Below are positions 1 through 64,000 of a DNA stretch of 64,000 nucleotides, one piece after another (within the stretch, counting starts at the first letter, position 1; each line of letters opens with the position of its first letter). The translations under genes and the position numbers were made by a program. Under the pieces are notes generated by a model that saw only the letters and a list, made by a program, of their open reading frames with translations, was not told the DNA's origin and searched no databases. This DNA comes from Gemmatimonadota bacterium. Its GTDB lineage: Bacteria; Gemmatimonadota; Gemmatimonadetes; Longimicrobiales; RSA9. The stretch lies in contig JBBDRO010000103.1 in assembly GCA_040905425.1 (NCBI GenBank), positions 13,959-77,958 of the forward strand, given 5' to 3'.

Positions 1-153
1 GTCTTTGCAACGGGCCGCACGCCGGAGGGCAAGCAGCTCGACCCGGCGTTCATGCCGTGGAACGTCATTGGCGGCGACGCGGCGCCGGAGGAGATCGACG
101 CCATCTGGGCCTACCTGCGGACGTTGGAGTCCATCGAGCGGACCTTCGAATAG
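1..153 (+). CDS. 3' end of a CDS cut by the window edge; the tail resembles the end of a class I c-type cytochrome domain
   Basis: Frame 1 is open from base 1 to TAG at 151-153: ...PAFMPWNVIGGDAAPEEIDAIWAYLRTLESIERTFE. An 'MP' (candidate axial Met) followed by an acidic helix ending in ...AYL is the usual end of cytochrome c domains. No CxxCH lies inside the window, so this is tentative. Confidence 0.4.
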   Translation, partial: VFATGRTPEGKQLDPAFMPWNVIGGDAAPEEIDAIWAYLRTLESIERTFE

Positions 154-160
154 ACCGGGT

Positions 161-1093
161 TCAGCGGCAGCCCCCCTCGGCACGGAGCACGGCCAACTCC
201 ACGTCGGGGGCGGGCGCCGCCTGCAGCGCTGCGCGCCAGGCGGCGTCCAGCGCGTCCAGGTCGGCGCCGGTCACGCCGAGCACCGCGCCGCTGCCCTGCT
301 GCCACAGCGTGCGCACGGCCTCCAGGCTGTAGCGCTCCATGAGGAAATGCACCAGGCCGCCCGCGCTCACCTCGGCGCTGAACGGATCGGCGGCCTCCGC
401 CGCTTCCCAGTCCTCCACGAGCGTGCGCGCGTCCACCCGCTCCCCCGCCGCCTCCAGCGCCGCCGGCAGCGTCTCCAACGGCCGCGCCACACCCACGCAC
501 TCGCCGTCGAACCAGAGTCCGAGGCCGGTGGCCAGCCATGGATCCGCGTTGCCCCAGAAATCCGTGGCCACGAGCGGCGCCATGGTGCGGCGCAGCAACG
601 GCCGCTCCGCCTCATTGAAGACCAGCACGACGGCGCCCAGCTCCTGGCTCCACCAGGCCGGATCGGTGCGCCCCGTCAGCGCTGCCATCTCTCCACGCGA
701 GTCCAGCACGAAGATGCGCACGCCGCGGCTGGCCTCCTCCTCTCCCAGCACCGCCAGCACCTCGTCCAGAATGGCCTCGGCGCCGTCCTGGAAATCGGGC
801 GCCACCAGCGCCGCGTAGCCGCCGCGTTGGAAGTGCAGCCGGATGCGGCCGCCCCCGAGCGTCTCCCAGCGGAAGCCGGGTGCGTTCAGAAGCTCCTGCA
901 CGCCGGGGTGGCTGTCATTGAACGTAGCCGCGGGCGCGGGCGCTGCGCTGCCGCCGCCCGGCGCGCCGCCGCTGGCTGGCGCGTCCGTCTCAGCGGGGCC
1001 GCACGCCTGGAAGAGGGCCAGGGCCGCGCACGTGACGCCGCCGCGCAGCTGGCGTGCGGCGCGGAGCCGGCGCCGGGCCGGGTCGCTTGGCAT
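161..1093 (-). CDS. hypothetical secreted or lipoprotein-like protein
   Basis: 310-aa ORF. It has a basic N-terminus, then a hydrophobic segment ending ...ALALFQACGP (signal/lipobox-like Cys). Composition is balanced, unlike the Arg/Ala/Pro-rich shadow ORF 5..1108 on the opposite strand. No family recognised. Confidence 0.6.
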   Translation of the reverse strand: MPSDPARRRLRAARQLRGGVTCAALALFQACGPAETDAPASGGAPGGGSAAPAPAATFNDSHPGVQELLNAPGFRWETLGGGRIRLHFQRGGYAALVAPDFQDGAEAILDEVLAVLGEEEASRGVRIFVLDSRGEMAALTGRTDPAWWSQELGAVVLVFNEAERPLLRRTMAPLVATDFWGNADPWLATGLGLWFDGECVGVARPLETLPAALEAAGERVDARTLVEDWEAAEAADPFSAEVSAGGLVHFLMERYSLEAVRTLWQQGSGAVLGVTGADLDALDAAWRAALQAAPAPDVELAVLRAEGGCR

Positions 1094-1235
1094 GATGTGC
1101 CTCCGTGAGGGCGTCCGGGTGGCCGATCGATAGACTGGCAGGATAACCAGGCTGCCCGGGTGGCGGAACTCCCGGCCTCCACCGCCGGTAGAGCAAGGGG
1201 CACCGGCAGCACCCTTCCTTCACGCCGGAGGTCCC

Positions 1236-1898
1236 ATGCCACACGCGCGTAGCACCCTCCCCACCGCCAACGAACGGTTGAAGCGCAGCAGCGAGGCGTG
1301 GTTCTGGCGCGGGCTGGTCCTGGCCGTGCTCATCCACGTGGGCGTCTTCTCCCTGGTCCCCGCCACGACGGCCGCCGCGGCCGGGGAGGATGGCGCGGAG
1401 ACCTCACTAATGGCGCCGCCCACGGCCCCGCTGCCGCCGCCGCCGGAGGACATCGTGCGGCCCGCCGCCCCGGTGGTGAGTGACGCGGTGATCGATGACC
1501 ATGTCACCATCACCTCGAACACGGACTGGGAGCCCGGCACCAGCGCGCTCCCGCCCCCGCCGCCCAGCAATCCCACCGTGCAACAGCGCTACGAAGCGTT
1601 CGTGCCCTCCATGACGGCGCCGCGCGTCCTGAACCGGGACGAGGTGGAGGCGGCCATGCGGCAGTACTACCCGCCGAACCTGCGGCAGGCCGGCATCGGC
1701 GCCACGGTGGACGTGCTGATCTGGCTGGACGAGCAGGGCGTGGTGCAGCAGGCACGCGTGGCGGAGGAGGGGCCCTATCCGGCGCTGGACGCGGCGGCCC
1801 TGCGGCTGGTGGAGGTGATGCGGCTCTCACCGGCTCTGAACCGGGACCGGGCCGTGCCCGTGGTGGTGCGCGTGCCGGTGGTGTTTACGGTGCGCTGA
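1236..1898 (+). CDS. TonB family energy-transducer protein
   Basis: TM anchor WFWRGLVLAVLIHVGVFSLV, then a Pro-rich spacer (PPTAPLPPPPEDIV, LPPPPPSNP). The C-terminal TonB-C-like domain reads YPPNLRQAGIGATVDVLIWLDEQGVV...AVPVVVRVPVVFTV. Confidence 0.8.
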   Translation: MPHARSTLPTANERLKRSSEAWFWRGLVLAVLIHVGVFSLVPATTAAAAGEDGAETSLMAPPTAPLPPPPEDIVRPAAPVVSDAVIDDHVTITSNTDWEPGTSALPPPPPSNPTVQQRYEAFVPSMTAPRVLNRDEVEAAMRQYYPPNLRQAGIGATVDVLIWLDEQGVVQQARVAEEGPYPALDAAALRLVEVMRLSPALNRDRAVPVVVRVPVVFTVR

Positions 1899-1919
1899 GC
1901 GTGGGGTGGGCGGCGTCCC

Positions 1920-2141
1920 TCAGTCGCCGTCGTGATCCTCGAGCAGCATCTCACCCACGCGCGCCATGCCGTGGCCGCGTTCGGTGAGCACGCGCCCCAG
2001 GCGCGCCAGGAGGTCGGCCGGGGCGTGCTGCGGATTGGCCCGGAAGGAGCGGAGATCACCCACCGGAACGTCCAGCGCGCGCGCCAACTCCTCCTCGGTG
2101 CCCAGGAAGAGCTGGGTGGCGCGCGCGAAGTCCAGGGGCAC
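1920..2141 (-). CDS. small hypothetical protein (73 aa)
   Basis: Non-biased composition. It begins 9 nt downstream of the stop of the L,D-transpeptidase gene on the same strand. No recognisable family. Confidence 0.4.
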   Translation of the reverse strand: MPLDFARATQLFLGTEEELARALDVPVGDLRSFRANPQHAPADLLARLGRVLTERGHGMARVGEMLLEDHDGD

Positions 2142-2149
2142 GAGGGCCG

Positions 2150-2926
2150 CTAGAAGATGAAGACGGGGGTGCCTACGTCCACCATGTGGTAGAGGCGCTC
2201 CACGTCCGGGTTCCTCATGCGCACGCAGCCGTGGCTCACGCGCAGGCCCACCGAACCGCCGTTGTAGCGGTGCGTGCCGTGGATCAGGTAGCCCTCACCC
2301 ATGTCCAGCTTGTAGGGACCCAGGGCGTCGGGGATGCGCCGCTGGCGCGTGTCGAGCGGGGGTACGTAGACCTTCTGGTCGAAGACGATCTCGTAGCCCG
2401 GCGTGAACGGCCAGAAATTGCCGAACTGATTGATGCGGCCCACGTCGCCGTCCCGGATCTCCAGAAAGGTGCCGTCCCCCAACCGGTACATCTTGCCACG
2501 CTCCATGTGCACGATCTCGTAGCCCAGGGAGGCGGCACGCTCGTAATAGTGCCAATCGGGCGCGGTCCAGACGGGGTCGGGCGCCTTGCCGATGATGCGC
2601 CGCTGGCCGGTGGGCGTGGCAAAGTACCAGCTCCTGCCCGCGTGGCTGAAGCTCTGCTGCATGCCGATGGCCACGGGCGCCCGCAGGAGCGTGTCACTCG
2701 TACCTACGTACCAGAGCCGCAGATCCCTCGTCGAAATCATGATCTTCGGGCCCTCGTAGGCCAGCGCCTCCTCGTAGATGGCCCGCGCCGCGGGGTTCGT
2801 GGGCGCCGTGATGGCCGGGCGGCCGACCGTGGCCGGCGCGGCACCGAGTGCCAGCGCTCCCAGCGCGATGGCCGGGACGATCGCCAGCGCCGTTCTGCGC
2901 ATGCTGCTGTGCCGGTTCCAGCTCAT
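2150..2926 (-). CDS. L,D-transpeptidase (YkuD family)
   Basis: Signal-like N-terminus (AIVPAIALGALALGAAPA). Catalytic motif YLIHGTHRYNGGSVGLRVSHGCVRMRNPDVERLY (His...SHGCxR). Confidence 0.85.
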   Translation of the reverse strand: MSWNRHSSMRRTALAIVPAIALGALALGAAPATVGRPAITAPTNPAARAIYEEALAYEGPKIMISTRDLRLWYVGTSDTLLRAPVAIGMQQSFSHAGRSWYFATPTGQRRIIGKAPDPVWTAPDWHYYERAASLGYEIVHMERGKMYRLGDGTFLEIRDGDVGRINQFGNFWPFTPGYEIVFDQKVYVPPLDTRQRRIPDALGPYKLDMGEGYLIHGTHRYNGGSVGLRVSHGCVRMRNPDVERLYHMVDVGTPVFIF

Positions 2927-4194
2927 GGTCCTGCTCCGCTGCTGCTCGGGGTTCCGTCAGATTGTTCGATCAGAGGTATTCCTTGCAGATCGGGTGCCAG
3001 CCCGCGGCTGGTCAGAATGCGCTCGATCGTCTGGCCAATCTTGTTGTTGGGCGTGGAGGCCCCCGCCGTGAGGCCCACCGTGAACGCTCCTTCCGGCAGC
3101 CAGCCCGTCACCGACTCCTCAGGGGCGTCGGCGGCCAACTCCGATTTGTGCCGGATGGTCCGCCCCTCCACGTCGATGCACGTGGCATCGGCAATGTGAT
3201 ACGTGGGGCAGTATTCCCGGCACAGGTGGGCCAGATGGTTCGTGTTCGATGAGTTATACCCCCCGATGACCACCATGAGGTCCGGCGGGTCCTGGATCAT
3301 CTCCAGGACGGCGTCCTGGCGCTCCTGCGTGGCGGAGCAGATCGTGTCGAAGGAGCGGAAGTGTTCGTCAAGCTCATCGGTCCCGTAGCGCCGCTCCAGA
3401 CTGCTCCCCACCTCGGCGGCAATGGCCAGCGATTCAGTGGCCAGCATGGTGGTCTGGTTGGCCACGCCCACCTTGCGCAGATCCCGGTCCGGATCGAAGC
3501 CGGCGGGCACCTTGCGCTGGAAGTGCTCCAGGAACGCATCCCGGTCCAGGGCGTCCGGATCCCCTTCGATGTAGCGGCACACGAGGCGGGCTTCCTCCAT
3601 GTCCCGCACCACGATGTATTTGCCGTCCGGATGGCGGTTCACCTGCGAGGCCGTGGCGCGCGTCTCCTCGTGGAACACCTTGCCGTGGATGAGCGCGGTG
3701 AAGCCGTCCGCCGCGTACTGCTCCACGCGCTTCCAGACGTTCAGCACCGACCCGCATGTGGTGTCCACGAGGATGCAGCCCAGTTCCTGCAAGCGCGCGA
3801 AGTCCTGCAGCGCCACACCGAAGGCGGGCATGATCACCACGTCTTCCGGTCCCACCGCCGAAAAATCGAATTCACCGTCCTCCGCCGGGTAGAGGAAAGT
3901 GATGCCGGCGTCCCGCAGGCGCTGGTTGACGTGGGGGTTGTGGATGATCTCCCCTACCAAAAAAATGCGCCGATCCGGAAATTTGTGCGTGGTCTGGTAG
4001 GCGTAGTCCACGGCCCGGTCCACGCCGTAACAGAACCCGAAGTCCTTGGCCAGGCGCACGGTGACGTCCCCGAACGTGGCGGTGAAGCCCGCATCGCGGA
4101 TCTGGTCCACCAGCCGGCTGTGGTACTCGGCCGCCAGCACGGGCTGGATCTCTTTCTTGAGGCCGAGGCCCCGACGGAAATAGGTCTCCTGCAT
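2923..4194 (-). CDS. ispH: 4-hydroxy-3-methylbut-2-enyl diphosphate reductase (long form)
   Basis: IspH/LytB hallmarks: DFGFCYGVDRAV, GEIIHNPHV, TTCGSVLNVW, ANQTT, SFDTICSATQERQDA, VVIGGYNSSNTNHL. Its stop overlaps the next gene's start by 4 nt. Confidence 0.9.
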   Translation of the reverse strand: MQETYFRRGLGLKKEIQPVLAAEYHSRLVDQIRDAGFTATFGDVTVRLAKDFGFCYGVDRAVDYAYQTTHKFPDRRIFLVGEIIHNPHVNQRLRDAGITFLYPAEDGEFDFSAVGPEDVVIMPAFGVALQDFARLQELGCILVDTTCGSVLNVWKRVEQYAADGFTALIHGKVFHEETRATASQVNRHPDGKYIVVRDMEEARLVCRYIEGDPDALDRDAFLEHFQRKVPAGFDPDRDLRKVGVANQTTMLATESLAIAAEVGSSLERRYGTDELDEHFRSFDTICSATQERQDAVLEMIQDPPDLMVVIGGYNSSNTNHLAHLCREYCPTYHIADATCIDVEGRTIRHKSELAADAPEESVTGWLPEGAFTVGLTAGASTPNNKIGQTIERILTSRGLAPDLQGIPLIEQSDGTPSSSGAGP

Positions 4195-4398
4195 ACTGTT
4201 AAGCTAGACCAGGTGCGGGCCTGGATCAACGATGCGATGCTGGGCGTGCCCGGGGAAGCGCCCCCGCCGTGGGCATTCCAGCGCCTTCGGCTCCTCGTGC
4301 AGCACGATCATGAAGCGCTCGGCCCGCAGTTGAACGGAGCGGGGGAAGGTAGGTGCTGGACCGCTCGGCAAGGAACCGGAGTCCGGCGCGGCCTGCCG

Positions 4399-4424
4399 CC
4401 AAAATATTCTATAAAGTATTTTGG
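4399..4424. promoter_or_regulatory. AT-rich perfect inverted repeat CCAAAATA-N10-TATTTTGG (candidate operator or promoter element)
   Basis: Read directly: ccaaaata ttctataaag tattttgg. It is an isolated AT-rich island inside a 530-bp GC-rich divergent intergenic region between ispH (-) and the M42 peptidase gene (+). Confidence 0.3.
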
Positions 4425-4600
4425 CTCAACCACGCGGCGGACGGTGCGAAAGCTCCGAGCGCCCCGCATACCCGCACACCGGCCCGCTCCGGTTCCGCTC
4501 CTACGCGCTCCTACCCGGCTTCCTCCGAGAAATGCCCCGTGAGCCCATGGTCGTTGGCACACAACGTCTCCCCCGTTATACTCCAGGGCTCCGCATCCGC

Positions 4601-4642
4601 GAGAAGCTGCGGGAGCTCGCGGGAGCTCGCGGGAGCTCGCGG
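4601..4642. repeat. 10-bp tandem repeat (gggagctcgc x3 exact, plus one degenerate copy)
   Basis: gagaagctgc gggagctcgc gggagctcgc gggagctcgc gg. Each unit carries the palindrome GAGCTC. It lies about 85 nt upstream of the proposed M42 start. Confidence 0.8.
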
Positions 4643-4726
4643 CCACGCGGAGAACCGCGGCCATACGAAGCCACTGCGGCGGACCGCCTGGAAAAGGCGC
4701 CCCGCCACTGTCCCGAAGGAGAGCCC

Positions 4727-5797
4727 TTGGAGCAACGAGCTCTGGAATTCCTCAAGCGACTGCTGGATACGCCCGGCCCCAGCGGGTTCGAGGCGGCGCC
4801 GGCGGCGCTATGGCGCGAGGAAGCGTCCGGCTTTGCCGATGAGGTGGAGGCGGACGTGGCGGGCAACTCCATCGCGGTGGTGAATCCGGGCGGCGCACCC
4901 CGCATCATGCTGGCCGGCCATATCGACGAGATCGGCGTCATGGTCACCCATGTGGACGACGAGGGCTTTCTGTGGTTCAGCGGCATCGGCGGATGGGATC
5001 CCCAGGTGTTCGTGGGCCAGCGGATCCGCCTCCTCACCCGCGCGGGGCACCTGTACGGTGTGGTGGGCAGGAAGCCCATCCACCTCATCAAGGAGGATGA
5101 GCGGGACAAGGCGTCGAAGATCACGGACCTGTGGATCGACATCGGCGCGAAGGACCGGGAGGACGCGGAAAAGCGGGGCATCCGGGTGGGCGATCCGGGC
5201 GTCATCGACGCGCGCGCGCTGGAGCTGGGCAATGACCTGCTGGCGTCCCGCTCCATCGACAATCGCATTGGCGCCTTCGTGGTGCTGGAGGCGCTCCGCT
5301 TGCTGAAGGATCAACCGGCCGACGCCATGGTGGCCGCCGTGGCCACCACGCAGGAGGAGATCGGCTACTCCGGGGGCGGGGCGCGCACCAGCGCCTACAA
5401 GCTGGAGCCGCACGCGGCGCTGGTGGTGGACGTCACCTTTGCCACGGACGCGCCGGAGATGGAGAAGAAAGAGCTGGGCAAGCACGAACTGGGCGGCGGG
5501 CCCGTCCTGAGCCGCGGCTCGGCGGCTCATCCCGTGATCTTCGAGCTGTTGGTCCAGGCGGCCGAGGCGGAGGGGATTCCTCATACCATCGCCGCATCGC
5601 CCAGGTACAGCTCCACGGACGCGGACGCCATCTACCTGTCGCGGGCCGGCGTGCCCACGGGCATCGTCTCGGTGCCCAACCGCTACATGCACTCGCCCAA
5701 CGAGATGGTGCACCTGGAGGACCTGAGCGCCGCCGCGCGCCTGCTGGCCGCGTTCTGCCGGCTGCTCACGGCGGAGACGGACCTGGTACCGCGCTGA
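4727..5797 (+). CDS. M42 family metallopeptidase (glutamyl aminopeptidase / endoglucanase-like)
   Basis: LEFLKRLLDTPGPSGFE...IMLAGHIDEIGVMVTHVDDEGFLWFSGIGGWD...SRSIDNRIG is typical of M42. The listed ORF starts at TTG 4421, but its N-terminal 100 aa are Arg/Pro-rich and cover the tandem repeat. An in-frame TTG at 4727 is preceded by GAAGGAG (4715-4721), giving 356 aa, a typical M42 size. Confidence 0.8.
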   Translation: MEQRALEFLKRLLDTPGPSGFEAAPAALWREEASGFADEVEADVAGNSIAVVNPGGAPRIMLAGHIDEIGVMVTHVDDEGFLWFSGIGGWDPQVFVGQRIRLLTRAGHLYGVVGRKPIHLIKEDERDKASKITDLWIDIGAKDREDAEKRGIRVGDPGVIDARALELGNDLLASRSIDNRIGAFVVLEALRLLKDQPADAMVAAVATTQEEIGYSGGGARTSAYKLEPHAALVVDVTFATDAPEMEKKELGKHELGGGPVLSRGSAAHPVIFELLVQAAEAEGIPHTIAASPRYSSTDADAIYLSRAGVPTGIVSVPNRYMHSPNEMVHLEDLSAAARLLAAFCRLLTAETDLVPR

Positions 5798-6426
5798 TGC
5801 GCATCCTGGACATCAGCCAGCCGCTCGGCTCGGCCACGGCCGTCTGGCCGGGGGACCGGGCGGTGGAGGGCGGCTGGTCCATGCGCCGCGCGGAGGGCCA
5901 CAGCGTGAACGTGGCCACGCTCTGCACCACGGTGCACGCGGGCACGCACGTGGACGGCCCGCTGCATTTCGAGGATGACGCGCCGCCCGTGGGGGCGCTG
6001 CCGCTGGAGGCCTACCTGGGCCCCGCCCTGGTAGTGGACGCCCGCGGCCGTGATTCATTGGACGTGGATCTGGTGGACCACGTGGATCTGGGCGCGGCCG
6101 AGCGCATCCTCTTCCGCAGTAGGGAGACGGTGGACGCGCGGGTCTTCCCGGAGCGCTTCGCGGCGCTCACGCCGGCGCTGGCCGAACGGCTGGCATCGGC
6201 CGGCGTCAGGCTGGTGGGCACCGACGCCCCGAGCGTGGATCCGGCGGACTCGAAGGAGCTGCTTGCGCACCGCGCCCTGGGCGCTGGCCAGGTGGCCATT
6301 CTGGAGAACGCCGTGCTCGACCACGTGAGCCCGGGACGTTACACGCTGGTGGCACTGCCGTTGCCGCTGGTGGAGGCGGACAGCTCGCCGGTGCGAGCCG
6401 TGCTGCTCGAGGGAGACGCGCCGTGA
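5797..6426 (+). CDS. kynB: kynurenine formamidase / cyclase-family arylformamidase
   Basis: ILDISQPL...AVWPGD and the metal motif VHAGTHVDGPLHF. At 209 aa it has the size typical of KynB. The start sits directly on the M42 stop. Confidence 0.7.
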   Translation: MRILDISQPLGSATAVWPGDRAVEGGWSMRRAEGHSVNVATLCTTVHAGTHVDGPLHFEDDAPPVGALPLEAYLGPALVVDARGRDSLDVDLVDHVDLGAAERILFRSRETVDARVFPERFAALTPALAERLASAGVRLVGTDAPSVDPADSKELLAHRALGAGQVAILENAVLDHVSPGRYTLVALPLPLVEADSSPVRAVLLEGDAP

Positions 6427-6479
6427 ACGGCGGCGCGGTCCCGCAATTCTGCAACCCTGCCACATGAGGTGACCGGTAC

Positions 6480-6950
6480 ATGGACGCGGACAAGCTCGTC
6501 AAGAAGATCCAGGAGATGCGCGACGGTGGCTATCTCTCCGACGCCATCCTGCGCGAGTCGGTGAAGCAGATCAAGACCTGGAACACGGACTTCCATTTCG
6601 TGGGGGTCTACATGTGGAATCCGGATGAGAACATCCTCTGGCTGCACAACTACATGGGGAGCTCCACGGAGCACTCGCGCATTGACAAGGGCCAGGGCGT
6701 GTGCGGCACCGCCGTGGAGACCGGTGAGAACCAGAACGTGCCGGACGTGAGTGAGGTGGAGAACTACCTGGCGTGCTCGCCGCGCACCAAGTCGGAGCTG
6801 GTGGTGCTGATCCGGGCCGGGGATGACCTGTTCGGCCAGATCGACATCGACTCCCGTGAGAAGAAGGGCTTCTCCGCCAAGATGCAGGAGAACGTGGAGC
6901 TGGTGGCCACCAAGCTGGCCGAGGTGTTCGTGGCCGAGCGCCGGGACTGA
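6480..6950 (+). CDS. GAF domain protein (free Met-R-sulfoxide reductase-like)
   Basis: 156-aa single-domain protein: FHFVGVYMWNPDENILWLHNYMG...GQGVCGTAVETGENQNVPDVSEVENYLACSPRTKSELVVLI...GQIDIDS. Confidence 0.7.
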   Translation: MDADKLVKKIQEMRDGGYLSDAILRESVKQIKTWNTDFHFVGVYMWNPDENILWLHNYMGSSTEHSRIDKGQGVCGTAVETGENQNVPDVSEVENYLACSPRTKSELVVLIRAGDDLFGQIDIDSREKKGFSAKMQENVELVATKLAEVFVAERRD

Positions 6951-6974
6951 GCCACGGCGGGCGAGCGGCGGGCC

Positions 6975-7712
6975 ATGCTGCGTGAACTCTTGGCGCCGAA
7001 CGCATCACCCATGACGCTGGACGGTACCCGCACCTTCCTGGTGGGACGGGAGCGGGTGGCCGTGATCGATCCGGGGTCGGCGGACGGCGGCCACCTGGCG
7101 GCGCTGGAAAACGCCGTGGGAGGAGGCCGGGCGGTGGCCGTGCTGGTCACGCATCGTCATCCCGACCATGCGGCTGGCGCCGCGGAGCTGGCCCGCCGCC
7201 TGGACGCGCCACTTCGCTCGGCGGGCCGCGCCACGCTGGTCGCGGGTGAGCGCATAGCCACCGACGCCGGTGACCTGGTGGGCGTGGCCACCCCCGGCCA
7301 CACCCTGGAGCACATGGCGCTCCACTGGCCCGCCGGCCGTGCCGTCTTCTGCGGCGACCTCATGATGGGCGGGTTGGACACCACGCTGGTGGCTCCCCCC
7401 GAGGGGCACCTGGCCGACTACCTGGCCTCGCTGGAGCGGGTCCGCGCGCTGGCGCCTGCCGTCATCCATCCCTCCCACGGCCCTTCCTTCGAAGATCCGC
7501 CCGCCGCGCTGGACGCTTACGCGCGGCATCGCGCCGAGCGGCTGGAGCAGGTGCGGGCGGCCGTGGCGGCCGGCGACGCGTCGGTGGGTCACATCATCAG
7601 CCGCATCTACGAGGAGCCCCTCCCCGACGCGTTGCGCGCCGCCGCCCGCGGCGCGGTGGAGGCCTACCTGGCGTACCTGGTGGAGCGCGGGGAGGTGGCA
7701 TGGCCCGACTGA
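6975..7712 (+). CDS. MBL-fold metallo-hydrolase
   Basis: HxHxDH motif (VLVTHRHPDHAAGA), TPGHTLEHM, and a downstream FCGD / IHPSHG. Confidence 0.8.
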   Translation: MLRELLAPNASPMTLDGTRTFLVGRERVAVIDPGSADGGHLAALENAVGGGRAVAVLVTHRHPDHAAGAAELARRLDAPLRSAGRATLVAGERIATDAGDLVGVATPGHTLEHMALHWPAGRAVFCGDLMMGGLDTTLVAPPEGHLADYLASLERVRALAPAVIHPSHGPSFEDPPAALDAYARHRAERLEQVRAAVAAGDASVGHIISRIYEEPLPDALRAAARGAVEAYLAYLVERGEVAWPD

Positions 7713-9274
7713 GCGGCCCCACACCCGGAGCGCGGACTTCCACCGGCGCACCTCCCTTCCTGGACGTCGAGCTGGCGGAGCGCCTGGCCGCGGTGGTGGG
7801 GGCTGACGGCGTGATCACCGACCCCGGCGCCCTGCTGGTCTACGAGTCGGACGCGCTGGCCGCGCGCCGCGCCTGCCCCCGCGCGGTGGTCTTTCCGCGG
7901 GACACGGAGCAGACCGCGGCGGTGCTCCGCCTGCTGGCGGGGGCCGGCCTGCCGTTCGTGCCGCGCGGGGCGGGCACCGGGCTCTCGGGCGGCGCGCTGC
8001 CGCTGGAGGACGCCGTGGTGGTGTCCACGGCCCGCATGACGGGGATCCTGGCGCTGGACGCCCCCAACCGCTGGGCCTGGGTGCAGCCCGGCGTGGTGAA
8101 CGTGCGGCTCTCGGCCGCGGCGGCGCCGTACGGCCTGCACTACGCGCCCGACCCCAGCTCCCAGACGGCGTGCACCATCGGCGGCAACGTGGCGGAGAAC
8201 GCCGGCGGGCCGCACTGCCTGGCCTACGGCGTGACGGTCAACCACATCCTGGGCCTCACCGTGGTGCTGGCCGATGGGGAGGTGGTCCGCCTGGGCGGCG
8301 GCGCCGGCGAGCCGGCCGGCTATGACCTGGTGGGCCTCTTCGTGGGGAGCGAGGGGCAGTTCGGCATTGCCACCGAGATCCAGCTCCGCCTGACCCCGCT
8401 GCCCGAGGGCATCGAGACGCTGCTGGCGCTCTTCGAGGACGTGGATGACGCGTCGCGCGCCGTCTCCGCCATCATCGCGGAGGGCATGGTGCCGGCCGCG
8501 CTGGAGATGGTGGACCGCGAGGCCATCCGTGCCGTGGAGGCCAGCGTCTATGCCGCCGGGCTGCCGGACGTGGCGGGCGCGCTGGTGGTGGAGCTGGACG
8601 GGCCCACGGCCGGGCTGGAGCACGAGGTGCGCCGCGCCAGGGCCATCCTGGAGCGGGAGGGGGCCACGGAGATCCGCCGTGCCGCGGACGCCGCCGAGCG
8701 CACCCGCCTGTGGAACGCCCGCAAGAAGGCGTTCGGCGCCATGGGCCGGCTGGCGCCGGACATCCTGGTGCAGGACGCCGTGGTGCCGCGCAGCCGCCTG
8801 CCCGAGGTGCTGGCCGCCGTCTACGCCGCCGCCGCGCGCCAGAGCGTCCTGGTGTGCAACACCTTCCATGCCGGGGACGGCAACCTCCATCCCACCCTGG
8901 TCTTCGACCGTCGTGACGCCGACCAGGTGGCGCGCGTGGAGCGTGCCTCCGGTGAGATCATGAAGGCGTGCATTGCCGCCGGCGGCACCATCACCGGCGA
9001 GCACGGCGTGGGCGTCGACAAGCTGGCATACATGGAGCTGCTTTTCCCGGACGCGGTGCTAGAAGCCATGTGCGCCGTGCGGCGCGTCTTTGATCCGTCC
9101 GGCCGCGCCAACCCGCTCAAGGTCCTGCCGGTGCGCGTGTGCCGCGAGTGGGCGGGGCCGGGCACGCATGTCTTAAGCGACGACGCCGCCCCCACGCCCC
9201 GTGCGCCCGTCACGCCTCCGCCCGGCACGCATCCCGATGCCGGCGTACCGCCGGCCGAAGCGCCGCATGACTGA
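7700..9274 (+). CDS. glcD: glycolate oxidase subunit GlcD (FAD-linked oxidase)
   Basis: FAD_binding_4-type N-terminus (VVFPRDTEQTAAVLRLLAGAGLPFVPRGAGTGLSGGALP). C-terminal oxidase domain with GTITGEHGVGVDK. It is followed by glcE and glcF. Confidence 0.85.
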   Translation: MARLSGPTPGARTSTGAPPFLDVELAERLAAVVGADGVITDPGALLVYESDALAARRACPRAVVFPRDTEQTAAVLRLLAGAGLPFVPRGAGTGLSGGALPLEDAVVVSTARMTGILALDAPNRWAWVQPGVVNVRLSAAAAPYGLHYAPDPSSQTACTIGGNVAENAGGPHCLAYGVTVNHILGLTVVLADGEVVRLGGGAGEPAGYDLVGLFVGSEGQFGIATEIQLRLTPLPEGIETLLALFEDVDDASRAVSAIIAEGMVPAALEMVDREAIRAVEASVYAAGLPDVAGALVVELDGPTAGLEHEVRRARAILEREGATEIRRAADAAERTRLWNARKKAFGAMGRLAPDILVQDAVVPRSRLPEVLAAVYAAAARQSVLVCNTFHAGDGNLHPTLVFDRRDADQVARVERASGEIMKACIAAGGTITGEHGVGVDKLAYMELLFPDAVLEAMCAVRRVFDPSGRANPLKVLPVRVCREWAGPGTHVLSDDAAPTPRAPVTPPPGTHPDAGVPPAEAPHD

Positions 9275-10646
9275 GCCCGCGGCCCGCCTGCTCGGTGCAC
9301 TCGGTGAGATCGCGGGCCCGGGGGCGGTCCGCGCCGGCGCGGCCGCTGACGCGGTGCACGGTGTCCTCCCGGCCGCGGTGGTCACCCCGCCGGACGCCGC
9401 CGGCGTGGCCGCCGTGCTGGCGCGCTGCAGCGCGGAGGGATGGGCCGTGGAGCCGGCCGGAGCGGCCGGGCGCACGGCCTGGGGACGCCCGCCGGCCCGC
9501 GTGGACGTGCTGCTCTCCACACGCGCGCTGGCGGCCGTGGAGGACTACGTGCCCGCCGACCTGGTGGCCACCGCCGGCGCCGGCGTGCCGCTCGGGGGTC
9601 TGGCCGAGCGCCTGACCGCCGCAAGGCAGTGGCTGCCCCTGGACGCGCCGGGGGGCGGCGCCAGCAGCGTGGGCGCCGTCTTCGCGCAGGGCAGCGCCGG
9701 GGCCCTCCGCGCCACGTACGGCGCGCCCCGTGACCTGGCGCTGGGGCTCGAGGTGGCCACCGGCGACGGCCGCCTCCTGGCACTGGGCGGACGCGTGGTC
9801 AAGAACGTGGCCGGCTACGATCTGGTGCGCCTGGTGGTGGGGAGCCAGGGGACCCTCGGCGTGATCACCCGCGTACACCTCCGCCTGCGTCCGCTGCCCG
9901 CCGCGGATGGCACGCTGGACCTGCGCGCGGCCAGCGCCGGCGCGGCGGCCGGGGCGGCGCTGGCGGTGCGGGAGGCCGTCCCCGTGGCGGCGCTGGAGGT
10001 CCTGGGGCCCGGGCTGCGGGTGGGTGGGGAGGCGGCGGATGGCTGGCGCCTCCTGGTCCGGCTGCACGGCAACGCACCGGCGGTGGCGGAGCTGCGCGAG
10101 CGGGCGCTGGCGGCGGCCGCGGCCTGTGACGCGCGGCCCGCTCCCGGCGGCGCCTCGAGCGGGCCCTGCGGCGCCCCGAGCCAGGTCGGCGCGGACCGCG
10201 TCTGGGCGGACGTGGCGCTGCTCGGGGCGGCCGCACCGCTCTTCCTGCGGCTGGCCGGTCCGCCTGCGGCGCTCGAGCGCACGTTGCGGTTGGCCGCGCG
10301 CTGCGCGGATGCCGTCGGGATGGCAGGCGGCAACGGCAGCCATGCTCCGGGGCGCAGCGGGGCCGGCGGGCCGTCCGGGCTGGCCGGGCACGCGGGAACC
10401 GGAGTGGTGCGGCTGTGGGGCGCGGTGCCGGAGGACGCCCCCGAACGGCTGGCCGGCGTGCTGGCGGACGTCCGTGCCAGCCTGGCGGGGCAGGGCGGCA
10501 GCCTCACCGTGGCACGTGCGCCCGCGCCGCTGGCGGCGCGCCTGGACCTCTTTCCGGATCCCGGCCCGGCCGGCCGGCTCATGCGCGAGCTCCGCCAGAC
10601 CTTCGATCCCGCCGGCATCCTCTCGGCAGGCAGGTGGGTGGTTTGA
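9267..10646 (+). CDS. glcE: glycolate oxidase FAD-binding subunit GlcE
   Basis: ATG 9267 overlaps the glcD stop (ATGACTGA). FAD-binding PCMH-type motifs: VVTPPDAAGVAAVLARCSAEGWAVEPAGA...VKNVAGYDLVRLVVGSQGTLGVITRVHLRL. An Ala-rich central expansion makes it longer than the E. coli protein. Confidence 0.75.
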   Translation: MTEPAARLLGALGEIAGPGAVRAGAAADAVHGVLPAAVVTPPDAAGVAAVLARCSAEGWAVEPAGAAGRTAWGRPPARVDVLLSTRALAAVEDYVPADLVATAGAGVPLGGLAERLTAARQWLPLDAPGGGASSVGAVFAQGSAGALRATYGAPRDLALGLEVATGDGRLLALGGRVVKNVAGYDLVRLVVGSQGTLGVITRVHLRLRPLPAADGTLDLRAASAGAAAGAALAVREAVPVAALEVLGPGLRVGGEAADGWRLLVRLHGNAPAVAELRERALAAAAACDARPAPGGASSGPCGAPSQVGADRVWADVALLGAAAPLFLRLAGPPAALERTLRLAARCADAVGMAGGNGSHAPGRSGAGGPSGLAGHAGTGVVRLWGAVPEDAPERLAGVLADVRASLAGQGGSLTVARAPAPLAARLDLFPDPGPAGRLMRELRQTFDPAGILSAGRWVV

Positions 10647-11983
10647 CGGAGCGGAAGCGGGGGGCCGACATCCTGAGCGCCGAAATGGACGGCCTGCTGG
10701 CGTGCGTCCACTGCGGCTTCTGCCTGGACGCCTGCCCCACCTACACGCGGCTGGGCCACGAGGCGGATTCGCCACGCGGACGCCTTCACCTCATGCGCGC
10801 CGTGGCCGAGGACCGTCTGGACGCCGCCAGCCCCGCCTTCGGCACGCATATCGACCGCTGCCTGGGCTGCCGCGCCTGCGAGCCCGTGTGCCCCTCCGGC
10901 GTGCAGTACGGCTGGCTGCTGGAGCGGGCCCGCGCGGCGTCGGCCGCGGCCACGGGCATCCGCCGCTCCACCCGGCTGCTGCTACGCGTCTTCGGCTCCC
11001 CCGTGCTGGCCCGCCTGGCCGGGCTGGGCGGCCGGCTCGCACGGCCCGTGGCGGGTCTGCTGGCGCGCTGGCTGCCGGCGCGCCTGGGCTCGGCCCGCTT
11101 TGCCCTGGCCATGCTGGCGGGCACGCGGCCCTGGCGCCGCCTGCGGCACGCCACCGCCGCTCCGGAGCGTGCCCCGGAACCGGACCACTTCGACGCACGC
11201 GCGCTGGCGCCGCCGGAAACGCACGCGGCCCAGGGGGCCGCCACGGGGCTCCGCGTGGGGCTGCTCACCGGGTGCGTGCAGGAGGGGCTCTACGCGCGTG
11301 TGAATCGGGCCACGGAGGCCGTCCTGCGCGCGCACGGTTGTGAGATCGTGAGCGTGCCGGCGCAGCGCTGCTGCGGGGCGCTCCATGCCCACGCGGGGGA
11401 GCTGGCTGGCGCGCGCGCCCTGGCCCGCGCCAACGTGGCCGCCTTCGAGGCCGCCGGAGTGGAGCGGATCGTGGTCAACGCCGCGGGGTGCGGGGCCGTC
11501 ATGAAGGAGTACGCCGAGCAACTGGCCCATGACCCGGCCTGGGCCGCCCGGGCCGAGCGCGTGACGGGCCGGGTGCGGGACCTCTTCGAGCTGCTCGTGG
11601 AGCTGGGCCCCCGTGTGGGTGCGCCGCTTCATCTCCGCTACACCTACGACGCGCCCTGCCATCTGCACCACGCCCAGGGCATCACGCGGGCGCCGCTGGA
11701 CGTGCTGTCCGCCGTCCCGGGACTCGAGCATATCCCCCTCGCGCGCGCCGAGGAGTGCTGCGGCGGCGCGGGCACCTACGGCCTGTTGCACCCCGAGCTG
11801 GGCGGGCGCATCCTGCGCGACAAGGTGGCCGCCGTGGTAGCCACCGGCGCCGACGTGGTGGTCACCCCCAATCCCGGCTGCATGATGCAGATCGGCGCGG
11901 GGCTGGTGCTGCACGGCCACGCCATGCCGGTGCTCCATCCCGTGGAGCTGCTGGCCGAGAGCTATCGACGACTGGAGGAGTAG
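10643..11983 (+). CDS. glcF: glycolate oxidase iron-sulfur subunit GlcF
   Basis: Two ferredoxin Cys motifs (CVHCGFCLDACPTY, CLGCRACEPVCPSGV) and two CCG domains (CCGA...; ECCGGAG). TTG 10643 overlaps the glcE stop, and ATG 10685 is an alternative start. Confidence 0.85.
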   Translation: MTERKRGADILSAEMDGLLACVHCGFCLDACPTYTRLGHEADSPRGRLHLMRAVAEDRLDAASPAFGTHIDRCLGCRACEPVCPSGVQYGWLLERARAASAAATGIRRSTRLLLRVFGSPVLARLAGLGGRLARPVAGLLARWLPARLGSARFALAMLAGTRPWRRLRHATAAPERAPEPDHFDARALAPPETHAAQGAATGLRVGLLTGCVQEGLYARVNRATEAVLRAHGCEIVSVPAQRCCGALHAHAGELAGARALARANVAAFEAAGVERIVVNAAGCGAVMKEYAEQLAHDPAWAARAERVTGRVRDLFELLVELGPRVGAPLHLRYTYDAPCHLHHAQGITRAPLDVLSAVPGLEHIPLARAEECCGGAGTYGLLHPELGGRILRDKVAAVVATGADVVVTPNPGCMMQIGAGLVLHGHAMPVLHPVELLAESYRRLEE

Positions 11984-11986
11984 CGC

Positions 11987-13159
11987 ATGCCGTCGACCTG
12001 GACCGGAGACCCGACGGCGCTGGAGCGGCGCCTGGACGCCCCGCCCGCCGAGGTGGCGGAGCGCGTGCTGGCGCGCCTGCGCCGCTACGTGGAGGTGGAG
12101 ACGCCCAGCAACGATGAGGCACGGCTCGGCGCGCTGGCGGAGCTCCTGGCCGCGGACCTGGAGGCGCTCGGGGGGCGCGTGGAACGCCAGCCCGCACCGG
12201 CGCTGGGGATGAACCTGCTGGCCCGCGTGGAGGGGCGGGAGGACGCCCTGGAGCCGGTGGTGATTCTGGCGCATCTGGACACCGTCCATCCCGTGGGCAC
12301 GCTGGCGCGCATGCCGTTCCGCGTGGACGAGGGGGCGGTGCGCGGCCCCGGCGTCTATGACATGAAGGGCGGCGTGGCCGTGGCCCTCGAGGCGCTGGCC
12401 GCGCTCCTGGCCGCCGGGTCCGCGCCGCGCCGCCCCCTGCTGCTGGCCCTCACCTGCGACGAGGAGATCGGCTCCCACGGTTCCGAGGCGCTCATCGCGG
12501 ACGTGGCGCGCCGGGCCGCCGCGGTGCTGGTGCCGGAGCCCTGCCTGGAGGACGGCGGCGTGAAGACGGCGCGCAAGGGCGTGGCCACCTACCGGCTGGA
12601 CGTCACGGGGAGCGCGGCGCACGCCGGCCACGAGCCGCAGCAGGGGGCCAGCGCCATCCACGAACTGGCGCACCAGATCCTGGCGGTCCTCCCGCTGGCA
12701 GACGGGGAGCGCGGCACGCGGCTGAACGTGGGTACGATCAAAGGCGGCAGCGCCTCCAACGTGGTGGCGGCTGGTGCCCAGGCCCTGGTGGACGTCCGCC
12801 TGCAGGAGCCGGGTGAGGGCGGGCGCGTGGCCGCCGCCATGGCGGCGCTCGAGCCCCGGGATCCCGGCACGAGCGTACGGGCCCTGCTCCAGGAGGACCG
12901 TCCGCCGCTGGTGCGCACGGACGCGGTGGCGGCGCTCTACGACCACGCCCGCGAGGTGGCCCGGGAGCTGGGCGTGGCGCTCACCGAGGGCCGCTCGGGC
13001 GGCGGCTCGGACGGCTCGCTTGCGGCGGCCGCCGGCGCTGCCGTCCTCGACGGGCTGGGCCCCCTGGGCGGCGGCGCCCACGCCGACTCCGAGCACGTCG
13101 TGCTGGCCGACCTGCCCTACCGCGTGGCGCTCATGGCCGGCCTCCTGGACACGCTCTAG
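11987..13159 (+). CDS. M20 family metallopeptidase (carboxypeptidase G2-like)
   Basis: VVILAHLDTVHP, GPGVYDMKGG, LTCDEEIGSHGS, and a GGGSDGS tail motif. Confidence 0.8.
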   Translation: MPSTWTGDPTALERRLDAPPAEVAERVLARLRRYVEVETPSNDEARLGALAELLAADLEALGGRVERQPAPALGMNLLARVEGREDALEPVVILAHLDTVHPVGTLARMPFRVDEGAVRGPGVYDMKGGVAVALEALAALLAAGSAPRRPLLLALTCDEEIGSHGSEALIADVARRAAAVLVPEPCLEDGGVKTARKGVATYRLDVTGSAAHAGHEPQQGASAIHELAHQILAVLPLADGERGTRLNVGTIKGGSASNVVAAGAQALVDVRLQEPGEGGRVAAAMAALEPRDPGTSVRALLQEDRPPLVRTDAVAALYDHAREVARELGVALTEGRSGGGSDGSLAAAAGAAVLDGLGPLGGGAHADSEHVVLADLPYRVALMAGLLDTL

Positions 13160-13164
13160 GCGGC

Positions 13165-13962
13165 GTGGTGCCGCAGGTGGAGATACGCGGGCTGGCCTCC
13201 GAGGAAGAGCGGCGCGCCGCGGTGGCGCTCCAGGAGGCCACCTGGGGCGCCGGTTTCTCACAGAAGGTCCCCGAGTCGGTGCTCTGGTTCGTGCCGCGCG
13301 TCGGCGGCATCGCGGGCGGCGCCTTCGCCGCCGTCGGCGCGCTCGTGGGCTTCGTCTTCGGCGTCACCGGGTGGGTGGACGGCGCACCCCTCCACTGGTC
13401 CGACATGCTGGCCGTGCGCGGCGACCTGCGCGGCGCGGGCATCGGGCTGGCGCTGAAGCGCTGGCAGCGGGCCGAGCTCCTGGCGGCCGGTGTGACCCGG
13501 GCGCAGTGGACCGTCGATCCGCTGGTGGCAGCCAATGCCCACTTCAACTTCGACCGCCTGGGCTGCACGGCCGGCACCTACCTGCGGGACGTCTACGGCA
13601 GCTCCGACTCCCCCCTGCACGCCGGCGTGGGCACCGATCGGCTGCTGGTGGAATGGGCGCTGGACGCGCCGCGCGTGGCGGCGCTGGCCGCGGGGGAGGT
13701 GGCACGGGAACCGTCGCTTGAAAGGGGTGAGGAAGAGATTCCGCTGCTGGATCCCGCCGTGCCGTTGGCGGCGCCCACGGTGGGCATCGCGGCGCCGGCC
13801 GACATCCAGCGGCTGAAGACCGCCGACGCCGCGCGCGCCCAGGCGTGGCACGTCCGCCAGCGGGAGAGCTTCGAGTGGGCGTTCGCCGCGGGCTACCGGG
13901 TGCGTGGTTTCAGGAGGCGGGCGGACGGCGGTGGGGTGTACGTGCTGAGGGCCACGGCCTAG
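13165..13962 (+). CDS. GNAT-like acetyltransferase-fold protein
   Basis: 265 aa. An acetyl-CoA-pocket-like segment reads MLAVRGDLRGAGIGLALKRWQRAE (R/Q-x-x-G-x-G/A). The family assignment is approximate. Confidence 0.5.
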   Translation: MVPQVEIRGLASEEERRAAVALQEATWGAGFSQKVPESVLWFVPRVGGIAGGAFAAVGALVGFVFGVTGWVDGAPLHWSDMLAVRGDLRGAGIGLALKRWQRAELLAAGVTRAQWTVDPLVAANAHFNFDRLGCTAGTYLRDVYGSSDSPLHAGVGTDRLLVEWALDAPRVAALAAGEVAREPSLERGEEEIPLLDPAVPLAAPTVGIAAPADIQRLKTADAARAQAWHVRQRESFEWAFAAGYRVRGFRRRADGGGVYVLRATA

Positions 13963-14126
13963 CGATGTGTCGCAGAAGTCACGTTGCATTCGGAACCGGC
14001 TGCATCCCAGCCAGCGTCGTTGCTCGTCGTCGGCATAGCTACGGCTATGCTCTCCTCCTCGCGCCTAGCTGGCCGGGCGCATCCGGCCCCTCGGTGCGAC
14101 ACGGGACTTCTGCGACACATCACTAG
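13959..14126. repeat. 168-bp element bounded by 25-bp inverted repeats (2 mismatches), filling the gap between convergent genes
   Basis: The left arm ctagcgatgtgtcgcagaagtcacg (13959-13983) is the reverse complement of the right arm cgggacttctgcgacacatcactag (14102-14126), with 23/25 matches. An inner 7-bp hairpin gcatagc-tacg-gctatgc lies at 14033-14050. The left arm contains the GNAT stop codon. Confidence 0.75.
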
Positions 14127-14131
14127 CGCCC

Positions 14132-16018
14132 TCAGCTGGCGCGTACGCTGGTCTTGGCCTCGTAGAGGGCGGCGTCGGCGGCGCGAATGAGGTCGCTCGG
14201 CTCGGTCATGCTCGGATCGTAGAGCGCGATCCCGGCGCTCACGGACAGCCGCTTGTCCTCGGTGGTGCGTTGCAGCTGGTCCCGCACCCGCTCCACGAAG
14301 ACGCGCGCCCCCTCCCGGTCCACGTCGGTCACCAGCGCCACGAACTCGTCTCCCCCCCACCGCGCCACCAGGTTCATGGCCCGGGTCTCGTGCGCCAGGA
14401 CGCTGGCGAAGCGGCGCAGCGCCTCGTCGCCCGCCAGGTGGCCGTGCCGATCGTTGAAGGCCTTGAAGCCGTCCAGATCCAGCATGACGGCCACCAGCCG
14501 GCGGCCCCGCCCGGCCGCGGCGAACTCCCGCGCCAGGTCGCGATCCAGCTGGCGCCGGTTGGCCAGGCCGGTGAGGGGATCCGTCACGGACAGCTGGCGG
14601 GCCTGGGCCAGGAGGCGAGCGTTCTCGATGGCTACGGCCGCCTGACCCGCCAGCGCTTCGAGGAGCTCCAGGTCGGGCGCGTCGAAGGGGTGGGGCGCCA
14701 CGCACGCCAGCACGCCCAGCACCTGGTCGTGGAAGCGCAGCGGCGCCGCGGCCACGGGGGAGCCGCCCAGCCGACTGCGGCTGCGCGCCAGGACGTCCCG
14801 CATGGCGGCTGGATCGGTGGTGGTGGCCACCTGGCCGGAGTGCGCCACGTTGCCCGTGAAGCTGTCCTCCACCGACGTGCGGCGGCCCACGATGCGCTCG
14901 GGGATGCCCTCCCCCGCTCGCAGCTCCAGGGACTGGCCGTCATCGGAGAGGAGTTCGATGACCGCGGCGTCCGCGCGCAGCAGCGTGTTGCACCAGTGGG
15001 TGACGCGGCGCAGCGTCTCGTCCAGGTCCTCCGCGCCGGCCAGCGCCGCGCTCACCTCCACCAGCGCCTGGTTCTGCGCCAGGAGATGGCGCTCCTGCGG
15101 CAGCGAGCGCGTGTCACTGAGGAGCTGGGCCACGCGCAGCGCCAGCAGGGCGCCCAGGAGCCCCAGGGCCAGGCCGGTGGCCTGACCCAGCGGCGCGCCC
15201 AGCCCGGCATCCACCACCACCGCGCCCATGCCCAGTGCCACGGCGGGCGCCACCACCAGGCGCAGCGCCGCCCCGCCACTGCTACCGGGCGGCGCCAGGG
15301 CGGCGGACGCGCCGCGGGTGGCAAGGAAGAGCGCGGCGGCCGCCACCAGACCCCAGCCCGACACCTGGAGGAGTAGTGCCAGCCCGCCGGGGCCCAGCAC
15401 GGTGCCCACGCCGATGGCTACGGCGCCGGTGCCCACCCCCAGCGCGACAGGCAGCCCCACCGCGCGCCGCTGGACCACCACCAGCACCGCGCAGTAGAGC
15501 AGGGCGCAGAGCATGGCCACGGGCGCCACCAGCGAGGCGGCTTCCGCCAGGAATGTGTCATTGGCCGGGTCAGGGGTCCAGCGCAGGGCCAGCACCGTGG
15601 CGGCACCCACGAGCAGGGCGCTGTCGGCCACGATCTCCAGCATGCGGCCCCGCTCGCGCTCATGGAGCGCCCACGCCAGCGCCAGCGCCAGCATGCCGGC
15701 CGCGGTGCCCGACAGGAGCAGCGCCATGGTGTGCGCGGGAGGCAGCATGCCACCGGCGGTGGCCGCCAACGCCGCCAGTACCACGATGGCCCACGGGCGG
15801 CCTGCCTGACGGGGCAGGCGCAGCCAGGCCGCGGCGGCCAGACCGGCGGCGCCGAAGGGCGCGGCGGCGCGCAGGACGGCCGCATCGGAAAATGCCCACG
15901 CACCCGTGGCCGCGGCGATCACGTACGTGATGATCGCGGCCAGGGGCAGAAGGCGGGCGGTGCGCCCGGCCCGGGCGCCGCCCCCGTCCGCGGGGCTGTC
16001 CCTACCGATGTGATCCAT
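14132..16018 (-). CDS. membrane-bound GAF-GGDEF diguanylate cyclase
   Basis: About 8 hydrophobic helices, then a GAF-like region, then a GGDEF domain (DPLTGLANRRQLDRDL...LDLDGFKAFNDRHGHLAGDEALR...ARWGGDEFVALV). ATG 16018 (MDHIGRD...) is preferred over the longest-ORF start at 16135. Confidence 0.85.
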   Translation of the reverse strand: MDHIGRDSPADGGGARAGRTARLLPLAAIITYVIAAATGAWAFSDAAVLRAAAPFGAAGLAAAAWLRLPRQAGRPWAIVVLAALAATAGGMLPPAHTMALLLSGTAAGMLALALAWALHERERGRMLEIVADSALLVGAATVLALRWTPDPANDTFLAEAASLVAPVAMLCALLYCAVLVVVQRRAVGLPVALGVGTGAVAIGVGTVLGPGGLALLLQVSGWGLVAAAALFLATRGASAALAPPGSSGGAALRLVVAPAVALGMGAVVVDAGLGAPLGQATGLALGLLGALLALRVAQLLSDTRSLPQERHLLAQNQALVEVSAALAGAEDLDETLRRVTHWCNTLLRADAAVIELLSDDGQSLELRAGEGIPERIVGRRTSVEDSFTGNVAHSGQVATTTDPAAMRDVLARSRSRLGGSPVAAAPLRFHDQVLGVLACVAPHPFDAPDLELLEALAGQAAVAIENARLLAQARQLSVTDPLTGLANRRQLDRDLAREFAAAGRGRRLVAVMLDLDGFKAFNDRHGHLAGDEALRRFASVLAHETRAMNLVARWGGDEFVALVTDVDREGARVFVERVRDQLQRTTEDKRLSVSAGIALYDPSMTEPSDLIRAADAALYEAKTSVRAS

Positions 16019-16145
16019 AGGCGTGCTGCCGCCGTCCGTGGCGGTCGTAGCTGAGTGCGTTCGCCGGGGAGAAAAAGCGAAGATTGTAAAAGATACGCCA
16101 CGGCGCGGGCGCGCCACAAGAGGAATGGCTCCCATCCGGGGAGGC

Positions 16146-17627
16146 CTATCCGGCGGGCGCGAGCGCGGCGGCCCCCTCCTCCAGCAGTGACCAGGCGCGC
16201 AGGACGTGCCGTTCGGTGGTCTTGAGATTGCCGATGGCCAGCCGGAGGGCGTAGCGGCCGCCCACGCGGGTGTGGGAGAGGAACACTTCCCCGGAGGCGT
16301 TGACGTGGTCCAGCAGCGCCTCGTTCAGCCGGTCCTGCTCCTCGGGCGTGGCGTGCGGCGGGACCCAACGGAACGCCACCACGGACAGCAGCGTGGGTGC
16401 CACGCGCTTGAAGGCGGGGTGTCCGTCCACCCTCGTGGCGAAGAGGCGGGCCAGCGCAACGTGGCCGCGCAGCCGCTCCGCGATCCCCGCCGTGCCGAAA
16501 TACCGGAGCACGAACCAGAGCTTCAGCGCCCGGAAGCGGCGCCCCAGCGCCACGCCGTAGTCCATGAGGTTGCGCGTATCCTCGCGGGTGCGCAGGTACT
16601 CCGGCACCAGGCTGAAGGCGCCGCGCAGCATCTCCGGCCGCCGCGTGTAGAGCACGGAGCAGTCCACCGGCACGAAGAGCCATTTGTGAGGGTTGACCAC
16701 CAGCGAGTCGGCGCGCTCACATCCGTCCAGCACCCAGCGCAGCTCGGGCACCACCGCGGCCGCGCCGCCATAGGCCGCGTCCACGTGCAGCCAGATGCCC
16801 TCCGCCTCACAGATGTCGGCAATCTGTGGCACCGGGTCCACGGCCGTGGTGGAGGTGGTGCCGGTGGTGGCTACCACGGCCATGGGGCGGACGCCGCGGG
16901 CCAGGTCCTCGTGAATGGCCGAGACCAGGGCGGCGGGGTCCATGCGGAGATCTGCGTCGGTGGCCACGCGCCGGATCCCGCTCGTGCCGAGACCCAGCGT
17001 GAGGGCCGCCTTGTCCACGCTCGAATGCGCCTCGGTGGAGCAGTAGACGGCCAGCGGCGGCAGGTCGGCACGTCCGGCCATGCCGTGCTTCCGGATGCCC
17101 AGGTCCAGCGCCTCGCGGGCCGCGGCCAGGGCGTAGAGCGTGCTGCTCGACGCCGTATCGTTGATGGTGCCGTCCAGCCCCGCCGGCAGTCCCAGCATCT
17201 GGCGCAGCCAGTCCAGCGTGACCTCCTCCAGCTCCGTGGCGGCGGGGCCGGAGCGCCACAGCATGGCATTCACGTTCAGCGCCGCCGCCAGCGCCTCGCC
17301 CAGGATGCCGGGTCCGGAGCCAGTGATGGAGAACCAGGCAAAGAAACCGGGATGGTTCCAGTGGGTGGTGGCGGGCATGATCAGGCGGTCGAAATCGGCC
17401 AGAATGTCCTCGAAGGGCTCTCCCTCCTCCGGCGCCGACGCGGGCAGCACGGCGCGGATCCCGCCCGGCTCCACGGTGGGCAGGACGCGCCAGTCCTCCG
17501 TGTGCTCCAGGTAGGCGGCAATGCGGTCCACCACGTCCCGGCCGAAGCGGCGCACGTCCTCGGGTGGCATGTCGGTGGAAGCCCGCGGTGGGGCCTGGTC
17601 GATGGCGGACGGCAGTGGCGCTGGCAT
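16146..17627 (-). CDS. pyridoxal-dependent (group II) aromatic-L-amino-acid / tyrosine decarboxylase-like enzyme
   Basis: HWNHPGFFAWFSITGSGPGILGEALAAALNVN, and NPHKWLFVPVDCSVLYTR (PLP-Lys region). Confidence 0.85.
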   Translation of the reverse strand: MPAPLPSAIDQAPPRASTDMPPEDVRRFGRDVVDRIAAYLEHTEDWRVLPTVEPGGIRAVLPASAPEEGEPFEDILADFDRLIMPATTHWNHPGFFAWFSITGSGPGILGEALAAALNVNAMLWRSGPAATELEEVTLDWLRQMLGLPAGLDGTINDTASSSTLYALAAAREALDLGIRKHGMAGRADLPPLAVYCSTEAHSSVDKAALTLGLGTSGIRRVATDADLRMDPAALVSAIHEDLARGVRPMAVVATTGTTSTTAVDPVPQIADICEAEGIWLHVDAAYGGAAAVVPELRWVLDGCERADSLVVNPHKWLFVPVDCSVLYTRRPEMLRGAFSLVPEYLRTREDTRNLMDYGVALGRRFRALKLWFVLRYFGTAGIAERLRGHVALARLFATRVDGHPAFKRVAPTLLSVVAFRWVPPHATPEEQDRLNEALLDHVNASGEVFLSHTRVGGRYALRLAIGNLKTTERHVLRAWSLLEEGAAALAPAG

Positions 17628-17780
17628 GACTCCTCCCCGTGAGCCCGGCGGATACTGGTGGCGGTGCCACGGTGGTGCAACGTAGCGCGCGAGCGCATTG
17701 CCGGCGACGGGCCAGCGCTTCCGGGTGGGCGCGCGTCATGTTAAACTTGAACGCTTCCCCGAGCTTCTGTCCCGTACAGG

Positions 17781-20486
17781 TTGACCATGGTCCCACGTTC
17801 CGTACGCGCACCGGCCCGCTCCGCAGCCCTGCTCGCGGTGGCCGCCGCCGGCGTGCTCGCACCCGCTCCGGCCCTCGCGCAGGATGATCTGCCGGCGGGC
17901 GTGGACCCGCGCACGTACCTGGATGCGGATCTGCCCACCGTGTCGGCGCGGCGCATCACCGCGCCCATCGTGCTGGACGGCCGCCTGGACGAGGCGTTGT
18001 GGAGCCAGGCCGAGCCGGCGGGCAGCTTCGTGCAGACGGAGCCCTATGACGGCCGTGTCGCCTCGGAGCCCACCGAAGTCCGGGTGCTCTATGACGATGA
18101 CGCGCTGTACGTGGGCGCGCGTATGCATCAGACGTCCGGCGACGTGCGGCGCCGCCTGGGCGCGCGCGACGCCATGCTGAGTGACTCGGACTGGTTCTAC
18201 GTGATGCTGGACAGCTACCACGACCACCAGACGGCCTTCAAGTTCAGTGTCAATCCGGCGGGCGTGAAGCGGGACGAGATCGAGGGCGTGGGCCGTGGCA
18301 TGATGGGCCGTGGGGACACGTCGTGGGATGCCGTCTGGGACGTGGCCACCAGGATCGACGAGGACGGCTGGACGGCGGAGATCCGTATTCCCTTCAGCCA
18401 GCTCCGCTTCCGGGACGAGCAGGTGCAGACCTGGGGCGTGCAGTTCTCGCGCCGCCTCATCGCGGACGAGGAGACGGTGGTGCTGGCGCACACCCCCAAG
18501 AGCCAGCGGGGCGGGGTGGCGCGCTACGGCCATCTGGTGGGTCTGGAGGGGATCCGGCCTGGGAAGCGCACCGAAATCCTACCCTACCTGACGGGCCGGT
18601 TCGACGCGCTGGACGTGGCGCCGGGTGATCCGTTCCGCGACGGCTCCGACGGCGGGGCCAGCATGGGCGCCGACCTCAAGTACCGCGTCACGTCCAGCCT
18701 CACCCTGGACGCCACCATCAATCCCGACTTCGGCCAGGTGGAGGTGGACCCGGCCGTGGTGAATCTGAGCGCCAACGAGACCTCGCTGGACGAGAAGCGG
18801 CCCTTCTTCGTGGAGGGGGATGACGTCTTCCAGTTCCGCGGCATGCGGCTCTTCTATTCGCGGCGCATCGGCCGCCAGCCGCAGGGGAGCACGCCGTCCG
18901 GGACGCTTTACCGGGACGTGCCGGGCAGTACCAGGATCCTGGGCGCCGCCAAGCTGTCGGGGAAGACCACCAACGGCTGGAACGTGGGGGTGCTGAACGC
19001 GCTCACCGCGAAGGAGCGGGCCGACTGGATCGGCGCCGACGAGTCCCCCGGATCCAATGTGGTGGAGCCGCTGGCCAACTACTTCATCGCGCGCGCCGAG
19101 AAGCAGATGCGGCGGGGCGAGAGTTCCACGGGCGGCATCCTCACGCTGGTCAATCGGCGGCTGGACGGGACGGGGCTGGACGGGCGTCTACGCGCCACGG
19201 CGCTGACCGGCGGCGCGGACTTCTCGCATCAGTTCCTGCGCCGTAGCTGGCAGGTGAGCGGCTACGCCACCATGAGCCAGGTGCGCGGCAGCCAGCAGGC
19301 CATGCTGCTCACCCAGCGCTCCTCGGCGCGCTACTTCCACCGGCCGGACGCGGACCACCTGGCGCTGGATTCGGCGCGTACGAAGCTGACCGGCTACGCG
19401 GCCCGGGTGGAGCTGCGCAAGTCGGCGGGGCTGCACTGGCGCGGTGACGTGAACCTGAGCGCCACCAGCCCCGGCTTCGAGATCAACGACTTCGGCTTCC
19501 AGACCGGCGTGGACCGCGTGGGCACGGACGTGAATTTCTCCTATGTGGAGAACACACCGGGCCGCATCTTCCGCAGCTACTGGATCAGCAGCCGCACCGC
19601 CATGGACTGGAATTACGGTGGTGACCGGACGAGCGGCCGCACCACGCTGAGCTTCCGGGGCTCGTTCACCAACTACTGGGGCGGCAACGTCAGCTTGACG
19701 CGCTCCTTCGAGGCGTTCGACGATCGTCTCACCCGTGGCGGTCCCATGGCGTTCGACCCGGCGGGCTACAACGTGCGCATGGACCTGAACTCGGACAGCC
19801 GCAAGGCGCTCAGCTTGCGCGGCAATCTAAACCGATCCTGGGGAGACTCCGGCGGCTGGCGGAACGCCGCCTCCGTGACGCTCACCGCGCGGCCAGCGGA
19901 GAACTGGTCGGTCACCGTGGGTCCCGACGTGAGCCGCAGCCGGACCTCGGCCCAGTACGTCACTTCGGTGGCGGACGAGCACATGCCGTCCACCTACGGC
20001 CGGCGCTATATCTTCGCGCCCATCCAGCAGACCACCGTCTCCATGGACACGCGGCTGAACGTCAACTTCACGCCGGCGCTTTCGCTGGATCTGTACGCCC
20101 AGCCGTTCGTGTCTACCGCGGATTACGGCGAGCCCATGCAGCTGGCCGCGCCGCGCAGCTACGACTTTGAGGTCTTCGGCACGGACGTGGGGACGCTCAG
20201 CTACGATGCGGAGCAGGATCGCTATGCCATCGACCCCGACGGTAGCGGCCCCGCCCGGGGCTTCACGTTCAGCAATCGGGATTTCAACCGGCGTTCGCTG
20301 CGGGGCAACGCCGTGCTGCGCTGGGAGTGGCGGCCCGGCTCGAACCTCTTCCTGGTCTGGCAGCAGAGCCGCTCGCGTCGCCTGGACACCGGGGAGTTCA
20401 GTCTGGAGCGGGACGTGCGAGGCGTCTTCGACAGCGCACCGGAGAGTATGTTCATGCTGAAGGTCGATTACTGGTTGAACCTGTGA
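17781..20486 (+). CDS. large secreted CBM9-like / DUF5916-type protein
   Basis: Signal peptide (AALLAVAAAGVLAPAPALAQ). The N-terminal module RRITAPIVLDGRLDEALWSQAEPAGSFVQTEPYDG...VRVLYDDDALYVGARM is typical of this family. The C-terminal half is long and beta-rich. Confidence 0.7.
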   Translation: MTMVPRSVRAPARSAALLAVAAAGVLAPAPALAQDDLPAGVDPRTYLDADLPTVSARRITAPIVLDGRLDEALWSQAEPAGSFVQTEPYDGRVASEPTEVRVLYDDDALYVGARMHQTSGDVRRRLGARDAMLSDSDWFYVMLDSYHDHQTAFKFSVNPAGVKRDEIEGVGRGMMGRGDTSWDAVWDVATRIDEDGWTAEIRIPFSQLRFRDEQVQTWGVQFSRRLIADEETVVLAHTPKSQRGGVARYGHLVGLEGIRPGKRTEILPYLTGRFDALDVAPGDPFRDGSDGGASMGADLKYRVTSSLTLDATINPDFGQVEVDPAVVNLSANETSLDEKRPFFVEGDDVFQFRGMRLFYSRRIGRQPQGSTPSGTLYRDVPGSTRILGAAKLSGKTTNGWNVGVLNALTAKERADWIGADESPGSNVVEPLANYFIARAEKQMRRGESSTGGILTLVNRRLDGTGLDGRLRATALTGGADFSHQFLRRSWQVSGYATMSQVRGSQQAMLLTQRSSARYFHRPDADHLALDSARTKLTGYAARVELRKSAGLHWRGDVNLSATSPGFEINDFGFQTGVDRVGTDVNFSYVENTPGRIFRSYWISSRTAMDWNYGGDRTSGRTTLSFRGSFTNYWGGNVSLTRSFEAFDDRLTRGGPMAFDPAGYNVRMDLNSDSRKALSLRGNLNRSWGDSGGWRNAASVTLTARPAENWSVTVGPDVSRSRTSAQYVTSVADEHMPSTYGRRYIFAPIQQTTVSMDTRLNVNFTPALSLDLYAQPFVSTADYGEPMQLAAPRSYDFEVFGTDVGTLSYDAEQDRYAIDPDGSGPARGFTFSNRDFNRRSLRGNAVLRWEWRPGSNLFLVWQQSRSRRLDTGEFSLERDVRGVFDSAPESMFMLKVDYWLNL

Positions 20487-22051
20487 GTGCGCCCGTGTGG
20501 CCGTGCGTGGCCCGCACGGCCGGACGCGCCCGATCCCTGGGCGCGTTGAGCGCGGCCCTCCTCGCCGGCTGCGCGCCCCTCACGGGTCCGGGCGCTCCCG
20601 CGCCGGGCGAGCGCCTGGCCGCGAGTATCGACTCCATCATCTCCAGCCGGCCGCTGGACGGCATGCACTGGGGCATCCTGGTGCGGGAGCACGCCACCGG
20701 CCGGGTGCTCTACGAGCGCGACGCGGACAGGAAGTTCATTCCCGCCTCGAACACCAAGCTGGTGGTCACGGCGGTGGCGCTGGGCGTGCTCGGTCCCGAG
20801 TGGCGCTACACCACGCCCCTCGTGGCGGTGCGCTCGCCTGGGGACAGCGTGGCCGCGGAGCTGCGGGTGCGCGGCAGCGGTGATCCCACCTTTTCGGCGC
20901 GTTTCCACGAGGAGCCGCTGGCCGCACTGGATTCCATGGCCCGGGCCGTGCGCGCCGCGGGCATCACGCGTGTGACCGGGGACGTGGTGGTGGAGACGGA
21001 CGCCTTCGTGGATCCGGAGGTCCTTGGCGCGTGGGAGGTTGGGGACCTGCCATGGTACTATGCCGCGCCGACCGCGGCTTTCGCCGTGGCGGAGGGGACA
21101 TTTCAGCTCATCGTGGAACCGGGTCCGGCGCCCGGCTATCCCGGGCGGGCGCGCGTGCTCGGTGGGTCGTGGCTGGACCTCGAGGGGGAGATCGTCACGG
21201 ATACGGCGGGCGCCCCCAGCCGCCGGAGCGTGGACTTCACGGCCCGCCGTGAGGCCATCCACCTCACCGGCAGCATTGCCGCCGACGCCGGCGCCGACAC
21301 CGTGACGCTGGCGGTCACCCGCCCCGCCGAATACGCGGGGCGCGCGCTGCGGGCGGCGCTGGCGCGGGCGGGGGTGGTGATGGAGGGCCGCAGCCGCGTG
21401 CATGACGTGGACATCACGGCCGGTCCCGTGCCCGGCGGCATGACGGCGGACACGCTGGCGCGCCTGCGCTCCGCCCCGCTCCTGGACATCGTCACGGCCA
21501 TCCTGCAGCCCAGCCAGAACTGGATGGCGGAGCAGCTCCTGAAGACGCTCGGTGCCCTGGCCGACTCCACCGGCGCCGTCGACCCGGCCGCGGCGCCTGC
21601 TGGTGGGAGCTGGAGCACGGGCCTGGCCGTGGAGGAGCGCTACCTCACGCAGGTGGTGGGCGTGGACTCCCTCTCGTTCAGTCTGCGGGACGCCTCCGGC
21701 CTTTCGGCCCAGAACGTGCTGAGCCCCCGTACCACGGTTACGTTGCTGGACCACGCGCACGCGCGCTGGGGGGATGCCTGGGACGCGGCGCTCGCCGGTC
21801 CGGGCGTTGCGGGGAGTACGCTGAACCGGCGGCTCACCGCGCTGGAGGGGCGCGTCTTCGGCAAGACGGGGACGATCGCCAACGTGAACGCGCTGAGCGG
21901 CTACCTGCTCACGCGGGACGGCCGCCGGCTCACCTTCAGCATCCTGACCAACGGTTCCGGCTTGCCGGCATCCCGGGTACGGCAGGCCATCGACGCCATT
22001 GTCGAAGTCACAGCCCGGGAGGCAGGCATGGATGGATCCGAGACATCGTAA
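20483..22051 (+). CDS. dacB: D-alanyl-D-alanine carboxypeptidase/endopeptidase (PBP4, S13 family)
   Basis: GTG 20483 overlaps the upstream stop (GTGA). Lipoprotein-like LLAGC; the SxxK motif within IPASNTKLV; GKTGT near the C-terminus. Confidence 0.8.
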   Translation: MSAPVWPCVARTAGRARSLGALSAALLAGCAPLTGPGAPAPGERLAASIDSIISSRPLDGMHWGILVREHATGRVLYERDADRKFIPASNTKLVVTAVALGVLGPEWRYTTPLVAVRSPGDSVAAELRVRGSGDPTFSARFHEEPLAALDSMARAVRAAGITRVTGDVVVETDAFVDPEVLGAWEVGDLPWYYAAPTAAFAVAEGTFQLIVEPGPAPGYPGRARVLGGSWLDLEGEIVTDTAGAPSRRSVDFTARREAIHLTGSIAADAGADTVTLAVTRPAEYAGRALRAALARAGVVMEGRSRVHDVDITAGPVPGGMTADTLARLRSAPLLDIVTAILQPSQNWMAEQLLKTLGALADSTGAVDPAAAPAGGSWSTGLAVEERYLTQVVGVDSLSFSLRDASGLSAQNVLSPRTTVTLLDHAHARWGDAWDAALAGPGVAGSTLNRRLTALEGRVFGKTGTIANVNALSGYLLTRDGRRLTFSILTNGSGLPASRVRQAIDAIVEVTAREAGMDGSETS

Positions 22052-22484
22052 CGCACTCCTCGTTGCAGCCGGCGTGGTGCTGGCTTTCCTGGTGGGCTTC
22101 GGCTGGCAGTACACGCGCGCCGAGGCCGTGGAGGATCACCTCGAGACCACCACCCGGGAGGCCACCTTCCAGCGGCTGCAGGCTACCCTGGCCGCGGCGG
22201 CGCTGGACGCGCGGGCCGGGGCGCATGAGGTGGCCCGCCAGCACGCCAGCCGCTTCTATTCCGGCCTGCAGGACGCCCTGCCCGACGCCCCGGCCGGGGC
22301 GGCCGAGGAGCTGGGGGCAATCCTGGCCACGCGGGATGCCATGATCACCTCCCTGTCCCGGTCCGATCCCGAAGTGGCGGACCAGCTCCACCGCCTCTTC
22401 CTGCGTTGGCGCCTGGCCTTCGACGAACCGGTCGGCCCGTCACCGCCCGGACCGGATACTGCGGCCGACACCGCCGGGTCCTGA
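22032..22484 (+). CDS. hypothetical single-pass membrane protein
   Basis: MDPRHRNALLVAAGVVLAFLVGFGW... followed by a helical Ala-rich domain. It overlaps the dacB 3' end by 20 nt. Confidence 0.45.
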   Translation: MDPRHRNALLVAAGVVLAFLVGFGWQYTRAEAVEDHLETTTREATFQRLQATLAAAALDARAGAHEVARQHASRFYSGLQDALPDAPAGAAEELGAILATRDAMITSLSRSDPEVADQLHRLFLRWRLAFDEPVGPSPPGPDTAADTAGS

Positions 22485-22525
22485 GCGGGGTGAGCGGCGG
22501 GGCCGGCCGGACGGCTGCCGGCCGG

Positions 22526-23239
22526 ATGCTTCGGCGGGCGTGGTCGGAAGCCGTGACCGGCTGGCGCGCCCTGCCCCGGAGCACACAGCGGAGCGCGCTG
22601 CGCACGGTGGTGGTGGGGGCCGTCCTGCTGGTGGCCGCCACGGTGGCCGCGGTGTTCGTGGCGCGCCGCCTGGAGCTGGCCGGCGCCCTGGCCGGCGAGC
22701 CCGCCCTCCTGGACGCCTTCCTGGCCACCGGCTGGGTCTCCTTCAGCGGCGGGGTATGGCTGCAGGCACTCGGCACGGATCTGTTTCTCACGGCCATCGT
22801 GCTGGTGGGCGCCATCCTCTCCCTGCGCGCCGGCCGGCCGCTCACCGCCCTGGCGCTCGTGCTGGCCTTCGTGGGCATGGACCTGGCCGTCCGGCTTGGC
22901 TGGTCACTGTGGGCGCGGCCCCGTCCCACGGTGGTCTTCGGCGGGGAGGCCGCCCCCGGCTTCCACGCCTTTCCCTCCGGCCACTCGGGCAAGACCGTGG
23001 TGGTGTGGGGGCTGCTGGCCGTGCTCTGGATGCGCGCCTCGCGCAGCACGGTGGAACGGCTGGTGGTGGGGGTGGGGGCCGCCGTGATCATGGTGCTGGT
23101 GCCCGTGGCGCGCCTGCGCATGGGCGCCCACTGGCCGAGTGACCTGGTGGGCGGCGCCTTCCTGGGGCTGGTCTGGCTGACTGTGGTCGCCCGGCTCGTG
23201 ATGCTGGAGGCTGGACTCAGTCCGCCGCCCCCTCCGTGA
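22526..23239 (+). CDS. PAP2 superfamily phosphatase
   Basis: Multi-pass membrane protein with PAP2 motifs FPSGHSGKT and RLRMGAHWPSDLVGG. The start is uncertain (GTG 22490 or ATG 22526). Confidence 0.7.
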   Translation: MLRRAWSEAVTGWRALPRSTQRSALRTVVVGAVLLVAATVAAVFVARRLELAGALAGEPALLDAFLATGWVSFSGGVWLQALGTDLFLTAIVLVGAILSLRAGRPLTALALVLAFVGMDLAVRLGWSLWARPRPTVVFGGEAAPGFHAFPSGHSGKTVVVWGLLAVLWMRASRSTVERLVVGVGAAVIMVLVPVARLRMGAHWPSDLVGGAFLGLVWLTVVARLVMLEAGLSPPPPP

Positions 23240-24065
23240 GCGGCGCCGCCAGGCCGTGCTCCCCCAGCGCCGCCCGCATGGACCGGTAGCCCTCCTCCAG
23301 GAAGAAGCCCGTGCGCGCGAAGTCGAAGGTGGATGTGCCCTGCAGGCGCGGCCGCACCAGGATCAGCTCCGGTCCCGTCCACGCCGCCAGCTGCAGCTGC
23401 TTGCGCGCGTAGTTCATGATGTCGGTCACCCGGTGGTGGATGGCAATGAGGCCCGCCTCCACCGTATCCCGGTCATCCTTGACCGGACCGCTCCCCGCGT
23501 CCACGGCAATCACGCGCGTGGCCCCGCGCTCCCTGGCCCTGGTGAGCGGCAGCGCGTCGGCCACCCCGCCGTCCACGTAATACTCGCCGTCCAGCTCCAC
23601 CGGCGGATAGAAGACCGGCAGCGAACAGGAGGCGTTGACCGCGTCCACGAGCGGCACGTCCGTCCGCCCACCGGCCCCGAACCATTCCATCTCACCCGTC
23701 TCCAGCCGCACCGCATTGGTGGCGAACGGTATGCTCAGCTCATCCCACTCCGTGACCGGCAGCACGCCGGCGATGTAGTTGCGCAGCGGCTCGCCCCGGA
23801 AGATCGCGGGTTGGCGGATACCGTTCAGCAGCAGCGCCCAGCGGTTCAGCCCCACGATGTCCGCCTTCGCGAGCGCCCGCGCCCGCGTGGCCAGCTCCTC
23901 CGTGGTACTGCCGCCCGCGATGGTGGCGCCCACCAGGGCGCCGATGCTCGTGCCCAGGATCTCGTGGATGGCCACGCCCGCCTCCCGCAGCGCGCGCCAC
24001 GCACCCACGTGCGTGAGGCCCTTCACGCCTCCGCCGCCCAGCACCAGTATGGTCCGCTCGGCCAT
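23217..24065 (-). CDS. patatin-like phospholipase
   Basis: LVLGGGGVKG (oxyanion Gly-rich loop), GTSIG (GxSxG nucleophile) and DGG (catalytic Asp). ATG 24065 is preceded by AAGGAA. Confidence 0.8.
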   Translation of the reverse strand: MAERTILVLGGGGVKGLTHVGAWRALREAGVAIHEILGTSIGALVGATIAGGSTTEELATRARALAKADIVGLNRWALLLNGIRQPAIFRGEPLRNYIAGVLPVTEWDELSIPFATNAVRLETGEMEWFGAGGRTDVPLVDAVNASCSLPVFYPPVELDGEYYVDGGVADALPLTRARERGATRVIAVDAGSGPVKDDRDTVEAGLIAIHHRVTDIMNYARKQLQLAAWTGPELILVRPRLQGTSTFDFARTGFFLEEGYRSMRAALGEHGLAAPLTEGAAD

Positions 24066-24204
24066 GCCATTCCTTTCTTCAAGCGACGCTGCCCGTCCAC
24101 GTTCTTCCGCTCCTACACCCACCGGCTCGCCGGGGGTCGCGGCACGCCCCTCGCGCAGTGCCGCTTCGGTTGACAGTATAAGGGTCTCCCGGTAGCTTCG
24201 GGGT

Positions 24205-24228
24205 GATACTGAGAATCATTCTTGATTC
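24205..24228. promoter_or_regulatory. Fur-box-like operator upstream of the suf operon
   Basis: gatactgagaatcattctt matches the 19-bp Fur consensus GATAATGATAATCATTATC at 15/19 positions. It contains the perfect palindrome GAATCA-ttct-TGATTC (24213-24228), 37 nt upstream of sufC. A TTGACA lies at 24170-24175. Confidence 0.45.
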
Positions 24229-24264
24229 GTCCGCCGACTCTGGCCGGCGCGCGGTGAGGATACG

Positions 24265-25035
24265 ATGAGCGAGCCGTTGCTGAAGATATTGAATCTGCAT
24301 GCCGAGGTAGCCGAGGACGGCACCGAGATCCTGAAGGGTGTGGATCTGGAGGTGACCGCCGGCGAGATGCACGCCGTGATGGGCCCCAACGGGTCGGGCA
24401 AGAGTACGCTGGCCAAGGTGCTCTCCGGCCACCCGGGTTACGAGGTGACCCAGGGGGAGATCCTCTATCGTGGGGATAACCTGCTGGAACTGGAGGTGGA
24501 CGAGCGCGCGCGGGAGGGGATCTTCCTGGCCTTCCAGTATCCGGTGGACATTCCCGGCGTCTCCATTGCCAACTTCATGCGTACCGCCGTCCAGTCCCGC
24601 AGTCCGGACGAGGAGGTGGACATCTTCGACTTCCAGGAGGCGCTCGTGGAGCGCATGCAGCTCCTGGAGATGGACCCCAGCTTTGCCGCGCGCAGCGTGA
24701 ATGACGGCTTCAGCGGTGGTGAGAAGAAGCGCAATGAGATCCTGCAGATGGCCATGCTCGAGCCCGCGCTGGCCATCATGGACGAGACCGACTCGGGGCT
24801 GGACATCGACGCCCTCAAGATCGTCAGTGACGGCGTCAACAAGCTGAAGGCGGAGCGCCCTGACATGGCGGTGCTGCTCATCACGCACTACCAGCGCATC
24901 CTGAACTACATCCAGCCGGATCACGTGCACGTGATGGTGGCCGGGCGCATCGTGCGCTCCGGTGGCCCGGAAGTGGCGGCGGAGCTGGAAGAGAAGGGCT
25001 ACGAGACCTGGCGCACCGAGCCCGCGCCGGTCTGA
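24265..25035 (+). CDS. sufC: Fe-S cluster assembly ATPase SufC
   Basis: Walker [13 protein letters not shown] signature FSGGEKKR, Walker [13 protein letters not shown]. Confidence 0.95.
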
Positions 25036-25065
25036 GCCGAATCCCCGCAGGAAGGAACGAGACAT

Positions 25066-26484
25066 ATGCCAGCCAACGAAACAGTCCAGGGACTCGGCCT
25101 CGAGGAGTACAAGTACGGCTTCGTCACGGATGAGGGGAAGCCGGTCTTCAAGTCGGAGCCCGGCCTCTCGGAGGCCATCGTCCGGCAGATCTCCATGCAC
25201 AAGGAGGAGCCCGAGTGGATGCTCGAGTTCCGCCTGAAGGCGCTGGAGATCTACTACTCCAAGCCCATGCCGAACTGGGGCGGTGACCTCTCCCGGTTGA
25301 ACGATACGCTGGACGAGATCTACTACTATCTGCGTCCGCAGGATCATATGGAGCGGTCCTGGGACGACGTTCCCCAGGAGATCAAGGACACGTTCGAGAA
25401 GCTGGGCATCCCCGAGGCGGAGCGGAAGGTGCTGGCGGGGGTGGGCGCCCAGTACGAATCGGAGATGGTCTACCACTCGCTGAAGAAGGAGTGGGAGGAC
25501 AAGGGGATCATCTTCGAGTCCATCGAGGACGGTCTGCGCAAGTATCCCGAGCTCTTCCGGGAGCACTTCTCCACCATCGTGCCGCCCGGGGACAACAAGT
25601 TCGCCGCGCTCAACAGCGCCGTCTGGTCGGGCGGCTCCTTCGTGTACATCCCGAAGGGCGTCAAGGTGAACACGCCGCTGCAGGCGTACTTCCGTGTGAA
25701 CGCGGAGAAGATGGGGCAGTTCGAGCGCACCCTCATCATCGTGGACGAGGGCGCCGAGGCCCAGTACATCGAGGGCTGCACGGCGCCGGTCTACACCACC
25801 GAGTCGTTCCATTCGGGGGTGATCGAAATCGTGGTCAAGCCCAATGCCCGGTTCCGGTACGTGACCATCCAGAACTGGTCGAGCAACATGTACAACCTGG
25901 TCACGCAGCGGGCCATGGTGCACGAGCACGCCACCATGGAGTGGCTGGACGGCAATCTGGGCTCCAAGCTCACCATGAAGTACCCGTCCTGCTACCTGGT
26001 CGGCGAGGGCGCCCACGGCGAGATTCTCTCCATTGCCTACGCCGGCAACGGGCAGCACCAGGACACCGGCGGCAAGGTGGTGCACGCGGCGCCGCACACC
26101 ACCTCCCAGATCCTGTCGAAGTCCATTTCGAAGGGCACGGGCCGCTCCACCTACCGCGGACTGTGCAAGATCTACGACGGCGCGGAGGGCGCCAAGTCCA
26201 ACGTGGAGTGTGACGCGCTCCTGCTGAACGAGACGTCCCGCACGGACACCTTCCCCTACATCGAGATCGAGGAGCAGACGGCCAGCGTGGGCCACGAAGC
26301 CAGCGTCTCCAAGATCGGCGCCGAGCAGCTCTTCTACCTCATGAGCCGCGGGCTCAGTGAGGAGGAGGCGGCCGCCATGATCGTGCGCGGCTTCATCGAG
26401 CCCATTGCCAAGCAGCTCCCGCTGGAGTATGCCGTGGAGTTGAACCGACTCATCGAGCTGGAGATGGAGGGTTCCGTTGGCTGA
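25066..26484 (+). CDS. sufB: Fe-S cluster assembly scaffold protein SufB
   Basis: 472 aa with highly conserved SufB blocks ([66 protein letters not shown]). Confidence 0.95.
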
Positions 26485-27799
26485 GGCAGTACTGGCGGTC
26501 GAGGGCGTCTCGGCCGCATTCAATCGTGAGGCGGTAAGCGCCCGCGCCGGATCCGAGCCGCAGTGGCTCACCGAACGGCGCCTGGCCGCCTGGGACACCT
26601 ACGAAGCCACCCCCATGCCCACCACGCGGCTGGAGGAGTGGCGCTACACCGACCCCAAACGGCTGCGCTGGGCGGACGTGGCGCTGCCCGCCGAGCCGCC
26701 GGAAGGCGACGACCGCGGGGCGCACGACATCCTGGATGGGCGGCCGGCTGACGCCACGGTATTCGTGACCAACGGCCGTGTGCGGGAGGTCACCCTGTCG
26801 GCCGAGCTGGCCGCCAAGGGCGTCATCCTGGCGGATCTGGCCACGGCTGCTATGGAGCACGAAGCCCTTGTCCGAGAGCATCTCGGCACCCGGGCCACGA
26901 CGCCCGAGGAGGGCAAGTTCGCCGCGCTGAACGGCGCCCTGTGGAGCGGCGGCGTCTTCCTGTACCTGCCAAAGGGCGTACGGGTGGAGCATCCCATCCG
27001 CGTCATCCGCTGGGTGGACGCGGGTGGACAGGCGTACCTGCCGCGCACCCTCATCGTGGCCGAGCAGGGCAGTCACGCGGCCTTCGTGGAGGAGTTCGCC
27101 TCGCCGGACTTCGACAAGGCCAGCCCCGTCTTCTCCTGCGGAGCCGTGGAGATCCTGGCCGGTCCGGCCTCCGAGGTGCAGTACGTCTCGCTGCAGCACT
27201 GGGGCGACCATGTGCACCACATGGCCACGCACCGCACCATCGCCGAGCGGGACGCCAACCTGGATACGCTGGTGGTGAACCTGGGCGGCCGCGTGGCGCG
27301 CGTGGACCTGGCCGCTTCCATGGAGGGCCCCGGCTCTCGCAGTGACATGCTCGGCCTCTACTTCGGCCGGGGCGAGCAGCATTTCGACCACAACACGCGC
27401 CAGAACCACAGGGTGCCGCACGCCACCAGCGACCTGCTCTACAAGGGCGCGCTGGATGATCGGGCGCACGCCGTCTTCCGCGGCATCATCAAGGTCTATC
27501 CCAAGGCGCAGCGCACCGACGCCTACCAGACCAACCGCAACCTGCTGCTCTCCAGATCGAGCCAGGCCACGGCGCTGCCCAATCTGGAGATCGAGGCGGA
27601 TGACGTGCGCTGCTCGCACGCGGCCACGGTGGGACAGCTCGACGAGGATGAACTCTTCTACATCATGAGCCGCGGCATCGCGCGCCGCGAGGCGGAGCGG
27701 CTGGTGGTCTTCGGCTTCTTTGGTGAGGTGCTGGACCGCCTGCCCATGGAGGGCGTCACCGAGGAGTTGCGTGACGCCATTGCCCGGAAGATCGGCTGA
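26477..27799 (+). CDS. sufD: Fe-S cluster assembly protein SufD
   Basis: TTG 26477 overlaps the sufB stop. SufD blocks: [50 protein letters not shown]. Confidence 0.9.
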
Positions 27800-27833
27800 T
27801 GGGGAGCGGATGCCGACGCCTTGAGGTACGGTT

Positions 27834-28157
27834 GTGACCGAGGGCATCGAGAATTTCGTGCGCGTGGCCGCCGTGGCGGACGTGCCGCCGGGCAAGCTCC
27901 ACGGCGTGGAAGTGGACGGGCACTCCATCTGCCTGGCCAACGCCGACGGACAGCTCTACGCCTTCAAGAACAACTGCTCGCACCGTGACTTCCCGCTGGA
28001 TACGGGCGAGCTCGAGGGCAACAAGGTGGAGTGCTCCTGGCACGGCGCAAAATTTGACGTGACCACCGGCAAGGCGTTGCAGCTCCCCGCCATCAAGCCC
28101 GTCGTCACCTATGAGGTGCGCGTGGACGGGGATGACATCCTGGTGGCGGTGGATTAG
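27834..28157 (+). CDS. Rieske [2Fe-2S] domain protein
   Basis: CSHRDFPL...CSWHGAKF (CxH...CxxH), 107 aa, GTG start. Confidence 0.85.
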   Translation: MTEGIENFVRVAAVADVPPGKLHGVEVDGHSICLANADGQLYAFKNNCSHRDFPLDTGELEGNKVECSWHGAKFDVTTGKALQLPAIKPVVTYEVRVDGDDILVAVD

Positions 28158-28181
28158 CCGCCGCCGGAAGGTGATGAGGAC

Positions 28182-29429
28182 GTGAGCACGAGCACACACG
28201 CGGGTCTCGATCCGCACGCGGTCCGGGAGCGGTTTCCCGCCCTCCACCAGGAGGTCAACGGGAAGCCGCTCGCGTATCTGGACAACGCCGCCACGGCGCA
28301 GCGGCCACAGGTCGTCATCGACGCGGTGGTGGACTTCTACACCCGGGACAACGCCAACGTCCACCGCGGCCTGCACGAGCTGGCGCGGCGCGCCACGGAG
28401 CGCTACGAGGCGGCCCGCCAGACCGTAGCCCGCTTCCTGAATGCCCCTGATGCGCGCGAAGTGGTCTGGGTGCGCGGCTGCACGGAGGCCATCAACCTGG
28501 TGGCCGCCACCTGGGGCGTGACCAACGTGAAGGCGGGTGACGAGATCCTCCTCACCCTCACCGAGCACCACTCCAACATCGTCCCCTGGCAGCTACTGGC
28601 AGAGCGCGTGGGTGCGCGCCTGAAGTGGCTGGATGTGGACGAGCACGGCTGCCTCCGCCTGGACGCGCTGGATGAGGCGCTTACCGAGCGCACGAAGCTG
28701 CTGGCCATCGGCCACATCTCCAACGCCATGGGCACCATCAATCCCGTACGGGACATGGTGGCCCGGGCCAAGGCCGTGGGGGCGCTCACGCTGGTGGACG
28801 GCGCGCAGGGTGCGCCCCACCTGCCCGTGGACGTGCAGGAGCTGGGCTGTGACTTCTACGCGCTCTCCGGCCACAAGATGTGCGGGCCCATGGGCATCGG
28901 GGCGCTGTGGGCGCGCCGGGAACTGCTGGAGGCCATGCCGCCCTACCAGGGCGGCGGCGAGATGATCGACCACGTGGGCATGGACGGCTCCACCTGGGCC
29001 AGGGTGCCGCACAAGTTCGAGGCCGGCACCCCGAACGGCGCCGGCGCCGTGGGACTGGCCGCCGCGGTGGAGTTCCTGGAGGAGCTGGGCTGGGAGAACA
29101 TCCAGGCGCACGAGCAGGCACTCGTGGCCTACGGGCTGGAGCGGCTCGGCCGCGTGGAGGGTCTGCGCATGTTCGGGGAGACGGATCCGGCACGGCGCGT
29201 CTCGGTGTTCTCCTTTGCGCTGGACGGCGTCCACCCGCACGACATTGCCACCGTGCTCGACGCCGAGGGGATTGCCGTGCGGGCCGGCCACCACTGCACC
29301 CAGCCCCTCATGCGGCGGCTGGGCGTGCCGGCCACCACGCGGGCCTCGCTCTACCTTTACAACACCACGGACGAGATCGACCGGCTGGCCGAAGCGCTGG
29401 GCACGGCGCAGAGCATCTTCGGCATGTAG
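28182..29429 (+). CDS. sufS: cysteine desulfurase SufS
   Basis: YLDNAATAQRPQ, ALSGHKMCGPMGIG (PLP-Lys), RAGHHCTQPL (active-site Cys). Confidence 0.9.
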   Translation: MSTSTHAGLDPHAVRERFPALHQEVNGKPLAYLDNAATAQRPQVVIDAVVDFYTRDNANVHRGLHELARRATERYEAARQTVARFLNAPDAREVVWVRGCTEAINLVAATWGVTNVKAGDEILLTLTEHHSNIVPWQLLAERVGARLKWLDVDEHGCLRLDALDEALTERTKLLAIGHISNAMGTINPVRDMVARAKAVGALTLVDGAQGAPHLPVDVQELGCDFYALSGHKMCGPMGIGALWARRELLEAMPPYQGGGEMIDHVGMDGSTWARVPHKFEAGTPNGAGAVGLAAAVEFLEELGWENIQAHEQALVAYGLERLGRVEGLRMFGETDPARRVSVFSFALDGVHPHDIATVLDAEGIAVRAGHHCTQPLMRRLGVPATTRASLYLYNTTDEIDRLAEALGTAQSIFGM

Positions 29430-29441
29430 CTCCGGCCCGCC

Positions 29442-30176
29442 CTAAGCCGGCGGCTCCTCCGCCTCCTCCGCCCCCTCATCCAGATACGCCTCGAAGAGCG
29501 GCCGCATGGATTTCAGCGAGCCGTCCACCTCCATGGGGAGGATCTGCGCCAGCGCGTCCAGCAGCGCCACGGCGTTCAGGGACGAGTCCGTGCTGGTGGC
29601 GTCCTGGAGCCGGCCGTGCAGGTGGCGGTTGACGATCTGGATGCGCTGGTAGATCTCGGTGAGGCGCCGCAGGTCGAAGGTGACCTCCTCGGCGCCCTCG
29701 CTGCGGCGTAGCCACTCGGCCAGCAGGAAGCTGCCCGCAGAGCGGAAGACCGTCTCCTGGATGGTGGAGAGCGGCAGGTGGAAGCGGGCCATGGGCCGGA
29801 AGAAGGCCGTATGTGGGCAGCCGCTCATGGGCATGAGCAGGCCGAGCAGGGAGCCCAGAACATTCTGCAACTCCACAGCTTTGAACTCTACCCGCCGCTC
29901 GTCCGATTCCACCGTCACGTCCACCCGCTCGAAGGAGTGTACGTCACCGATGGCGTCCACCAGTTCGGCCAGGCCCACCGCGGCCGGGCAGTGCGGGTGC
30001 TCGTCCGCCGTCAGGGGGCAGTGCGGACACTTGTTGTGCTCGAGTTCCGTCCAGGCCGGGCGGGGCACCGGCTTCTCGCGTGGGAGCCCCACTCCGGTGG
30101 ATCCCACATCCACGGCGAAGGCGCGCTCCAGGCCGTCGGGCAGACGGATGGCGTAGCGGACGATTTTCTGACTCAT
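29442..30176 (-). CDS. hypothetical Cys/His-rich protein
   Basis: 244 aa, unbiased composition. Motifs HNKCPHCPLTADEHPHCP and MSGCPH. It is convergent with sufS, separated by 12 nt. Confidence 0.55.
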   Translation of the reverse strand: MSQKIVRYAIRLPDGLERAFAVDVGSTGVGLPREKPVPRPAWTELEHNKCPHCPLTADEHPHCPAAVGLAELVDAIGDVHSFERVDVTVESDERRVEFKAVELQNVLGSLLGLLMPMSGCPHTAFFRPMARFHLPLSTIQETVFRSAGSFLLAEWLRRSEGAEEVTFDLRRLTEIYQRIQIVNRHLHGRLQDATSTDSSLNAVALLDALAQILPMEVDGSLKSMRPLFEAYLDEGAEEAEEPPA

Positions 30177-30376
30177 GGCAACAGGCTCGCGGGGAGGCGC
30201 GGGCGGCGCCGGCGGACGGTGCCTCCGTTCGCGGTGCCACCAACGAAAGGGAGCGCTCCGGCGTCATCCGGACAAGGGGGACGCGCAGGATGCCCGCTGG
30301 CCAGGTCCCTTGCTTGCCGCGGCCGGATGGACGCAATACCCTCCCTGTCACACCACCGACCTACATGGAGCATATC

Positions 30377-33115
30377 ATGGCGGAGCGCACCGCACGGCGC
30401 ATGACCTTTGGCCTGCTGGCCCTGATCCTGGCCCCCGGGCTGGGCATGGCCACCCCCCCGGACGCGGCCGCACAGCGGCTCACCGAGGCGCACCTCGAGC
30501 CGATCCAGTACCGGAGCATAGGCCCCACGCGCCAGAGCGGGCGCTTCGTGGACGTGGAGGTGCGGCCGGACGAACCCTTCACCTTTTACATAGCAACCGG
30601 TTCCGGTCACCTGTGGAAGAGTGATAACCGGGGCGTCAGCTTCGACGTGCTCTTCGACGACCAGGACGTCTTCTCGATCGGCGACATTGCCATCGCGCCG
30701 TCGCAGCCGGACATCATGTACCTGGGGTCGGGGGAGGCCAACAACTCCCGCAGCACCTACTGGGGGGACGGCGTCTACAAGTCCACCGACGCCGGCGAGA
30801 CGTGGACCAACGTGGGGCTCCCCGAGTCCCACCACGTCGGCCGCATCGTGGTCCACCCCACCAACCCGGACATCGTCTACGTGGCGGCGCTGGGGCACCT
30901 CTATTCCGAGAATCCGGAGCGGGGTCTCTACCGCAGCACGAACGGCGGCCAGAGCTGGGAGCAGGTGCTGGCGCCCGTGGTGCGCGGCAAGACCATCGGT
31001 GTGGTGGACGTGGCCATGGACCCGTCCAACCCCAACGTCCTCTACGCCGCCACCTTCGACAAGGTGCGCCTGCCCTTTACCTACGACCTGGGCGGCCCGG
31101 GTAGCCGTGTCTACAAGAGCACGGATGGCGGCAGCAACTGGACCATGCTGGAGAACGGGCTGCCGGGCGGCATGCTCGGCCGCATCGGCGTGGACGTCTC
31201 ACAGAGCAACCCGAACATTGTCTACCTGACCATCGAGAACGCCAACAAGCCGGACATGTCGGACGCGGAGCGCCTGGCGGAGTTGGAAGGCCACCTGTCC
31301 AGCCGCGGCATGATCGGCGGTGAGATCTACCGCTCCGACGATTCCGGCGAGTCGTGGGAGAAGGTGAGCCCGGACGACCAGTCCATCGGCGGCAGCCCGG
31401 CTTACTACTACGGGCAGATCCGCGTGGACCCGAGCGATCCCGACGTGGTCTACGTCCTCTCCGTGAGCACCATGAAGAGCACGGACGGCGGCCGCACGTG
31501 GGAGCAGCGCGCGCTCGGCCACGGCGGTGACGACCACGCCCTGTGGATCGATCCCGAGGACTCCGAGCATATCATCCTGGGTCACGACCACGGCATGGGG
31601 ATCACCTACGACGGCGGCGAGAACTGGTATCACCCCGACTTCCAGAGCCTGGCGCAGTTCTATGCGGTGGGCTACGACATGTCCTATCCCTACCGCGTGG
31701 CGGGGGGCCTGCAGGACAACGGCTCCCATATGGTCCACCACACCAACCCGGCCGGCGGCCCCATCTACTACGAGCAGTGGGAGCGCGTGGGTGGCGGGGA
31801 CGGCATGTACAACGAGATCGAGCCGTGCACCAACCGCTACCTGTACAACGAGAGCCAGTTCGGGCCCATCTCACGCACCGATCTCTGGACGGGCGAGCGG
31901 GCGGGCATCCGCTACAGCGGTGAGGACGGCCTGCGCTGGAACTGGAACGCCCCCATCCTGATCTCGCCGCACGACTGTGACGTGATCTTCCACGGCGCCA
32001 ACAAGTTGGTGCGCAGCCCCAACAAGGGGGAGAGCTGGGAGGTCATCAGCCCCGACCTCACCAAGGCGGATCCGGCCACGCTCACCACGGGCAGCGGCGG
32101 CGATGGCAACATCCAGTACGCCACCATCACCACCGTGGACGAGTCGGAGCTGGTGGAGGGAATCATCTGGGTGGGCACGGACGACGGCAACGTGCAGGTG
32201 ACCCGCGACGGCGGTGACAGCTGGACGCTGGTCAACGCCAGCGTGCCGAACAATCCCGAATACTGGGTGAGCCGGGTGGAGGCGTCCCATCACGAGCCGG
32301 GGACCGCGTACATCTCCTACACGGGCTACCGGAATGATGACTTCCGGCCGTTCGTCTACAAGACCACGGACTACGGGCAGAGCTGGACGTCCATTGCCTC
32401 CAACCTGCCGGCCGTGGGGCCCGTGAACGTCATCCGCGAGCACCACGCCAACCCGGATCTGCTCTTCGTGGGCACGGAGTTCGAGGTGTTCGTGAGCATC
32501 GATGGGGGTGGCACCTGGGCCTCGTTCAAGCAGAACATGCCCACGCAGCCGGTCCACGATCTCAAGATCCACCCGCGCGAGAATGACGTGATCGTGGCCA
32601 CGCACGGACGCGGCCTCTACATTGCGGACATCTCCCCCTTGGTGGAAATGACGCCGCAGGTGCTGGCTTCCGGGGCCCACTTCTTCCAGCCCGAGTCGAA
32701 GGTACGCTGGATTGCCACCGACCGGACCAACTACTCCTCCTCCAACTTCCGGGGGGAGAGCGAGCCCGGGGAGATTCCGTTCTACTACTACCTGGGTCAG
32801 AACGCCGGTGACGTCCGCTTCACGGTCTACCAGGGCAACACGGCCATCGCCGAGCTGGAGGGCACAGGTGAGTTCGGCATGCATGCCGTGAGCTGGGAGA
32901 TGGACAAGCGCCTCGAGCGGAGCGCCGCCGAGCAGCAGGAGATGCGCGCGCGGATCGAGGAGCGCGGTGGGCGCATCAACGAGGAGCAGATTCGCTATGC
33001 CATGTCGGCGGCGCCCCTCGGGAGCTACCGGGTGGTCATGTCGGTGGCCGGCCAGCCCGTGGCCGAGCGCCAGGTGTCCATCCTCAAGGACGAGTGGTGG
33101 ATGCACCGGCGCTGA
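30377..33115 (+). CDS. secreted BNR/sortilin (VPS10)-like beta-propeller repeat protein
   Basis: Signal peptide (FGLLALILAPGLGMA). Repeated 'S.D.G.sW' BNR/Asp-box motifs: KSDNRGVSF, KSTDAGETW, RSTNGGQSW, KSTDGGSNW, RSDDSGESW, KSTDGGRTW, YDGGENW, VTRDGGDSW, KTTDYGQSW, SIDGGGTW. ATG 30377 is preceded by GGAG. Confidence 0.8.
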   Translation: MAERTARRMTFGLLALILAPGLGMATPPDAAAQRLTEAHLEPIQYRSIGPTRQSGRFVDVEVRPDEPFTFYIATGSGHLWKSDNRGVSFDVLFDDQDVFSIGDIAIAPSQPDIMYLGSGEANNSRSTYWGDGVYKSTDAGETWTNVGLPESHHVGRIVVHPTNPDIVYVAALGHLYSENPERGLYRSTNGGQSWEQVLAPVVRGKTIGVVDVAMDPSNPNVLYAATFDKVRLPFTYDLGGPGSRVYKSTDGGSNWTMLENGLPGGMLGRIGVDVSQSNPNIVYLTIENANKPDMSDAERLAELEGHLSSRGMIGGEIYRSDDSGESWEKVSPDDQSIGGSPAYYYGQIRVDPSDPDVVYVLSVSTMKSTDGGRTWEQRALGHGGDDHALWIDPEDSEHIILGHDHGMGITYDGGENWYHPDFQSLAQFYAVGYDMSYPYRVAGGLQDNGSHMVHHTNPAGGPIYYEQWERVGGGDGMYNEIEPCTNRYLYNESQFGPISRTDLWTGERAGIRYSGEDGLRWNWNAPILISPHDCDVIFHGANKLVRSPNKGESWEVISPDLTKADPATLTTGSGGDGNIQYATITTVDESELVEGIIWVGTDDGNVQVTRDGGDSWTLVNASVPNNPEYWVSRVEASHHEPGTAYISYTGYRNDDFRPFVYKTTDYGQSWTSIASNLPAVGPVNVIREHHANPDLLFVGTEFEVFVSIDGGGTWASFKQNMPTQPVHDLKIHPRENDVIVATHGRGLYIADISPLVEMTPQVLASGAHFFQPESKVRWIATDRTNYSSSNFRGESEPGEIPFYYYLGQNAGDVRFTVYQGNTAIAELEGTGEFGMHAVSWEMDKRLERSAAEQQEMRARIEERGGRINEEQIRYAMSAAPLGSYRVVMSVAGQPVAERQVSILKDEWWMHRR

Positions 33116-33136
33116 TTTCAAGCCGCGTCCCGTAGC

Positions 33137-33171
33137 ACGCGCCCCGCGGACCGCCGGTTCGCGGGGCGCGT
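33137..33171 (+). terminator. GC-rich stem-loop (12-bp stem) downstream of the BNR gene
   Basis: acgcgccccgcg-gaccgccggtt-cgcggggcgcgt, a perfect 12-bp stem, 22 nt after the stop codon. There is no clear U-tract. Confidence 0.5.
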
Positions 33172-33307
33172 CACGTTCGTGGCTGGCGGCCCGGGGCGCC
33201 TACCGCCGCCGCCGGCGCGGCTGGCTGTCCCGCGGGCGGTGCGTTAGCTTGCGGCATCTGCGGTGGTGTCCCCAACGCCCCGCGGTCTCAGGCAGGATGG
33301 GCGCCCC

Positions 33308-33910
33308 GTGGGCTCCGAATTTGCCGTTTTTCTGCGCCTGGGGTTCGATCACATCGCGGACCTCCGGGCGTGGGACCACATCCTCTTCATCGTGGCCCTG
33401 AGCGCCGGCTACGGCTTGGCGCACTGGCGCCAGCTGCTGGTGCTGGTCACCGCCTTCACCGTGGGCCACTCGCTCACGCTGCTACTGGCCACGCTCCGCC
33501 TGGTGAGTGTGTCCGCCGCAGTGGTGGAGCCGCTCATCGCGGCCACCATCCTGGCCACGGCCGCCTTCAACCTGGCGGAGGCCCGCACCCGTCCCGACCC
33601 GCTACAGCTGCCGCGCAGGACCCGCCGCGTCCTGTATGCCATGGCGCTCTGCTTCGGCCTGATCCACGGGCTGGGCTTCTCCAGCTTCCTGCGCGCCCTC
33701 CTGGGCCAGGAAGAGGCCATCACCGTGCCGCTCCTGGCGTTCAACCTGGGGCTGGAGGCGGGCCAGCTGGTCATCCTTGCCGTCATCCTGCTGACCACGC
33801 ACCTGGCCGTGCGGGTGGCGCGTGTACCCCGCACCCGGTGGATCACACTTCTTTCCGGCAGTGCCTGTCTGGCCGCCCTGTTCCTCCTGGCGGGGCATAT
33901 CGGCGCATGA
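33308..33910 (+). CDS. HupE/UreJ family membrane protein
   Basis: FLRLGFDHIADLRAWDHILFIVAL...TAFTVGHSLTL...GLIHGLGFS, about 6 TM segments. GTG 33308 is preferred over 33263. Confidence 0.7.
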   Translation: MGSEFAVFLRLGFDHIADLRAWDHILFIVALSAGYGLAHWRQLLVLVTAFTVGHSLTLLLATLRLVSVSAAVVEPLIAATILATAAFNLAEARTRPDPLQLPRRTRRVLYAMALCFGLIHGLGFSSFLRALLGQEEAITVPLLAFNLGLEAGQLVILAVILLTTHLAVRVARVPRTRWITLLSGSACLAALFLLAGHIGA

Positions 33911-33941
33911 CGTACTCACCCACCTCCACGGATAAGTCTCC

Positions 33942-36035
33942 ATGAAGCTTCGAGCGCACGACGCACTGGCCACGCTGCTCCTGGCGGCGCTGCTCGGCCC
34001 CGCGACCCCGCTCGCCGCGCAGCAATGGCTGCACGATGACGGGTCGAAGTCCAATCGTTCCATCTTCCGCATGCTCGAGGACTGGCCCGCGGCCAACGAG
34101 TACCGGAACGGGGCTGGCATGCCCGGGCCCCGCTACTGGCAGCAGCAGGTGGACTACGTCATCCAGGCCGCCCTGGACACCACGGATCACAGCATCCGCG
34201 GCACGGAGCGCATCACCTATCACAACAACTCGCCGGACGCGCTCCGCTACCTCTGGTTCCAGCTCGATCAGAACACGCGCTCCCTCGAGCACAGCCGCGC
34301 CTACCAGGTGCAGGGCGCCCTGCCGGAGCGCATCAGCCCGCAGGCCATGCGGTACGTGGGCCTGGAACCCTTCGACGGCGGCTTCGACCTGAGCCGTGTC
34401 CAGCTCGTGGACGGGGCGGGCGGGCTTGTGGACGCCGACTACCGCATCAACAACACGGTGATGCGGCTGAACCTGGCGGAGCCGCTGGCGCCCGGGGGCG
34501 TGCAGGTCATGGAGATCGACTGGAGCTACCTCATCCCCGACCAGGGCCGCGGCGGCAAGGAGCTGGTGAGCGACGGCTTTATCTACGAGATGGCGCAGTG
34601 GTTCCCCCGGCTCTCCGTCTATGATGACGTGAACGGCTGGCAGACGGACCAGTTCATGGGCCGCGGGGAGTTCTACCTGGAGTTCGGCAACTATGACGTC
34701 ACGCTCACCGTGCCGTGGAACCACATCGTGGACGCCACGGGCGTGCTGCAGAACCCGGACGCGGTGCTCACCACCACGCAGCGGGAGCGGCTGGAGCGGG
34801 CCCTCAGGAGCGAGGAGCCGGTCTTCATCGTGGCGGCCGACGAGGTGATGGAGCCCGCCAGCCGGCCTCGCCGGAGCGGGACGCTGACCTGGCACTTCAA
34901 CGCCGAGAACGTGCGCGACTTCGCGTGGGTCTCCTCCAAGACGTACGTGTGGGACGCGGCCGGCTTCCGGTACCGGCCGGGGGAGACGCCCATCGCGGTG
35001 CACTCCCTCTACCCGCGGGACGCCATGCCCCTCTGGGACAAGGTCTCCACGCGCGCCACCATCCAGACGCTCAAGACTTACGGCCGCATGGCGTTCGAGT
35101 ATCCCTATCCCAAGGCCGTGAACGCCAACGGCCTGGCCGGCGGGATGGAGTACCCCATGATGGCCTTCTGCGGCGCGCGGCCGCAGCCGGACGGCACGTA
35201 TAGCGAAGGCACGGAGCGGGCGCTCATCAGCGTCACCATCCACGAGGTGGGCCACAACTGGTTCCCCATGATCGTGGCCACGGACGAGCGCAAGTGGACC
35301 TGGATGGACGAGGGGCTGAACACCTTCCTGCAGTACTACGGTGAGCAGGATTACGCGGCCACCTACTGCGGCGGCGTGTGGACGCAGACGGAGGATTGCA
35401 CGTATCAGAGCTCGCGTGGCCCGGCGCCGAACATCGTCGCTTACATGCGTGACCCGGACCAGGTGCCGCTCATGACGGAGTCCGACTTCATCCACAAGGA
35501 CTTCGGCAACAACGGCTACGCCAAGCCCGCCACGGGCTTGCAGATGCTGCGCGAACACATCCTGGAGCCGGCGCCGTTCGATGACGCCTTCTCCGGCTAC
35601 GCCACGGCGTGGATGTTCAAAAAGCCCCAGCCCGCCGACTTCTTCCGCTCCATGGACGAGGGCGCCGGGGAGAACATGGCGTGGTTCTGGCGCGGCTGGT
35701 TCTACACCACGCACGCCAATGACCAGCACCTCACCAACGTGTCCGCTCAGCGCGCGGAGGAACTGGTGGGCAGCACGGAGCGGGGGACCACGTACTACCG
35801 CATCACCGTGGAGAATGCCGGCGGGCTGGTCATGCCGCTGGACATCCGGGTTACCTTCGAGGACGGCACCACCCGCCGTCTGGACTATCCGGTGGACATC
35901 TGGCGCAACAACGAGCGCAGCTTCACCGCCGGCTTCTTCACCGACGGTGTGGTCGTGGAGGTGGTGGTGGACCCGGAGGAGGCGTACGCCGACATCGACC
36001 GGAGCAACAACGTGTGGACCAAACCCATCACATGA
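33942..36035 (+). CDS. M1 family zinc metallopeptidase (secreted)
   Basis: Signal peptide, the GxMEN-like motif GGMEYP, and the zinc motif HEVGHNWF-x17-WMDEG. Confidence 0.85.
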   Translation: MKLRAHDALATLLLAALLGPATPLAAQQWLHDDGSKSNRSIFRMLEDWPAANEYRNGAGMPGPRYWQQQVDYVIQAALDTTDHSIRGTERITYHNNSPDALRYLWFQLDQNTRSLEHSRAYQVQGALPERISPQAMRYVGLEPFDGGFDLSRVQLVDGAGGLVDADYRINNTVMRLNLAEPLAPGGVQVMEIDWSYLIPDQGRGGKELVSDGFIYEMAQWFPRLSVYDDVNGWQTDQFMGRGEFYLEFGNYDVTLTVPWNHIVDATGVLQNPDAVLTTTQRERLERALRSEEPVFIVAADEVMEPASRPRRSGTLTWHFNAENVRDFAWVSSKTYVWDAAGFRYRPGETPIAVHSLYPRDAMPLWDKVSTRATIQTLKTYGRMAFEYPYPKAVNANGLAGGMEYPMMAFCGARPQPDGTYSEGTERALISVTIHEVGHNWFPMIVATDERKWTWMDEGLNTFLQYYGEQDYAATYCGGVWTQTEDCTYQSSRGPAPNIVAYMRDPDQVPLMTESDFIHKDFGNNGYAKPATGLQMLREHILEPAPFDDAFSGYATAWMFKKPQPADFFRSMDEGAGENMAWFWRGWFYTTHANDQHLTNVSAQRAEELVGSTERGTTYYRITVENAGGLVMPLDIRVTFEDGTTRRLDYPVDIWRNNERSFTAGFFTDGVVVEVVVDPEEAYADIDRSNNVWTKPIT

Positions 36036-36583
36036 GCACGAGCCTGTTGCTGACCATGACGCTCCTGGCCCTCGCCCCGCAGGTCGGGGCGGGGGCGGCG
36101 TCCGGGAGCGTAGCGCACGGCACCCCGCCCCACGATCTCCACGTCACTTACGCCAACGCGGCCGTGGAGGGCGCCACCCTGGTCGTGCGCATCCGCATCT
36201 TCAAGGATGACCTGGAGGCGGCGCTGGGCCGCGCGGCGGGAGCGGACGTCCTCCAACTGGCGCCGGAGCCCGCCGTGGACGCCGCGTTCATGGCCTACCT
36301 GGCACCCCGCTTCGTGGTGGAGGTGGACGGCCGCGCGCTGCCTGCCCGCATCCTGGCGCGGGGTGAGGACGAACTGGACCGCGAGCCCGTTTGGTGGTAT
36401 ACCATTCACTTCACGGCGGCCGCGCCGCTCACGGCCTTCCGCCTGCGCAACACCCTGCTCCTGGAGCTGTTCCGTGACCAGCGCAACGTAGTGAAGGTGG
36501 TCCATTTTCCGGACCAGCGGCAGCTCACCTTCTCCTTTGCCGCGGGCGAGGAAGTGGCCGAGGTTAGATTCCAGGACCGCTGA
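36032..36583 (+). CDS. hypothetical secreted protein (DUF6702-like partner of M1 peptidases)
   Basis: ATG 36032 overlaps the M1 stop (ATGA). Signal peptide LLLTMTLLALAPQVGA. The family name is from memory and unverified. Confidence 0.55.
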   Translation: MSTSLLLTMTLLALAPQVGAGAASGSVAHGTPPHDLHVTYANAAVEGATLVVRIRIFKDDLEAALGRAAGADVLQLAPEPAVDAAFMAYLAPRFVVEVDGRALPARILARGEDELDREPVWWYTIHFTAAAPLTAFRLRNTLLLELFRDQRNVVKVVHFPDQRQLTFSFAAGEEVAEVRFQDR

Positions 36584-36617
36584 GGCCGGTCCCCCACTCC
36601 ATCCGAGAGTCGATGCC

Positions 36618-37787
36618 ATGCGTCATGCCGTAATCCTAGCCGCCCTGGCTGCCATGCTCGCGCCCGTGGGCTGCGCTTCCACACCCGCCGCGCGGCCCGA
36701 CCCCGCGCGGGAGGACGAGCACATGGCGCTGGCGCGCCGGGTGCTGTCCACCACGCCGCTCTTCGACGGGCACAATGACCTGCCGTGGGCCATCCGCGGC
36801 TATGACGAGGCGCCGCATGACGTGGTGGCCTACGACCTGCGCGGCACCACGCCCGGACACACGGACATCGCGCGCCTGCGCGCAGGCATGGTGGGCGCGC
36901 AGTTCTGGTCCGTCTACATCCCCTACAGCGCCGTGGAGGAGGGCGCCGCCAGGGTGCAGCTCGAGCAGATCGACATTGCCCAGCGCGTCTTCGAGCGCTA
37001 CCCGGACGTCTTCCAGGAGGCGCTCACGCCGGATGCCGCGGTGGCCGCGTTCGAGAGCGGCCGGATCGCCTCGGTCATGGGCATGGAGGGCGGCCACGCC
37101 ATCGAGAATTCCCTGGGCGCCCTGCGCGCCTTCCACCGCCTGGGCGCCCGCTACCTGACGCTCACGCACTCCAGCAACATCGACTGGGCGGACTCCTGCT
37201 GCGAGCCGGCGGAGCATGGCGGACTGACGGAGTTCGGCAAGGAGGTGGTGCGGGAGATGAACCGCCTGGGCATGCTCGTGGACCTCTCCCACGTCTCCCC
37301 CGAGACCATGCACGACGCGCTGGACGTCACGGAGGCGCCGGTCATCTTCTCCCATTCCTCCGCGCGCGGCGTCACCGACCACGACCGTAACGTCCCGGAC
37401 GACGTGCTGCGCCGCCTGCCCACCACGGACGGCGTGGTCATGATCACCTTCGTGCCGTCCTTCATCACCACGGAGCTGCCGGCCACCATCGGCGACGTGA
37501 TCGCGCACATCGAGCACGTGCGTGACGTGGCCGGCATGGACCACGTGGGCATCGGCGCGGACTACGACGGCATCAGCAGCACGCCCGAGGGGCTGGAGGA
37601 CGTCTCCACCTACCCGGTGCTCTTCGCCGAGCTGGCGCGGCGCGGCTGGAGTGAGGGAGAGCTGCGTCAGCTGGCCGGGGAGAACGTGCTGCGCGTGTGG
37701 CGCAAGGCCGAGGACACGCGCATCCGGCTGCGGGCCCGGCCCGCGTCCACGGCCACCATCGAGGCGTTGGACGGATCCGGCCGCTAG
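36618..37787 (+). CDS. membrane dipeptidase (M19, renal dipeptidase family), lipoprotein-like
   Basis: LAPVGCAS lipobox-like; FDGHNDLPWAIR, GHTDIARLRAGMVGAQFWSVYIP, HSSARG, IGADYDG. Confidence 0.85.
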   Translation: MRHAVILAALAAMLAPVGCASTPAARPDPAREDEHMALARRVLSTTPLFDGHNDLPWAIRGYDEAPHDVVAYDLRGTTPGHTDIARLRAGMVGAQFWSVYIPYSAVEEGAARVQLEQIDIAQRVFERYPDVFQEALTPDAAVAAFESGRIASVMGMEGGHAIENSLGALRAFHRLGARYLTLTHSSNIDWADSCCEPAEHGGLTEFGKEVVREMNRLGMLVDLSHVSPETMHDALDVTEAPVIFSHSSARGVTDHDRNVPDDVLRRLPTTDGVVMITFVPSFITTELPATIGDVIAHIEHVRDVAGMDHVGIGADYDGISSTPEGLEDVSTYPVLFAELARRGWSEGELRQLAGENVLRVWRKAEDTRIRLRARPASTATIEALDGSGR

Positions 37788-37808
37788 CCTGGCCACGCTA
37801 AGGATCGT

Positions 37809-37856
37809 AAGCGACGACGCCGCGCACCCTCCGGGTGCTGCGCGGCGTCGTCGCTT
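37809..37856. terminator. strong bidirectional stem-loop between convergent genes
   Basis: aagcgacgacgccgcgca...tgcgcggcgtcgtcgctt forms an 18-bp perfect stem, with a further ccc/ggg pairing across a 3-nt bulge. It lies 22 nt after the dipeptidase stop and 2 nt from the stop of the minus-strand propeller gene. Confidence 0.75.
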
Positions 37857-37857
37857 A

Positions 37858-38958
37858 TCAGGATCCGTCCCGGACCCCCAGACGCCAGAGGTCGAGCACC
37901 ACGTTGCCGTCCTCCAGCTCCCGCAGCCCCACCACGTGCTCCCCGTCCATGAAGCTGGTGTAGAAGCGCTCGGTGCTGCCGCCGGTGGCCACCACGCCGC
38001 CCGCTTCCAGGTCGAACAGCTCGATGACGGGCGCGAAGAGGCGGCGCAGCAGCCCCACCGACGGCATGTTGGCGCCGGTGCGCGCCAGTTCCTCCTCGAT
38101 TTCGGGCAGGAGCGCCATCTCCACGCGGTAGGTCAGCACCCAAGCCCGCCCCGCCGGCTCCACGCCCACGTCGATGATCACGCCGATGGGGGCGCCCGAC
38201 TGCTCGTGCTCGCGGAAGTCCTCGTTGGTGGCCACCGCGGGGAACCAGCCGGTCTCACGCACCAGGACCCGCTCGGGCGTCCCGTCCGGCTGCACCACGT
38301 CCAGCCGATAGCGGGTCCCCTGGGGTGCCAGGAGGGTGCCGTCGGGTAGGCGCGCCAGCGCGTTGTCGAAGGGGGAGCCCATGGCGTCCTGCTCGGGCAG
38401 CGCCAGCGCCTCCCCCACCTCGGTACCCGGGCCCAGATGACGGAGCGCGCCCCCGCCGATGCGCACCACCGCCCGGCCGTCCGCGCCGGGGAGGACGGCG
38501 TCCACGCCCGACACGCTCATGCTGCGCACCATCTCCAGCTCGGGGGTGAGCACGCTCACCCGGCCCGATCCGCTGACCACCCAGAGGGAGTCGCCGGGTC
38601 CGATCGTGACGTCTCCGATGTTGCGGAACTCGCCCGGGCCCTCACCCTCGGTGCCGAACGCCCGCTGGAAGCGGCCGTCCGGGCCGTAGACGGCAATCGT
38701 GCCGGGCGTGTAGGTGGGCGCCACGAAGTAGCGGCCGCGCGAGTCGCGGGTGACGCGGGACTCCAGCATGGGGCCGTGCACGCCCGCGTCCGCGCCGAGC
38801 GCCACCACGTGGGTGGTGGTGACCCGGCACGCCGGGCAGACGCGGCCGGGCGCAATGCGCAGCGTGTCCTGGGCCGCGACGTCCGGGATGTGCCCGGCGC
38901 CGGCCAGGAGGAGCAGCGTCAGGAGCGGCCACGGGGAGCGCTGCGGGGTGAGGCGCAT
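37858..38958 (-). CDS. secreted beta-propeller protein (NHL / 6-bladed-like repeats)
   Basis: ATG 38958 with GGAG 6 nt upstream. Signal peptide WPLLTLLLLAGAGHI. CPACRV motif, and repeated G.G.GEF.....v..... segments (GEGPGEFRNIGDVTIGPGDSLWVV). Confidence 0.6.
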   Translation of the reverse strand: MRLTPQRSPWPLLTLLLLAGAGHIPDVAAQDTLRIAPGRVCPACRVTTTHVVALGADAGVHGPMLESRVTRDSRGRYFVAPTYTPGTIAVYGPDGRFQRAFGTEGEGPGEFRNIGDVTIGPGDSLWVVSGSGRVSVLTPELEMVRSMSVSGVDAVLPGADGRAVVRIGGGALRHLGPGTEVGEALALPEQDAMGSPFDNALARLPDGTLLAPQGTRYRLDVVQPDGTPERVLVRETGWFPAVATNEDFREHEQSGAPIGVIIDVGVEPAGRAWVLTYRVEMALLPEIEEELARTGANMPSVGLLRRLFAPVIELFDLEAGGVVATGGSTERFYTSFMDGEHVVGLRELEDGNVVLDLWRLGVRDGS

Positions 38959-39209
38959 GGATTCTCCGGGAGGACGAGGGATGGCGGAATGACTCGCGAT
39001 GGTGCCCACTACGATGCTTCCGCCGGCGGGGTTTCGGGTGTGTTCGCGGGGGCGCCGCGCGGGCGGGACCCCATCCCCTGCTGAGCCGCGCCGCGTCATC
39101 TGGAACCCCTGGCGCCCGGCGGGTACACGGGTGCGGCAGTAACACAACGGACCGGGACCGGCGGGAAGCGCGAGTGATCCAGGCGGACAGTAACGGGCGT
39201 GGGACCTCC

Positions 39210-40538
39210 ATGCGAGAACGCTTCGGCGGCGCCCTGGCACGGACCACCCGCTCCCTGCGCTCGCGCGGCTTCCGCATCTACTTCACCGGTCAGGGCATCT
39301 CGCTCATCGGCACGTGGATGCAGCGCATGGCCATGGCCTGGCTGGTCTACCGCCTGAGCGGCTCCGCCTTCGTGCTCGGCCTGGTGGGTTTTGCCGGGCG
39401 CATCCCCACCCTCCTGCTGGCACCCTTCGCCGGGGTGGCCGCCGACCGCTGGGACCGGCGCCGCATCCTGTACGTCACGCAGAGCCTGAGCATGGTGCAG
39501 GCGCTACTGCTGGCCGGGCTGGTGCTCGGCGGCGTGGTGCAGGTCTGGCACGTCCTGGTGCTGGCCACCATCCTGGGCGTCTTCGACGCCTTCGACATCC
39601 CGGCCCGCCAGTCTTTCTACGTCCAGCTGATCGATCGTCCGGAGGATCTGGGCAACGCCATTGCGCTGAACTCCACCGTGTTCAACATGGCCCGCCTGGT
39701 GGGTCCCTCGGTGGCCGGCGTGCTCATCGCGCTGATCGGGGAGGGCTGGGTCTTCGCGCTGAACGGCCTCACGTACCTGTCCATGCTGGCCGCGCTGCTG
39801 CTGATGGGATCGCTGCCGCGCCACCAGGCCGCGAGTACCCCGGGCGTCCTGCGGAATGTGCGGGAGGGCTTCGACTTCGCGTGGAATTTCCCCGCGGTGC
39901 GGGCGGTCCTGCTCCTGATCACCACCTCCAGCTTCTTTGCCGTGCCCTTCGTGGTGCTCATGCCGATCTTTGCCATCGACGTGCTCGGCGGCGCGGCCGA
40001 CACGCTGGGCTTCCTCATGGCGGCGCAGGGCGTGGGGGCGCTGGCGGGGGCGCTCTTCCTGGCGGGGCGCTCCACCACGGAGGGCCTGGGGCGCCTGATC
40101 GCCTGGGCGGCCGCGCTCTTCGGGGGCGGGCTGCTCGTCTTCGGCGCCTCGGGCATGCTCTGGCTCTCCCTGCCCATGCTGGCGGTGGCGGGCTTCGGAT
40201 TGATGGTGCAGTCCGCCGCCTCCAACACCTTCCTGCAGGTCACGGTGGGAGAGGGCATGCGCGGCCGCATCATGAGCCTCTACACCATGGCCTTCATTGG
40301 CACCCTGCCGCTGGGCAGCCTCTACGCCGGCTGGATGGCGGAGCGCATCGGCGCGCCGGCCACGGTGATGGTGGGGGGGGCGGTGGCGCTGGCGGCTGCC
40401 GCCGTCTTCCGACGCCGCCTGCCGGGACTGCGCCGGGACGCGGCGGCCCGCCGTGACCCAAGAGCCCGCCGCGCCGAGGTGCCCGGAGGGGGCCTACCGT
40501 CGGGCGCAACCCGCGGATCCATCAGCATGTCCACGTAG
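39210..40538 (+). CDS. MFS transporter (EntS/MFS_3-like)
   Basis: RGFRIYFTGQGISLIGTWMQRMAMAWLVY...GVAADRWDRRRIL, about 12 TM segments. Confidence 0.8.
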   Translation: MRERFGGALARTTRSLRSRGFRIYFTGQGISLIGTWMQRMAMAWLVYRLSGSAFVLGLVGFAGRIPTLLLAPFAGVAADRWDRRRILYVTQSLSMVQALLLAGLVLGGVVQVWHVLVLATILGVFDAFDIPARQSFYVQLIDRPEDLGNAIALNSTVFNMARLVGPSVAGVLIALIGEGWVFALNGLTYLSMLAALLLMGSLPRHQAASTPGVLRNVREGFDFAWNFPAVRAVLLLITTSSFFAVPFVVLMPIFAIDVLGGAADTLGFLMAAQGVGALAGALFLAGRSTTEGLGRLIAWAAALFGGGLLVFGASGMLWLSLPMLAVAGFGLMVQSAASNTFLQVTVGEGMRGRIMSLYTMAFIGTLPLGSLYAGWMAERIGAPATVMVGGAVALAAAAVFRRRLPGLRRDAAARRDPRARRAEVPGGGLPSGATRGSISMST

Positions 40539-40713
40539 GCACGCGGCTACGTGATCGGTCCAGGTGGGGTCGGTAGCGCTGATCGGTAGCCCGGGCGTCC
40601 TGCGTCGGTGGCGATGTCCGGAACATCCGATTACATTCAATCAGCCATGTGTCTGAGCCCGGACCCTGGGACCCTGCCGCGCAGCCACATTCCCACCTCA
40701 GCCGAGCATCAGC

Positions 40714-41971
40714 ATGCCGCAGGACGACGAAACTCGCGTAATTGCCACCAGTGGCAGTCAGGACCATGACGCGCTGGTCTGCAGCGTGCTGGCCGAACGT
40801 TACGAGATCGAGGAGCTGTTGAGCGTGGGCGCGATGTACCTAGGGCGCATTCTCAAGGTCACCCGACGCGACGCCATCAAAGGGCTCCATCCGGACCAGG
40901 ACCGGGATCCGGACGCCAACGCGTGTATCCACCGCGGTGCTCGCAACGTAGGGGCCATTCGCCATCCTAACGTTAGTACCAGCTACGACTTCAGCGAGAC
41001 CGACAGCGGCCTGCAATACCTGGCCGTGGAAGACGTGGCTGGGGAATCTCTGAAGGAAGTTATGGACCGGGAGCCTGCCAATCCCCCAGCGTCCCCGGGC
41101 ACGCTCCCGCTGGAGCGGGTTCTGCGCATCGCGGATCAGGTGGCGGCAGCGCTCCAGGCCGCCCAGGAGGCGGACATCGTACATCGGGACCTGAGTCCCG
41201 GCAACATTATGATCGTCCCCGGCCACGCGGGTGAGGACGCAGTCAAGGTAGAGGATTTCGACCTCTCCAAGGGATCCCGGGCCGGGATCGACCCGGAGGT
41301 CACGCGCGTGGGCTTCGGGGGGGCATGCCGGAGCATATGAGCCCGGAGCAGCTCTGGGGCGGTGAATTGGACGGCCGTAGCGACATTTACTGCATGGCGG
41401 TCGTCCTCTATCGCATGCTCACCGGCGGCCCCCCGTTCCGGGAGGATACCACGCAGGAAGTCGCCTCACCGACGCGCCGCTCCTCCCTCGCACGGAGATG
41501 GCCCCTGAGCGCACCTTCCCGGACGGTCTTCAGCAGATCCTGGATTGCGCGTTGAAGTGCAAGGCCGCCGAGCGCACCCCCACCGCTGCGGTGTTCGCTA
41601 CCGAGTTGCGGGAACTCGTGGGTTGGCACGTGGCGGGTAGCCCTTCCATGGAGGTGCCTGCTACCCTGGTGGCTCCCCTTACCGCACCGGGGGATGCGCG
41701 CCGGGTGCTCGACGGCTACCGTGAGAAGCTGGCATTCGATTCCCCCTCGGATCCCACTACGCTCCGGGCCATGCAGGATACCACCACCACGTTCCACGGC
41801 ATGGCCGAACTAAACGCCCGGGATCGGGGGCTCACTGTGTTCATCTCCGGGAACGTCTCGTGCCTGGTTAGTGATCGATCCACGTGCCTCACATGGGCCG
41901 GGCGTGCAGTGGCTGCGGACGACTCGAGGGTCAACGGGACGCTTCGCCCCCTATGCGAATCCATCGGCTGA
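40714..41971 (+). pseudogene. Ser/Thr protein kinase homologue, split over three reading frames and with degenerate catalytic motifs
   Basis: Frame a (40714-41340) carries subdomains I-VII: RYEIEELLSVGAMY, DAIKGL, IRHPNV, HRDLSPGN (Lys to Ser), EDFDLSK (DFG to DFD). Frame b (41325-41555) continues with MPEHMSPEQLWGGELDGRSDIYCMAVVLYRMLTGGPPF. Frame c (41498-41971) continues with LTDAPLLP...FPDGLQQILDCALKCKAAERTPTAAVFATEL. The shifts fall at the G7 run (41317-41323) and near 41455-41465. Confidence 0.75.
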
Positions 41972-42873
41972 TGACCAACCCGATAACCGACATGAGGCCG
42001 ATGCAGGTCACCGCCTCCGGACGCACGGACACCGGGCAGCGCCGCGGTGACAACCAGGACAGCATGCTCATTGCCGATCTGAGCGCGTCGGGCGGCTTCG
42101 TGCTGGGCACCGACGGCGCCGCAGCCGGCGCGGGCAGTTTTTCACTGGGTGTCCGGGGCGCAATCCTGTTGGTAGCGGACGGCATGGGTGGCGCCGCTGC
42201 CGGCGCCCTGGCCAGCCGCCTGACCGTGAATCACATCCATCAGGCAATCCTACGCCATTGGGTGGCAGAGGGCGCGGCATCGGAAACGTTTCCGGACCAT
42301 CTGCGCGCCGCGGTGGAGGGCGCCGGGGTTCGTGTTGCCAAGGCTGCACGTCAGGATCCGTCGTGCACGGGCATGGGCACGACCGCTACCCTGGCCGGGC
42401 TCCTGGACGGTGTGGTGCACTTCGCCCAGGTAGGTGACAGCCGCGGGTATCTGGTGCGGGACGGTGTGGCCACCCAGCTTACCCGCGACCAGTCCGTGGT
42501 CCAGCAGCTCGTGGACGCCGGCACTATGACGCCCGAGGAAGCGGAGCGCAGCATTCACAGCAATCGCATCCTGCAGGCCGTTGGCGTGACGGAGCCGCTG
42601 CAGGTGGTAGTGAGCACGCACGAGATGCACTACGGCGACGTTCTCCTCCTCTGCTCCGACGGGCTGAGCAGGGTGGTGTCGGCCCGAGAGATGGCGGCGG
42701 CGTTCGGGCGGGAGGTGGACGTGACCGCCGCTTCAGATGCGCTGGTAGCGCTAGCCAACGAGCGCGGGGGTCCTGACAATATCACCGTCGTGGCGGCGCG
42801 GGTGGACGCGGGCATGCAAGAGACTCCAGGGGCGGATCCGGACACGCTCGAATTTCCCTCGCCGCTCCTGTGA
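41971..42873 (+). CDS. PP2C-family Ser/Thr protein phosphatase
   Basis: SGRTDTGQRRGDNQDS, LLVADGMGGAAAG, GMGTTA, AQVGDSRGYL, LLCSDGLS, GGPDNITVV. ATG 41971 overlaps the stop of kinase frame c (TGATG). Confidence 0.85.
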   Translation: MTNPITDMRPMQVTASGRTDTGQRRGDNQDSMLIADLSASGGFVLGTDGAAAGAGSFSLGVRGAILLVADGMGGAAAGALASRLTVNHIHQAILRHWVAEGAASETFPDHLRAAVEGAGVRVAKAARQDPSCTGMGTTATLAGLLDGVVHFAQVGDSRGYLVRDGVATQLTRDQSVVQQLVDAGTMTPEEAERSIHSNRILQAVGVTEPLQVVVSTHEMHYGDVLLLCSDGLSRVVSAREMAAAFGREVDVTAASDALVALANERGGPDNITVVAARVDAGMQETPGADPDTLEFPSPLL

Positions 42874-42897
42874 GGCCGCAGTCGGTCGGCCGATGAG

Positions 42898-43335
42898 ATG
42901 GCCGTAGATATCCGCTTGCGGGTGCTTTCGGACGCCCTGGCCGGCCAGGAAGTCACCAATCAGAGCGCTCCTGTGCCCATGGGTTGGGGTCAAGGACTGG
43001 AGCTGCGCTTCCATCCCGCCCGGGGCCTCGATCCGCCCGCCCGCCAGGCCACGGTGGCGTTGCTGCAAGATCGCTGGATTCTACAGAACCTGCGAAGTCG
43101 GAATGGCACGTTCGTGGCAAGCCGCCGCATCCGTAGACCCGAGACGCTCCAGCACGGGCAGCCTTCACTGGTCCCGAGGGCCCGGAGGTCGATGTCCAGC
43201 TGGCCGGCGTCGGCGTGGGCGCCGAATCCACGCGTGCCTTCTGTGCACCGGACGCTGCACCCGCCCCGGCTCCCACTCCCTCCATCGACTGCGCTCCCTC
43301 GGGCACAGCCGTTCTCCGGCGGGCCTGGCCGCTGA
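42898..43335 (+). CDS. FHA-domain protein, degenerate and probably disrupted
   Basis: FHA-like core: WILQNLRSRNGTFVASRRIRRPETLQHG. The pThr-binding GR and SxxH positions are replaced (MGWGQG, PARQAT). After about 43160 the more protein-like continuation (FTGPEGPEVDVQLAGV...) is in another frame, which ends at 43469 where the transposase remnant begins. Confidence 0.5.
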   Translation: MAVDIRLRVLSDALAGQEVTNQSAPVPMGWGQGLELRFHPARGLDPPARQATVALLQDRWILQNLRSRNGTFVASRRIRRPETLQHGQPSLVPRARRSMSSWPASAWAPNPRVPSVHRTLHPPRLPLPPSTALPRAQPFSGGPGR

Positions 43336-43459
43336 CGCATACCATGTGCGCCAGACCTAAGTGCCACTGTGCCGTTTGCCGAAGGGCAGGGGCATCCGCG
43401 CTGGCAGTTCGGGTGGCGACCTCCACGGAGCAGCAGCTGGGCGTGGAGCCCACACGCCG

Positions 43460-44020
43460 TTCGGCCTGATGTGCATCCAGATCATCGCTGCGGGCAGCGA
43501 TGTCTACCTGTTGGCCCACAACGCGCGGTTCGCGAAGCCAGCAACCAATGCGGCGGACCACCACCTGTCGCTCAACCCTGCTCTCAACCCGGACGACGTC
43601 TTCTGCTTCGGGCACAGGCGGACGGTCGCTAACGATTTCGTGGTACAATTCGAAAAGCGCGGCCTCCAACTCGATCGCAAGGCACGCGGCCGGGTCGCGG
43701 TATGTAGCCGGGTGCTGGTGCGGGAAACAGACGACGGCCGACTGCGGGCAATCTATCCATGCCCCGACGGGAGGGAGCACGAATGCACGTGGACACCAGC
43801 CGCACCCGAACGAAAACAGCGCCACCGCCGAAGCCGCCAGCTGCGGGCCCACGTAAACCGCCGCCCAAACCGCGGCAGATCACCCGTGGCGGCAAGCAGG
43901 CAGGATCGCTCTCGCCAAGCAAAGGCGCGTACGGTGCGGCCCCGACTGGCCTCACCCAGGCTCAACCCGAGTAGGGGACATTTCTATCCGTACTTGACAG
44001 CCGCCGCCGAACATGATTGA
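43460..44020 (+). mobile_element. truncated transposase remnant (C-terminal third of an rve/DDE-type, IS481/ISNCY-like transposase)
   Basis: YLLAHNARFAKPATNAADHHLSLNPALNPDDVFCFGHRRTVANDFVVQFEKRGLQLD...VLVRETDDGRLRAIY matches the remembered C-terminal pattern 'yN.RFa..P....daHrpl.....L..if......RtVsnD.vv.f.n..lQl'. The HTH and DDE catalytic parts are absent, and I found no inverted repeats. Confidence 0.55.
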
Positions 44021-44185
44021 CACTGCTGACACCTGAGGTGTACCATACTAGGGTCGACGCTCGTCCGTAGCACCACCGATACGCTCCAAAGCGTTCCAAC
44101 TATTCCCGGTGTCAGGAACATCCGATGATGGCTTTCCTCTCTGCTGCTCCAGCTACCGCTGGCCGCGACGGGTGCACCGCGGCTC

Positions 44186-46201
44186 ATGGCTGACGCGACT
44201 GACAGATTCGGCAAGTTCGAGATCCGCGAAACGCTGGGTCAGGGCGGCTTCGGCCGCGTGTACCGTGCCTACGACACGGTGCTCCAGCGCGAGGTGGCCA
44301 TCAAGGTCTTCACGGTACACGATCCATCCATCAAGCAGCGGTTCCTGCGCGAAGCTCAGATAGCGGCCAGCCTGAGCCACCCCAACATTGTCGCGATATT
44401 TGATCTCGGCGAGCATGACGGCGACCCGTTCATCGTACAGGAATATCTGGCGGGTGAGGATCTGGAGACGATCATCCGCCGACGTGATGCAATCAGTCTG
44501 CTCACGAAGCTAAACTACCTAATCGGTATCGCCGACGGCATTGCCTTCGCCCACCGGCACGGCGTCATTCACCGTGACATCAAGCCGCAAAACGTGCGGA
44601 TCCTGACGGACGGCTCGGTACGGGTGCTCGATTTCGGGATCGCGAAGCGCGCTGTCGAGGACGCGACCGCACTGACGCAGCCGGGGTCCAGCGTCGGTAC
44701 TGCCGGTTACATGGCCCCCGAGCAGCTGCGCGGGGAACAGATCGATCACCGCGTCGACATCTTTTCCTTCGGCGCACTCGCGTTCCGGCTGCTCACACTC
44801 AGAAGGGCGTTCGAGGGCGATTCGCTGGCGAGCACGCTGTTCAAGATCGTACACGAGGAGGCAGTCTGGCCCTCTGGCGTACGTGAGACCTACCCACCAG
44901 ACCTCACCGAATGCATTGACCGCTGCCTCGCCAAGAAGGCGGAAGATCGGCCCAGCAGCTGCAAAGAAATCGTCGCCGCCTTGCGTGACGTTAAGCGGTC
45001 GGTCGGCTCGGGCGCTGAGGCCGCTGCCATGGTCACCGGCCAGGCTGCGGGCGCGGATCCAGATCAGCAAGCCACCCGGCTCGCGCCGGCCAGAGCTGCC
45101 GCCTATATCCCACCTACTGCACCGTTCAACCCACCGGCGGCAGTCGGCCCGCGGCAGCCCCGGCAGGCGGCATGGTGGAACGCAGCAGTAGGAAAGCGGT
45201 CTGGGGCCGCCGCGGCGGCGTTTATAATCATCGCGACCGCGGCGATGGCTTCACAATCGCTCTCCGGCCGCGCCGCGATCACCAATCCGGACGCGGCTGT
45301 GACCGACGCCACCGACTCGGCCGACGGCGTCGCTGCGCCCGGTCCCAGCGATTCTGCGGACCTCGGCGGTTCGGCGGGCGCACCGGCCGCGGCCACTGAT
45401 GCGTCCGCCGAAGAGCCCGACAACGTACCGAACCAGCCAACCGCGCCTACCCGTGATACCGCCGCGCCGGACCCGGCCGAGCAGCCCACCAACGAGAGAT
45501 CTGCCGCGTTTGCACTCCTCGTTGACGTCGCCAGCCTCGACGGTGGTCTGCAGAAGGGTCTGGCAGCCGCGCTTCGTGGTGACGATCGCATCGATCTGAC
45601 CGCCACGGGCAGTTCTGCCGACCTAGTTATCAGCCATCAGGGCGCTGGCTCGATGCTCCAGGTCAGGGGCAGCGACGGCACTCTGCGCGGAGCTGTCAGC
45701 AGCGCGGACCCGGTGCGCGCGGCCGAGTCGCTCGCCGGCACGATTCGACACGAACTCGGCGTTATGGGGTTGATGCGCCTGCAGAACCCTGCGCAATCGT
45801 TTGCCGTTACCATCGCCCTCGTGGGCGGCCGCCGCACGTTCAGGGTGGGTGATGCCATCGAATTCACGGTCCGCACGCAGCGGCCGGGCTATCTTACCCT
45901 GGTCGATATCGGTCCCACCGGACAGGTCTTCGTGCTGTATCCGAATCCCGATATGCGGTTGGGTGAGCTGCCGGCGGCGAGCGATATCCGTGTTCCGAGC
46001 GGCGCGCATCCGGGCTGGGTGGTCGCACCGCCGGTAGGCCGCGGTGCCGTGCGGGCGATCGTGACATCCAGCCCGCTGTTTACCGAGGGCAGTCAGCCGG
46101 GTAGCGCGGCTGCGGCTGCCCACATACACGAGCAGCTCGCCGCGAGCGCCGGGAGCAGTTGGGCAACGGCACTCGTGACGTACAGCATGACTGACCGCTG
46201 A
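44186..46201 (+). CDS. transmembrane Ser/Thr protein kinase with an extracytoplasmic DUF4384-like domain
   Basis: Intact Hanks motifs GQGGFGRVY, VAIKVF, REAQIAASLSHPNIV, HRDIKPQN, DFGIAK, GTAGYMAPEQ. TM segment AAAAAFIIIATAAMA, then a low-complexity Ala/Asp/Pro linker. C-terminal FRVGDAIEFTVRTQRPGYLTLVDIGPTGQVFVLYPN...GRGAVRAIVTS. Confidence 0.85.
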   Translation: MADATDRFGKFEIRETLGQGGFGRVYRAYDTVLQREVAIKVFTVHDPSIKQRFLREAQIAASLSHPNIVAIFDLGEHDGDPFIVQEYLAGEDLETIIRRRDAISLLTKLNYLIGIADGIAFAHRHGVIHRDIKPQNVRILTDGSVRVLDFGIAKRAVEDATALTQPGSSVGTAGYMAPEQLRGEQIDHRVDIFSFGALAFRLLTLRRAFEGDSLASTLFKIVHEEAVWPSGVRETYPPDLTECIDRCLAKKAEDRPSSCKEIVAALRDVKRSVGSGAEAAAMVTGQAAGADPDQQATRLAPARAAAYIPPTAPFNPPAAVGPRQPRQAAWWNAAVGKRSGAAAAAFIIIATAAMASQSLSGRAAITNPDAAVTDATDSADGVAAPGPSDSADLGGSAGAPAAATDASAEEPDNVPNQPTAPTRDTAAPDPAEQPTNERSAAFALLVDVASLDGGLQKGLAAALRGDDRIDLTATGSSADLVISHQGAGSMLQVRGSDGTLRGAVSSADPVRAAESLAGTIRHELGVMGLMRLQNPAQSFAVTIALVGGRRTFRVGDAIEFTVRTQRPGYLTLVDIGPTGQVFVLYPNPDMRLGELPAASDIRVPSGAHPGWVVAPPVGRGAVRAIVTSSPLFTEGSQPGSAAAAAHIHEQLAASAGSSWATALVTYSMTDR

Positions 46202-46243
46202 GCTTGGCGCGACGATTCATTCATTTCTACACGGGGCCGTTCG

Positions 46244-49171
46244 ATGAAAAAACTCACATTGTCGTTGCTGTGCGTGGGAGCGCTGGCGCTGGGCGCTGTC
46301 GCAACACCGCTGGCGGCTCAGGCTCAGTCAGGACTCGAGATCACGATCGAGGAGCCCACTGACTGGCAGGAGGAAGGCCCGGGCCGCCGCGGTATTGTGG
46401 TCCAACCGAGATCCTCCATTCGCGTGAGTGGCGTCGCACGGCACCCATCCGGCATCAGCGAGCTGCTGCTCGACGGCAACCGCGCCTCCATTGCGCCGCA
46501 GCCCGATGGCACGGTCCGGTTTCTCGGCTACGTGCTCGTGCGGGAGAAGATGACGCACGCGGAAATCACGGCCTTGACGCCGTCCGGAGAGAGGGCGACG
46601 GCGCGGTATTCGATCTCGCCGACGGCGCCGCCGGCGCCGAGGGCTGAGTCGCCGGAAGAGGCCTGGAACGCCGCGGGGAGTGATTTCCGTGGCAAGAGGT
46701 GGGCGGTCGTCATCGGCATCAGCGAATACCGGGACCCCGGCGTTCAGGGACTGAAGTATGCCGACCGCGATGCCAAAGCCGTCTACGACTTTCTCCGGTC
46801 TGATTTGGCCGGTATGGGTGGCTTCGCGCCGGAAAACATCCAGCTTCTGCTGAATGAGGACGCGACCTATCAGAACATGCGCGTTGCATTATTCGATTTT
46901 CTGAAGAATGCCACGGAAGAGGATGTAGTCTACATCTACTATGCGGGCCATGGTGCGCCCGATCCGGATCGTCTCGAGAACCTGTATTTGCTGCCATATG
47001 ACGCCAACTCGAGGCAGCTCGGCGGCACAGGATTCCCGATGGAGGACATGAATCGAGCTCTCCGCAACGTCGCAGCTAAGCACAAGATATTGATCACGGA
47101 CGCTTGCCACAGCGGTGGCATTACTGCAGAGGGGACACGCTCGCTCGCGGTCAACAGAATCAACGAGGTCTTCCTCGAGCAGATGAGCACGAGCACCGGT
47201 GTACAGGTCATGTTCACGGCGAGCGCCAGCAATCAGGAGTCGCTCGAGGACGAACAGTGGGGTGGCGGTCATGGCGTGTTCACCCACTACCTGCTCGAGG
47301 GTCTGAAGGGCAGCGCAGATGAGGACGGCGATCACATCGTCAGCATCGGCGAGGCCATGGATTACACGAAATCGCAGGTCACGCGCGAGACGAGGCAGCG
47401 GCAGGTGCCGCAGATCAGTTCGACGGCCTACGACTATCGATTTCCCGTCGCATTGGTGCTGCCCGGTGCCGAGGTGCCGGACATACCAATCGATGAGATC
47501 CGGAAGGCGAATGCGCTCAGCAACATCATGACAAGCGCGTACGAGTCCGCATGGGTGCCGCCCGACTCAATTCTCACTGTTGCAGGGGGTACAGACACCG
47601 TCGCGATCCATCTGGCCAACGACCGCACCGACAGGTTACCGCCGGAACTGGTCGAGTTTAGCAGTAGCAATACCTCGGTCGTGACGGTCGACGACGAAGG
47701 CGTTATCACGGGTCAAAACGGCGGTCTAGCCCAGATCCGTGCGCAGGGGCTCAATCGCAGTGTGACAGTTTCCGTGAGAGTTCTCCCCAGGCCGGAGCAG
47801 GTCAGTTTCTCGCCGGCTGCCGATGAGATCCAGCTCGTGGTCGGTGAGCCGCTGAAGATTAGTACCGATCTGCTGCTGGAAGGCGACAAATGGATGCGCG
47901 GCGTTCCGCCGAAGCTCTCCGCACCGGACCCGAACGTCCTGCGCTCCGACGGCGGCGGCCAGTTCACCGGCGAGCGTGTCGGCACGACCACGATCCAGGC
48001 CGATATCGGCGGCGTGACCAAAGAATGGCGGGTTGAAGTCATTGCACCGCAGGTCGCGATAAAGGGCCCGCCTATGGCACTACCCGTCGGTGATTCACTT
48101 CGCCTCACCGCGTCCCGCACCCGGCCGGATGGATCGGTGCTCGGCGACGCAGCCAACGTGATCTGGCGCAGCAGTGACACGACAAAGGCTGTGATGCGGG
48201 ACGACATCCTGCACACGCGCGGCATCGGCAAGGTCACATTGAACGCATTCCTGGGCGACTCGGAGGACAGTGTCACTGTTTTCATCCTGGGTGACCTGCT
48301 ACTCGGCGTAAGGGGCCGGATGGGTGAAACAATCCTCTCCGTCTCCATGCACAGCGGCGAGGCCGTCCCGCTACTGCCGGACACCCTCAAAGCCTCGGAG
48401 CCGGCACTGTCACCGGACGGCAGTCGCATTGCCTTCGTCGTCGACAACAGGATCCACATTGCCGACACGGATGGCCAGAATGTGCGGCGGCTGACCCCTG
48501 ACATGGAAGGCGTGCTGGGATTCCGCGCATCCCGGTACGAAGAGCATACACCGGTGTGGTCGAACGATGGGGCGCGGGTCGTCTACGTGTCGAACGCGCC
48601 GGGCAATTACCAGATCCTCTCGATTGCGCCCGACGGCGGCGACGTCCGGCGTCTGACAGAAAGCAATTCGCAGGAGCGTGACGTGGCCACGTCGCGGGAA
48701 GCTCCGCGGATCGCGTTCGAGCGCATGGTCTCCGCCGATGACACGGACATCGTCGTTGCGCTGTCGGACGGCACACAGGCGGTTCAGTTCACCAGCAATG
48801 TGCCCGCGGCCATGGTCAAGTTCAGTGAGCACAAGCCGCAGTTCGTCATCGGTACGCCGTTCCTCATTTTCGCCCGTCGCAGCACCGGCCGTGACGGCGA
48901 GGCGCTGGCGCTGATGGACATTTCGAACGGCAAGGCGGGGGGGGAGCTGGTGCCGGCGATCCGCGACCATGTGATCCTCTACGCGGTGTCTCCGGACGGC
49001 CGCTGGATCGCATATCACCAGCGTGCGCTGTGGGGCCGCAAGAACAGCAGTCTCACGCTGATCGACATTGAAGGTAAGCCTGTGAAGAACCTGCATATCG
49101 GCGACGGCGTCGAGATTACCCATGTCGCGTGGGGTGCCTCGCCTCTCATCAGCAGCAGGGAGGACCAGTGA
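46244..49171 (+). CDS. secreted caspase-family (peptidase C14) protein with Ig-like Big_2 repeats and a TolB-like PD40 beta-propeller
   Basis: Signal peptide MKKLTLSLLCVGALALGAVATPLAAQA. Caspase His/Cys dyad YYAGHGAPD ... LITDACHSGGI. Three Big_2-like units (SSSNTSVVTVDDEGVITGQNGGLAQIRAQ; GERVGTTTIQADIGGV; WRSSDTTKAVM...GIGKVTLNAF). PD40 repeats LSPDGSRIAFV, PVWSNDGARVVYVS, YAVSPDGRWIAY. Confidence 0.85.
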   Translation: MKKLTLSLLCVGALALGAVATPLAAQAQSGLEITIEEPTDWQEEGPGRRGIVVQPRSSIRVSGVARHPSGISELLLDGNRASIAPQPDGTVRFLGYVLVREKMTHAEITALTPSGERATARYSISPTAPPAPRAESPEEAWNAAGSDFRGKRWAVVIGISEYRDPGVQGLKYADRDAKAVYDFLRSDLAGMGGFAPENIQLLLNEDATYQNMRVALFDFLKNATEEDVVYIYYAGHGAPDPDRLENLYLLPYDANSRQLGGTGFPMEDMNRALRNVAAKHKILITDACHSGGITAEGTRSLAVNRINEVFLEQMSTSTGVQVMFTASASNQESLEDEQWGGGHGVFTHYLLEGLKGSADEDGDHIVSIGEAMDYTKSQVTRETRQRQVPQISSTAYDYRFPVALVLPGAEVPDIPIDEIRKANALSNIMTSAYESAWVPPDSILTVAGGTDTVAIHLANDRTDRLPPELVEFSSSNTSVVTVDDEGVITGQNGGLAQIRAQGLNRSVTVSVRVLPRPEQVSFSPAADEIQLVVGEPLKISTDLLLEGDKWMRGVPPKLSAPDPNVLRSDGGGQFTGERVGTTTIQADIGGVTKEWRVEVIAPQVAIKGPPMALPVGDSLRLTASRTRPDGSVLGDAANVIWRSSDTTKAVMRDDILHTRGIGKVTLNAFLGDSEDSVTVFILGDLLLGVRGRMGETILSVSMHSGEAVPLLPDTLKASEPALSPDGSRIAFVVDNRIHIADTDGQNVRRLTPDMEGVLGFRASRYEEHTPVWSNDGARVVYVSNAPGNYQILSIAPDGGDVRRLTESNSQERDVATSREAPRIAFERMVSADDTDIVVALSDGTQAVQFTSNVPAAMVKFSEHKPQFVIGTPFLIFARRSTGRDGEALALMDISNGKAGGELVPAIRDHVILYAVSPDGRWIAYHQRALWGRKNSSLTLIDIEGKPVKNLHIGDGVEITHVAWGASPLISSREDQ

Positions 49172-50133
49172 TGCATCGCGCAGTTGTGATTGTTGCCGTG
49201 GTCGCTGCCGGCACCTTGACCGTGCCGGCCGAGGCGCAGTTTTCATCGGATATTCCCGGTGTTCCGCGTGCCTCCGTGCCGTTCCGTGGCAATCACCAGA
49301 ACCGTACGGAGTGGACGTTTGCTGGCTACAAGATCCCCGGTGCGGCAGACGTCGGCGATACGACGGCACTCGGCGTACGCGTGACCTTTGGCCGCAGCTA
49401 CCGAATCAGGAACGTGTTCGAGCTCGGTTTTGACATCTCGATCATCGATGGCCTCCTTGAACGGCCGCCGGAGGATACGTTACCCGGCGCCCCACCCGGG
49501 CCGGGCAGTTACATCCGCGGGTCCGGCTTCTACGGGCTACGCATTGGCGGCAAGTGGAGACCATTTTCCGCGCTCGACCTGGACGGCTATGGCTGGGAAG
49601 GCGCTATCGGCGCTGGGGTCCAGCCTTCACTTCGGCCGTTGATCGGTGCCGAGAGCTATGACGACAGCACGCGCTTCGGGGGCCAGTTCTCCGGTGAGGC
49701 GGAGCCCGGTCTGCGGGGCAGCGACCCGTTCGGCAGGATCCATATGGCCACCTTCTTATCTGGCATGGCGAGCTACAGGTCGCAGCGTATCCTGGCTGAT
49801 GTTGCGCTCGTCGCCGAAGCCGTCCGTGAGTCGGACGAAGCGGATGGACCGTCGCCGCTCGTGAAATTTGACGGTGTCTCGCCGCGCGGAGGTGTGATGT
49901 ACCGGCTCACACCTAGCCTGGCGCTCGGCGCGAGCTACTGGGGCAATGGCGCCCCGCCGTGGCGGGACCAGATCTCCGTGGGCGTTCCGGGCGCGGCGAA
50001 GGGAGAACACTACGGCTTTATAATGACGCTCGGTTCCCGGCCTGAGAGTGGCACCGATTTCATGGTGTCAACGCCGACCGGCGACTGGGGTCAGTCCGTG
50101 CGGCTCTACATACGGGGTCGCTCGACGCGCTGA
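49171..50133 (+). CDS. hypothetical secreted beta-rich protein (possible outer-membrane barrel)
   Basis: ATG 49171 overlaps the caspase stop (TGATG) and is preceded by GGGAGGA. Signal peptide VVIVAVVAAGTLTVPAEAQ. Alternating hydrophobic beta-strand-like segments, but no canonical C-terminal Phe. Confidence 0.55.
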   Translation: MHRAVVIVAVVAAGTLTVPAEAQFSSDIPGVPRASVPFRGNHQNRTEWTFAGYKIPGAADVGDTTALGVRVTFGRSYRIRNVFELGFDISIIDGLLERPPEDTLPGAPPGPGSYIRGSGFYGLRIGGKWRPFSALDLDGYGWEGAIGAGVQPSLRPLIGAESYDDSTRFGGQFSGEAEPGLRGSDPFGRIHMATFLSGMASYRSQRILADVALVAEAVRESDEADGPSPLVKFDGVSPRGGVMYRLTPSLALGASYWGNGAPPWRDQISVGVPGAAKGEHYGFIMTLGSRPESGTDFMVSTPTGDWGQSVRLYIRGRSTR

Positions 50134-50576
50134 GGCGTATGCCGGCGCGGCAGACCCCCGCCGCGAGGGCAGGCATGGTGAACAGTAGTGGATCGCCGCG
50201 AGTACTCGTACAAGCCACGCTGCCTGCCCGGCGGAGGCCGCTTCACCTTCGTCGCGGGAAGGGGCGTCGATACCTGGATGGCGCTTGTCCCGGCCGTGCA
50301 CAGCAAGCTGGAGATGCACGACTGGCGGGAAGTGGGAGGGCGGCTCGCTGCCGTTCTAGCGCAGTCCATCCCAGGGACGCTCGCCGCTCTCGGCCGCCGA
50401 GAGCATTTGCGTAAGCAGGATTGCCACCTCGACCCGTCGCATGGTAAGGTTCAGCTGCTGCTGGATGACGCGGCGGATGGGCAGTGCCTCCTGCTCGGGA
50501 GATACGCTGCATCGGCTGCGGTCAGGTCGGCACACGGTGTTGCAACGCCCGCCCCAGCCGCCCATAATCGACAGCC

Positions 50577-51470
50577 ATGAAGGAGCCCCAGCACCTCACC
50601 ACCCTTTTTGCCGACGTCAGCGGCAGCACCCGCCTCTTCGAGCAGCGCGGTGACCACGAAGCCCGCCGCATCATCGCCGCCGTCCTCGAGGCGCTGACGG
50701 AAGTGGTGCAGGGCTACAGCGGGCGCGTGGTTAAGACCATCGGGGACGAAGTGATGTGCACCTTCCCCGGCCCCACCCAGGGTCTGCTGGCCGCCTGCGA
50801 CATGCAGCAGCGCGTGGCGCGCGAGCCGGATTTCGCCCGGGACGACATCGGCATCCGGGTAGGTTTGCATCACGGCGCCACGCTCGTCGAGGATGGGGAT
50901 ATCTATGGCGACTCCGTGAACACGGCGGCCCGCATGGCCGCCCTGGCCAAGCGCGAGCAGATCATCACCACCACGGCCACCCTGGAAGGCGTCACGTCCG
51001 GTGTACATCTGAGCGCCCGCGCCCTAGGCCAGGTGCGCGTCCGCGGCAAGCAGCTCCCCGTGGAGGTGGTCGACATCATCTGGCAGGAAGACACATCGGA
51101 GGTCACAACGGTCCAGCAGGTGGTGCGGGTGGGTGGCGAGCCTGCGGATCTCCAGCTGCGTCTCCGCCACAGGGACACGGAGATTATCTTCACGCAGGAC
51201 TCGGAGCCCCTCTCCATAGGCCGGGACGCCGGGAATTCATTGACAGTCCCCACGGAATTGGCCAGCCGGAACCACGCCGTGTTGGAATGCAGGGGAGCCT
51301 ACTTCGCGCTGGTGGACCGCAGCACCAACGCCACCTTTGTGCGCTTCGGGGACGACGAAGAGCTCCGGGTGCATCGGGAGGAGATCCGGCTCCGTGGGTC
51401 GGGAACCATCAGCCTAGGACAGGTCGCGAGAAGCAACCCGGCGGATTTGGTATATTTTGAGTGCGCATAG
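50577..51470 (+). CDS. class III adenylate/guanylate cyclase fused to a C-terminal FHA domain
   Basis: Cyclase motifs: LFADVSGSTRLFE, VKTIGDEVMCTF, GLHHGATLVEDGDIYGDSVNTAARM. FHA: LSIGRDAGNSLTVPTELASRNHAVLE...LVDRSTNATFV. Confidence 0.85.
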   Translation: MKEPQHLTTLFADVSGSTRLFEQRGDHEARRIIAAVLEALTEVVQGYSGRVVKTIGDEVMCTFPGPTQGLLAACDMQQRVAREPDFARDDIGIRVGLHHGATLVEDGDIYGDSVNTAARMAALAKREQIITTTATLEGVTSGVHLSARALGQVRVRGKQLPVEVVDIIWQEDTSEVTTVQQVVRVGGEPADLQLRLRHRDTEIIFTQDSEPLSIGRDAGNSLTVPTELASRNHAVLECRGAYFALVDRSTNATFVRFGDDEELRVHREEIRLRGSGTISLGQVARSNPADLVYFECA

Positions 51471-51808
51471 CGAGGAACGGCGCCACCCGACCGCAGGTCA
51501 CCCGGTTTCCGCGGCCTGTGTCTGGCGCCTGTTGCCGGGGCAGGGCTCGTCGGCTGTGACAACGGGTTGTTCGTAGCACCCGCGAACCAGCCAGTCGTCA
51601 GGGTGGATGGCAGCGGTATCGTACGCGCAACCGGTGTGGGCGCGGTGGAGATCATCGTGCCAGGCCCGCCGAAGGGGGAACGATAGCGGCCATTCCGGTG
51701 GCCACCGTGGAGACTTTTTCGCGTAACGGACATAGCAGCGGGAACTGGCGTCCGGAAGGCGTGGAGGTACTTCTAAGTCTAAGGACCGCTTCGGCTTGGA
51801 CGTGGATC

Positions 51809-51843
51809 GAGCCCGGGGGCGCGGCAGTGCCGCCCCCGGGCTC
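51809..51843. terminator. GC-rich stem-loop (13-bp perfect stem), 49 nt downstream of the minus-strand operon
   Basis: gagcccgggggcg-cggcagtgc-cgcccccgggctc. It is located between the convergent cyclase gene and the oxidoreductase gene. Confidence 0.55.
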
Positions 51844-51891
51844 GAAAACAACAGGCGGTCCTGCTGAAGGTGACCGATACGTGACGAGTTG

Positions 51892-54243
51892 CTAGTCGAT
51901 GACTTCCACCACCACTGGACCCGACGCCCTGGCCATACACGCCAGTCGGCAGGCGCCCGGCTCCAGCCCCTTCCTCTTGAGGGTCTTGAGCTCCTTTTCG
52001 GCGGGCTCGCTCAGGTGCTCGGCGCCCTCCAGAATGCGAATGGCATCGCAGCCGCACATGCCGATCCAGCATTCGTAGTCGATGTCCACCTCATTCTCGT
52101 CGGCCCATTCGAGCAACGTCTGGTCCTCGGCCAGAGGCCCTGCCAGTTCCTGTCCCTGAAAGGTGACGTGTGGACCGCTGGCCACTGGCGCCGCCACGGC
52201 CGCGTGGCTCTGCTGCTGGACCGCGGCGGCCGGCGGTGGCTCGAGCTTGGCTGCCGGCGGAGGGGGCGGTGAGGAAGTGGGGGCTACTGGCGGCTCCAAT
52301 GCGGGCGGCGCCACTGCTGGCATCGAAGTGGTCTTCTCGGGAAGGTCCTCACGTAGCCGCACCTCCAGCTGCTGACCGCCGATGCGGAAGACATCCCGGT
52401 GCCCGAGCTGCCGCTCCCCCTCGATCTTCAGGTAGGTGCCGTTTCGGCTTCCGAAGTCGTGAAGCTGAATTTCTCCGTCCTCGACCGAGAGGGAGAAATG
52501 GAATCGGGAGAGGGTGTGGTCGTCGTTGTCCAGGAGCACGTCGGGGTCTGACTTGCCGCCTGATCGTCCGAAGACGGTGGTGTCCTTCAATAGATACACG
52601 GCCACCTGTCGCCCGCGCGCGTCATAGTGGACGAGCTCGGGCGGCGCTCCGCGCACCTGGCGGGAGACCACGAGGATCTGCTGTCCGGCCCGGATCAGGT
52701 CGCTATGGCGAACGCTCACGGCACGATCGGGGAGCACCTTCTGGTAGGTACCTGCCCGGCTGCCGTCGTCCCGGAGGAAGTAGCCGCTGTCCCTCCGGGT
52801 GAGGGAGGCGTGGGCCTCCGAGAGCAGCGTGTCGTGTGGAAAGGCCAGGTCCGTACCTGTGCGCCCCAATGTGGTCATGCCACGGGGGTTCAGCCGAAAC
52901 TCCTCGGCTTCAACGCCGGCGGGCGTCAGCAGAACCAGGTATGCGCCCTCCGCGGCAGCGGCTCCCGGCTCCGGAGTTACGTCCGCCTCCGCCGCGGCGT
53001 CCTCCTCGTCTCCCCGCAGGCCTAGGACACCGCTTACCCGGCCGTCCGAGGTAGTGTCGCCGGCGAGGGGCTCCGCGTCGCGAATCACCACATTCACCTC
53101 GGCGCGGCCCTCGAGGCGCTGGTTGATGACCTCCGCCACGAACACTCCGTCGCGCAGACCGCTCTTGATGTTGCCCCGGTGCTTGACCTGGCGGAAGGTG
53201 TCGGGCGACCCGGCGAAATCGTCCGTCTCCAGGTAAGACTGGCTCAGCAGGTCTCCGATCACGTAGACGTTCGGCTGCTGCGTCTCCAGCAGTGGCGTCA
53301 CCGCCATGGTCTTCTTTCCCTTGGTGCCACCCGCCACCATGTCGACGCCTATGGTCGAGAGGAGGGCCTCGGGAATGTCCTCGCCGATGCAAGCGATACA
53401 CTGTGTCTTTGCGAACTCCAGGTGAAGCGTTTCCGGCGGCCGACCTGCGGGCGTCTTCCGGTCCACCCGTAGCGACAACACCTCCGTGCGGTCGGGAGTC
53501 GTAACAACGGCTACGGGCTCGCTCTCGGGGAAGTGCCGGATGTTGCCGTTGCCGATGTAAGCTTCGAAGAACTGCTCGGCGAGTGCCTTGGAGACCCGCG
53601 GCATCTTGGTGCCACGGTACGCCCAGTAGACCGGGCACTCGTCACCCGCGCCCACCTTTGCCCTCGAGATGGCCAGGACCGCCTCGGCGGCCGACGTGCC
53701 GCCGCCAACCACCAGCACCGGGCCCTTGGCATAACGATCCGCCTCATCGAGCCGATAGGCAATCCCGTCGGTGTTGCCGGGGATGTCGAACCGCCGGGGG
53801 ACTCCCCGTCCCAGCGCCACCACCACGTGCCGGGCTCGGAAGGTCACCTGTTCGCTCGCCTTGTGGTCCCACGCCACCACGTTCCACAGGTCATCGGCAC
53901 GCTCCATGGCGGTTAGTTCCACGCCGGTCCGAAAGGGTACGCCGAACGCACCGTAAAGCGCCTTCCAGGAACTGCACATCTCATCCTTGTCAATGGGTCC
54001 GAACTGGAGCGCTGCTATCATCTTGCCACCGGCCGGAAACCGCATGCGGTCCCCACCGCCGAAACTGGGGAGGATTAGCTTGTCAGACGGATAGTCCCGG
54101 ATTCGCTTCAGGATGTCATCGAAATCGATGACCAGAACCTCGAGCCGCAATTCCCTGGCGCGGAAAGCCGCGGCGGTGCCTGCGGGTCCGCCGCCGATCA
54201 CCAGGACGTCCAGTATCTCGGTGCCGCCGTTGATGTTGCTCAT
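51892..54243 (-). CDS. FAD/NAD(P)-binding oxidoreductase - FHA - FHA - 2Fe-2S ferredoxin-like fusion protein
   Basis: Dinucleotide motifs VLVIGGGPAGTAAAF, VLVVGGGTSAAEA, NVYVIGDL. FHA1: TTLGRTGTDLAFPHDTLLSEAHASL...SRAGTY. FHA2: TVFGRSGG...LSRFHFSLSVEDGEIQLHDFGSRNGTY. Then a Pro/Ala linker. C-terminal Cys cluster YECWIGMCGCDAIRI...GACRLACMA. Confidence 0.8.
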   Translation of the reverse strand: MSNINGGTEILDVLVIGGGPAGTAAAFRARELRLEVLVIDFDDILKRIRDYPSDKLILPSFGGGDRMRFPAGGKMIAALQFGPIDKDEMCSSWKALYGAFGVPFRTGVELTAMERADDLWNVVAWDHKASEQVTFRARHVVVALGRGVPRRFDIPGNTDGIAYRLDEADRYAKGPVLVVGGGTSAAEAVLAISRAKVGAGDECPVYWAYRGTKMPRVSKALAEQFFEAYIGNGNIRHFPESEPVAVVTTPDRTEVLSLRVDRKTPAGRPPETLHLEFAKTQCIACIGEDIPEALLSTIGVDMVAGGTKGKKTMAVTPLLETQQPNVYVIGDLLSQSYLETDDFAGSPDTFRQVKHRGNIKSGLRDGVFVAEVINQRLEGRAEVNVVIRDAEPLAGDTTSDGRVSGVLGLRGDEEDAAAEADVTPEPGAAAAEGAYLVLLTPAGVEAEEFRLNPRGMTTLGRTGTDLAFPHDTLLSEAHASLTRRDSGYFLRDDGSRAGTYQKVLPDRAVSVRHSDLIRAGQQILVVSRQVRGAPPELVHYDARGRQVAVYLLKDTTVFGRSGGKSDPDVLLDNDDHTLSRFHFSLSVEDGEIQLHDFGSRNGTYLKIEGERQLGHRDVFRIGGQQLEVRLREDLPEKTTSMPAVAPPALEPPVAPTSSPPPPPAAKLEPPPAAAVQQQSHAAVAAPVASGPHVTFQGQELAGPLAEDQTLLEWADENEVDIDYECWIGMCGCDAIRILEGAEHLSEPAEKELKTLKRKGLEPGACRLACMARASGPVVVEVID

Positions 54244-55214
54244 TGCTGGTGCAGTCTGAACTCGAGGTGCGGACCCAGTAGAAAACTGGCGCCCGGCGTA
54301 AGGGCCGCAGTTTCAATGCGGCGGTCGCCTATAAACGTGCCGTTGCGGGCACCCAGGTCCACCAGCTGAACGCCGTGCGCGCCCACGCGTACGATCGCGT
54401 GTTTGCGGGACAGCCACATGTCGGGATCCTCGATGCGGATATCGGCGTCAGAGCCCCGGCCGATGACGTTGTCACCCGGTGCGAGCGGAAACTGGAGAGG
54501 TCCGCCCGTGGGCAACAACACCACCAGTTCGTAGGCGGGCACGGCAGGCGCGACCCGGGTGGCGTCCTCACCACCGGGGGGCGCTGGCTTGGGCGCTCGG
54601 TGATCCACCGGCGGCGCAGGCGTCTTGCCGAGGTCGGGGAGCACGCCAAACCCGGCCATGTCCACGACAGTGTGCTGATTCCCGAGCGGAGCAGCGGGGG
54701 ATGGCTGCGCGGCCGCATCCGGCTCCTCCGGGCGGTTAGCGCCGCCCGCTGAGCCATTGCCCTCCGCCGGATCTTCCACACCCGGCGCAGGCGGCCCGAG
54801 ATCCGGCAGCGCCCCGAAGCCCATCATGTCCACCACCGTGTGCTCCGCGTCGGCTAACGCCTCGGGCGGCGAGGTGTCCGGTGGCGGAGAATCGGGCGGC
54901 CGGCGTACCATGCTGCGACTGAACACGAACTCCTGTCCGGCCACCTCGATGACATGCATCCGCTCCAGCGCCGCGCTGCTGCGGAGCGGCTGCCCGTCCA
55001 CCTGAGCGCTTCCACCTGCGGCCTCCTCCATCACGAAGCCCCCCTCCACGTGCCGGATGCGTGCGTGCACGGCGGCCAGGTCCGCGTCCTGTCCCACCGC
55101 TGGCCTGCCCGCCCCATCCACACCGAGGGCGGTGTTCCCAGCCAGTTCGAAGGTCGATCCAGCCAGCGCTCCTGTACGGCAGACCAGGCGTGCTGTGGGC
55201 GTCAGTGAAGTCAT
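54240..55214 (-). CDS. tandem FHA-domain protein
   Basis: The C-terminal FHA is canonical (NVIGRGSDADIRIEDPDMWLSRKHAIVRV...LGARNGTFI). The N-terminal FHA-like domain is degenerate (AAVHARIRHVEGGFVMEE). A Pro/Ala-rich linker carries a near-duplicated 'HTVVDM.GFG.LPDLG..PAP' segment. The stop overlaps the next start (ATGA). Confidence 0.8.
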   Translation of the reverse strand: MTSLTPTARLVCRTGALAGSTFELAGNTALGVDGAGRPAVGQDADLAAVHARIRHVEGGFVMEEAAGGSAQVDGQPLRSSAALERMHVIEVAGQEFVFSRSMVRRPPDSPPPDTSPPEALADAEHTVVDMMGFGALPDLGPPAPGVEDPAEGNGSAGGANRPEEPDAAAQPSPAAPLGNQHTVVDMAGFGVLPDLGKTPAPPVDHRAPKPAPPGGEDATRVAPAVPAYELVVLLPTGGPLQFPLAPGDNVIGRGSDADIRIEDPDMWLSRKHAIVRVGAHGVQLVDLGARNGTFIGDRRIETAALTPGASFLLGPHLEFRLHQQ

Positions 55215-55227
55215 GGCTACCTGGGGC

Positions 55228-56793
55228 TCAGCGGGACAGGGTGGACCAGTGCGACTTGTCCGGATGGAACTGATGACAGGACGTGCAGCTGGCGGGCGCA
55301 GTCCTGCTGCCGTGACACGAGCGGCAGCTCTCGATGGTGGGGAGATTCACGACCTCCGCCCGGTCCTGAGCAGCCGTTGCGTCCTCCCCCGACAAAAGCA
55401 GCTCGCGCGTGGGAATTACGTCGTGGCAGTCCATGCAGCGGGCGTGCACAACGTGCGCCCGGTGATCGAATTCCGCGCGCGCCAGACCGCCGTGGGCCGG
55501 TTGTTGCACGCGCCTGATGGTGGCGCGCTCCACCACGTGGCACTGGACGCACGGCTCGATGATGGCGCTGATGACGGCCTCGTATGCCGCTACGTCCATC
55601 GTCCCGGTAGCCACCCCGTCGGCCTCGTCGGCGGGGCCCACTCCGAAACGTGTGGCGTCCAGCGGCGCGTAGGGATCCTCCAGGCGGGCCTCCACGGCGG
55701 CCAGCAACTCCGACAGTTCGGCGATCTCGCGCTGCACCGCCGGCGAGGGATCGCCCCGCAGGCCCTCGATCTGCCTCGCCAGGGTGGCGATTGCCTCCCG
55801 GTGCAGCGCGCGGACCTGATCGGGCGGCACCTCCGCCGAGGTGTCCAGGAGGTCAGCCAGCTCAGCGCCCGGGTAGAGGTCGCCGCGCAACTTCCGGAGG
55901 TTGTGGAGGATCCACGGGTCGGCGTGGTAGACCGGCCGCTTCACCACGGAACCACCCAGATCGGTGAACTCACCGGCGTTCCAGAAGTATGCCCACTGGC
56001 TCCCGGGCTCACCGGCGCTGCGGATGTCACCCAACGTGGCAACGCCAGGGCCGCTGCCGGAGGCCACCCGGGCGGGCTCCGTGGCGTCGCTCCGAGAGAG
56101 ATGGCAGGCATCACAGTGCCGGTCGAAGGCCAGGGGCTGAAAGCCCTTCCCGTCCGCCTCAGGCGTGTGGCAGCTCAGGCACGCCGCCTCGGGCTCCACC
56201 AGTTCGCTTTCCGCCATCACCTCTCGCACGTGCTGCACGTGGGCGAATTTCAGATTGGCCACGCCCGCGTTGTCCTCCACGGCAAAATCGAATTCCGGGT
56301 GGTCCTTTTCAAAGGAATTCACCTCGTGGCAGGATACGCACCGGGCATCGGCCACTTCCTGCAGGGAGGCCTCTCTGCCCTGGTGCTCACGGTGACAGGT
56401 GCCGCAAGCCACCTCGTGGACATCGGCAGCCGAACGGTCCGCCTCCCCGGAGCGGTACATATAGTGGCGCGCGAACGTGTAGATCCCGAGCTCGCCGCCG
56501 GACTGCTGATGACAGCTCAGGCATTTGGCGTCGGCCGTGCCTTGAAGCGGCGTGTGGCAAGCGGCGCAGTCCCCGTCGAAGATAGCGTGACTGTCCGTGA
56601 GCGGCGCGCCGGCAATGGCCGTCCCCCGGCCCAGGAAAGCGCTGGCGAGCAGGAGCACGGCCAGGACGAGGCCAGCCAGCCCTCCGCATGCAAAGAGACG
56701 GCTGCGGCTCGTGAGCCGCGTGTACCGGTCCGCCACCGGGAGTCGGTGTGGCGAGAAGAATCCCTTCTCGAAGCGACGATCTTCCGAGCCCAC
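55228..56793 (-). CDS. membrane-anchored decaheme c-type cytochrome
   Basis: Ten CxxCH motifs read in the translation: CAACH, CLSCH, CGTCH, CVSCH, CLSCH, CDACH, then CVQCH, CMDCH, CRSCH, CTSCH. N-terminal TM/signal anchor LAGLVLAVLLLASAFL. GTG start 15 nt after the upstream stop. Confidence 0.85.
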   Translation of the reverse strand: MGSEDRRFEKGFFSPHRLPVADRYTRLTSRSRLFACGGLAGLVLAVLLLASAFLGRGTAIAGAPLTDSHAIFDGDCAACHTPLQGTADAKCLSCHQQSGGELGIYTFARHYMYRSGEADRSAADVHEVACGTCHREHQGREASLQEVADARCVSCHEVNSFEKDHPEFDFAVEDNAGVANLKFAHVQHVREVMAESELVEPEAACLSCHTPEADGKGFQPLAFDRHCDACHLSRSDATEPARVASGSGPGVATLGDIRSAGEPGSQWAYFWNAGEFTDLGGSVVKRPVYHADPWILHNLRKLRGDLYPGAELADLLDTSAEVPPDQVRALHREAIATLARQIEGLRGDPSPAVQREIAELSELLAAVEARLEDPYAPLDATRFGVGPADEADGVATGTMDVAAYEAVISAIIEPCVQCHVVERATIRRVQQPAHGGLARAEFDHRAHVVHARCMDCHDVIPTRELLLSGEDATAAQDRAEVVNLPTIESCRSCHGSRTAPASCTSCHQFHPDKSHWSTLSR

Positions 56794-56808
56794 GCGGTGC
56801 CTGCCAGG

Positions 56809-57651
56809 CTAGAAGTAGAGAATGAAGAACACGTGCAGCACCACCAACGCCAGCAGCGCCACAGCCGCGGGCAGGTGGAGCACGAGCCAGCCGCGCAGCA
56901 CGCGCTGCAGCGTATAGTGGACGTCCATCTCGTGCTTGGTGACGCGCAGCCCCTGCACCTCGTCCACCACCGCCGCGTCTTCCGCCTCCAGGGTGCACTT
57001 GAGCAGCTCGACTTCCCGTGTGCCGCGCAGGTGGGCGGCGGGGCTCCGGAACAGTTCACGATAGGTGACCCGCGGCCCCGCCATCACCGGCGCCACGCGC
57101 TTCTGGAACCAGCTTCGCACGCGTGGGTCTGATTCCGCCACCTTGGCCTCCGCGCGGGCGCGCAACTCGTCGACCAGACCGGGGATCCGCTCCAGGTGGA
57201 CCTCGAACGAGGAGGTGGTGTTCAGCACCTGCGGAACTGCCCGCTGCAGAAAGAGGCCCACCGCACCCGTCAGGACCACCCAGAGGCTCAGCAGCCAGAG
57301 CCCCGCCACCATTCCGCCCGAGGGCAGCCCGAAACCGGTGTGGTAGAGGAAGAGCAGGAAAAACAGGGTGCCCCCCCACAGGTGTACCTGCAAGTACGTC
57401 CGCGTGGGGCCGAGGCGCCGCACGGCGGGCATGGCGCGGCGGGCCGAGTAGAGCATTACTGCCAGGAGCGACAGCGCCGCCGCCACGCCGAGCCCGAGCC
57501 CGAGCGGGGAACTGGGTGCCACACCACCGGTGGCCATGCCTACCATGAATGCCACTGTAGCAGCAACGGCACCCAGGGTACTGAGCAGGGGAACAGGCCC
57601 GGAACGCACCACGCCTCCGGCACCGCGCAGGCGCTGAACCAGAGCCGTCAT
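56809..57651 (-). CDS. integral membrane protein with two His-N13-His pairs (candidate di-heme b transmembrane electron carrier)
   Basis: ATG 57651 overlaps the upstream stop (ATGA). About 5 TM helices. H90/H104 lie in YLQVHLWGGTLFFLLFLYHTG, and H260/H274 in WLVLHLPAAVALLALVVLHVFF. A soluble segment of about 115 aa sits between TM4 and TM5. The function is inference only. Confidence 0.6.
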   Translation of the reverse strand: MTALVQRLRGAGGVVRSGPVPLLSTLGAVAATVAFMVGMATGGVAPSSPLGLGLGVAAALSLLAVMLYSARRAMPAVRRLGPTRTYLQVHLWGGTLFFLLFLYHTGFGLPSGGMVAGLWLLSLWVVLTGAVGLFLQRAVPQVLNTTSSFEVHLERIPGLVDELRARAEAKVAESDPRVRSWFQKRVAPVMAGPRVTYRELFRSPAAHLRGTREVELLKCTLEAEDAAVVDEVQGLRVTKHEMDVHYTLQRVLRGWLVLHLPAAVALLALVVLHVFFILYF

Positions 57652-59246
57652 ACCGGCATCTCCGCTGCACGCTTCGCCTGCCGCAGTAGGTCGAACTCTT
57701 CGGTGCCGGAAACGCGGTGCGCGGCGCTGTGCGGGCAGCTGGCCACGCAGGCCGGTCCCTCCGGCGCCTGGTAGCAAAGATCGCACTTGCTGGCCACCGC
57801 CCGGGGCTGCCCACGCAAATAGCTGGGCACCGCATCGGGGCCCCACGAGGTGTCCAGGTCGTGCATGACGATGGAATCATACGGGCAGTTCTGCTCGCAG
57901 GCGCCGCAACCGATGCAGATGGCGGGATCGATTTCCACCACCGCACCCACGTTCAGCCGGCGGATGGCGCCCGTGGGGCACCCCACCAGGCACGTGGGAT
58001 CCTGACAGTGATAGCAGGAGCGGGCCACCATGAAGCCGTCGTAGACCTCACCTTCGCGCACGAACCGAGGGCGGCCGCCATGGGTGCTGGCGCACCCGCG
58101 CACGCAATCGTCGCAGCGGGTGCAGGCCTCGAGGTCAATGACCAGCACACTGTTCGCCTGCGCAATGCCCTTGGCGAGCGTGAAGTCGAGCAGATCCGAA
58201 CGGGCCAGGTCAGAGCGGGTGGCACCCATGATCTTGATCCGCTCCATGGCAGTGCCCCACAGGCGTTGCTCCAGTTCCGGCTGCGCGGCCAGGGCGTCCA
58301 GGAAGGCGTCCCGGCCGATGCGGACCAGCTCCGAGTTGCCTACTGAGGAGGCGCTCACCTGCCACACGCCGGAGCCGTCCACCATGAGTTCGGACTCCCC
58401 GAGCGAATCACCCTTGCTGAGGTACGATACGGCTACCTCGGCGGCGCCCAGCGCCTGTGAGAGCCGCAGGCAACCGGAGCGTACCAGGACGAAGTGCTCC
58501 GTGGGCTCGCCCTCCCGGACGGCCACCTCCCCCGGCTCGCACGACACCAGTTCGGCCGCGGCCACCAGCCGCTCAAGCGTTTCCGGCGTGCAGCCGTGCA
58601 GCAGCGGGGTGCCGGCCAGGTGCTGTCGCAGCATGCGGGCCTTGTAGAGCTCGTCCAGCCGTATCCGGAGCGCGCGTGATTTACGGCGCAGCTTGCGGAG
58701 CGCGGGCAGGCGGATCTGCAGTAGCGTACAGGCGCTCGCCGTGCGGGCGGTGGCGGATTGCGGCCAACCGTTCATGGCGCCGATCTCGCCAAACAGTTCG
58801 CCAGGTCCCAAGCGCATGCACTCGTCCGCAGCCACGTCGAAGTCCATGGACGCCAGCATCACCGTTCCGCCGCTATGGCTCTCCCGATCGGCTTCGTAGG
58901 GGGCTTCACCCGCCACCGCGCCTGCGCCGCTTCCGAAGATGGGCTGAACCGCGCTCTCCGGGCGCGCCAGGAAGACCTCCACTTCGCCGCTCACCACCAG
59001 GAATGCCAGGTCCAGGTAGCTGCCCTGCTCGAAGATCACCGCCCCCGCGTTCCACTCCGCCAGCGATAGGTCGGGGCTCAACTCCTTCAGGAGGTCGTCA
59101 TCGAATTCCTGCAAGATGCCGATCTTTTTGAGCTGCGCGGGGGTGGGCAGGCTGGAGATGCTACGGATCCCTGTGTGCTCGCCGAAGGAGGACCAGCGGT
59201 CGCCGTGCTGGCGACTCATCATGACCAGGGTCCCTGATGCTTCCAT
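57648..59246 (-). CDS. two cyclic-nucleotide-binding domains fused to a 4x[4Fe-4S] DmsB/NrfC-like ferredoxin
   Basis: cNMP-binding 1: GAVIFEQGSYLDLAFLVVSGEVEV...GELFGEIGAMNGWPQSATARTA. cNMP-binding 2: GEVAVREGEPTEHFVLVRSGCLRL...GDSLGESELM. Four Cys clusters: CTRCDDCVRGC, CYHCQDPTCLVGCP, CIGCGACEQNCP, CDLCYQAPEGPACVASCP. No twin-arginine or signal sequence. Confidence 0.85.
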   Translation of the reverse strand: MEASGTLVMMSRQHGDRWSSFGEHTGIRSISSLPTPAQLKKIGILQEFDDDLLKELSPDLSLAEWNAGAVIFEQGSYLDLAFLVVSGEVEVFLARPESAVQPIFGSGAGAVAGEAPYEADRESHSGGTVMLASMDFDVAADECMRLGPGELFGEIGAMNGWPQSATARTASACTLLQIRLPALRKLRRKSRALRIRLDELYKARMLRQHLAGTPLLHGCTPETLERLVAAAELVSCEPGEVAVREGEPTEHFVLVRSGCLRLSQALGAAEVAVSYLSKGDSLGESELMVDGSGVWQVSASSVGNSELVRIGRDAFLDALAAQPELEQRLWGTAMERIKIMGATRSDLARSDLLDFTLAKGIAQANSVLVIDLEACTRCDDCVRGCASTHGGRPRFVREGEVYDGFMVARSCYHCQDPTCLVGCPTGAIRRLNVGAVVEIDPAICIGCGACEQNCPYDSIVMHDLDTSWGPDAVPSYLRGQPRAVASKCDLCYQAPEGPACVASCPHSAAHRVSGTEEFDLLRQAKRAAEMPV

Positions 59247-59258
59247 GGGCGTTCCGAC

Positions 59259-61334
59259 TCAATTGCCGCGGCCGATAGCCGCGTAGATGCGCTCCAGGCG
59301 CTGCTTCACCAGGAGCAGGACTTCCTCGGGTGTCATGGAGCCCGGCGCAACGTCAATCGGCTCCAGATCCAGGCTGCCGGATACGGTGCGTGCCGGTGCC
59401 ATCCCCGGCATAGGGGGCGGCGCCGCAAAACCGGCGCTCCCTCCGGTCGACCCGCCCGGGCTGCTGCCCACCGCGGTGAGAGGACGGCTCGGCGGCAGCG
59501 GCTCCACCACCTCCACCTGAGGTATGGGCCGGTCGGCCACGGCGCTCGTGAACGCCGCATTCAGCGCTCCCTCGGCCACCTCCGGATACGCGGCCCCGCG
59601 TTTCCCCCGCTCCAACTGCGGCTTCTTGCCTGGCCAGTGGGCTATGCTCCGATTGGCGGTGCCGATGTCATAGCCGCTACCCGAGGGGTGTCCGGCCGCG
59701 AGCAGCCGCTCATCACTGACGTGGTGACAGCCCGCGCACGTCCGTGCGCGCTCGTCAGCCTTCTTGAGGGCACGCATTCCCGCCTGTGGATTGCCCCCCT
59801 CCTGGTGCGGCTCCAGGAAGGCGGCGCCCGCGCCGTGGCAGCTCTCGCAGCTGACACCCGGCTCCACCACTCGCATGGACCGCTCATCCACGGTACCGTG
59901 GCAGCTCATGCAGATCTGATCCCCCCGCCCCATGGCGGCCGGGCCGATGCCGTACAACGTGGCGATCTTCCGTGCTCGAGGATCGTCGCCGAGGAGGCGG
60001 CGGCCAGTCTGCTGATGGGGGTCCCCGTACCACCACTCCTCCGCTTCGCCATGGCAGGAGGCGCACTCGCCGACGCCCACGGTGCCGTTCTGCGCTGGGC
60101 TGTGCCACGCCGGCTGGCGCCGGATCTCTCCCGGCATGTCGGGCGGCGGAGTGACCGCTGGGGGGCTGGCGCCCGGGGCTGCTGGCGCGGTCCCCCCGTC
60201 ACCCCCTGGCCCGGCGCTGGGTTCCACGGTGGTGCCGCTGCCCACCGAGCCGGTGGCCGCGGCCACCGGCGCAACAACGGGCGCTCCCGCGATCACCGTA
60301 TCCAGCACCGCCAGGACCGCCGCGTCCGCGGAGCGCGCGAACTGCTGCCCTATTCCACGAATCCTCTCCGCCGCGGTCTCCAGCTCCGCCCGGTTGCTGG
60401 CCACCAGGCGCAGGTCCTTCCCGGTTCTCAGCACCTCCTCCACAGCCGGCACGGAAGCGACGGTCGCCACCTCCTCCAGCGCCCGATACGCACCCTGCGC
60501 CGCGCGTTCCATGGATCGCGCGTAGCGCCCCTCCGCGGTGGCGCCTGCCAGGCCACGGAGCGCGTATTCGTACGCCAGGATCCGACCGGTGACGAACATC
60601 ATGCGATTTCGCTCGGGGGTGAGTTCCCGGTTCACACCCTCGGTGCCGTGCAGGAAGTTGTGCCGGACCTGCTCCACCCTGGCCACCAGGTCGAAGTCCG
60701 TGGTGCCCGTCCGGTGTTCACCGCGGTTGACAAGCTCTTCTTGCGGCACGGTGTGGCATTCAAAACAGTTGGCCACCACGGCGTAGATGTCCGCCGACGG
60801 CGGCAGCATGCCCTCCGCCGCGGCGGCGGCGATGCGCTGTTCCCTGGCCGCGGCCGATTCGTCGCCGCTGGACGGCAGCTTATTGTGGACATTCAGCCAT
60901 CCCTGGGCCGGGCCATGGCACGACTCGCACGAAACGCCGGCGACCGCCTTCCGGTCCGGCCCGACCGTGTAGTGGCACCGCATGCAGACCGCTTCCTGGC
61001 GCTTCGTGACCCGCAGGTTCATGCGCTGCAGAATGGCCTTTGCGTTCTCGTCCTTGTGCAGCGTCTCGTACCCCTGCGCGTGCTTCGTCTCCTGCCAGAC
61101 CTCCCATTCGTCAGTATGGCAGACGCCGCACGGCTCGTAGCCCTTGGCGTTCTCCACCACTACGCGGTCGGGATCGATGCGGAGGAAGGGCGAGTCGGAA
61201 AAGTCGGCCGGCTCCTGGGCCAGCAGGGCGTACGCCCCGGCCAGTCCAAGCGTGCCGAGCCCCGCCAGCCCGGCGGCGAGCCGGCGGCGGGGCTGGCGCA
61301 ATTGCCGGTAGCGGAACGACTTCAACGGTGGCAT
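59259..61334 (-). CDS. octaheme c-type cytochrome (two tetraheme modules)
   Basis: Signal/anchor LAGLGTLGLAGAYALLAQ. CxxCH x8: CGVCH, CMRCH, CESCH, CFECH, then CASCH, CMSCH, CESCH, CAGCH. The two halves are visibly paralogous. Confidence 0.85.
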   Translation of the reverse strand: MPPLKSFRYRQLRQPRRRLAAGLAGLGTLGLAGAYALLAQEPADFSDSPFLRIDPDRVVVENAKGYEPCGVCHTDEWEVWQETKHAQGYETLHKDENAKAILQRMNLRVTKRQEAVCMRCHYTVGPDRKAVAGVSCESCHGPAQGWLNVHNKLPSSGDESAAAREQRIAAAAAEGMLPPSADIYAVVANCFECHTVPQEELVNRGEHRTGTTDFDLVARVEQVRHNFLHGTEGVNRELTPERNRMMFVTGRILAYEYALRGLAGATAEGRYARSMERAAQGAYRALEEVATVASVPAVEEVLRTGKDLRLVASNRAELETAAERIRGIGQQFARSADAAVLAVLDTVIAGAPVVAPVAAATGSVGSGTTVEPSAGPGGDGGTAPAAPGASPPAVTPPPDMPGEIRRQPAWHSPAQNGTVGVGECASCHGEAEEWWYGDPHQQTGRRLLGDDPRARKIATLYGIGPAAMGRGDQICMSCHGTVDERSMRVVEPGVSCESCHGAGAAFLEPHQEGGNPQAGMRALKKADERARTCAGCHHVSDERLLAAGHPSGSGYDIGTANRSIAHWPGKKPQLERGKRGAAYPEVAEGALNAAFTSAVADRPIPQVEVVEPLPPSRPLTAVGSSPGGSTGGSAGFAAPPPMPGMAPARTVSGSLDLEPIDVAPGSMTPEEVLLLVKQRLERIYAAIGRGN

Positions 61335-61367
61335 GCGGGCACTACAGACTCCGGGGAAGCACCACGA

Positions 61368-62876
61368 CTAGAACTTGTGCCGGAGTTCGAGCCGGACGCC
61401 GCTGATGGTCCCCAGATCTTTGCGATGGCCGTACATGCCGTCGGCCCGCAGGATAATGGCGTTGGTCAGCGTACGCTGCGCCCGCACGCCGAACGCTACC
61501 TGTTCGCCTGGCAGTCCGGGGCTTTCCACGAGCGGATAGCTGCCCGCCACTTCCACCACGAGTTGCCGGTCGAAGCTGGAGCCGAGCAGGTTCAGGCCGA
61601 GCGCTCCACCTACCGCGTCCTGCGCGGTCGCGGTCAGCGCGGGGAGCGCCGTGACCGCATCCGGTTCGAAGCTGAGTCCGGTGTTGCGGAGGACGCCGCC
61701 TGCTCCCGGATCCCGGGCCGCGGAGACAGGCCGGTCGAACCCGGCGAAGAGGTTCAGGTACGGTACCACCGTGGAGGGTCGCGAGGTGATGAGGGAGTTC
61801 TCCAGCAGCAACAGGTGCCCGCCGGGGGCAAGCGCACTGCCTGCGCTGACGGCGCCGACGTAGCGCAAGGAATTGGAGATGAACGTGCCGTAGCGCTTCG
61901 AAAAGGAGACGGCATAGGAGTGGTAGGACTGATCGGCCTCGGAGTCGTCACCCACGTAGGCGTACCCCGCCTCCACATAGCCACCGTAAGCCTCGATAAA
62001 CGCGTTCACGCCCGCCAGCTGACCCGTCTCCCCGATTGCCGGAGAGGCGCCATGGGACACCTTGTCGAAGCCGACGAAGAAGCTGATGTCGTAGTTCGAC
62101 CAGTCGAGCGCCGCCGAGTTGCGGGCTGGAATCGTGAACGCGGCGCCGGTGAAGGCGTCTTCGAGCCAGGTCCCGTTGTGGAAGACCAGAGGCATGAGCC
62201 CCGCTGCCACCGGCAGGTCGAAGGGTGCCGCCCGGCCAGCGAGTCCGCCGACGATGGCGCCCAGGTCTCCCTCGAAGAAGAGCGCCACCGGGATGGCCGA
62301 GAAGTTCTGGTCGAATGTGCTCGTGTCCGCGGCGAAATCGAAGCGGGTCAGGACACCGTCGTTCTCCAGCGGCCGGAATGTGGCATGGATACGCTCGGTT
62401 GCCGTGAGCTTCAGATCCACGTCCAGGTTCAGACGCGCCGCCACCGTCCCGCCCTCGTCGTCATCCACGCTATTGAAGCCGCTGGCCGCCCGCAGGTCAC
62501 CGTATAACAGGAGCTGCGGGATCAGCAGGTTCGTGCCGCCCAGCGGGGTCCCGCCCCGCCGCAGCGGCCCTGCGCCGTACATGTCGCTGCCGAGTTCCAG
62601 CAGCGGCCGCTGGGTGGGATTCAGGTGCTTGGCTCCGTAGATGTCGAGCTGCGCCTGATAGTCGTACATGGTGTCGCTGTAGACCGGATCGGGCCCGAAG
62701 GCTTCAGCCGTATGCGGCACCACACGCACCCGCGGGTCCGTCTGCTGGGCGGTGGCATCGCCGGCCAGCAGGACGCTGGCCACCGCCATTGCGCCCAGCG
62801 GAATCGACCGGCCGTTGCGCGTCGACGTGCGGGTCGCGGCCCCAGCCCGTGCCTGGGAGGAGAGTTGGCTTGTCAT
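61368..62876 (-). CDS. outer-membrane porin-like beta-barrel protein
   Basis: ATG 62876 overlaps the upstream stop (TGATG). Signal peptide GAMAVASVLLAGDATAQ. Long alternating-polarity beta-strand pattern rich in Gly and aromatics. C-terminal ...GVRLELRHKF (terminal Phe, an OMP signature). Confidence 0.7.
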   Translation of the reverse strand: MTSQLSSQARAGAATRTSTRNGRSIPLGAMAVASVLLAGDATAQQTDPRVRVVPHTAEAFGPDPVYSDTMYDYQAQLDIYGAKHLNPTQRPLLELGSDMYGAGPLRRGGTPLGGTNLLIPQLLLYGDLRAASGFNSVDDDEGGTVAARLNLDVDLKLTATERIHATFRPLENDGVLTRFDFAADTSTFDQNFSAIPVALFFEGDLGAIVGGLAGRAAPFDLPVAAGLMPLVFHNGTWLEDAFTGAAFTIPARNSAALDWSNYDISFFVGFDKVSHGASPAIGETGQLAGVNAFIEAYGGYVEAGYAYVGDDSEADQSYHSYAVSFSKRYGTFISNSLRYVGAVSAGSALAPGGHLLLLENSLITSRPSTVVPYLNLFAGFDRPVSAARDPGAGGVLRNTGLSFEPDAVTALPALTATAQDAVGGALGLNLLGSSFDRQLVVEVAGSYPLVESPGLPGEQVAFGVRAQRTLTNAIILRADGMYGHRKDLGTISGVRLELRHKF

Positions 62877-64000
62877 CAGCGGACCTCGAACTCGACGGTG
62901 TACGGATGGATGTCCAGCATCCACTCGTTCATGGCTCGCTCCATCTCCTCCGTGGCGCCCACGAACTTCATGAAGTAGATGGGCTCGGCGCGGCTGCGAA
63001 GGCGCACCGCCAGCCGGTAGGTACCGGGCCTGGTGAGCAGGTCGCCCGGAACGGTGTACGTTGCGTCACGACTGGAAAGCGGCGGCAGCGAGCGGCTCTC
63101 CATGCGCACGCCCGGCGGATGGTTCAGCACCGAAACCGGTTGGCCCGCCGGGCGGATGAACGGGAGCTGATCCACGTCCAGGTTGATGGGCAGATACATC
63201 TCGCGGTCGGTACCCTTGACGTTCTGGGTGAGGAACTTCGTCTGCAGATTGAAGAGCTGGTCGTCGTGCGGGATACGGCCCGCCAGCACGTCCAGGGAAT
63301 GCAGGTCCGCCATGTCGCCGTTGCTGTCCAGGTAACCCGACTCCCAGATCCGCTGTCCGTCAGGGTCGATTAGCGCCACATTCAGCCACAGTTCCGGCTG
63401 CGCGCCCAGGGAGCCGGAGGGAAGGTTGTGCCCCGAGTTGGTGTTGGTAAGCGTGTAATGGAACTTCAGCGCCCCCCCGCGCCGGGGGTCACCGCTGAAG
63501 AACGGTCCGTCCAGCTTCGAACCGTTCTCCATCACCTGCCGGCGCAGTTCCCGCTTTTCCTCCAGCTTGGCCAGGTTCTGCTGGACGATGTCGCGGGCCT
63601 CGTAGCGGTCGTCCGGCTCGGCCCACATCTCGGGGAAGTTCACCTGCACCTGCCCGCCGGCCAGTCGGTCCTCGAACGCGTCCGTACCCCATCCCGCACG
63701 GAAATCGAAGCGCAGCCACTCGTCGATGGTCCAGCGCTCCGCGGCCGGATTGTGGGGAAAGACACCCGGATGCGCGCTGGCGTAACCGGGCCCGTAGAAG
63801 GTGTGGTTCGTGTGCTTCCGGGTCGGGTTGATGGGGACCCCCGCAAGCACCGCCGACGGCGCAGTCGCGTAGCCGTCCGGCTGCCCCGGCGTCTGGCCCA
63901 TGTGGCAGTCCTGGCAAGAGATCCCCGCGTCGGCGGCAGGGGAGGCCCGGTACTGGTCCCAGACCACCTCCAGCTTGATGCCGGGGTGCACTGCTACCTG
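62876..64000 (-). CDS. multiheme-cytochrome family protein, 5' end outside the window (C-terminal 374 aa seen)
   Basis: The frame stays open to the window edge; the listed GTG 63991 is not a real start. One CxxCH is visible (ISCQDCHMG). A large heme-free C-terminal domain follows (TNTNSGHNLPSGSLGAQPELWLNVALIDPDGQRIWESGY...). Confidence 0.7.
   Translation of the reverse strand, partial: QVAVHPGIKLEVVWDQYRASPAADAGISCQDCHMGQTPGQPDGYATAPSAVLAGVPINPTRKHTNHTFYGPGYASAHPGVFPHNPAAERWTIDEWLRFDFRAGWGTDAFEDRLAGGQVQVNFPEMWAEPDDRYEARDIVQQNLAKLEEKRELRRQVMENGSKLDGPFFSGDPRRGGALKFHYTLTNTNSGHNLPSGSLGAQPELWLNVALIDPDGQRIWESGYLDSNGDMADLHSLDVLAGRIPHDDQLFNLQTKFLTQNVKGTDREMYLPINLDVDQLPFIRPAGQPVSVLNHPPGVRMESRSLPPLSSRDATYTVPGDLLTRPGTYRLAVRLRSRAEPIYFMKFVGATEEMERAMNEWMLDIHPYTVEFEVR

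Follow-up and report, generated by a model that had tools for sequence, protein, structure and literature searches.

The window analysed here, a stretch of 64,000 nucleotides from a Gemmatimonadota bacterium, contains three adjoining plus-strand genes (44186-50133) that encode a Ser/Thr kinase, a caspase-propeller protein and a predicted outer-membrane barrel, all with intact open reading frames. The kinase coding sequence (44186-46201, +; 671 aa) specifies a Hanks Ser/Thr kinase domain, a transmembrane segment, an X domain and DUF4384. Upstream of it is a promoter-like site (44017-44046, +; TTGACA-18-TACCAT), with which the gene spans 44017..46201; the site matches at 10 of 12 positions and is weak evidence, the scan having found 2 sites where 1.2 were expected. 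Between the kinase stop codon and the caspase gene (46244-49171, +; 975 aa) are 42 intergenic bases, which puts the caspase start 43 nt after the end of that codon; the end of the caspase gene is overlapped by the barrel gene (49168..50133, +; 320 aa from the ATG at 49171).

Pfam scans of the window took in the open reading frames at about 30-64 kb, around the module, and most of 0-28 kb. The DNA upstream of the kinase (40714..44020, +) is partly decayed, as judged from tblastn frame shifts, degenerate motifs and matches to Pfam and NCBIfam. It comprises a further kinase split over three frames (40714-41971, +; tblastn), a PP2C phosphatase (41884-42873, +; Pfam), a truncated FHA reading frame (42898-43335, +; Pfam) and a fragment of an ISNCY transposase (43361-44020, +; NCBIfam NF033594, E 5e-10, profile positions 271-354 of 368). 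About 440 bp downstream of the module, an adenylate/guanylate cyclase-FHA protein is encoded at 50577..51470 (+; Pfam Guanylate_cyc E 4e-17, FHA E 1e-8), with its own promoter-like site at 50540-50568 in the promoter scan; this protein is a possible reader of phospho-Thr. GC3 falls over 40.7-50.5 kb of the window, and peptidases are plentiful within it (M1, M19, M20, M42 and S13).

Domain architecture of the three proteins

The catalytic domain of the kinase (residues 11-263; 44216..44974, +), assigned to the cytoplasm, was recognised by Pfam (PF00069, 172.8 bits against a cut-off of 31.7; E 1e-50) and retains the Hanks motifs GQGGFG, VAIK, HRDIKPQN, DFG and APE in translation. A single transmembrane segment (residues 339-357; 45200..45256, +; Kyte-Doolittle 1.91 over a 17-residue window) is preceded by four basic residues and followed by an acidic linker of approximately 80 residues rich in Ala, Pro and Asp; the translated sequence fits an N-in/C-out topology, in which DUF4384 would be extracytoplasmic. 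The two-part module beyond the linker (45512..46099, +), predicted to be periplasmic, was delimited with custom HMMs and Pfam and consists of the X domain (45512-45817; E 5e-25) and DUF4384 (45824-46099; E 5e-31), the latter also matching the full Pfam profile, positions 1-81 (PF14326, residues 551-630; 55.2 bits against a cut-off of 27, E 8e-15). Pfam, motifs and the hydrophobicity scan therefore bear out the original prediction of a kinase with one transmembrane segment and an extracytoplasmic DUF4384-like domain.

According to Pfam, AlphaFold2 and Foldseek, the second gene encodes a secreted multidomain orthocaspase. Its N-terminus (MKK...AQA/QS, residues 1-28) resembles a signal peptide and is succeeded by a beta-sandwich N-terminal domain (32-126), the caspase domain (151-405), a helix (416-434), three Ig-like (Big_2) domains (440-682) and a TolB-like propeller (685-963). 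Both the gene spacing and the signal-like N-terminus agree with the expectation of a Sec-signal caspase 43 nt downstream of the kinase. The putative signal peptide and the predicted membrane topology, judged from sequence features, are compatible with a caspase and a DUF4384 domain that both lie in the envelope. The domain calls were upheld by HMM searches, DUF4384 scoring as above and Peptidase_C14 (PF00656, residues 151-394; 84.7 bits against 21.4), PD40 (50.5 against 20.9) and, marginally, Big_2 (25.2 against 22.8) all exceeding their cut-offs. An AlphaFold2 model (pLDDT 85) likewise places three Ig-like domains ahead of a propeller, and Foldseek matches it to TolB/Pal and to MALT1 caspase-Ig3. 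The propeller (48296..49162, +; HMM E 3e-132) matches TolB chains by phmmer (E 4e-5) and by Foldseek (E 1e-15, TM-score about 0.55 normalised to target length), as well as the DPPIV_N and Tricorn_N profiles. The TolB equivalog itself was rejected, TIGR02800 giving 49.3 bits against a cut-off of 343.

The caspase catalytic domain (46691..47458, +) carries His236 and Cys288 together with the acidic S1 residues Asp176 and Asp286. The GHG of His236 and the DACHSGG of Cys288 align to SGHG and DSCHSGG in AtMC4 (6w8s), with Cys288 on Cys139, and all four residues are invariant across 25 orthologues, so that the His/Cys dyad, which had been described as intact, is also in register with the catalytic positions. 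By sequence alignment, Asp176 occupies the Asp position of the metacaspase C-x-x-D motif, and Asp286 lies two residues ahead of the catalytic Cys; in TbMCA2 the S1 residues are Asp95 and Asp211 (PMC6426788, PMC4357240). In metacaspases and orthocaspases an acidic S1 pocket confers specificity for a basic P1 residue, and here it predicts Arg/Lys specificity for the orthocaspase.

The third gene was correctly placed on the caspase stop codon, since its ATG at 49171 and the caspase TGA have an A in common (TGATG), and the Shine-Dalgarno-like GGGAGGA (49158..49164, +), read from the sequence, lies 6 nt before that ATG; an alternative GTG start at 49168 is the one typical of the family, as it yields the 4-nt GTGA overlap found in orthologues. 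Its product had been called a secreted beta-rich protein, of which the signal-like N-terminus stands, whereas 'beta-rich' is too vague for what AlphaFold2 and Foldseek predict to be an outer-membrane beta-barrel. The barrel is predicted to have 12-14 strands, of which the model (pLDDT 86, pTM 0.82) shows about 13-14, and hydrophobicity alternates along the strands in amphipathic fashion. Foldseek returned 165 PDB matches at E<=1e-3, and nearly all of the 50 listed are outer-membrane barrels, among them FapF, porins, FadL/TodX and NalP; a profile search found no sequence relative of the barrel in PDB. The signal-like N-terminus is conserved in 31 sequences, the mature N-terminus QFSSDIPGVPRAS is invariant and the C-terminus reads RLYIRxRSTR or similar (alignment A1); the C-terminal aromatic residue usual for outer-membrane proteins is absent from the barrel, although this signal may not be that of Gemmatimonadota.

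TonB-dependent receptors are 22-strand barrels with a plug domain. Such an identity was rejected for the 320-aa barrel protein, in which PF00593 scored 22.6 bits, below its cut-off of 27, and no Plug domain was matched. A role for the N-terminal barrel motif, which includes a possible Arg cleavage site, as a substrate of the caspase was also rejected: the motif is equally conserved where the caspase is absent, and a substrate role cannot explain a motif that is kept without any caspase.

The fold matches admit a different reading of the last two genes as a secretion pair, in which the barrel, acting like a split autotransporter or a FapF-like channel, exports the Ig-rich caspase protein to the surface as an adhesin or surface protease. 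FapF, a polypeptide transporter, and the barrel of the autotransporter NalP do rank among the best fold matches listed, translational coupling is conserved, and by Foldseek the Big_2-rich passenger is like surface-layer and adhesin proteins. However, TM-scores of 0.4-0.55 reflect a generic barrel likeness in a protein lacking a sequence relative in PDB, a folded six-bladed propeller would make a poor passenger for a 12-14-strand pore, and the predicted periplasmic position of the partner DUF4384 module favours the periplasm as the site of action; we regard export as improbable.

Conservation of the module in Gemmatimonadota

The barrel family comprises 34 clusters, so far in Gemmatimonadota only, on contigs of equal size to those bearing the approximately 30 full-length caspase-propeller clusters. 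Synteny was compared over 21 barrel lineages, down to 40% identity, in small counts that ignore kinship, and the association of the three components recurs in these 21 lineages. The propeller gene directly precedes the barrel gene at every locus where both are visible, and in almost every lineage the barrel start codon and the stop codon of the preceding gene share a 4-nt overlap. The translationally coupled propeller and barrel are the invariant core of the module, and the caspase and kinase are not. In most lineages the propeller protein also has the three Ig-like spacers, an orthocaspase with intact dyad and acidic S1 pocket, and the N-terminal beta-sandwich.

A DUF4384 partner, in which the domain is joined to a transmembrane Hanks kinase or else to another secreted caspase, adjoins in 11 of the 13 lineages where a caspase domain is visible and in none of the three caspase-less lineages, again in small counts that ignore kinship; the caspase is present and DUF4384 absent in L004 and at the P0019 locus. 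The three caspase-less lineages keep an adjoining kinase, the ectodomain of which is Big_2 or PEGA-like and never DUF4384. Altogether a kinase adjoins in 12 lineages, these included. In four others, among them the closest relatives of the window, DUF4384 is borne by a second secreted caspase and the kinase is absent, which shows that the module does not inherently signal by way of a kinase and that the kinase is dispensable for it. Among the best 69 proteins carrying X-DUF4384, 47 are fusions of a signal peptide and caspase and seven are kinase-transmembrane fusions.

The kinase of the window is itself unusual. Its X-DUF4384 module clusters with those that are fused to caspases in L001, L018 and L020 (198 of 200 bootstraps), and its kinase domain is 31-35% identical to orthologous partner kinases that are 52-74% identical among themselves. 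It also lacks the N-terminal zinc ribbon present in the partner kinases of other loci, and differs from most of those loci in place and orientation, with an IS fragment just upstream. By these sequence comparisons the window kinase domain is no orthologue of the usual partner kinases, and the gene looks like an independent domain swap. The deviant position beside an IS fragment could suggest that three functionally unlinked genes adjoin by chance; we consider this very improbable indeed, since 21 lineages, with identities as low as 40%, share the combination, the genes keep their start/stop overlaps and DUF4384 comes and goes with the caspase domain.

Hundreds of secreted paralogues with the N-terminal domain and caspase, and with TPR, PPC or WD40 tails, occur in Gemmatimonadota. 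This abundance is consistent with a role for the module in extracytoplasmic protein turnover or nutrient acquisition, whereby the secreted caspase would degrade periplasmic or external proteins. The propeller would then gate substrates in the way known from S9 and tricorn peptidases, the barrel would let peptides through, and the kinase would be no more than a loosely linked regulator or a bystander. The DPPIV_N and Tricorn_N matches of the propeller, the likeness of the barrel to diffusion and transport barrels (porins, FadL/TodX, FapF) and the peptidase-rich window (M1, M19, M20, M42, S13) all speak for it, and bacterial metacaspases have earlier been proposed to degrade proteins outside the cell (PMC4933709). 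Yet a kinase or DUF4384 protein adjoins in nearly all lineages, with repeated independent fusions, and three Ig-like domains intervene between caspase and propeller, which sets the protein apart from S9 and tricorn enzymes with their gating propellers. Furthermore, the caspase-less versions retain propeller, barrel and kinase, which argues for a conserved function independent of proteolysis, and turnover is to our minds a rather unlikely explanation.

The neighbourhoods of the module are heterogeneous. FHA and PP2C neighbours both recur in L023, and a PP2C was found by tblastn in its near-identical copy L016; upstream of the core the order is FHA-PP2C-kinase in L023 and PP2C-kinase in L016. 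Because these neighbours recur in just one other lineage, the putative tie to the downstream FHA proteins, which in the original prediction the kinase could feed, is specific to the window. CHASE2-cyclases adjoin the kinase-less loci L020/L021 and L028. Mobile or defence genes flank some loci (AbiEi/AbiEii and a transposase in L025, DDE_3 in L026, IS66 in L028), and many others sit amid genes of housekeeping function, for example those for Mla, biotin ligase and DnaX.

The frequency of such mobile and defence flanks (L025, L026, L028 and the ISNCY fragment of the window) could point to a conflict module that senses envelope attack, by phage entry, predators or contact-dependent weapons, and whose answer, possibly a suicidal one, runs by way of the kinase or of a caspase cascade in the periplasm. 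Defence systems often contain caspase-like proteases and Ser/Thr kinases, the architectures vary by domain swaps, GC3 drops across 40.7-50.5 kb, and PADLOC gives generic matches to PD-T4-6, MAD6 and a caspase model. These matches, on the window genes, are confined to kinase, caspase and cyclase, with none for barrel or PP2C and none specific to a known defence family, and the NCBIfam matches to MAD6 and PglW fall far under their cut-offs. Typical effectors, NTPases and nucleases included, are absent, and many loci lie among the housekeeping genes named above, so that defence is in our view an unlikely role. For the self-/non-self response raised in the original prediction, too, PADLOC gave nothing beyond these generic domain matches.

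Proposed function

The module probably spans the cell envelope, and we give an even chance to its being an envelope-spanning docking or proteolysis device, so far of Gemmatimonadota, with a phospho-signalling output that couples outer membrane and periplasm to the cytoplasm. In such a device the propeller would be held at the outer membrane by the barrel, as TolB is by Pal, while the Ig-like spacers would reach the caspase out across the periplasm, where it might dock on or cleave the DUF4384 module. In the kinase version, docking or cleavage would alter Ser/Thr phosphorylation in the cytoplasm, which the nearby PP2C phosphatase and FHA proteins could read and reset, and the state of the outer membrane and periplasm would thus be coupled to cytoplasmic signalling in the manner of TagQRST-PpkA-PppA-Fha1. 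The original prediction had the kinase report caspase activity across the membrane, a conjectural direction of signalling.

A narrower and speculative version, which is unlikely to hold as a whole, is that a barrel-tethered, Arg/Lys-specific orthocaspase recognises and cleaves its cognate DUF4384 ectodomain and thereby switches the Hanks kinase, across the inner membrane, or activates the second caspase. The tether would consist of the TolB-like propeller and an Ig-domain ruler, the second caspase of sister loci would make a periplasmic protease cascade, and the device would signal that the envelope has been breached or deformed, for instance by phage or competitors. Bacterial caspase homologues are abundant, and we know of almost none with a known substrate or partner; to our knowledge DUF4384, among their commonest companions, is likewise without an assigned role. 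DUF4384 has been found with orthocaspases and kinases (PMC6426788, PMC8283722, 10.1101/2025.01.12.632604), and some Csx30 proteins, which are substrates of the caspase-like, CRISPR-associated Csx29, have it as their C-terminal domain (10.1101/2022.08.17.504292). Were the narrower version true, DUF4384 would be a general caspase-recognition domain, which would explain its presence in Csx30.

The module offers a genetically linked set of candidate partners, that is, protease, DUF4384 ectodomain, outer-membrane anchor and kinase output, and brings with it natural controls in the caspase-less versions and in those with a caspase in place of the kinase. These partner proteins could give DUF4384 a function and could show if extracytoplasmic caspase-type proteolysis feeds Ser/Thr phosphorylation in bacteria. 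It also extends the so far short list of Hanks-kinase systems that are candidates for sensing across the envelope.

Comparison with known systems

No description of this gene module was found in the literature searched. The window caspase has the p20-type domain, His/Cys dyad and two acidic S1 residues common to orthocaspases, for which fusions with DUF4384 and PD40, and N-terminal signal-like helices, have been catalogued (PMC8283722, PMC3501461, PMC6426788); FGE-sulfatase and WD40 are further accessory domains of this group. It differs from them in that its secreted chain of 975 aa also contains three Ig-like domains and a TolB-like propeller, in its translational coupling to a barrel, and in having DUF4384 on a separate partner protein. 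The window kinase is like the 'Proteo1' family of the bacterial STK atlas (10.1101/2025.01.12.632604) in its order of kinase, transmembrane segment and extracytoplasmic DUF4384; the likeness is one of architecture, whereas its DUF4384 module groups with caspase-fused modules and probably derives from one.

Of the Foldseek matches listed for the barrel, FapF from the functional amyloid system of Pseudomonas ranks first, its TM-scores reaching 0.55-0.62. FapF works alongside a periplasmic cysteine peptidase, FapD, of the same fap operon. The barrel nevertheless has no sequence similarity to FapF and no fap genes accompany it, the likeness being that of a generic small barrel, and the protease is of family C14 in the window and C39-like in fap.

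TolB-Pal resembles the window pair in combining a periplasmic six-bladed PD40 propeller with an outer-membrane partner, and residues 685-963 match TolB and TolB/Pal complexes best, both in sequence and in fold. In place of the TolB N-terminal domain, however, the window protein has a beta-sandwich, caspase and Ig-like domains; its partner is a barrel, while Pal is a peptidoglycan-binding lipoprotein; and there are no tolQRA or pal neighbours in the Pfam-scanned neighbourhood.

The TagQRST-PpkA-PppA-Fha1 system of Pseudomonas aeruginosa resembles in outline the device proposed here. In that system, outer-membrane and periplasmic components act upstream of a single-pass Hanks kinase, and a PP2C phosphatase and an FHA protein respond to perturbation of the envelope (PMC7817224). 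Homology is confined to the kinase, PP2C and FHA domains, the protease is found only in the window module, and Pfam detected no TagQ-like lipoprotein, FGE-sulfatase-like TagR, TagST ABC transporter or type VI secretion genes at about 30-64 kb and in most of 0-28 kb. In L023 the genes run in the order FHA, PP2C, kinase, periplasmic proteins and barrel.

Domain architecture of the three gene products

The three genes at 44186-50133 (plus strand) form a module that is real and conserved, built from known domain families in a previously undescribed arrangement; so far, it has been found in Gemmatimonadota only. The first gene (44186-46201) encodes an intact Hanks kinase (Pkinase, E-value 1e-50), whose catalytic motifs are all legible in the translation, with one hydrophobic segment (residues 339-357) bearing basic residues on its N-terminal flank. 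C-terminal to this segment follow, in order, an acidic Ala/Pro-rich linker, a region of approximately 100 residues denoted X, and DUF4384 (55 bits against a Pfam cut-off of 27), in agreement with the original prediction of an intact kinase with one transmembrane segment and an extracytoplasmic DUF4384 domain. The X-DUF4384 module has no sequence match in the PDB. A word-indexed protein search with the kinase ectodomain returned a single match; its relatives were taken instead from an exhaustive search of representative proteins, which identified 840. Among the best 69 of these 840, DUF4384 is present in 68, a caspase domain in 47 and a kinase in seven; the DUF4384 module is primarily an appendage of caspases.

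The caspase-X-DUF4384 fusions possess an N-terminal signal peptide and no further membrane segment, and hence are wholly extracytoplasmic, while kinase-X-DUF4384 fusions have a single membrane segment near residue ~350. In a third group, of ~380 amino acids, X-DUF4384 follows straight after the N-terminal beta-sandwich known from the large caspase protein encoded by gene 2. These proteins (P0185, P0187, P0201, P0203, P0206, P0208 and P0220) have no catalytic domain: a signal peptide leads into a segment bearing an EPxxW motif, which also occurs in that beta-sandwich, and then into X-DUF4384. They demonstrate toolkit-like shuffling of these periplasmic domains. The occurrence of DUF4384 on orthocaspases and kinases has been recorded already (PMC6426788, PMC8283722, 10.1101/2025.01.12.632604), and the same domain stands at the C-terminus of some Csx30 proteins, on which the caspase-like protease Csx29 acts (10.1101/2022.08.17.504292).

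Gene 2 (46244-49171) starts 43 nt beyond the final base of the kinase gene's stop, leaving 42 intergenic bases. An NCBI entry, 'MAG: caspase family protein [Gemmatimonadota bacterium]', matches its product at 100% identity. The N-terminus resembles a signal peptide; Peptidase_C14 (85 bits) and PD40 matched clearly and Big_2 weakly in the profile search. His236 and Cys288 fall on the catalytic dyad when aligned to Arabidopsis metacaspase 4, and all 25 orthologues compared share them, confirming that the secreted caspase has an intact dyad. Asp176 and Asp286, also invariant in the 25 orthologues, align with the two acidic S1 residues of metacaspases, which confer preference for Arg/Lys (PMC6426788, PMC4357240). 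The AlphaFold2 model (pLDDT 85) comprises a beta-sandwich (residues 32-126), the caspase (152-405), a long helix, three Ig-like domains (440-682) and a propeller (685-963); in Foldseek it is matched best by TolB/Pal and by the caspase-Ig unit of MALT1. Hundreds of proteins from Gemmatimonadota/Longimicrobia (P0031-P0120 among them) share the beta-sandwich-caspase half at 46-54% identity, with TPR, PPC or WD40 ends in place of the Ig-like domains and propeller. Secreted caspases are a large unexplored expansion within the phylum.

Gene 3 begins on the caspase stop codon, as originally described: its ATG at 49171 shares one base with the TGA (TGATG), and GGGAGGA lies 6 nt upstream. An alternative GTG at 49168 would reproduce the GTGA overlap conserved in orthologues; the ATG is better spaced from GGGAGGA and is the start in the public annotation. 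The protein family comprises 34 clusters, and every cluster with a named source is from Gemmatimonadota; a genome-collection scan returned a single locus, and among species representatives it is a rare family. Every aligned member carries a signal peptide, in most cases with an Ala-x-Ala↓Gln-type cleavage site, and the C-terminus is conserved across the family (RLYIRxRSTR). The model (AlphaFold2, pLDDT 86, pTM 0.82) is a closed barrel of approximately 12-14 amphipathic strands, and of 165 Foldseek matches in the PDB (E-value up to 1e-3) the 50 listed are almost all outer-membrane barrels, with FapF first, followed by porins, FadL/TodX, barrels associated with type IX secretion or BAM, and NalP. 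TM-scores of 0.4-0.6 indicate that the likeness of the model to known barrels is generic, and the PDB contains no sequence relative among solved structures. The protein had been called secreted and 'beta-rich'; the former stands and the latter becomes, more precisely, a predicted outer-membrane barrel. It is not a TonB-dependent receptor: the Pfam score for that family falls short of the threshold, and a plug domain is missing.

The mature N-terminus of the barrel is conserved (QFSSDIPGVPRAS in the window), with several invariant positions. It might be read as a site for the caspase (…PGVPR↓AS), but the motif is equally conserved in loci that lack a caspase, and therefore such a site cannot by itself account for it. 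The motif is more likely a putative propeller-binding peptide or plug.

Conservation of the module across lineages

We compared 28 related loci and two loci listed without DNA (one of them that of P0019), annotated with tblastn, Pfam and family-specific HMMs; they fall into 21 barrel lineages defined at 90% identity. The components of the predicted module recur across these 21 lineages. Wherever both are visible, the barrel gene lies directly 3' of the propeller-encoding gene, and nearly every lineage has a start codon that overlaps the upstream stop by 4 nt. These two genes are the invariant core of the module, and very probably they are co-translated.

A visible caspase domain and sufficient flanking sequence are available for 13 lineages, 11 of which have an adjacent DUF4384 partner. 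Besides the window, these comprise four with Zn-ribbon-kinase-TM-X-DUF4384, usually convergent and just downstream (L011, L012, L026 and the P0139 locus), four with signal peptide-caspase-X-DUF4384 (L001, L018, L020 and L028), and two whose partner gene runs off the contig (L003 and L005); two lineages have none (L004 and the P0019 locus). A kinase-DUF4384 gene also adjoins the barrel in L006, L009/L015 and L013, where the contig stops inside the gene for the propeller protein. Three lineages (L014, L027 and L016/L023) lack the caspase domain, retaining the Ig-like domains, propeller and barrel; a kinase is still adjacent, with an ectodomain of Big_2 repeats or PEGA/CarboxypepD_reg-like domains, never DUF4384. 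Hence a DUF4384 partner occurs in 11/13 caspase-bearing versus 0/3 caspase-less lineages (Fisher p ~0.02, uncorrected for phylogeny): DUF4384 tracks the caspase domain, and the kinase tracks the core.

Other neighbours vary. CHASE2-adenylate/guanylate cyclases adjoin loci without a kinase (L020, 14687-17524 and 558-2699; L028, 11606-13690, starting 3 nt past the end of the caspase-DUF4384 gene) and may provide an alternative transmembrane output. Genes for outer-membrane lipid transport (MlaE, ABC ATPase and MlaD) lie directly 3' of the module in two lineages and adjacent on the other strand in a third (L001, 15867-18234; L020, 12135-14511; P0019 locus), and MacB/FtsX genes adjoin it in L017 and the P0139 locus. 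The closest relatives of the window encode, immediately 5' of the caspase gene, a conserved secreted protein of ~290 amino acids (L001, 9101-9997; L019, 1326-2213; L020, 5393-6262), with 45-54% mutual identity and no family match; it has no counterpart in the window and was not counted among the module's components there. Mobile or defence genes flank the module in L025 (13700-17776, AbiEi/AbiEii and a mutator-type transposase), L026 (16926-18020, a DDE_3 transposase, with an ECF-type sigma factor and a CHAT-TPR protein upstream) and L028 (861-2909, IS66 parts).

Origin and surroundings of the window's kinase fusion

The caspase and barrel of the window share 65-73% identity with their counterparts in L001, L018 and L020, where the partner is caspase-X-DUF4384, and the window X-DUF4384 joins the modules of these loci in 198/200 bootstraps of a neighbour-joining tree. 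The kinase domain has only 31-35% identity to partner kinases of other loci, which are 52-74% identical among themselves, and is no nearer to these than to unrelated kinases. Its gene lies upstream of the core on the same strand, versus usually downstream in other loci, and is immediately preceded by an ISNCY transposase fragment. The simplest reading is a derived fusion, in which a TM-kinase would have taken the place of the secreted caspase on an existing X-DUF4384; a kinase would thus have joined this ectodomain at least twice.

The window belongs to a high-G+C Gemmatimonadota metagenome-assembled genome and is otherwise mostly housekeeping (Suf, IspH, peptidases, GlcDEF-like oxidase, MFS). 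Third-position G+C of ORFs is 0.71-0.78 across 40.7-50.5 kb, compared with ~0.9 upstream and 0.80-0.87 downstream, which, with the IS fragment, suggests that 40700-50500 is a remodelled or acquired segment. A second kinase (40714-41971) is broken up over three frames (frame 1, 40768-41313; frame 3, 41310-41462; frame 2, 41498-41971). The Gly-rich loop is missing, and the motifs that remain are degenerate (HRDLSPGN; DFD for DFG). Its N-lobe shows 39-42% identity to the orthologous partner kinases of L009, L011 and L012, more than the intact kinase does. The split reflects either a pseudogene or a fault in the assembly. The FHA ORF at 42898-43335 matches profile positions 21-61 of 67 only, before becoming Pro/Arg-rich, and from its sequence is probably truncated or frameshifted. 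We excluded ORF 43361-44020 from the module, given that it holds the C-terminal ISNCY transposase fragment (NF033594, E-value 5e-10, profile positions 271-354 of 368) and is otherwise Arg-rich and non-coding in appearance, and likewise ORF 50188-50580, which has no family match and appears non-coding.

A 20-nt near-repeat (CGATGTCCGGAACATCCGAT at 40612-40631, CGGTGTCAGGAACATCCGAT at 44107-44126) stands 60-85 nt 5' of both kinase starts. It has no further copy in the window and none in related loci. The pair may be an operator common to the two genes or may have arisen by chance. Rfam and tRNA searches of the window returned no match, leaving no candidate regulatory RNA.

FHA-bearing proteins had been proposed as downstream readers of the kinase. 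They are indeed nearby (42898; 50577; 51892-54243; 54240-55214), as is a PP2C (41884-42873), but beyond the window a PP2C-kinase context recurs only in L016/L023, with FHA seen in L023, and neither was retained as a conserved partner. An FHA-rich redox cluster lies 3' of the module (50577-64000), with a cyclase-FHA protein on the plus strand. The minus strand encodes an FHA protein of 324 aa, an FAD oxidoreductase that carries two FHA domains beside a 2Fe-2S domain, several cytochromes of the multihaem type and a protein combining 4Fe-4S clusters with three cNMP-binding domains. The cluster as a whole suggests an electron-transfer system under phospho-Thr and cyclic-nucleotide control.

Proposed mechanism and known systems

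The original description of the three genes is thus confirmed and its interpretation partly supported; direct support covers which parts there are, how they are conserved and coupled, and the compartments predicted for them. Given the analogy with TolB-Pal and the translational coupling, the barrel may anchor the propeller at the outer membrane. The three Ig-like domains would then act as a spacer, allowing the caspase and N-terminal domain to meet the X-DUF4384 module near the inner membrane, where docking or cleavage could alter kinase output. The main value of the module is as a tractable entry to DUF4384 function and to extracytoplasmic bacterial caspases.

The module was not described in the literature searched, and PADLOC gave generic domain matches only. 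Peptidase_C14, the Hanks kinase and DUF4384 are parts that fall within known families. Its propeller protein is not TolB, and its barrel belongs neither to the TonB-dependent receptors nor to the FapF family. The nearest functional analogue is the TagQRST-PpkA-PppA-Fha1 system (PMC7817224), none of whose specific components turned up in Pfam scans of the ORFs at about 30-64 kb and over most of 0-28 kb.

Follow-up and report, generated by a model that had tools for sequence, protein, structure and literature searches.

The gene at 50577-51470 encodes an apparently functional enzyme for cAMP synthesis, to which an FHA domain that reads phosphothreonine is fused. By its sequence, the protein is one ordinary member of a large and conserved family of cyclase-FHA proteins of ~300 aa, and it probably owes its place beside an FHA-decorated cytochrome/ferredoxin operon to chance gene order in this genome, with no conserved circuit involved. 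Taking all of the evidence together, we think it likely that the protein is a soluble, IIIc-like adenylate cyclase that uses its C-terminal FHA domain as a regulatory input and is unlinked to the neighbouring operon. Throughout, the window is the whole stretch of DNA that was analysed (64,000 nucleotides, or 64 kb).

The cyclase-FHA protein

The gene and the parts of its product are laid out as follows.

50577-51470, + strand: cyclase-FHA gene, an open reading frame with an ATG start encoding 297 aa plus stop, with two Pfam domains
50586-51131, + strand: class III (IIIc-like) cyclase catalytic domain, residues ~4-185, placed by Pfam, phmmer, Foldseek and alignment
51081-51116, + strand: linker segment W169-Q180 (WQEDTSEVTTVQ), with conserved W169 and T177
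51213-51419, + strand: FHA domain, Pfam residues 213-281, also matched by PDB sequence search and Foldseek

The initial annotation described a cyclase core with intact motifs followed by a canonical FHA domain, and this description holds. All of the motifs that it quoted were found, namely FADVSGST (residues 11-18), IGDEVM (55-60), GDSVNTAARM (111-120), GR (215-216) and SRNHA (230-234), and Pfam agrees for both domains. Guanylate_cyc (PF00211) matches residues 4-159 with an E-value of 4.1e-17 (62.8 bits, against a cut-off of 21.9), and FHA (PF00498) matches with an E-value of 1.3e-8 (35.5 bits, against a cut-off of 20.7). Full-length homologues reach E-values down to 1e-120, far past chance, and no NCBIfam model scored above its cut-off for the protein. 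An identical 297-aa protein is annotated in the Gemmatimonadota MAG GCA_040879335.1, and the public annotation of the gene is an adenylate/guanylate cyclase domain protein. Our literature search returned no paper on a cyclase-FHA enzyme and no enzymatic or binding study of any family member. Horizontal transfer of the gene was also considered, and composition lends it no support: GC3 is 0.84, the same as in neighbouring genes (0.77-0.87).

We assessed the functional residues in an alignment of 83 relatives that spans both clades of the family (see below). The metal residues D13 and D57 are invariant and match the corresponding aspartates of Ma1120, a mycobacterial class IIIc cyclase; the adenine-specifying residues K53 and D108 are likewise invariant and align with the Lys and Asp of the same enzyme. 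The transition-state residue N115 is present in 83/83 relatives and R119 in 81/83, and K158 is also kept in 81/83. In the FHA domain, the phosphothreonine-binding set (G215, R216, S230, R231, H233 and N251) is invariant in the 83 relatives, and the catalytic and FHA residues are invariant again in an alignment of 36 close relatives. Residues for metal binding, ATP selection, transition-state stabilization and phosphothreonine recognition are thus all present and, judged from this conservation, under strong purifying selection. In class III cyclases, a Lys/Asp pair goes with ATP, and a Glu and Cys/Ser-type pair with GTP; the PDB contains a "KDA to EGY" specificity-swap mutant of Ma1120. Because K53 and D108 form the ATP-type pair, adenylate specificity is predicted, and the earlier reading of the cyclase motifs as intact is borne out at the specificity-determining positions, which are present on alignment and invariant across the family.

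The best matches of the catalytic domain are two mycobacterial class IIIc cyclases, Ma1120 (4wp8, 4wpa) and Rv1900c/LipJ (1ybt), which are likewise short and soluble. By phmmer, the E-values are 4.5e-15 for Ma1120 (4wp8), 1.3e-14 for 3mr7 and 1.6e-9 for Rv1900c, and the best fold match found by Foldseek is Ma1120 (4wpa; TM 0.84, rmsd 2.9 Å). Identity to the mycobacterial class IIIc enzymes is only ~25%, and there are clear differences. Neither Ma1120 nor Rv1900c has an FHA domain, Rv1900c having an N-terminal lipase-like domain instead, and Ma1120 reads GRNVAMAARV, with Ala at the Asn position, where the cyclase-FHA protein reads GDSVNTAARM. A bacterial class III adenylate cyclase that does carry an FHA domain is Cya1 of Synechocystis sp. 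PCC 6803, in which the FHA domain is N-terminal, so that the order is reversed.

For the FHA domain, FHA-1 of Rv1747 is both the best PDB sequence match (E 0.008) and the best fold match (6ccd, TM 0.81), and it has the same Gly-Arg, Ser-Arg-x-His and Asn set (6cah, 6ccd). Rv1747 itself is an ABC transporter regulated by the kinase PknF and is not a cyclase. GarA is among the weak PDB matches (E 0.53). The AlphaFold model of the protein is confident over residues 1-126, has low confidence over residues 127-189 and reaches a pLDDT of ~90 or higher over residues 190-297. The linker W169-Q180 falls inside the low-confidence stretch, and its two marked residues are conserved across both clades (W169 in 83/83 relatives, T177 in 82/83), which makes it a candidate phospho-acceptor or FHA-docking site.

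Family members and their gene neighbours

The family has 3986 matches at E<=1e-5. At E<=1e-30 it comprises 902 representatives of 50%-identity clusters, nearly all of them ~300 aa long and colinear. The nearest relatives are 57-64% identical over 100% of the length, and the close relatives are mostly from Xanthomonadales.

Two clades differ in what lies beside the gene. Among distant-clade loci with adequate flanks, a kinase gene occurs within 3.5 kb in 12/23, and five of these 12 have co-directional strings of cyclase-FHA, PP2C and kinase genes. No kinase or PP2C gene was found within 3.5 kb in the close clade (0/12 loci). There, a co-directional gene for a fused E1_dh/Transket_pyr/Transketolase_C protein lies less than 1 kb upstream in 11/16 loci, and the same fused E1 gene is found 35-38 bp upstream in two deeper-branching members. 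The window protein nests within the E1-neighbour clade in a neighbour-joining tree that carries no support values. Neither of the conserved arrangements (a fused E1 gene adjacent, or kinase and PP2C genes adjacent) is present beside the window gene, and the 64-kb window holds no E1 homologue or remnant.

These neighbourhoods bear on the proposal in the initial annotation that the FHA domain reads a kinase signal. The proposal gains indirectly from the kinase neighbours in the distant clade but finds nothing of the kind in the protein's own clade. That the FHA domain reads kinase signals is plausible on these grounds, and the kinase link is carried over from the sister clade, because the window protein sits in the E1-neighbour clade, which has no kinase neighbours.

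The locus and the neighbouring redox operon

Three further features are needed to describe the locus.

50540-50568, + strand: sigma-70-like promoter match TTGCAA-17-CATAAT, from a consensus scan
51807-51845, no strand assigned: perfect inverted repeat, G+C-rich, with 15-nt arms and a 9-nt loop, lying between the convergent genes, from a repeat search
57648-59246, - strand: cNMP-like ferredoxin gene, with Pfam cNMP_binding (E 1.7e-29) and a HycB-like four-cluster ferredoxin domain

The cyclase gene stands by itself, set off by spacers of 443 and 421 bp from the two flanking modules, each of which is conserved independently. Downstream, it is convergent with the minus-strand gene 51892-54243, whose product carries Pyr_redox_2, two FHA domains and Fer2 in Pfam; 421 bp separate the stop codons of the pair, and the convergent arrangement with the redox operon was correctly called at the outset. 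The inverted repeat between the two genes is probably a terminator hairpin that lacks a T tract, which is why a terminator scan requiring a T run called nothing at the locus. The promoter match ends 8 nt before the ATG, inside the 443-bp gap 3' of the upstream gene; it is weak (one site against 0.3 expected), and the sigma-70 consensus may not be the promoter type of the host. An Rfam scan of the whole window returned zero RNA families.

Upstream, the nearest kinase gene (44186-46201) is 4.4 kb away and the nearest PP2C gene (41884-42873) is 7.7 kb away, with a small FHA protein (42898-43335) encoded between them. Between this cluster and the cyclase lies a conserved module of two genes, a caspase/PD40 gene and a gene for a 320-aa protein, which recur as a pair in four other loci and once more in a place listed without DNA. 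We considered whether the upstream caspase cluster might end with the cyclase gene and ruled this out, as homologues of the 320-aa protein are always paired with caspase/PD40 genes and never then followed by a cyclase-FHA gene.

The ferredoxin gene lies 6.2 kb and four genes from the cyclase, and its product is the sole cNMP_binding protein found in the window. The cNMP domains that the initial annotation placed on this poly-ferredoxin are indeed there: the N-terminal domains align with PKA regulatory subunits. Like the CRP and PKA regulatory-subunit domains, they belong to Pfam cNMP_binding and have the conserved Gly-Glu, and the Thr-Ala of the phosphate-binding cassette is also kept. They differ from those receptors in being fused to a HycB-like four-cluster ferredoxin and in the replacement of the arginine that holds the cyclic phosphate. 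At this position in domain A, which we take to correspond to Arg209 of PKA RI-alpha, the ferredoxin family (n=77) has Gln in 65 sequences, Val in 6, His in 3, Met in 2 and Arg in none; the window ferredoxin has Gln163. In domain B, too, no Arg is fixed. Hydrogen bonding of a cyclic phosphate by glutamine is still conceivable, but binding of cAMP by the ferredoxin appears unlikely, and the ligand of the operon's cNMP-like domains is probably not cAMP, because these domains have lost the cyclic-phosphate arginine.

Co-occurrence was compared at the level of loci, in 10-kb neighbourhoods. Operon loci were screened by tblastn, for which the full protein and the isolated cyclase domain served as queries, and with an HMM of the cyclase domain only. 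No cyclase-FHA gene was found within 10 kb in the 80 best operon loci (0/80), which come from at least eight phyla, and tblastn with either query returned nothing in them. The sole class III cyclase match in the 80 loci is a weak one (E 2e-4) located 7-10 kb away. Matches of a full-length family HMM in operon loci were rejected, as every one of them was due to an FHA domain in a protein of the operon itself. Conversely, the redox operon was found in none of the 84 other cyclase-FHA loci, one of which holds an unrelated cNMP-domain protein. The taxonomic ranges of the best matches to the cyclase-FHA protein and to the operon scarcely overlap, and Xanthomonadales is absent from the 80 best operon loci. 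In other genomes, the 3' end of the operon has its own PP2C and kinase genes and no cyclase; these genes are co-directional with the operon in six loci, and in eight more the operon faces a convergent kinase gene.

Proposed mechanism and alternatives

By analogy with established class III cyclases, two chains would associate head to tail, creating two active sites that convert ATP to cAMP. A homodimer is expected, because every catalytic residue sits in one chain. The FHA residues and the family neighbourhoods suggest that the FHA domain, by binding a phosphothreonine, sets either the activity of the enzyme or its partnering. A Ser/Thr kinase would place this phosphothreonine and a PP2C phosphatase would remove it, and it may be carried by a partner protein or by the protein's own conserved linker, at T177. 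The cAMP would act on receptors other than any pinpointed in the window.

The initial annotation went further and proposed a local circuit, in which the FHA domain of the cyclase reads a kinase signal and the cAMP then made is bound by the ferredoxin at its cNMP domains, tuning the redox operon. The short distance between the genes, the strong cNMP_binding match on the only such protein found in the window, and the retained parts of the phosphate-binding cassette all favor it. It fails, however, where it can be compared across genomes. Co-occurrence of cyclase and operon, set beforehand as the test of the circuit, is absent at the locus level in both directions; the phosphate-binding Arg is missing family-wide in domain A and unfixed in domain B; and the main order of close cyclase relatives is absent among the best operon loci. 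A local cAMP loop with the neighbouring operon is not supported, and we regard it as very improbable. A different way of joining the neighbours would be through a shared kinase hub, in which the PP2C, small FHA protein and kinase of the upstream cluster control the FHA-bearing redox proteins and, alongside them, the FHA-cyclase; the neighbouring genes would then belong together in function with no need for cAMP to act on the ferredoxin. In line with this, the operon elsewhere adjoins or faces kinase genes, distant-clade cyclase-FHA genes also adjoin PP2C and kinase genes, and the window's only nearby kinase and PP2C genes are in the upstream cluster, convergent to the operon. We nevertheless judge such a hub unlikely. 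The window kinase and PP2C are 28-45% identical to operon-linked and cyclase-linked counterparts alike, which allows no assignment to either; the intervening caspase/320-aa module is independently conserved; the kinase carries DUF4384, which elsewhere is paired with the caspase module; and the three elements occur together in no other locus.

A separate possibility concerns the family as a whole. OdhI and GarA are FHA proteins that bind OdhA/Kgd, an E1 component, and inhibit it; they are switched off when the FHA domain engages a phosphothreonine within the same protein. Like them, the cyclase-FHA protein has an FHA domain plus a conserved Thr-containing segment outside it, and its family shows a genomic tie to an E1-type thiamine-dependent dehydrogenase. 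The family might then be a GarA/OdhI-like phospho-switch wired to a second-messenger output. Its FHA domain would bind either the protein's own phosphorylated T177 or a 2-oxoacid dehydrogenase of the fused E1 alpha/beta type, whose gene would lie at another place in this genome, separated from the gene studied here, and cAMP would report on 2-oxoacid catabolism and on the state of the Ser/Thr kinase. The fused E1 neighbours in the close clade and in the two deeper branches, the nesting of the window protein among them, the near-invariance of T177 and the weak match to GarA are consistent with this. GarA and OdhI differ, however, in that they have no enzymatic domain, carry the Thr motif N-terminally and have OdhA/Kgd as partner where a fused E1 alpha/beta protein would serve here. 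Moreover, an E1 homologue is missing from the window, common descent within one order may account for part of the adjacency, and the likeness of the linker to the ETTS motif of GarA is superficial; we hold this switch to be distinctly unlikely. There is next to no chance, in our estimate, that the cyclase domain serves as a scaffold, either devoid of catalytic activity or specific for GTP. Nothing specific speaks for it beyond the fact that some class IIIc relatives stray from the consensus, as Ma1120 does with its Ala for Asn, whereas the six canonical residues are all present and, R119 (81/83) apart, invariant in the 83 sequences, and the Lys/Asp pair is of the adenine type and not the Glu/Cys type of guanylate cyclases. 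The reading of the protein as an adenylate cyclase with an FHA input, independent of the operon, is the one that we retain.

Signalling-domain fusions of class III cyclases are common and the attractive local circuit fails testing, so that the finding as first presented matters little. The negative result shifts attention to the neighbouring operon itself, which occurs in many phyla and has an FHA, PP2C and kinase layer of its own. The cyclase-FHA family, for its part, is large, has near-invariant functional residues and has conserved partners, either a kinase and PP2C or a fused E1. It is thus a good model, and it could reveal how Ser/Thr phosphorylation becomes cAMP in bacteria.

Cyclase-FHA protein and its family

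The open reading frame under study encodes 297 residues, and translation recovered all of the motifs quoted in the initial annotation. Its third-position G+C bias (0.84) is that of a real gene, in a window of 63-77% G+C, and its composition shows no trace of recent transfer. Pfam assigns residues 4-159 to a class III cyclase domain (E 4.1e-17) and residues 213-281 to an FHA domain (E 1.3e-8), both matches being well over the curated thresholds; no NCBIfam model reaches its cut-off. A Gemmatimonadota metagenome-assembled genome (GCA_040879335.1) has an annotated protein identical to this one, which also occurs in an independent assembly made from a single sequencing run. The gene and its surroundings are laid out as follows.

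50577-51470, plus strand: cyclase-FHA gene
51081-51116, plus strand: interdomain linker, residues 169-180
51807-51845: perfect 15-nt G+C-rich inverted repeat with a 9-nt loop, between the convergent genes
51892-63991, minus strand: redox operon, also carried by loci L008-L087
57648-59246, minus strand: ferredoxin with cNMP-like domains lacking the phosphate-binding arginine (residues 152-167 and 283-301; family alignment)

The closest solved structures to the cyclase domain are Ma1120 (E 4.5e-15), Rv1900c/LipJ and a Silicibacter protein, the first two being soluble mycobacterial cyclases and all three belonging to what we take to be subclass IIIc. Also among the structure matches are PDB entries of the "KDA to EGY" Ma1120 mutant, built for a specificity switch. 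In the alignment with solved cyclases, D13 and D57 correspond to the metal-binding aspartates and K53 and D108 to the adenine-selecting lysine and aspartate, while GDSVNTAARM supplies the transition-state residues N115 and R119. These six residues are invariant in 36 close relatives, and across 83 relatives from two clades all are constant except R119, which differs in two. The phosphothreonine-contacting FHA residues (R216, S230, R231, H233 and N251) are invariant in the 83. Both sets of residues are thus intact and conserved. The AlphaFold model (mean pLDDT 77; confident at residues 1-126 and 190-297, poor at 127-189) matches the fold of Ma1120, also the best solved relative of the cyclase domain by sequence, with a TM of 0.84, and that of Rv1747 FHA-1 with a TM of 0.81. 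From these sequence and model comparisons, we conclude that the window protein is a predicted active adenylate cyclase with a predicted functional phosphothreonine reader, and the domain reading in the initial annotation was reasonable. By analogy with class III enzymes, a homodimer would convert ATP to cAMP.

A word-indexed search with the window protein returned 3986 matches. The best 120 of these are all 294-322 aa long, carry both domains and share 56-64% identity with it; their named sources are mostly Xanthomonadales (Rhodanobacteraceae, Arenimonas, Pseudomarimonas, Chiayiivirga and Rudaea). When 50%-identity representatives were searched exhaustively, 902 proteins matched at E<=1e-30, and nearly all of them are colinear and about 300 aa long. 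The window protein is therefore a member of a large family and no one-off fusion. Synechocystis Cya1 has the same two domains in the opposite order, FHA preceding cyclase. The window fusion is genuine and of an ordinary kind, a new member of a signalling-enzyme type that public annotation already recognises; our literature search found no study of a cyclase-FHA enzyme.

Redox operon and the proposed cAMP circuit

The cyclase-FHA gene and the last gene of the long minus-strand operon converge, their stop codons 421 bp apart, which confirms the arrangement first described. The inverted repeat between them is followed by no T tract on either strand, and a terminator scan made no call there. The 443-bp gap upstream of the cyclase gene holds one promoter-like match, ending 8 nt before the ATG.

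The ferredoxin combines two cNMP-like domains with a HycB-like four-cluster ferredoxin domain. We aligned 34 homologues and, with this alignment as query, retrieved 80 loci from species genomes (55 of at least 12 kb), drawn from Gemmatimonadota, Rhodothermales, Ignavibacteria/Chlorobi, Acidobacteriota, KSB1, Zixibacteria, Calditrichia, Nitrospirota and others. Both the gene content and the gene order of the operon are strikingly conserved.

Genes of the redox operon, in operon order, with the number of loci (of 80) carrying each
unk371: 26
unk518: 29
cytochrome-691 (multihaem): 32
cNMP-ferredoxin (cNMP-like/4x[4Fe-4S]): 80
unk280: 69
cytochrome-521 (multihaem): 60
FHA-324: 31
Pyr_redox_2/2xFHA/Fer2: 44

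At least eight phyla include genomes that keep this gene order. Neither Pfam nor NCBIfam matches unk280, unk518 or unk371, and a literature search found no description of the operon. In many genomes, co-directional PP2C (Ser/Thr phosphatase) and Ser/Thr kinase genes stand at its end, or a convergent kinase stands opposite.

The initial annotation had proposed that cAMP from the cyclase binds the cNMP domains of the ferredoxin, and had named a lack of phylogenetic co-occurrence with the operon as refuting it. At the locus level, that lack is what we found. None of the 80 operon loci has a cyclase-FHA gene; the one match of a cyclase-domain-only profile was weak (E 2e-4) and fell, in locus L054, within a large protein at a distance of 7-10 kb. 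The operon is absent from four other contexts of close cyclase-FHA homologues (L003, L004, L005/L006 and L007), and none of its eight genes occurs in any of 80 further cyclase-FHA loci from a metagenome scan (35-58% identity to the window protein), one of which (L156) contains an unrelated cNMP-domain protein. A conserved link between cyclase-FHA and the operon is thus absent at the locus level.

The receptor domains point the same way. Ferredoxin FGEIGAMNGWPQSATA aligns residue for residue with FGELALMYGTPRAAS of PKA regulatory subunits, so that glutamine 163 takes the place of the arginine partner of the cyclic phosphate in PKA. Among 77 family members, this position in domain A is Q in 65, V in six, H in three, M in two and arginine in none; domain A keeps Gly-Glu and Thr-Ala, and in domain B a tryptophan is conserved and no arginine is fixed. 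Across CRP, PKA, Epac and cyclic-nucleotide-gated channels, to our knowledge, no other determinant of cyclic-nucleotide binding is as general as this arginine. The better label for the ferredoxin domains is cNMP-like, and cAMP binding by them is unlikely; the family-wide loss of the arginine suggests that their ligand is neither cAMP nor cGMP. The cAMP-to-ferredoxin circuit is therefore unsupported on both counts.

Gene neighbourhoods and candidate inputs

A neighbour-joining tree without support values divides 84 cyclase-FHA sequences into two groups. In the group of the window protein, 11 of the 16 loci with enough upstream sequence have a fused alpha/beta E1 gene on the cyclase strand, within 1 kb upstream; it encodes a thiamine-dependent, 2-oxoacid dehydrogenase-like protein of about 755 aa (E1_dh, Transket_pyr and Transketolase_C). 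Two deeper-branching members (L118 and L125) have E1-to-cyclase gaps of 35-38 bp. No E2 gene was seen near the pair in loci with listed genes. An acyl-CoA dehydrogenase gene often precedes the E1 gene in E1-linked loci (L003-L007, L089-L104, L118 and L125). None of 12 loci of this group has a kinase or PP2C within 3.5 kb. In the other group, 12 of the 23 loci whose flanks are long enough have a Ser/Thr kinase within that distance, with co-directional cyclase-FHA, PP2C and kinase strings in five loci and a directly convergent kinase in eleven. The 64-kb window has no E1 homologue. Because the window protein branches early inside the E1-linked group of this tree, its gene appears to have been separated from its E1 neighbour.

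Upstream of the cyclase gene lie the following features.

40714 to about 41880, plus strand: Ser/Thr kinase, frameshifted near 41335; two separate genes in the NCBI annotation
41884-42873, plus strand: PP2C
42898-43335, plus strand: small FHA protein
44186-46201, plus strand: kinase with DUF4384
46244-49171, plus strand: caspase (C14)/PD40 protein
49171-50133, plus strand: 320-aa protein with a signal peptide and a weak TonB-barrel match

The motif ...MPEHMSPEQL of the broken kinase runs on in another frame; the gene is a pseudogene, or else the assembly is wrong at this point. In the other contigs that we inspected (L168-L172), the caspase and the 320-aa protein are again paired, along with a DUF4384 protein, either a second caspase or a kinase, and cyclase-FHA never follows the pair. 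The cyclase gene thus stands by itself, with an independently conserved module on either side. In two of these contigs (L171 and L172), two CHASE2-cyclase genes and a cNMP_binding-Zip gene flank the caspase module.

The initial annotation had a kinase acting on the cyclase through its FHA domain. This input is reasonable in view of FHA biology and the kinase and PP2C neighbours of the sister clade, by which a kinase/PP2C pair would control the window protein. The upstream kinase and PP2C may serve the cyclase, the caspase module, the redox operon or more than one of these; similarity comparisons do not separate these, so we give such sharing a modest probability.

Elsewhere in the window, two GAF proteins showed no connection to cyclase-FHA, GAF domains being able to bind cyclic nucleotides, and two long ORFs (759 and 243 aa) occupy its most G+C-rich part (0.76-0.77). 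In the latter, G+C at the first codon position (0.90-0.92) exceeds that at the third, and Pfam matches neither ORF; they may be wrongly called frames or encode low-complexity proteins.

6480-6950, plus strand: stand-alone GAF protein
10982-13989, minus strand: two long ORFs
14132-16135, minus strand: GAF-GGDEF diguanylate cyclase

Candidate partners and significance

Under kinase control of the cyclase, the linker offers a candidate acceptor. W169 is invariant, and Thr177, preceded by acidic residues, is present in 82 of 83 relatives from both clades. Speculatively, phosphorylated Thr177 could dock on the FHA domain, as the phospho-acceptor does in GarA/OdhI, the FHA regulators of E1, and the E1 protein is itself a speculative candidate FHA partner. 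What remains of value here is the uncharacterised cyclase-FHA family and, as a separate matter, the neighbouring FHA-decorated redox operon, which is widely conserved.

Follow-up and report, generated by a model that had tools for sequence, protein, structure and literature searches.

In the genome of an uncultured Gemmatimonadota bacterium, one run of genes places cytoplasmic, inner-membrane and outer-membrane redox proteins next to signalling domains, which raises the question of where its electrons would enter, which way they would flow and what would control them. The run lies at 51892-64000 of the stretch analysed here (the window; 64,000 nucleotides of contig JBBDRO010000103.1), and an earlier note had read it as a candidate signal-gated conduit from the cytoplasm to the cell surface. 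Eight minus-strand genes (G1-G8, in order of transcription) have junctions of -1, 33, 12, -4, 15, 13 and -4 nt, the overlaps reading TGATG or ATGA. The ORF coordinates reproduce that layout exactly as first described, and every domain then named was found again by Pfam domain searches, Cys and haem motifs, and inspection for signal peptides and transmembrane (TM) helices.

62876..64000, minus strand: G1, secreted pentahaem cytochrome of 584 aa (PHC/ExtKL/c552-like), of which the C-terminal 374 codons lie in the window
61368..62876, minus strand: G2, outer-membrane beta-barrel protein of 502 aa; signal peptide, last residue Phe (...HKF)
59259..61334, minus strand: G3, secreted octahaem cytochrome of two tetrahaem c554-like modules
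57648..59246, minus strand: G4, predicted cytoplasmic protein with tandem cyclic-nucleotide-binding-fold domains and a HycB-type four-[4Fe-4S] ferredoxin domain (Pfam, Cys motifs)
56809..57651, minus strand: G5, five-helix inner-membrane protein, candidate di-haem-b transmembrane wire (PCC3/PCC4 'IMP' family)
55228..56793, minus strand: G6, decahaem cytochrome (10 CxxCH) with one N-terminal TM helix
54240..55214, minus strand: G7, cytoplasmic two-FHA protein (Pfam FHA 5.6e-14; two FHA domains in homologues)
51892..54243, minus strand: G8, thioredoxin-reductase/YpdA-like FAD/NAD(P) flavoprotein followed by FHA, FHA and a 2Fe-2S ferredoxin domain (Pfam, PDB)

The arrangement is far beyond chance, and the eight genes are one conserved unit. 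Comparative genomics finds the cluster order recurring across genomes in three versions. The full eight-gene order is common to loci L001, L002, L003, L036, L037, L038 and L039 and occurs in other Gemmatimonadota, in Rhodothermales and in one related genome; Gammaproteobacteria have a four-gene core (L014-L023). The seven-gene version (L033 and L034, from Elusimicrobia and Proteobacteria) has the form of PCC4, a putative porin-cytochrome c cluster known from genomics prediction only (He et al. 2017, PMC5566968).

G8 and G4 form the candidate cytoplasmic entry to this unit. In Pfam, G8 matches Pyr_redox_2 (4.6e-20), Pyr_redox_3, FHA in two stretches (2.4e-18) and Fer2 (2.5e-6), and in the PDB it matches 7a76 (2e-9) and Ferredoxin-4; its cysteines are Cys725/730/732/765/769. 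G4 matches cNMP_binding (1.7e-29) and Fer4 families and carries 16 Cys in four ferredoxin motifs, and its tandem domains match those of PKA-R in the PDB. We place G4 in the cytoplasm because of its nucleotide-binding-fold domains, because sequence inspection finds neither a signal peptide nor a hydrophobic N-terminus, and because its closest structures, HycB3/HycB, are cytoplasmic. Natural gene fusions give a probable wiring order of the redox parts: eight gammaproteobacterial loci have the FAD oxidoreductase and the cNMP-ferredoxin in one gene, and the cNMP-ferredoxin is fused to a G5-type membrane protein in the metagenomic proteins P0271, P0308 and P0408. In L033 and L034, G8 is replaced by an unrelated FNR-type reductase (FAD_binding_6/NAD_binding_1/Fer2), and the conserved function would therefore be 'NAD(P)H flavoprotein plus 2Fe-2S'. 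Together, the fusions and the reductase replacement support the proposed path from a flavoprotein with 2Fe-2S through a four-cluster ferredoxin to a four-His membrane protein.

That membrane protein, G5, has [W/Y]x3Hx13H motifs on TM3 and TM5 (H90/H104 and H259/H273, each pair 13 residues apart), [S/T]GxxG on TM4 and a cytoplasmic helical insert of ~100 aa; its AlphaFold2 model has a pLDDT of 81.7. The family comprises 3,700 clusters. Its four His do not vary within or across phyla, W255 and P261 are likewise fixed across phyla at 22-28% identity, and at least two Hx13H motifs occur in 141 of 149 family representatives. Because G4 is fused at the N-terminus and the R71-R72 loop lies inside, the His-bearing helices are probably parallel, which would put one His pair near each of the two membrane faces. 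Comparison with haem-b proteins gave nothing significant (Pfam Ferric_reduct E = 0.5, Foldseek on the PDB E > 0.5, an empty PDB-sequence profile search), and G5 could alternatively react with quinone. In G6, a short N-terminal tail lies in the cytoplasm and the haem domain in the periplasm; the G6 homologues in Gammaproteobacteria and Ferrigenium bear an FHA domain on the cytoplasmic N-terminus.

The outer part of the unit consists of two secreted cytochromes and the barrel. Only one CxxCH of G1 falls within the window, where it had been noted as a partial cytochrome; the complete gene in a public contig (L032:256-2010) encodes 584 aa with a signal peptide, 5 CxxCH and a large non-haem C-terminal domain. 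The operon starts with this gene, which is preceded by 255 nt of non-coding sequence and then the contig end. G1 matches the T. tepidum pentahaem c552 (PDB 5ze8, E = 2e-8) and the NCBIfam ExtKL model at 1.8e-8, the latter far under the cut-off (33 bits vs 250). The G1 stop and the G2 start share 1 nt, and the pair is conserved. G2 has no Pfam match; it has >1,320 homologues, some fused to OmpA_C, and a conserved N-terminal segment of ~75 aa outside the barrel. Its AlphaFold2 model is an all-beta barrel (pLDDT 78.9) with Foldseek matches to MOMP, OccK/OprD and AlgE (E = 1e-12 to 1e-9), so that the predicted fold resembles the 18-stranded OprD/AlgE/MOMP channels. G3 contains 8 CxxCH, matches Pfam Cytochrome_C554 at 1.2e-21 and PDB cytochrome c554 (1bvb) at 1e-7, and joins its two tetrahaem modules by a long helical, low-complexity linker; PCC4 versions have a tetrahaem protein in its place.

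Signalling domains are found on the redox proteins and in the genes next to them, on the opposite strand:

50577..51470, plus strand: class III adenylate/guanylate cyclase with a C-terminal FHA domain, convergent neighbour (Pfam Guanylate_cyc 4e-17, FHA 1.3e-8)
41884..49171, plus strand: neighbouring signalling cluster (Pfam), with the three genes below
41884-42873, plus strand: PP2C phosphatase (Pfam)
44186-46201, plus strand: Ser/Thr kinase with DUF4384 (Pfam)
46244-49171, plus strand: caspase-like peptidase with PD40 repeats (Pfam)

The phospho-threonine-binding residues GR...SxxH...NG are kept in the C-terminal FHA domain of G7 and in the second FHA domain of G8. In this copy of G7, Pfam detects the C-terminal domain only; the N-terminal half aligns with canonical FHA domains of homologues but has lost those residues, and the linker holds two HTVVDMxGFGxLPDLG repeats. 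The kinase and PP2C neighbours are candidate writer and eraser of phospho-threonine marks for these FHA domains, an association suggested by their position, and the FHA-cyclase is a candidate source of a nucleotide signal. Gating by cAMP, as first proposed, is not clearly supported, given that both nucleotide-binding domains of G4 carry Gln at the canonical phosphate-binding (PBC) Arg, as do 116/118 and 85/118 sequences of this clade in the two domains; hence, these domains may bind a ligand other than cAMP or cGMP. A Ser/Thr kinase adjoins the cluster in the window and in L004, L007, L008, L009, L011, L012, L021 and L038, and a cyclase in the window and in L018, L020 and L039, the last having a convergent FHA-GAF-cyclase 4 nt after G8. 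In Woeseiaceae, CHASE2-cyclases lie upstream of the cluster. Neither a kinase nor a cyclase lies within 10 kb of the cluster in L036 and L037, so this adjacency is recurrent, not universal. The link to FHA and cyclic-nucleotide-type signalling is thus seen in several lineages.

These parts suggest an envelope-spanning electron-transfer chain of the PCC4 type, with its inner end in the cytoplasm rather than (only) at the quinone pool, which would run outward under post-translational control, a reading in which our confidence is about evenly balanced. Counting against it are the missing Fe-S gene in PCC4 subgroup I, the absence of a significant match between G5 and haem-b proteins, and a possible reaction of G5 with quinone. 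Judged from motifs, a chain of flavin, iron-sulfur and ~25 haem cofactors appears to wire cytoplasmic NAD(P)H to outer-membrane cytochromes. NAD(P)H would reduce the FAD of G8, and electrons would pass to its 2Fe-2S cluster and then to the four [4Fe-4S] clusters of G4. Two b-type haems on the four invariant His of G5 would carry them across the inner membrane to the membrane-anchored decahaem G6 and then to the octahaem G3, with the pentahaem G1, translationally coupled to the barrel G2, as the likely endpoint. We favour an outward direction, in which reducing equivalents leave the cytoplasm for an acceptor in the periplasm or at the outer membrane, because electrons then run downhill and with the help of the membrane potential. 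This route would conserve no energy and would deplete NAD(P)H, hence the proposed post-translational control. Phospho-threonine marks, written by the neighbouring kinase and erased by PP2C, may be read by the FHA domains of G7, G8 and the proteobacterial G6 homologue, and the tandem nucleotide-binding folds of G4 may read a small ligand, possibly the product of the adjacent FHA-cyclase.

Three other readings have to be weighed against this one. In one, G2 would sheath G3 or G1 and the operon would encode a true porin-cytochrome conduit for the surface reduction of insoluble Fe(III)/Mn(IV) or electrodes, like MtrCAB or Geobacter Pcc, as the earlier note had supposed in naming MtrCAB and OmaB/OmbB/OmcB. 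The translational coupling of a barrel gene to a multihaem cytochrome gene and the conservation of the G1-G2 pair speak for this, the closest known pairing being ExtI-ExtKL of the Geobacter extracellular-electron-transfer cluster, and KSB1-type variants carry a 1,226-aa decahaem protein with LVIVD repeats typical of surface proteins. However, the G2 model matches 18-stranded channels and not the 26-stranded MtrB, and Pfam and NCBIfam searches of the operon proteins gave no match to MtrB (including MtrB/PioB for G2) or MtrA family models, those to DmsE/MtrA being far under cut-off. By sequence inspection, the signal peptides of G1 and G3 are without a lipobox and none of the operon's cytochromes is a lipoprotein; nor did He et al. 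see an extracellular cytochrome in PCC4 (PMC5566968). We hence regard a conduit of this kind as unlikely.

Inward flow is the direction that He et al. gave to PCC4, with the donor outside and quinone inside (PMC5566968): an extracellular or periplasmic donor such as Fe(II) or Mn(II) would feed the cytochromes, G5 and the quinone pool, or pass electrons on to Fe-S, FAD and NAD(P)+ for biosynthesis. Reaction with quinone is common for di-haem cytochromes b, and PCC4 and the FHA-multihaem core are present in Zetaproteobacteria, Hyphomicrobium, Gallionellaceae and Ferrigenium, all tied to metal oxidation, with Fe(II) oxidisers among the hosts of the family. Nevertheless, this direction seems doubtful for the operon, given that electrons moving inward to cytoplasmic NAD(P)+ would have to climb in potential and work against the membrane potential, that no energy-coupling subunit is encoded, that the fusions bind G5 to a cytoplasmic ferredoxin and not to a quinone site, and that the hosts here (Gemmatimonadota, Rhodothermales, KSB1, Elusimicrobia) are not known metal oxidisers. 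Least probable to us, and quite improbable, is a redox sensor instead of a bulk conduit, in which the chain would inform FHA, kinase and cyclase outputs controlling behaviour about redox conditions in the periplasm or outside the cell, or about how these balance with NAD(P)H. FHA, kinase, PP2C, cyclase, nucleotide-binding fold and caspase-like peptidase do recur at unusual density, and variants repeatedly include HbpS-like domains, a Pfam family tied to haem handling. Yet a sensor built from 23 c-type haems, a dedicated outer-membrane protein and an NAD(P)H flavoprotein would be costly, the forms in Elusimicrobia and Proteobacteria retain the entire redox chain without the FHA proteins, and in Pfam none of the redox proteins has a DNA-binding or kinase output domain.

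The operon resembles several known systems in part. With MtrCAB of Shewanella and OmaB/OmbB/OmcB of Geobacter it shares the general idea of multihaem cytochromes with an outer-membrane barrel, but it has no MtrB-like 26-strand barrel, no MtrA/DmsE decahaem at cut-off, no surface lipoprotein cytochrome and no CymA/ImcH/CbcL quinol dehydrogenase. The extHIJKLMNOPQS cluster of Geobacter sulfurreducens likewise places a porin-like protein (ExtI) next to a pentahaem of the ExtKL/c552 family and unites 10-12-haem cytochromes (the ExtM/N multihaems) with an inner-membrane redox module. Its module is the Rieske/cytochrome b pair ExtO/P (quinol), whereas flavoprotein, ferredoxin and G5 take this place here; ExtKL is a selenoprotein, and ExtI is annotated as phosphate-porin-related whereas G2 has no Pfam match. 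The Hmc/Tmc complexes of sulfate reducers join multihaem cytochromes in the periplasm to Fe-S proteins in the cytoplasm by way of a membrane cytochrome b, with no dedicated step at quinone, and have no flavoprotein, outer-membrane protein or signalling domains. Their protein families differ from those of the operon, with NCBIfam HmcA/HmcB matches far under cut-off.

NADPH oxidase/ferric reductase domain proteins and E. coli MsrQ-Fre pair a cytoplasmic-side NAD(P)H flavoprotein with two b haems on His pairs 13 apart in the third and fifth helices, and their electron export, like that proposed for the operon, is outward, electrogenic and in need of regulation. Homology to the operon is not detectable, G5 has five helices vs six, and the operon interposes five Fe-S clusters and adds a periplasmic extension of 23 haems. 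A comparison with such proteins is also made in PMC5566968. Closer is the Ferrigenium straubiae cluster of an FHA-nonahaem cytochrome, a five-TM protein and a [4Fe-4S] protein, called novel and of unknown function by its authors, who regard the membrane protein as not redox-active (bioRxiv 10.64898/2026.01.22.701106); a 'forkhead-associated protein' with 10 haems is also reported from 27 Gallionellaceae genomes (PMC9900912). This three-gene core corresponds to G6-G5-G4 with FHA on the cytoplasmic side. Unlike in the window, the FHA domain is fused to the cytochrome, and a porin, pentahaem cytochrome and flavoprotein are not discussed there.

The closest known system is subgroup II of PCC4, and the operon is a variant of the PCC4 cluster. 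PCC4 combines a porin with 4-, 5- and 10-haem cytochromes, an Fe-S protein (lacking in subgroup I) and a five-helix membrane protein with Wx3Hx13H on TM3 and TM5 and [S/T]GxxG on TM4 (PMC5566968). Subgroup II shares with the operon the porin, three multihaem cytochromes (those with 5 and 10 haems being the same), additional 'redox genes' and a PF13247 Fe-S gene just upstream of the gene for a ~270-300-aa inner-membrane protein, and the exact 4+10+5-haem PCC4 clusters L033 and L034 are 66-67% identical to the window in G1 and 48-51% in G2. The earlier note knew of no characterised system so arranged, and none has been characterised, but the gene set was already described as the putative PCC4 and the core noted in Ferrigenium; of the note's wider interpretation, the conserved unit, the cytoplasmic entry and the signalling link are supported, but the MtrCAB-like conduit and clear cAMP control are not. 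The operon departs from PCC4 in its octahaem vs tetrahaem cytochrome, its TrxR-like flavoprotein-FHA-FHA-2Fe-2S vs an FNR-type reductase, its two-FHA protein, its Gemmatimonadota host and its kinase/PP2C/cyclase neighbourhood; nucleotide-binding domains, FHA, kinases and NAD(P)H entry are absent from the 2017 paper (PMC5566968) in the text as searched. Two additions to the PCC4-type cluster are thus both new and supported: a cytoplasmic entry through NAD(P)H-flavoprotein, 2Fe-2S and poly-ferredoxin, and an association, seen repeatedly, with FHA domains, Ser/Thr kinases and cyclases.

The operon at 51892-64000 consists of eight minus-strand ORFs (G1 to G8, numbered 5' to 3') whose junctions are exactly -1, 33, 12, -4, 15, 13 and -4 nt, with TGATG/ATGA overlaps as first reported, in a window with a G+C of about 68% from a metagenome-assembled Gemmatimonadota genome. 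They encode a pentahaem cytochrome (G1), a barrel protein (G2), an octahaem cytochrome (G3), a cNMP-ferredoxin (G4), a five-helix membrane protein (G5), a TM-anchored decahaem cytochrome (G6), a two-FHA protein (G7, 54240-55214) and a FAD/NAD(P) flavoprotein-FHA-FHA-2Fe-2S fusion (G8, 51892-54243). Pfam bore out the earlier domain list for G3, G4, G6, G7 and G8, and none of the eight proteins scored above the cut-off of an NCBIfam model. G1, described earlier as partial with one CxxCH, is so within the window but is whole on the public contig JBBDKN010000181.1 (GCA_040879335.1), which also carries the region and reaches 1.1 kb past the window end; there it encodes 584 aa with a signal peptide and five CxxCH motifs. 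Upstream of G1 are 255 nt without an ORF, after which the contig ends. Relatives have tRNA synthetase genes, with no relation to the operon, upstream of G1, and a convergent or unrelated gene downstream of G8; judged from these flanks, the earlier figure of at least eight genes becomes eight and no more. Promoter and terminator signals in the operon and ahead of G1 were no more frequent than expected by chance, and an Rfam scan of that upstream region and of all of 40-64 kb was negative for riboswitches and other RNAs. G1, G2 and G3 each begin with a Sec-type signal peptide that lacks a lipobox; G4, G7 and G8 have no signal peptide.

Elsewhere in the window, a GAF-GGDEF diguanylate cyclase (14132-16135, minus strand) adjoins a pyridoxal-dependent decarboxylase and has no evident link to the operon. 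The stretch at 8000-14000 has a very high G+C (0.76-0.77) and includes a minus-strand ORF (10982-13261; 759 aa, no Pfam match, first-codon-position G+C of 0.92) that overlaps long ORFs on the opposite strand, so gene calls in 8000-14000 are uncertain.

A check of related genomes found the eight-gene order conserved, in Gemmatimonadota (loci L001-L003, L038 and L039), a MAG of Rhodothermales (L037) and a 3.5-Mb closed genome (L036). A shorter cluster of seven genes, in Elusimicrobia (L033) and in a MAG labelled 'Proteobacteria' (L034), encodes a tetrahaem cytochrome, the cNMP-ferredoxin, a 271-aa membrane protein, a decahaem cytochrome, a pentahaem cytochrome, the barrel and an FNR-type reductase. 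The latter (FAD_binding_6, NAD_binding_1 and Fer2) stands where G8 would be, and these two loci have no FHA proteins. In eight of ten gammaproteobacterial loci (L014-L023), a FAD oxidoreductase and the cNMP-ferredoxin are joined in one ORF of approximately 800 aa, followed in most of the fused loci by detectable G5 and G6 homologues. An ORF-calling artefact was rejected as the source of this fusion because the ORF is single and uninterrupted in eight loci. A cNMP-ferredoxin and G5 are also joined in one polypeptide in the metagenomic proteins P0271, P0308 and P0408. Together with the displacement of the flavoprotein by an unrelated reductase, the fusions are the best evidence at hand for the wiring and indicate that flavoprotein, ferredoxin and membrane protein are in series, with the ferredoxin on the cytoplasmic face. 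The cytoplasmic entry path proposed in the earlier note is thus supported, with its cofactors, like all those named here, assigned from motifs.

Some loci depart from these arrangements. On a nanopore-derived Woeseiaceae contig (L018, 8878-11257) the FAD oxidoreductase and cNMP-ferredoxin lie in overlapping split ORFs, for which a frameshift error is likely; such splitting is confined to this locus. The G6 homologue of L018, the sole one scanned with Pfam, has an N-terminal FHA domain, and an HbpS-like protein follows the cluster. In L006 and L009, from KSB1 and 'Cytophagia'-labelled MAGs, the genes stand in a permuted order with a different outer module, comprising an HbpS-like protein, a 630-650-aa protein without a Pfam match and a 1,226-1,406-aa decahaem cytochrome with LVIVD repeats.

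Searches of Pfam and NCBIfam, run as far as E <= 10, assigned the membrane protein G5 to no family; Ferric_reduct (PF01794) matches at E = 0.5 over 54 residues. AlphaFold2 models G5 (pLDDT 81.7) with five long helices, TM4 and TM5 being separated by approximately 100 residues of helical insert. A Foldseek search of the model against the PDB gave no match below E = 0.5, and a G5 profile matched no PDB sequence. The Pfam, Foldseek and PDB profile searches therefore detected no relationship of G5 to a known haem-b family and did not demonstrate that it is homologous to NOX/FRD, cytochrome b561 or NarI-type proteins. G5 has YLQVH-x13-H on TM3, TGAVG on TM4 and WLVLH-x13-H on TM5. H90, H104, H259, H273, R71 and R72 are invariant in 21 close homologues, and the four His, W255 and P261 are kept at only 22-28% identity in loci of Rhodothermales, Elusimicrobia, 'Proteobacteria', Woeseiaceae, Azotimanducaceae and Pseudomonadales. 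Distant homologues keep [W/Y]x3Hx13H on TM3 and TM5 and [S/T]GxxG on TM4, with W and S at the positions where G5 has Y (TM3) and T (TM4). A profile search of 1.84 billion representatives, clustered at 50% identity, returned 3,700 clusters at E <= 1e-3 and 1,554 at E <= 1e-10; at least two Hx13H motifs occur in 141 of the 149 best family representatives. The family, for which Pfam has no model, spans at least six phyla. Binding of two b haems by G5 is strongly suggested by these motifs rather than by any demonstrated homology. The fusion of G4 to G5 would place the G5 N-terminus inside; TM3 and TM5 would then run parallel, and each membrane face would have a His pair close to it. In one family member, P0397 (883 aa), the cytoplasmic TM4-TM5 loop has grown to approximately 650 residues, with repeated 'KTPLEILREK'-like motifs and two CxxC...C zinc-ribbon-like segments, which points to this loop as a variable cytoplasmic platform.

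Directly upstream, overlapping the G5 start by 4 nt, G4 matches Pfam cNMP_binding (1.7e-29) and 4Fe-4S dicluster families, among them Fer4_11 (PF13247, 3.1e-8), as well as HycB3 (7.7e-19) and HycB (2.8e-15). Its 16 Cys form four classical motifs, CTRCDDCVRGC, CYHCQDPTCLVGC, CIGCGACEQNC and CDLCYQAPEGPACVASC, predicted to hold four [4Fe-4S] clusters as in ferredoxins of the HycB/HydN/DmsB type. The tandem nucleotide-fold domains resemble PKA regulatory subunits, and their phosphate-binding cassettes keep Gly-Glu, with the cyclic-phosphate Arg replaced by Gln in both. Among 118 homologues in the clade of the window's operon, one cassette reads PQSAT (FGEIGALNGWPQSVT) in 116 and the other WQxT in 85, and the canonical R[ST]A is kept in gammaproteobacterial, Elusimicrobia and 'Proteobacteria' homologues. 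Such conservation suggests that the nucleotide pocket is probably functional. For the cAMP signalling suggested in the earlier note, G4 has the cNMP fold but lacks the conserved Arg in both domains, and its ligand may not be cAMP or cGMP.

The second group of candidate regulatory domains lies on G7 and G8. G7 (Pfam FHA, 5.6e-14) had been described as a tandem-FHA protein, which holds for its C-terminal domain, with complete phospho-threonine residues (GR, SRKH, RNGT); its N-terminal half can be aligned to a canonical FHA of homologues, but here and in L001 these residues have been lost. In G8, FHA2 is complete (GR, SRFH, SRNGT) and FHA1 lacks the Asn. The C-terminal FHA of G7 and FHA2 of G8 thus appear, at the level of residues, to retain what a phospho-threonine reader needs. 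The linker of G7 (residues about 125-200) contains two HTVVDMxGFGxLPDLG repeats, and Gemmatimonadota homologues have two to three copies of T-x-V-D-x3-F-x2-LP with a conserved T-x-x-D pattern; since this pattern resembles a classical FHA target, the repeats may, speculatively, be phospho-sites or docking motifs. The remainder of G8 comprises Pyr_redox_2/3 (Pyr_redox_2, 4.6e-20) and Fer2 in Pfam, with VIGGGPAG at residues 15-22 as the N-terminal GxGxxG FAD site. It matches 7a76 at 2e-9 and the YpdA model TIGR04018 at 1e-17, under that model's cut-off. The sole CxxC (282-285) is in the strand before the returning FAD segment, and the NADPH domain has no redox-active CxxC. By these features G8 is predicted to be a two-dinucleotide-binding flavoprotein of the TrxR/YpdA/FNR-like kind.

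On the outer side, G1 matches the pentahaem c552 of T. tepidum (PDB 5ze8) at E = 2e-8 over the first three haems and scores 33 bits against the ExtKL model NF040886 (cut-off 250), consistent with distant membership of the pentahaem family that includes T. tepidum c552 and Geobacter ExtKL. This family and its pairing with the porin-like ExtI have been described (PMC11976967, PMC5877670). All five CxxCH motifs and at least six further His are kept in six G1 homologues, which suggests bis-His electron-transfer haems. An NrfA-like enzyme was considered and rejected: with CxxCH motifs only, no CxxCK and the additional invariant His, G1 is most simply an electron carrier. G3 (Pfam Cytochrome_C554, 1.2e-21) has eight CxxCH motifs in two c554-like tetrahaem modules separated by a long linker, and G6 has a single N-terminal TM helix followed by ten CxxCH motifs.

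G2 matches nothing in Pfam or NCBIfam, even at E <= 10. It has over 1,320 homologues, 45-65% identical and from many phyla, and a few of them carry an attached OmpA C-terminal domain. AlphaFold2, given 35 homologues, models G2 as an all-beta barrel with about 19 strands (pLDDT 78.9), and the model's Foldseek matches are C. jejuni MOMP, OccK/OprD channels and AlgE (E = 1e-12 to 1e-9). MOMP, OccK/OprD and AlgE are 18-stranded substrate channels, whereas MtrB is a 26-stranded sheath. An outer-membrane barrel is thus upheld and a likeness to the Mtr sheath is not. A segment of approximately 75 residues before the barrel is strongly conserved and poorly modelled by AlphaFold2, and could be a docking site for G1. 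A lone G2 homologue, 49% identical, lies between transposase genes with no cytochromes nearby (L035, 8001-9524), so the barrel is not always a cluster member. In a comparison covering L003, L033, L034, L036 and L037, G1 and G2 are 66-67% and 48-51% identical to their counterparts in the Elusimicrobia and 'Proteobacteria' MAGs, and lower (41-44% and about 30%) to those in another Gemmatimonadota locus or Rhodothermales; the similarity of G3-G8, unlike that of G1 and G2, tracks taxonomy. These identities suggest that the outer pentahaem-barrel pair is swapped as a module.

Signalling genes lie next to the operon, on the far side of G8:

41884-51470, plus strand (one minus-strand ORF, 42953-43852): signalling island, G+C 0.63-0.66, below its surroundings
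50577-51470, plus strand: cyclase-FHA gene, convergent to G8

The island encodes a PP2C phosphatase, a 299-aa protein, a Ser/Thr kinase with DUF4384 at 44186-46201, a C14 caspase-like peptidase with PD40 repeats, a protein of approximately 330 aa and the cyclase-FHA protein; the peptidase, kinase and PP2C lie within 41884-49171, farther off than the cyclase-FHA gene. A convergent FHA-GAF-cyclase gene lies 4 nt past G8 in L039, and a Ser/Thr kinase gene follows G8 on the same strand in L038. Six loci of the KSB1/'Cytophagia' type have kinase-FGE-sulfatase two genes past G4, and in Woeseiaceae there are CHASE2-cyclases at L018 and L020 and a kinase and caspase-like peptidase adjoining the cluster at L021. 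L036 and L037 have neither a kinase nor a cyclase within 10 kb. The association with signalling genes recurs across phyla and is not universal.

For the direction of electron flow, we favour outward transfer from NAD(P)H through the chain; with low-potential bis-His haems this direction would be exergonic, the membrane potential would aid it, and it would explain the regulatory domains around a chain that bypasses energy conservation. The opposite direction was proposed for PCC4, a putative porin-cytochrome cluster defined by genome comparison, in which electrons from metal oxidation flow inward to quinone (He et al. 2017, PMC5566968); this model is a less favoured possibility here and matches the occurrence in metal oxidisers. 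To reach NAD(P)+, inward electrons would have to move uphill, and the operon encodes no coupling subunit. The large cofactor investment and the existence of FHA-free variants make a purely sensory role less likely. We tentatively propose, as a possible though doubtful reading, quinone-independent and NAD(P)H-fed electron export by a bacterial machine that would act like a regulated NADPH oxidase, with 23 c-type haems continuing the path to an outer-membrane partner. FHA-read Ser/Thr phosphorylation and a small nucleotide-like ligand on the ferredoxin subunit would switch the flux, and G5 would represent an unrecognised di-haem cytochrome b family.

To our knowledge, the known Gram-negative routes for exporting respiratory electrons all begin at the quinone pool. 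If the proposal is true, export would start at cytoplasmic NAD(P)H and Fe-S clusters instead, a bioenergetic design of another kind; as such a route would be dissipative, with the membrane potential driving it, it would call for a switch. That FHA domains, Ser/Thr kinases, PP2C and cyclases are repeatedly coupled to the cluster suggests that an electron-transport chain is gated directly and post-translationally; such gating is documented for no multihaem system in the literature searched. The G5 family is large, lacks a Pfam model and is carried by the environmentally abundant Gemmatimonadota, KSB1, Rhodothermales, Woeseiaceae, Gallionellaceae and Zetaproteobacteria, so that a functional assignment would alter the interpretation of metagenomes with regard to metal cycling and redox balance.

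The MtrCAB/Pcc-type conduit of the earlier note was not supported by comparison with known systems: G2 has no MtrB_PioB match in Pfam even at E <= 10 and resembles 18-stranded barrels, not the large cytochrome-enclosing MtrB/PioB/OmbB type of 20-26 strands, the operon proteins reach 32 bits against the MtrA/DmsE model TIGR03508 (cut-off 192) and 15 bits against the OmcA/MtrC model (cut-off 209), and G1 and G3 have no lipobox. Ferric reductase domain proteins (NOX/FRE/MsrQ) bind two b haems through two His pairs 13 residues apart on TM3 and TM5; in G5 the motif is present and invariant as a putative haem site, with five helices against their six-helix fold and no detected homology to PF01794. 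The arrangement had been thought to be without a characterised precedent, and our literature searches indeed found no characterised equivalent, the only related entries being PCC4 (2017), a Ferrigenium preprint (2026) and a table entry in a Gallionellaceae pangenome; it had, however, already been predicted as PCC4, for which we found no experimental follow-up in the literature. The Ferrigenium preprint calls an FHA-nonahaem/five-TM/[4Fe-4S] trio novel and of unknown function, and states that FHA domains with multihaem cytochromes had not been reported before.

The window's operon is a PCC4 variant. PCC4 unites a porin, three multihaem cytochromes of the periplasm (4, 5 and 10 haems), other redox genes and a conserved inner-membrane protein with five helices, SGxxG and two Wx3Hx13H motifs, for which two b haems were proposed as in ferric reductase domains; in its subgroup II a gene for an Fe-S (PF13247) protein precedes the membrane-protein gene (PMC5566968). 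Here the porin corresponds to G2, a predicted barrel with Foldseek matches to outer-membrane channels, and the counts of 5 and 10 haems to G1 and G6, whereas the 4 of PCC4 compares with 8 in G3 (two tetrahaem modules). G5 has five TM helices, an SGxxG-type TM4 and Hx13H on TM3 and TM5, and, as in subgroup II, a PF13247 gene (G4) lies directly upstream of it. The closest characterised relatives of the outer part of the operon are the Geobacter ext genes. The Elusimicrobia and 'Proteobacteria' loci fit PCC4 exactly, with 4 + 10 + 5 haems, and the PCC4 hypothesis is now open to concrete experiments.
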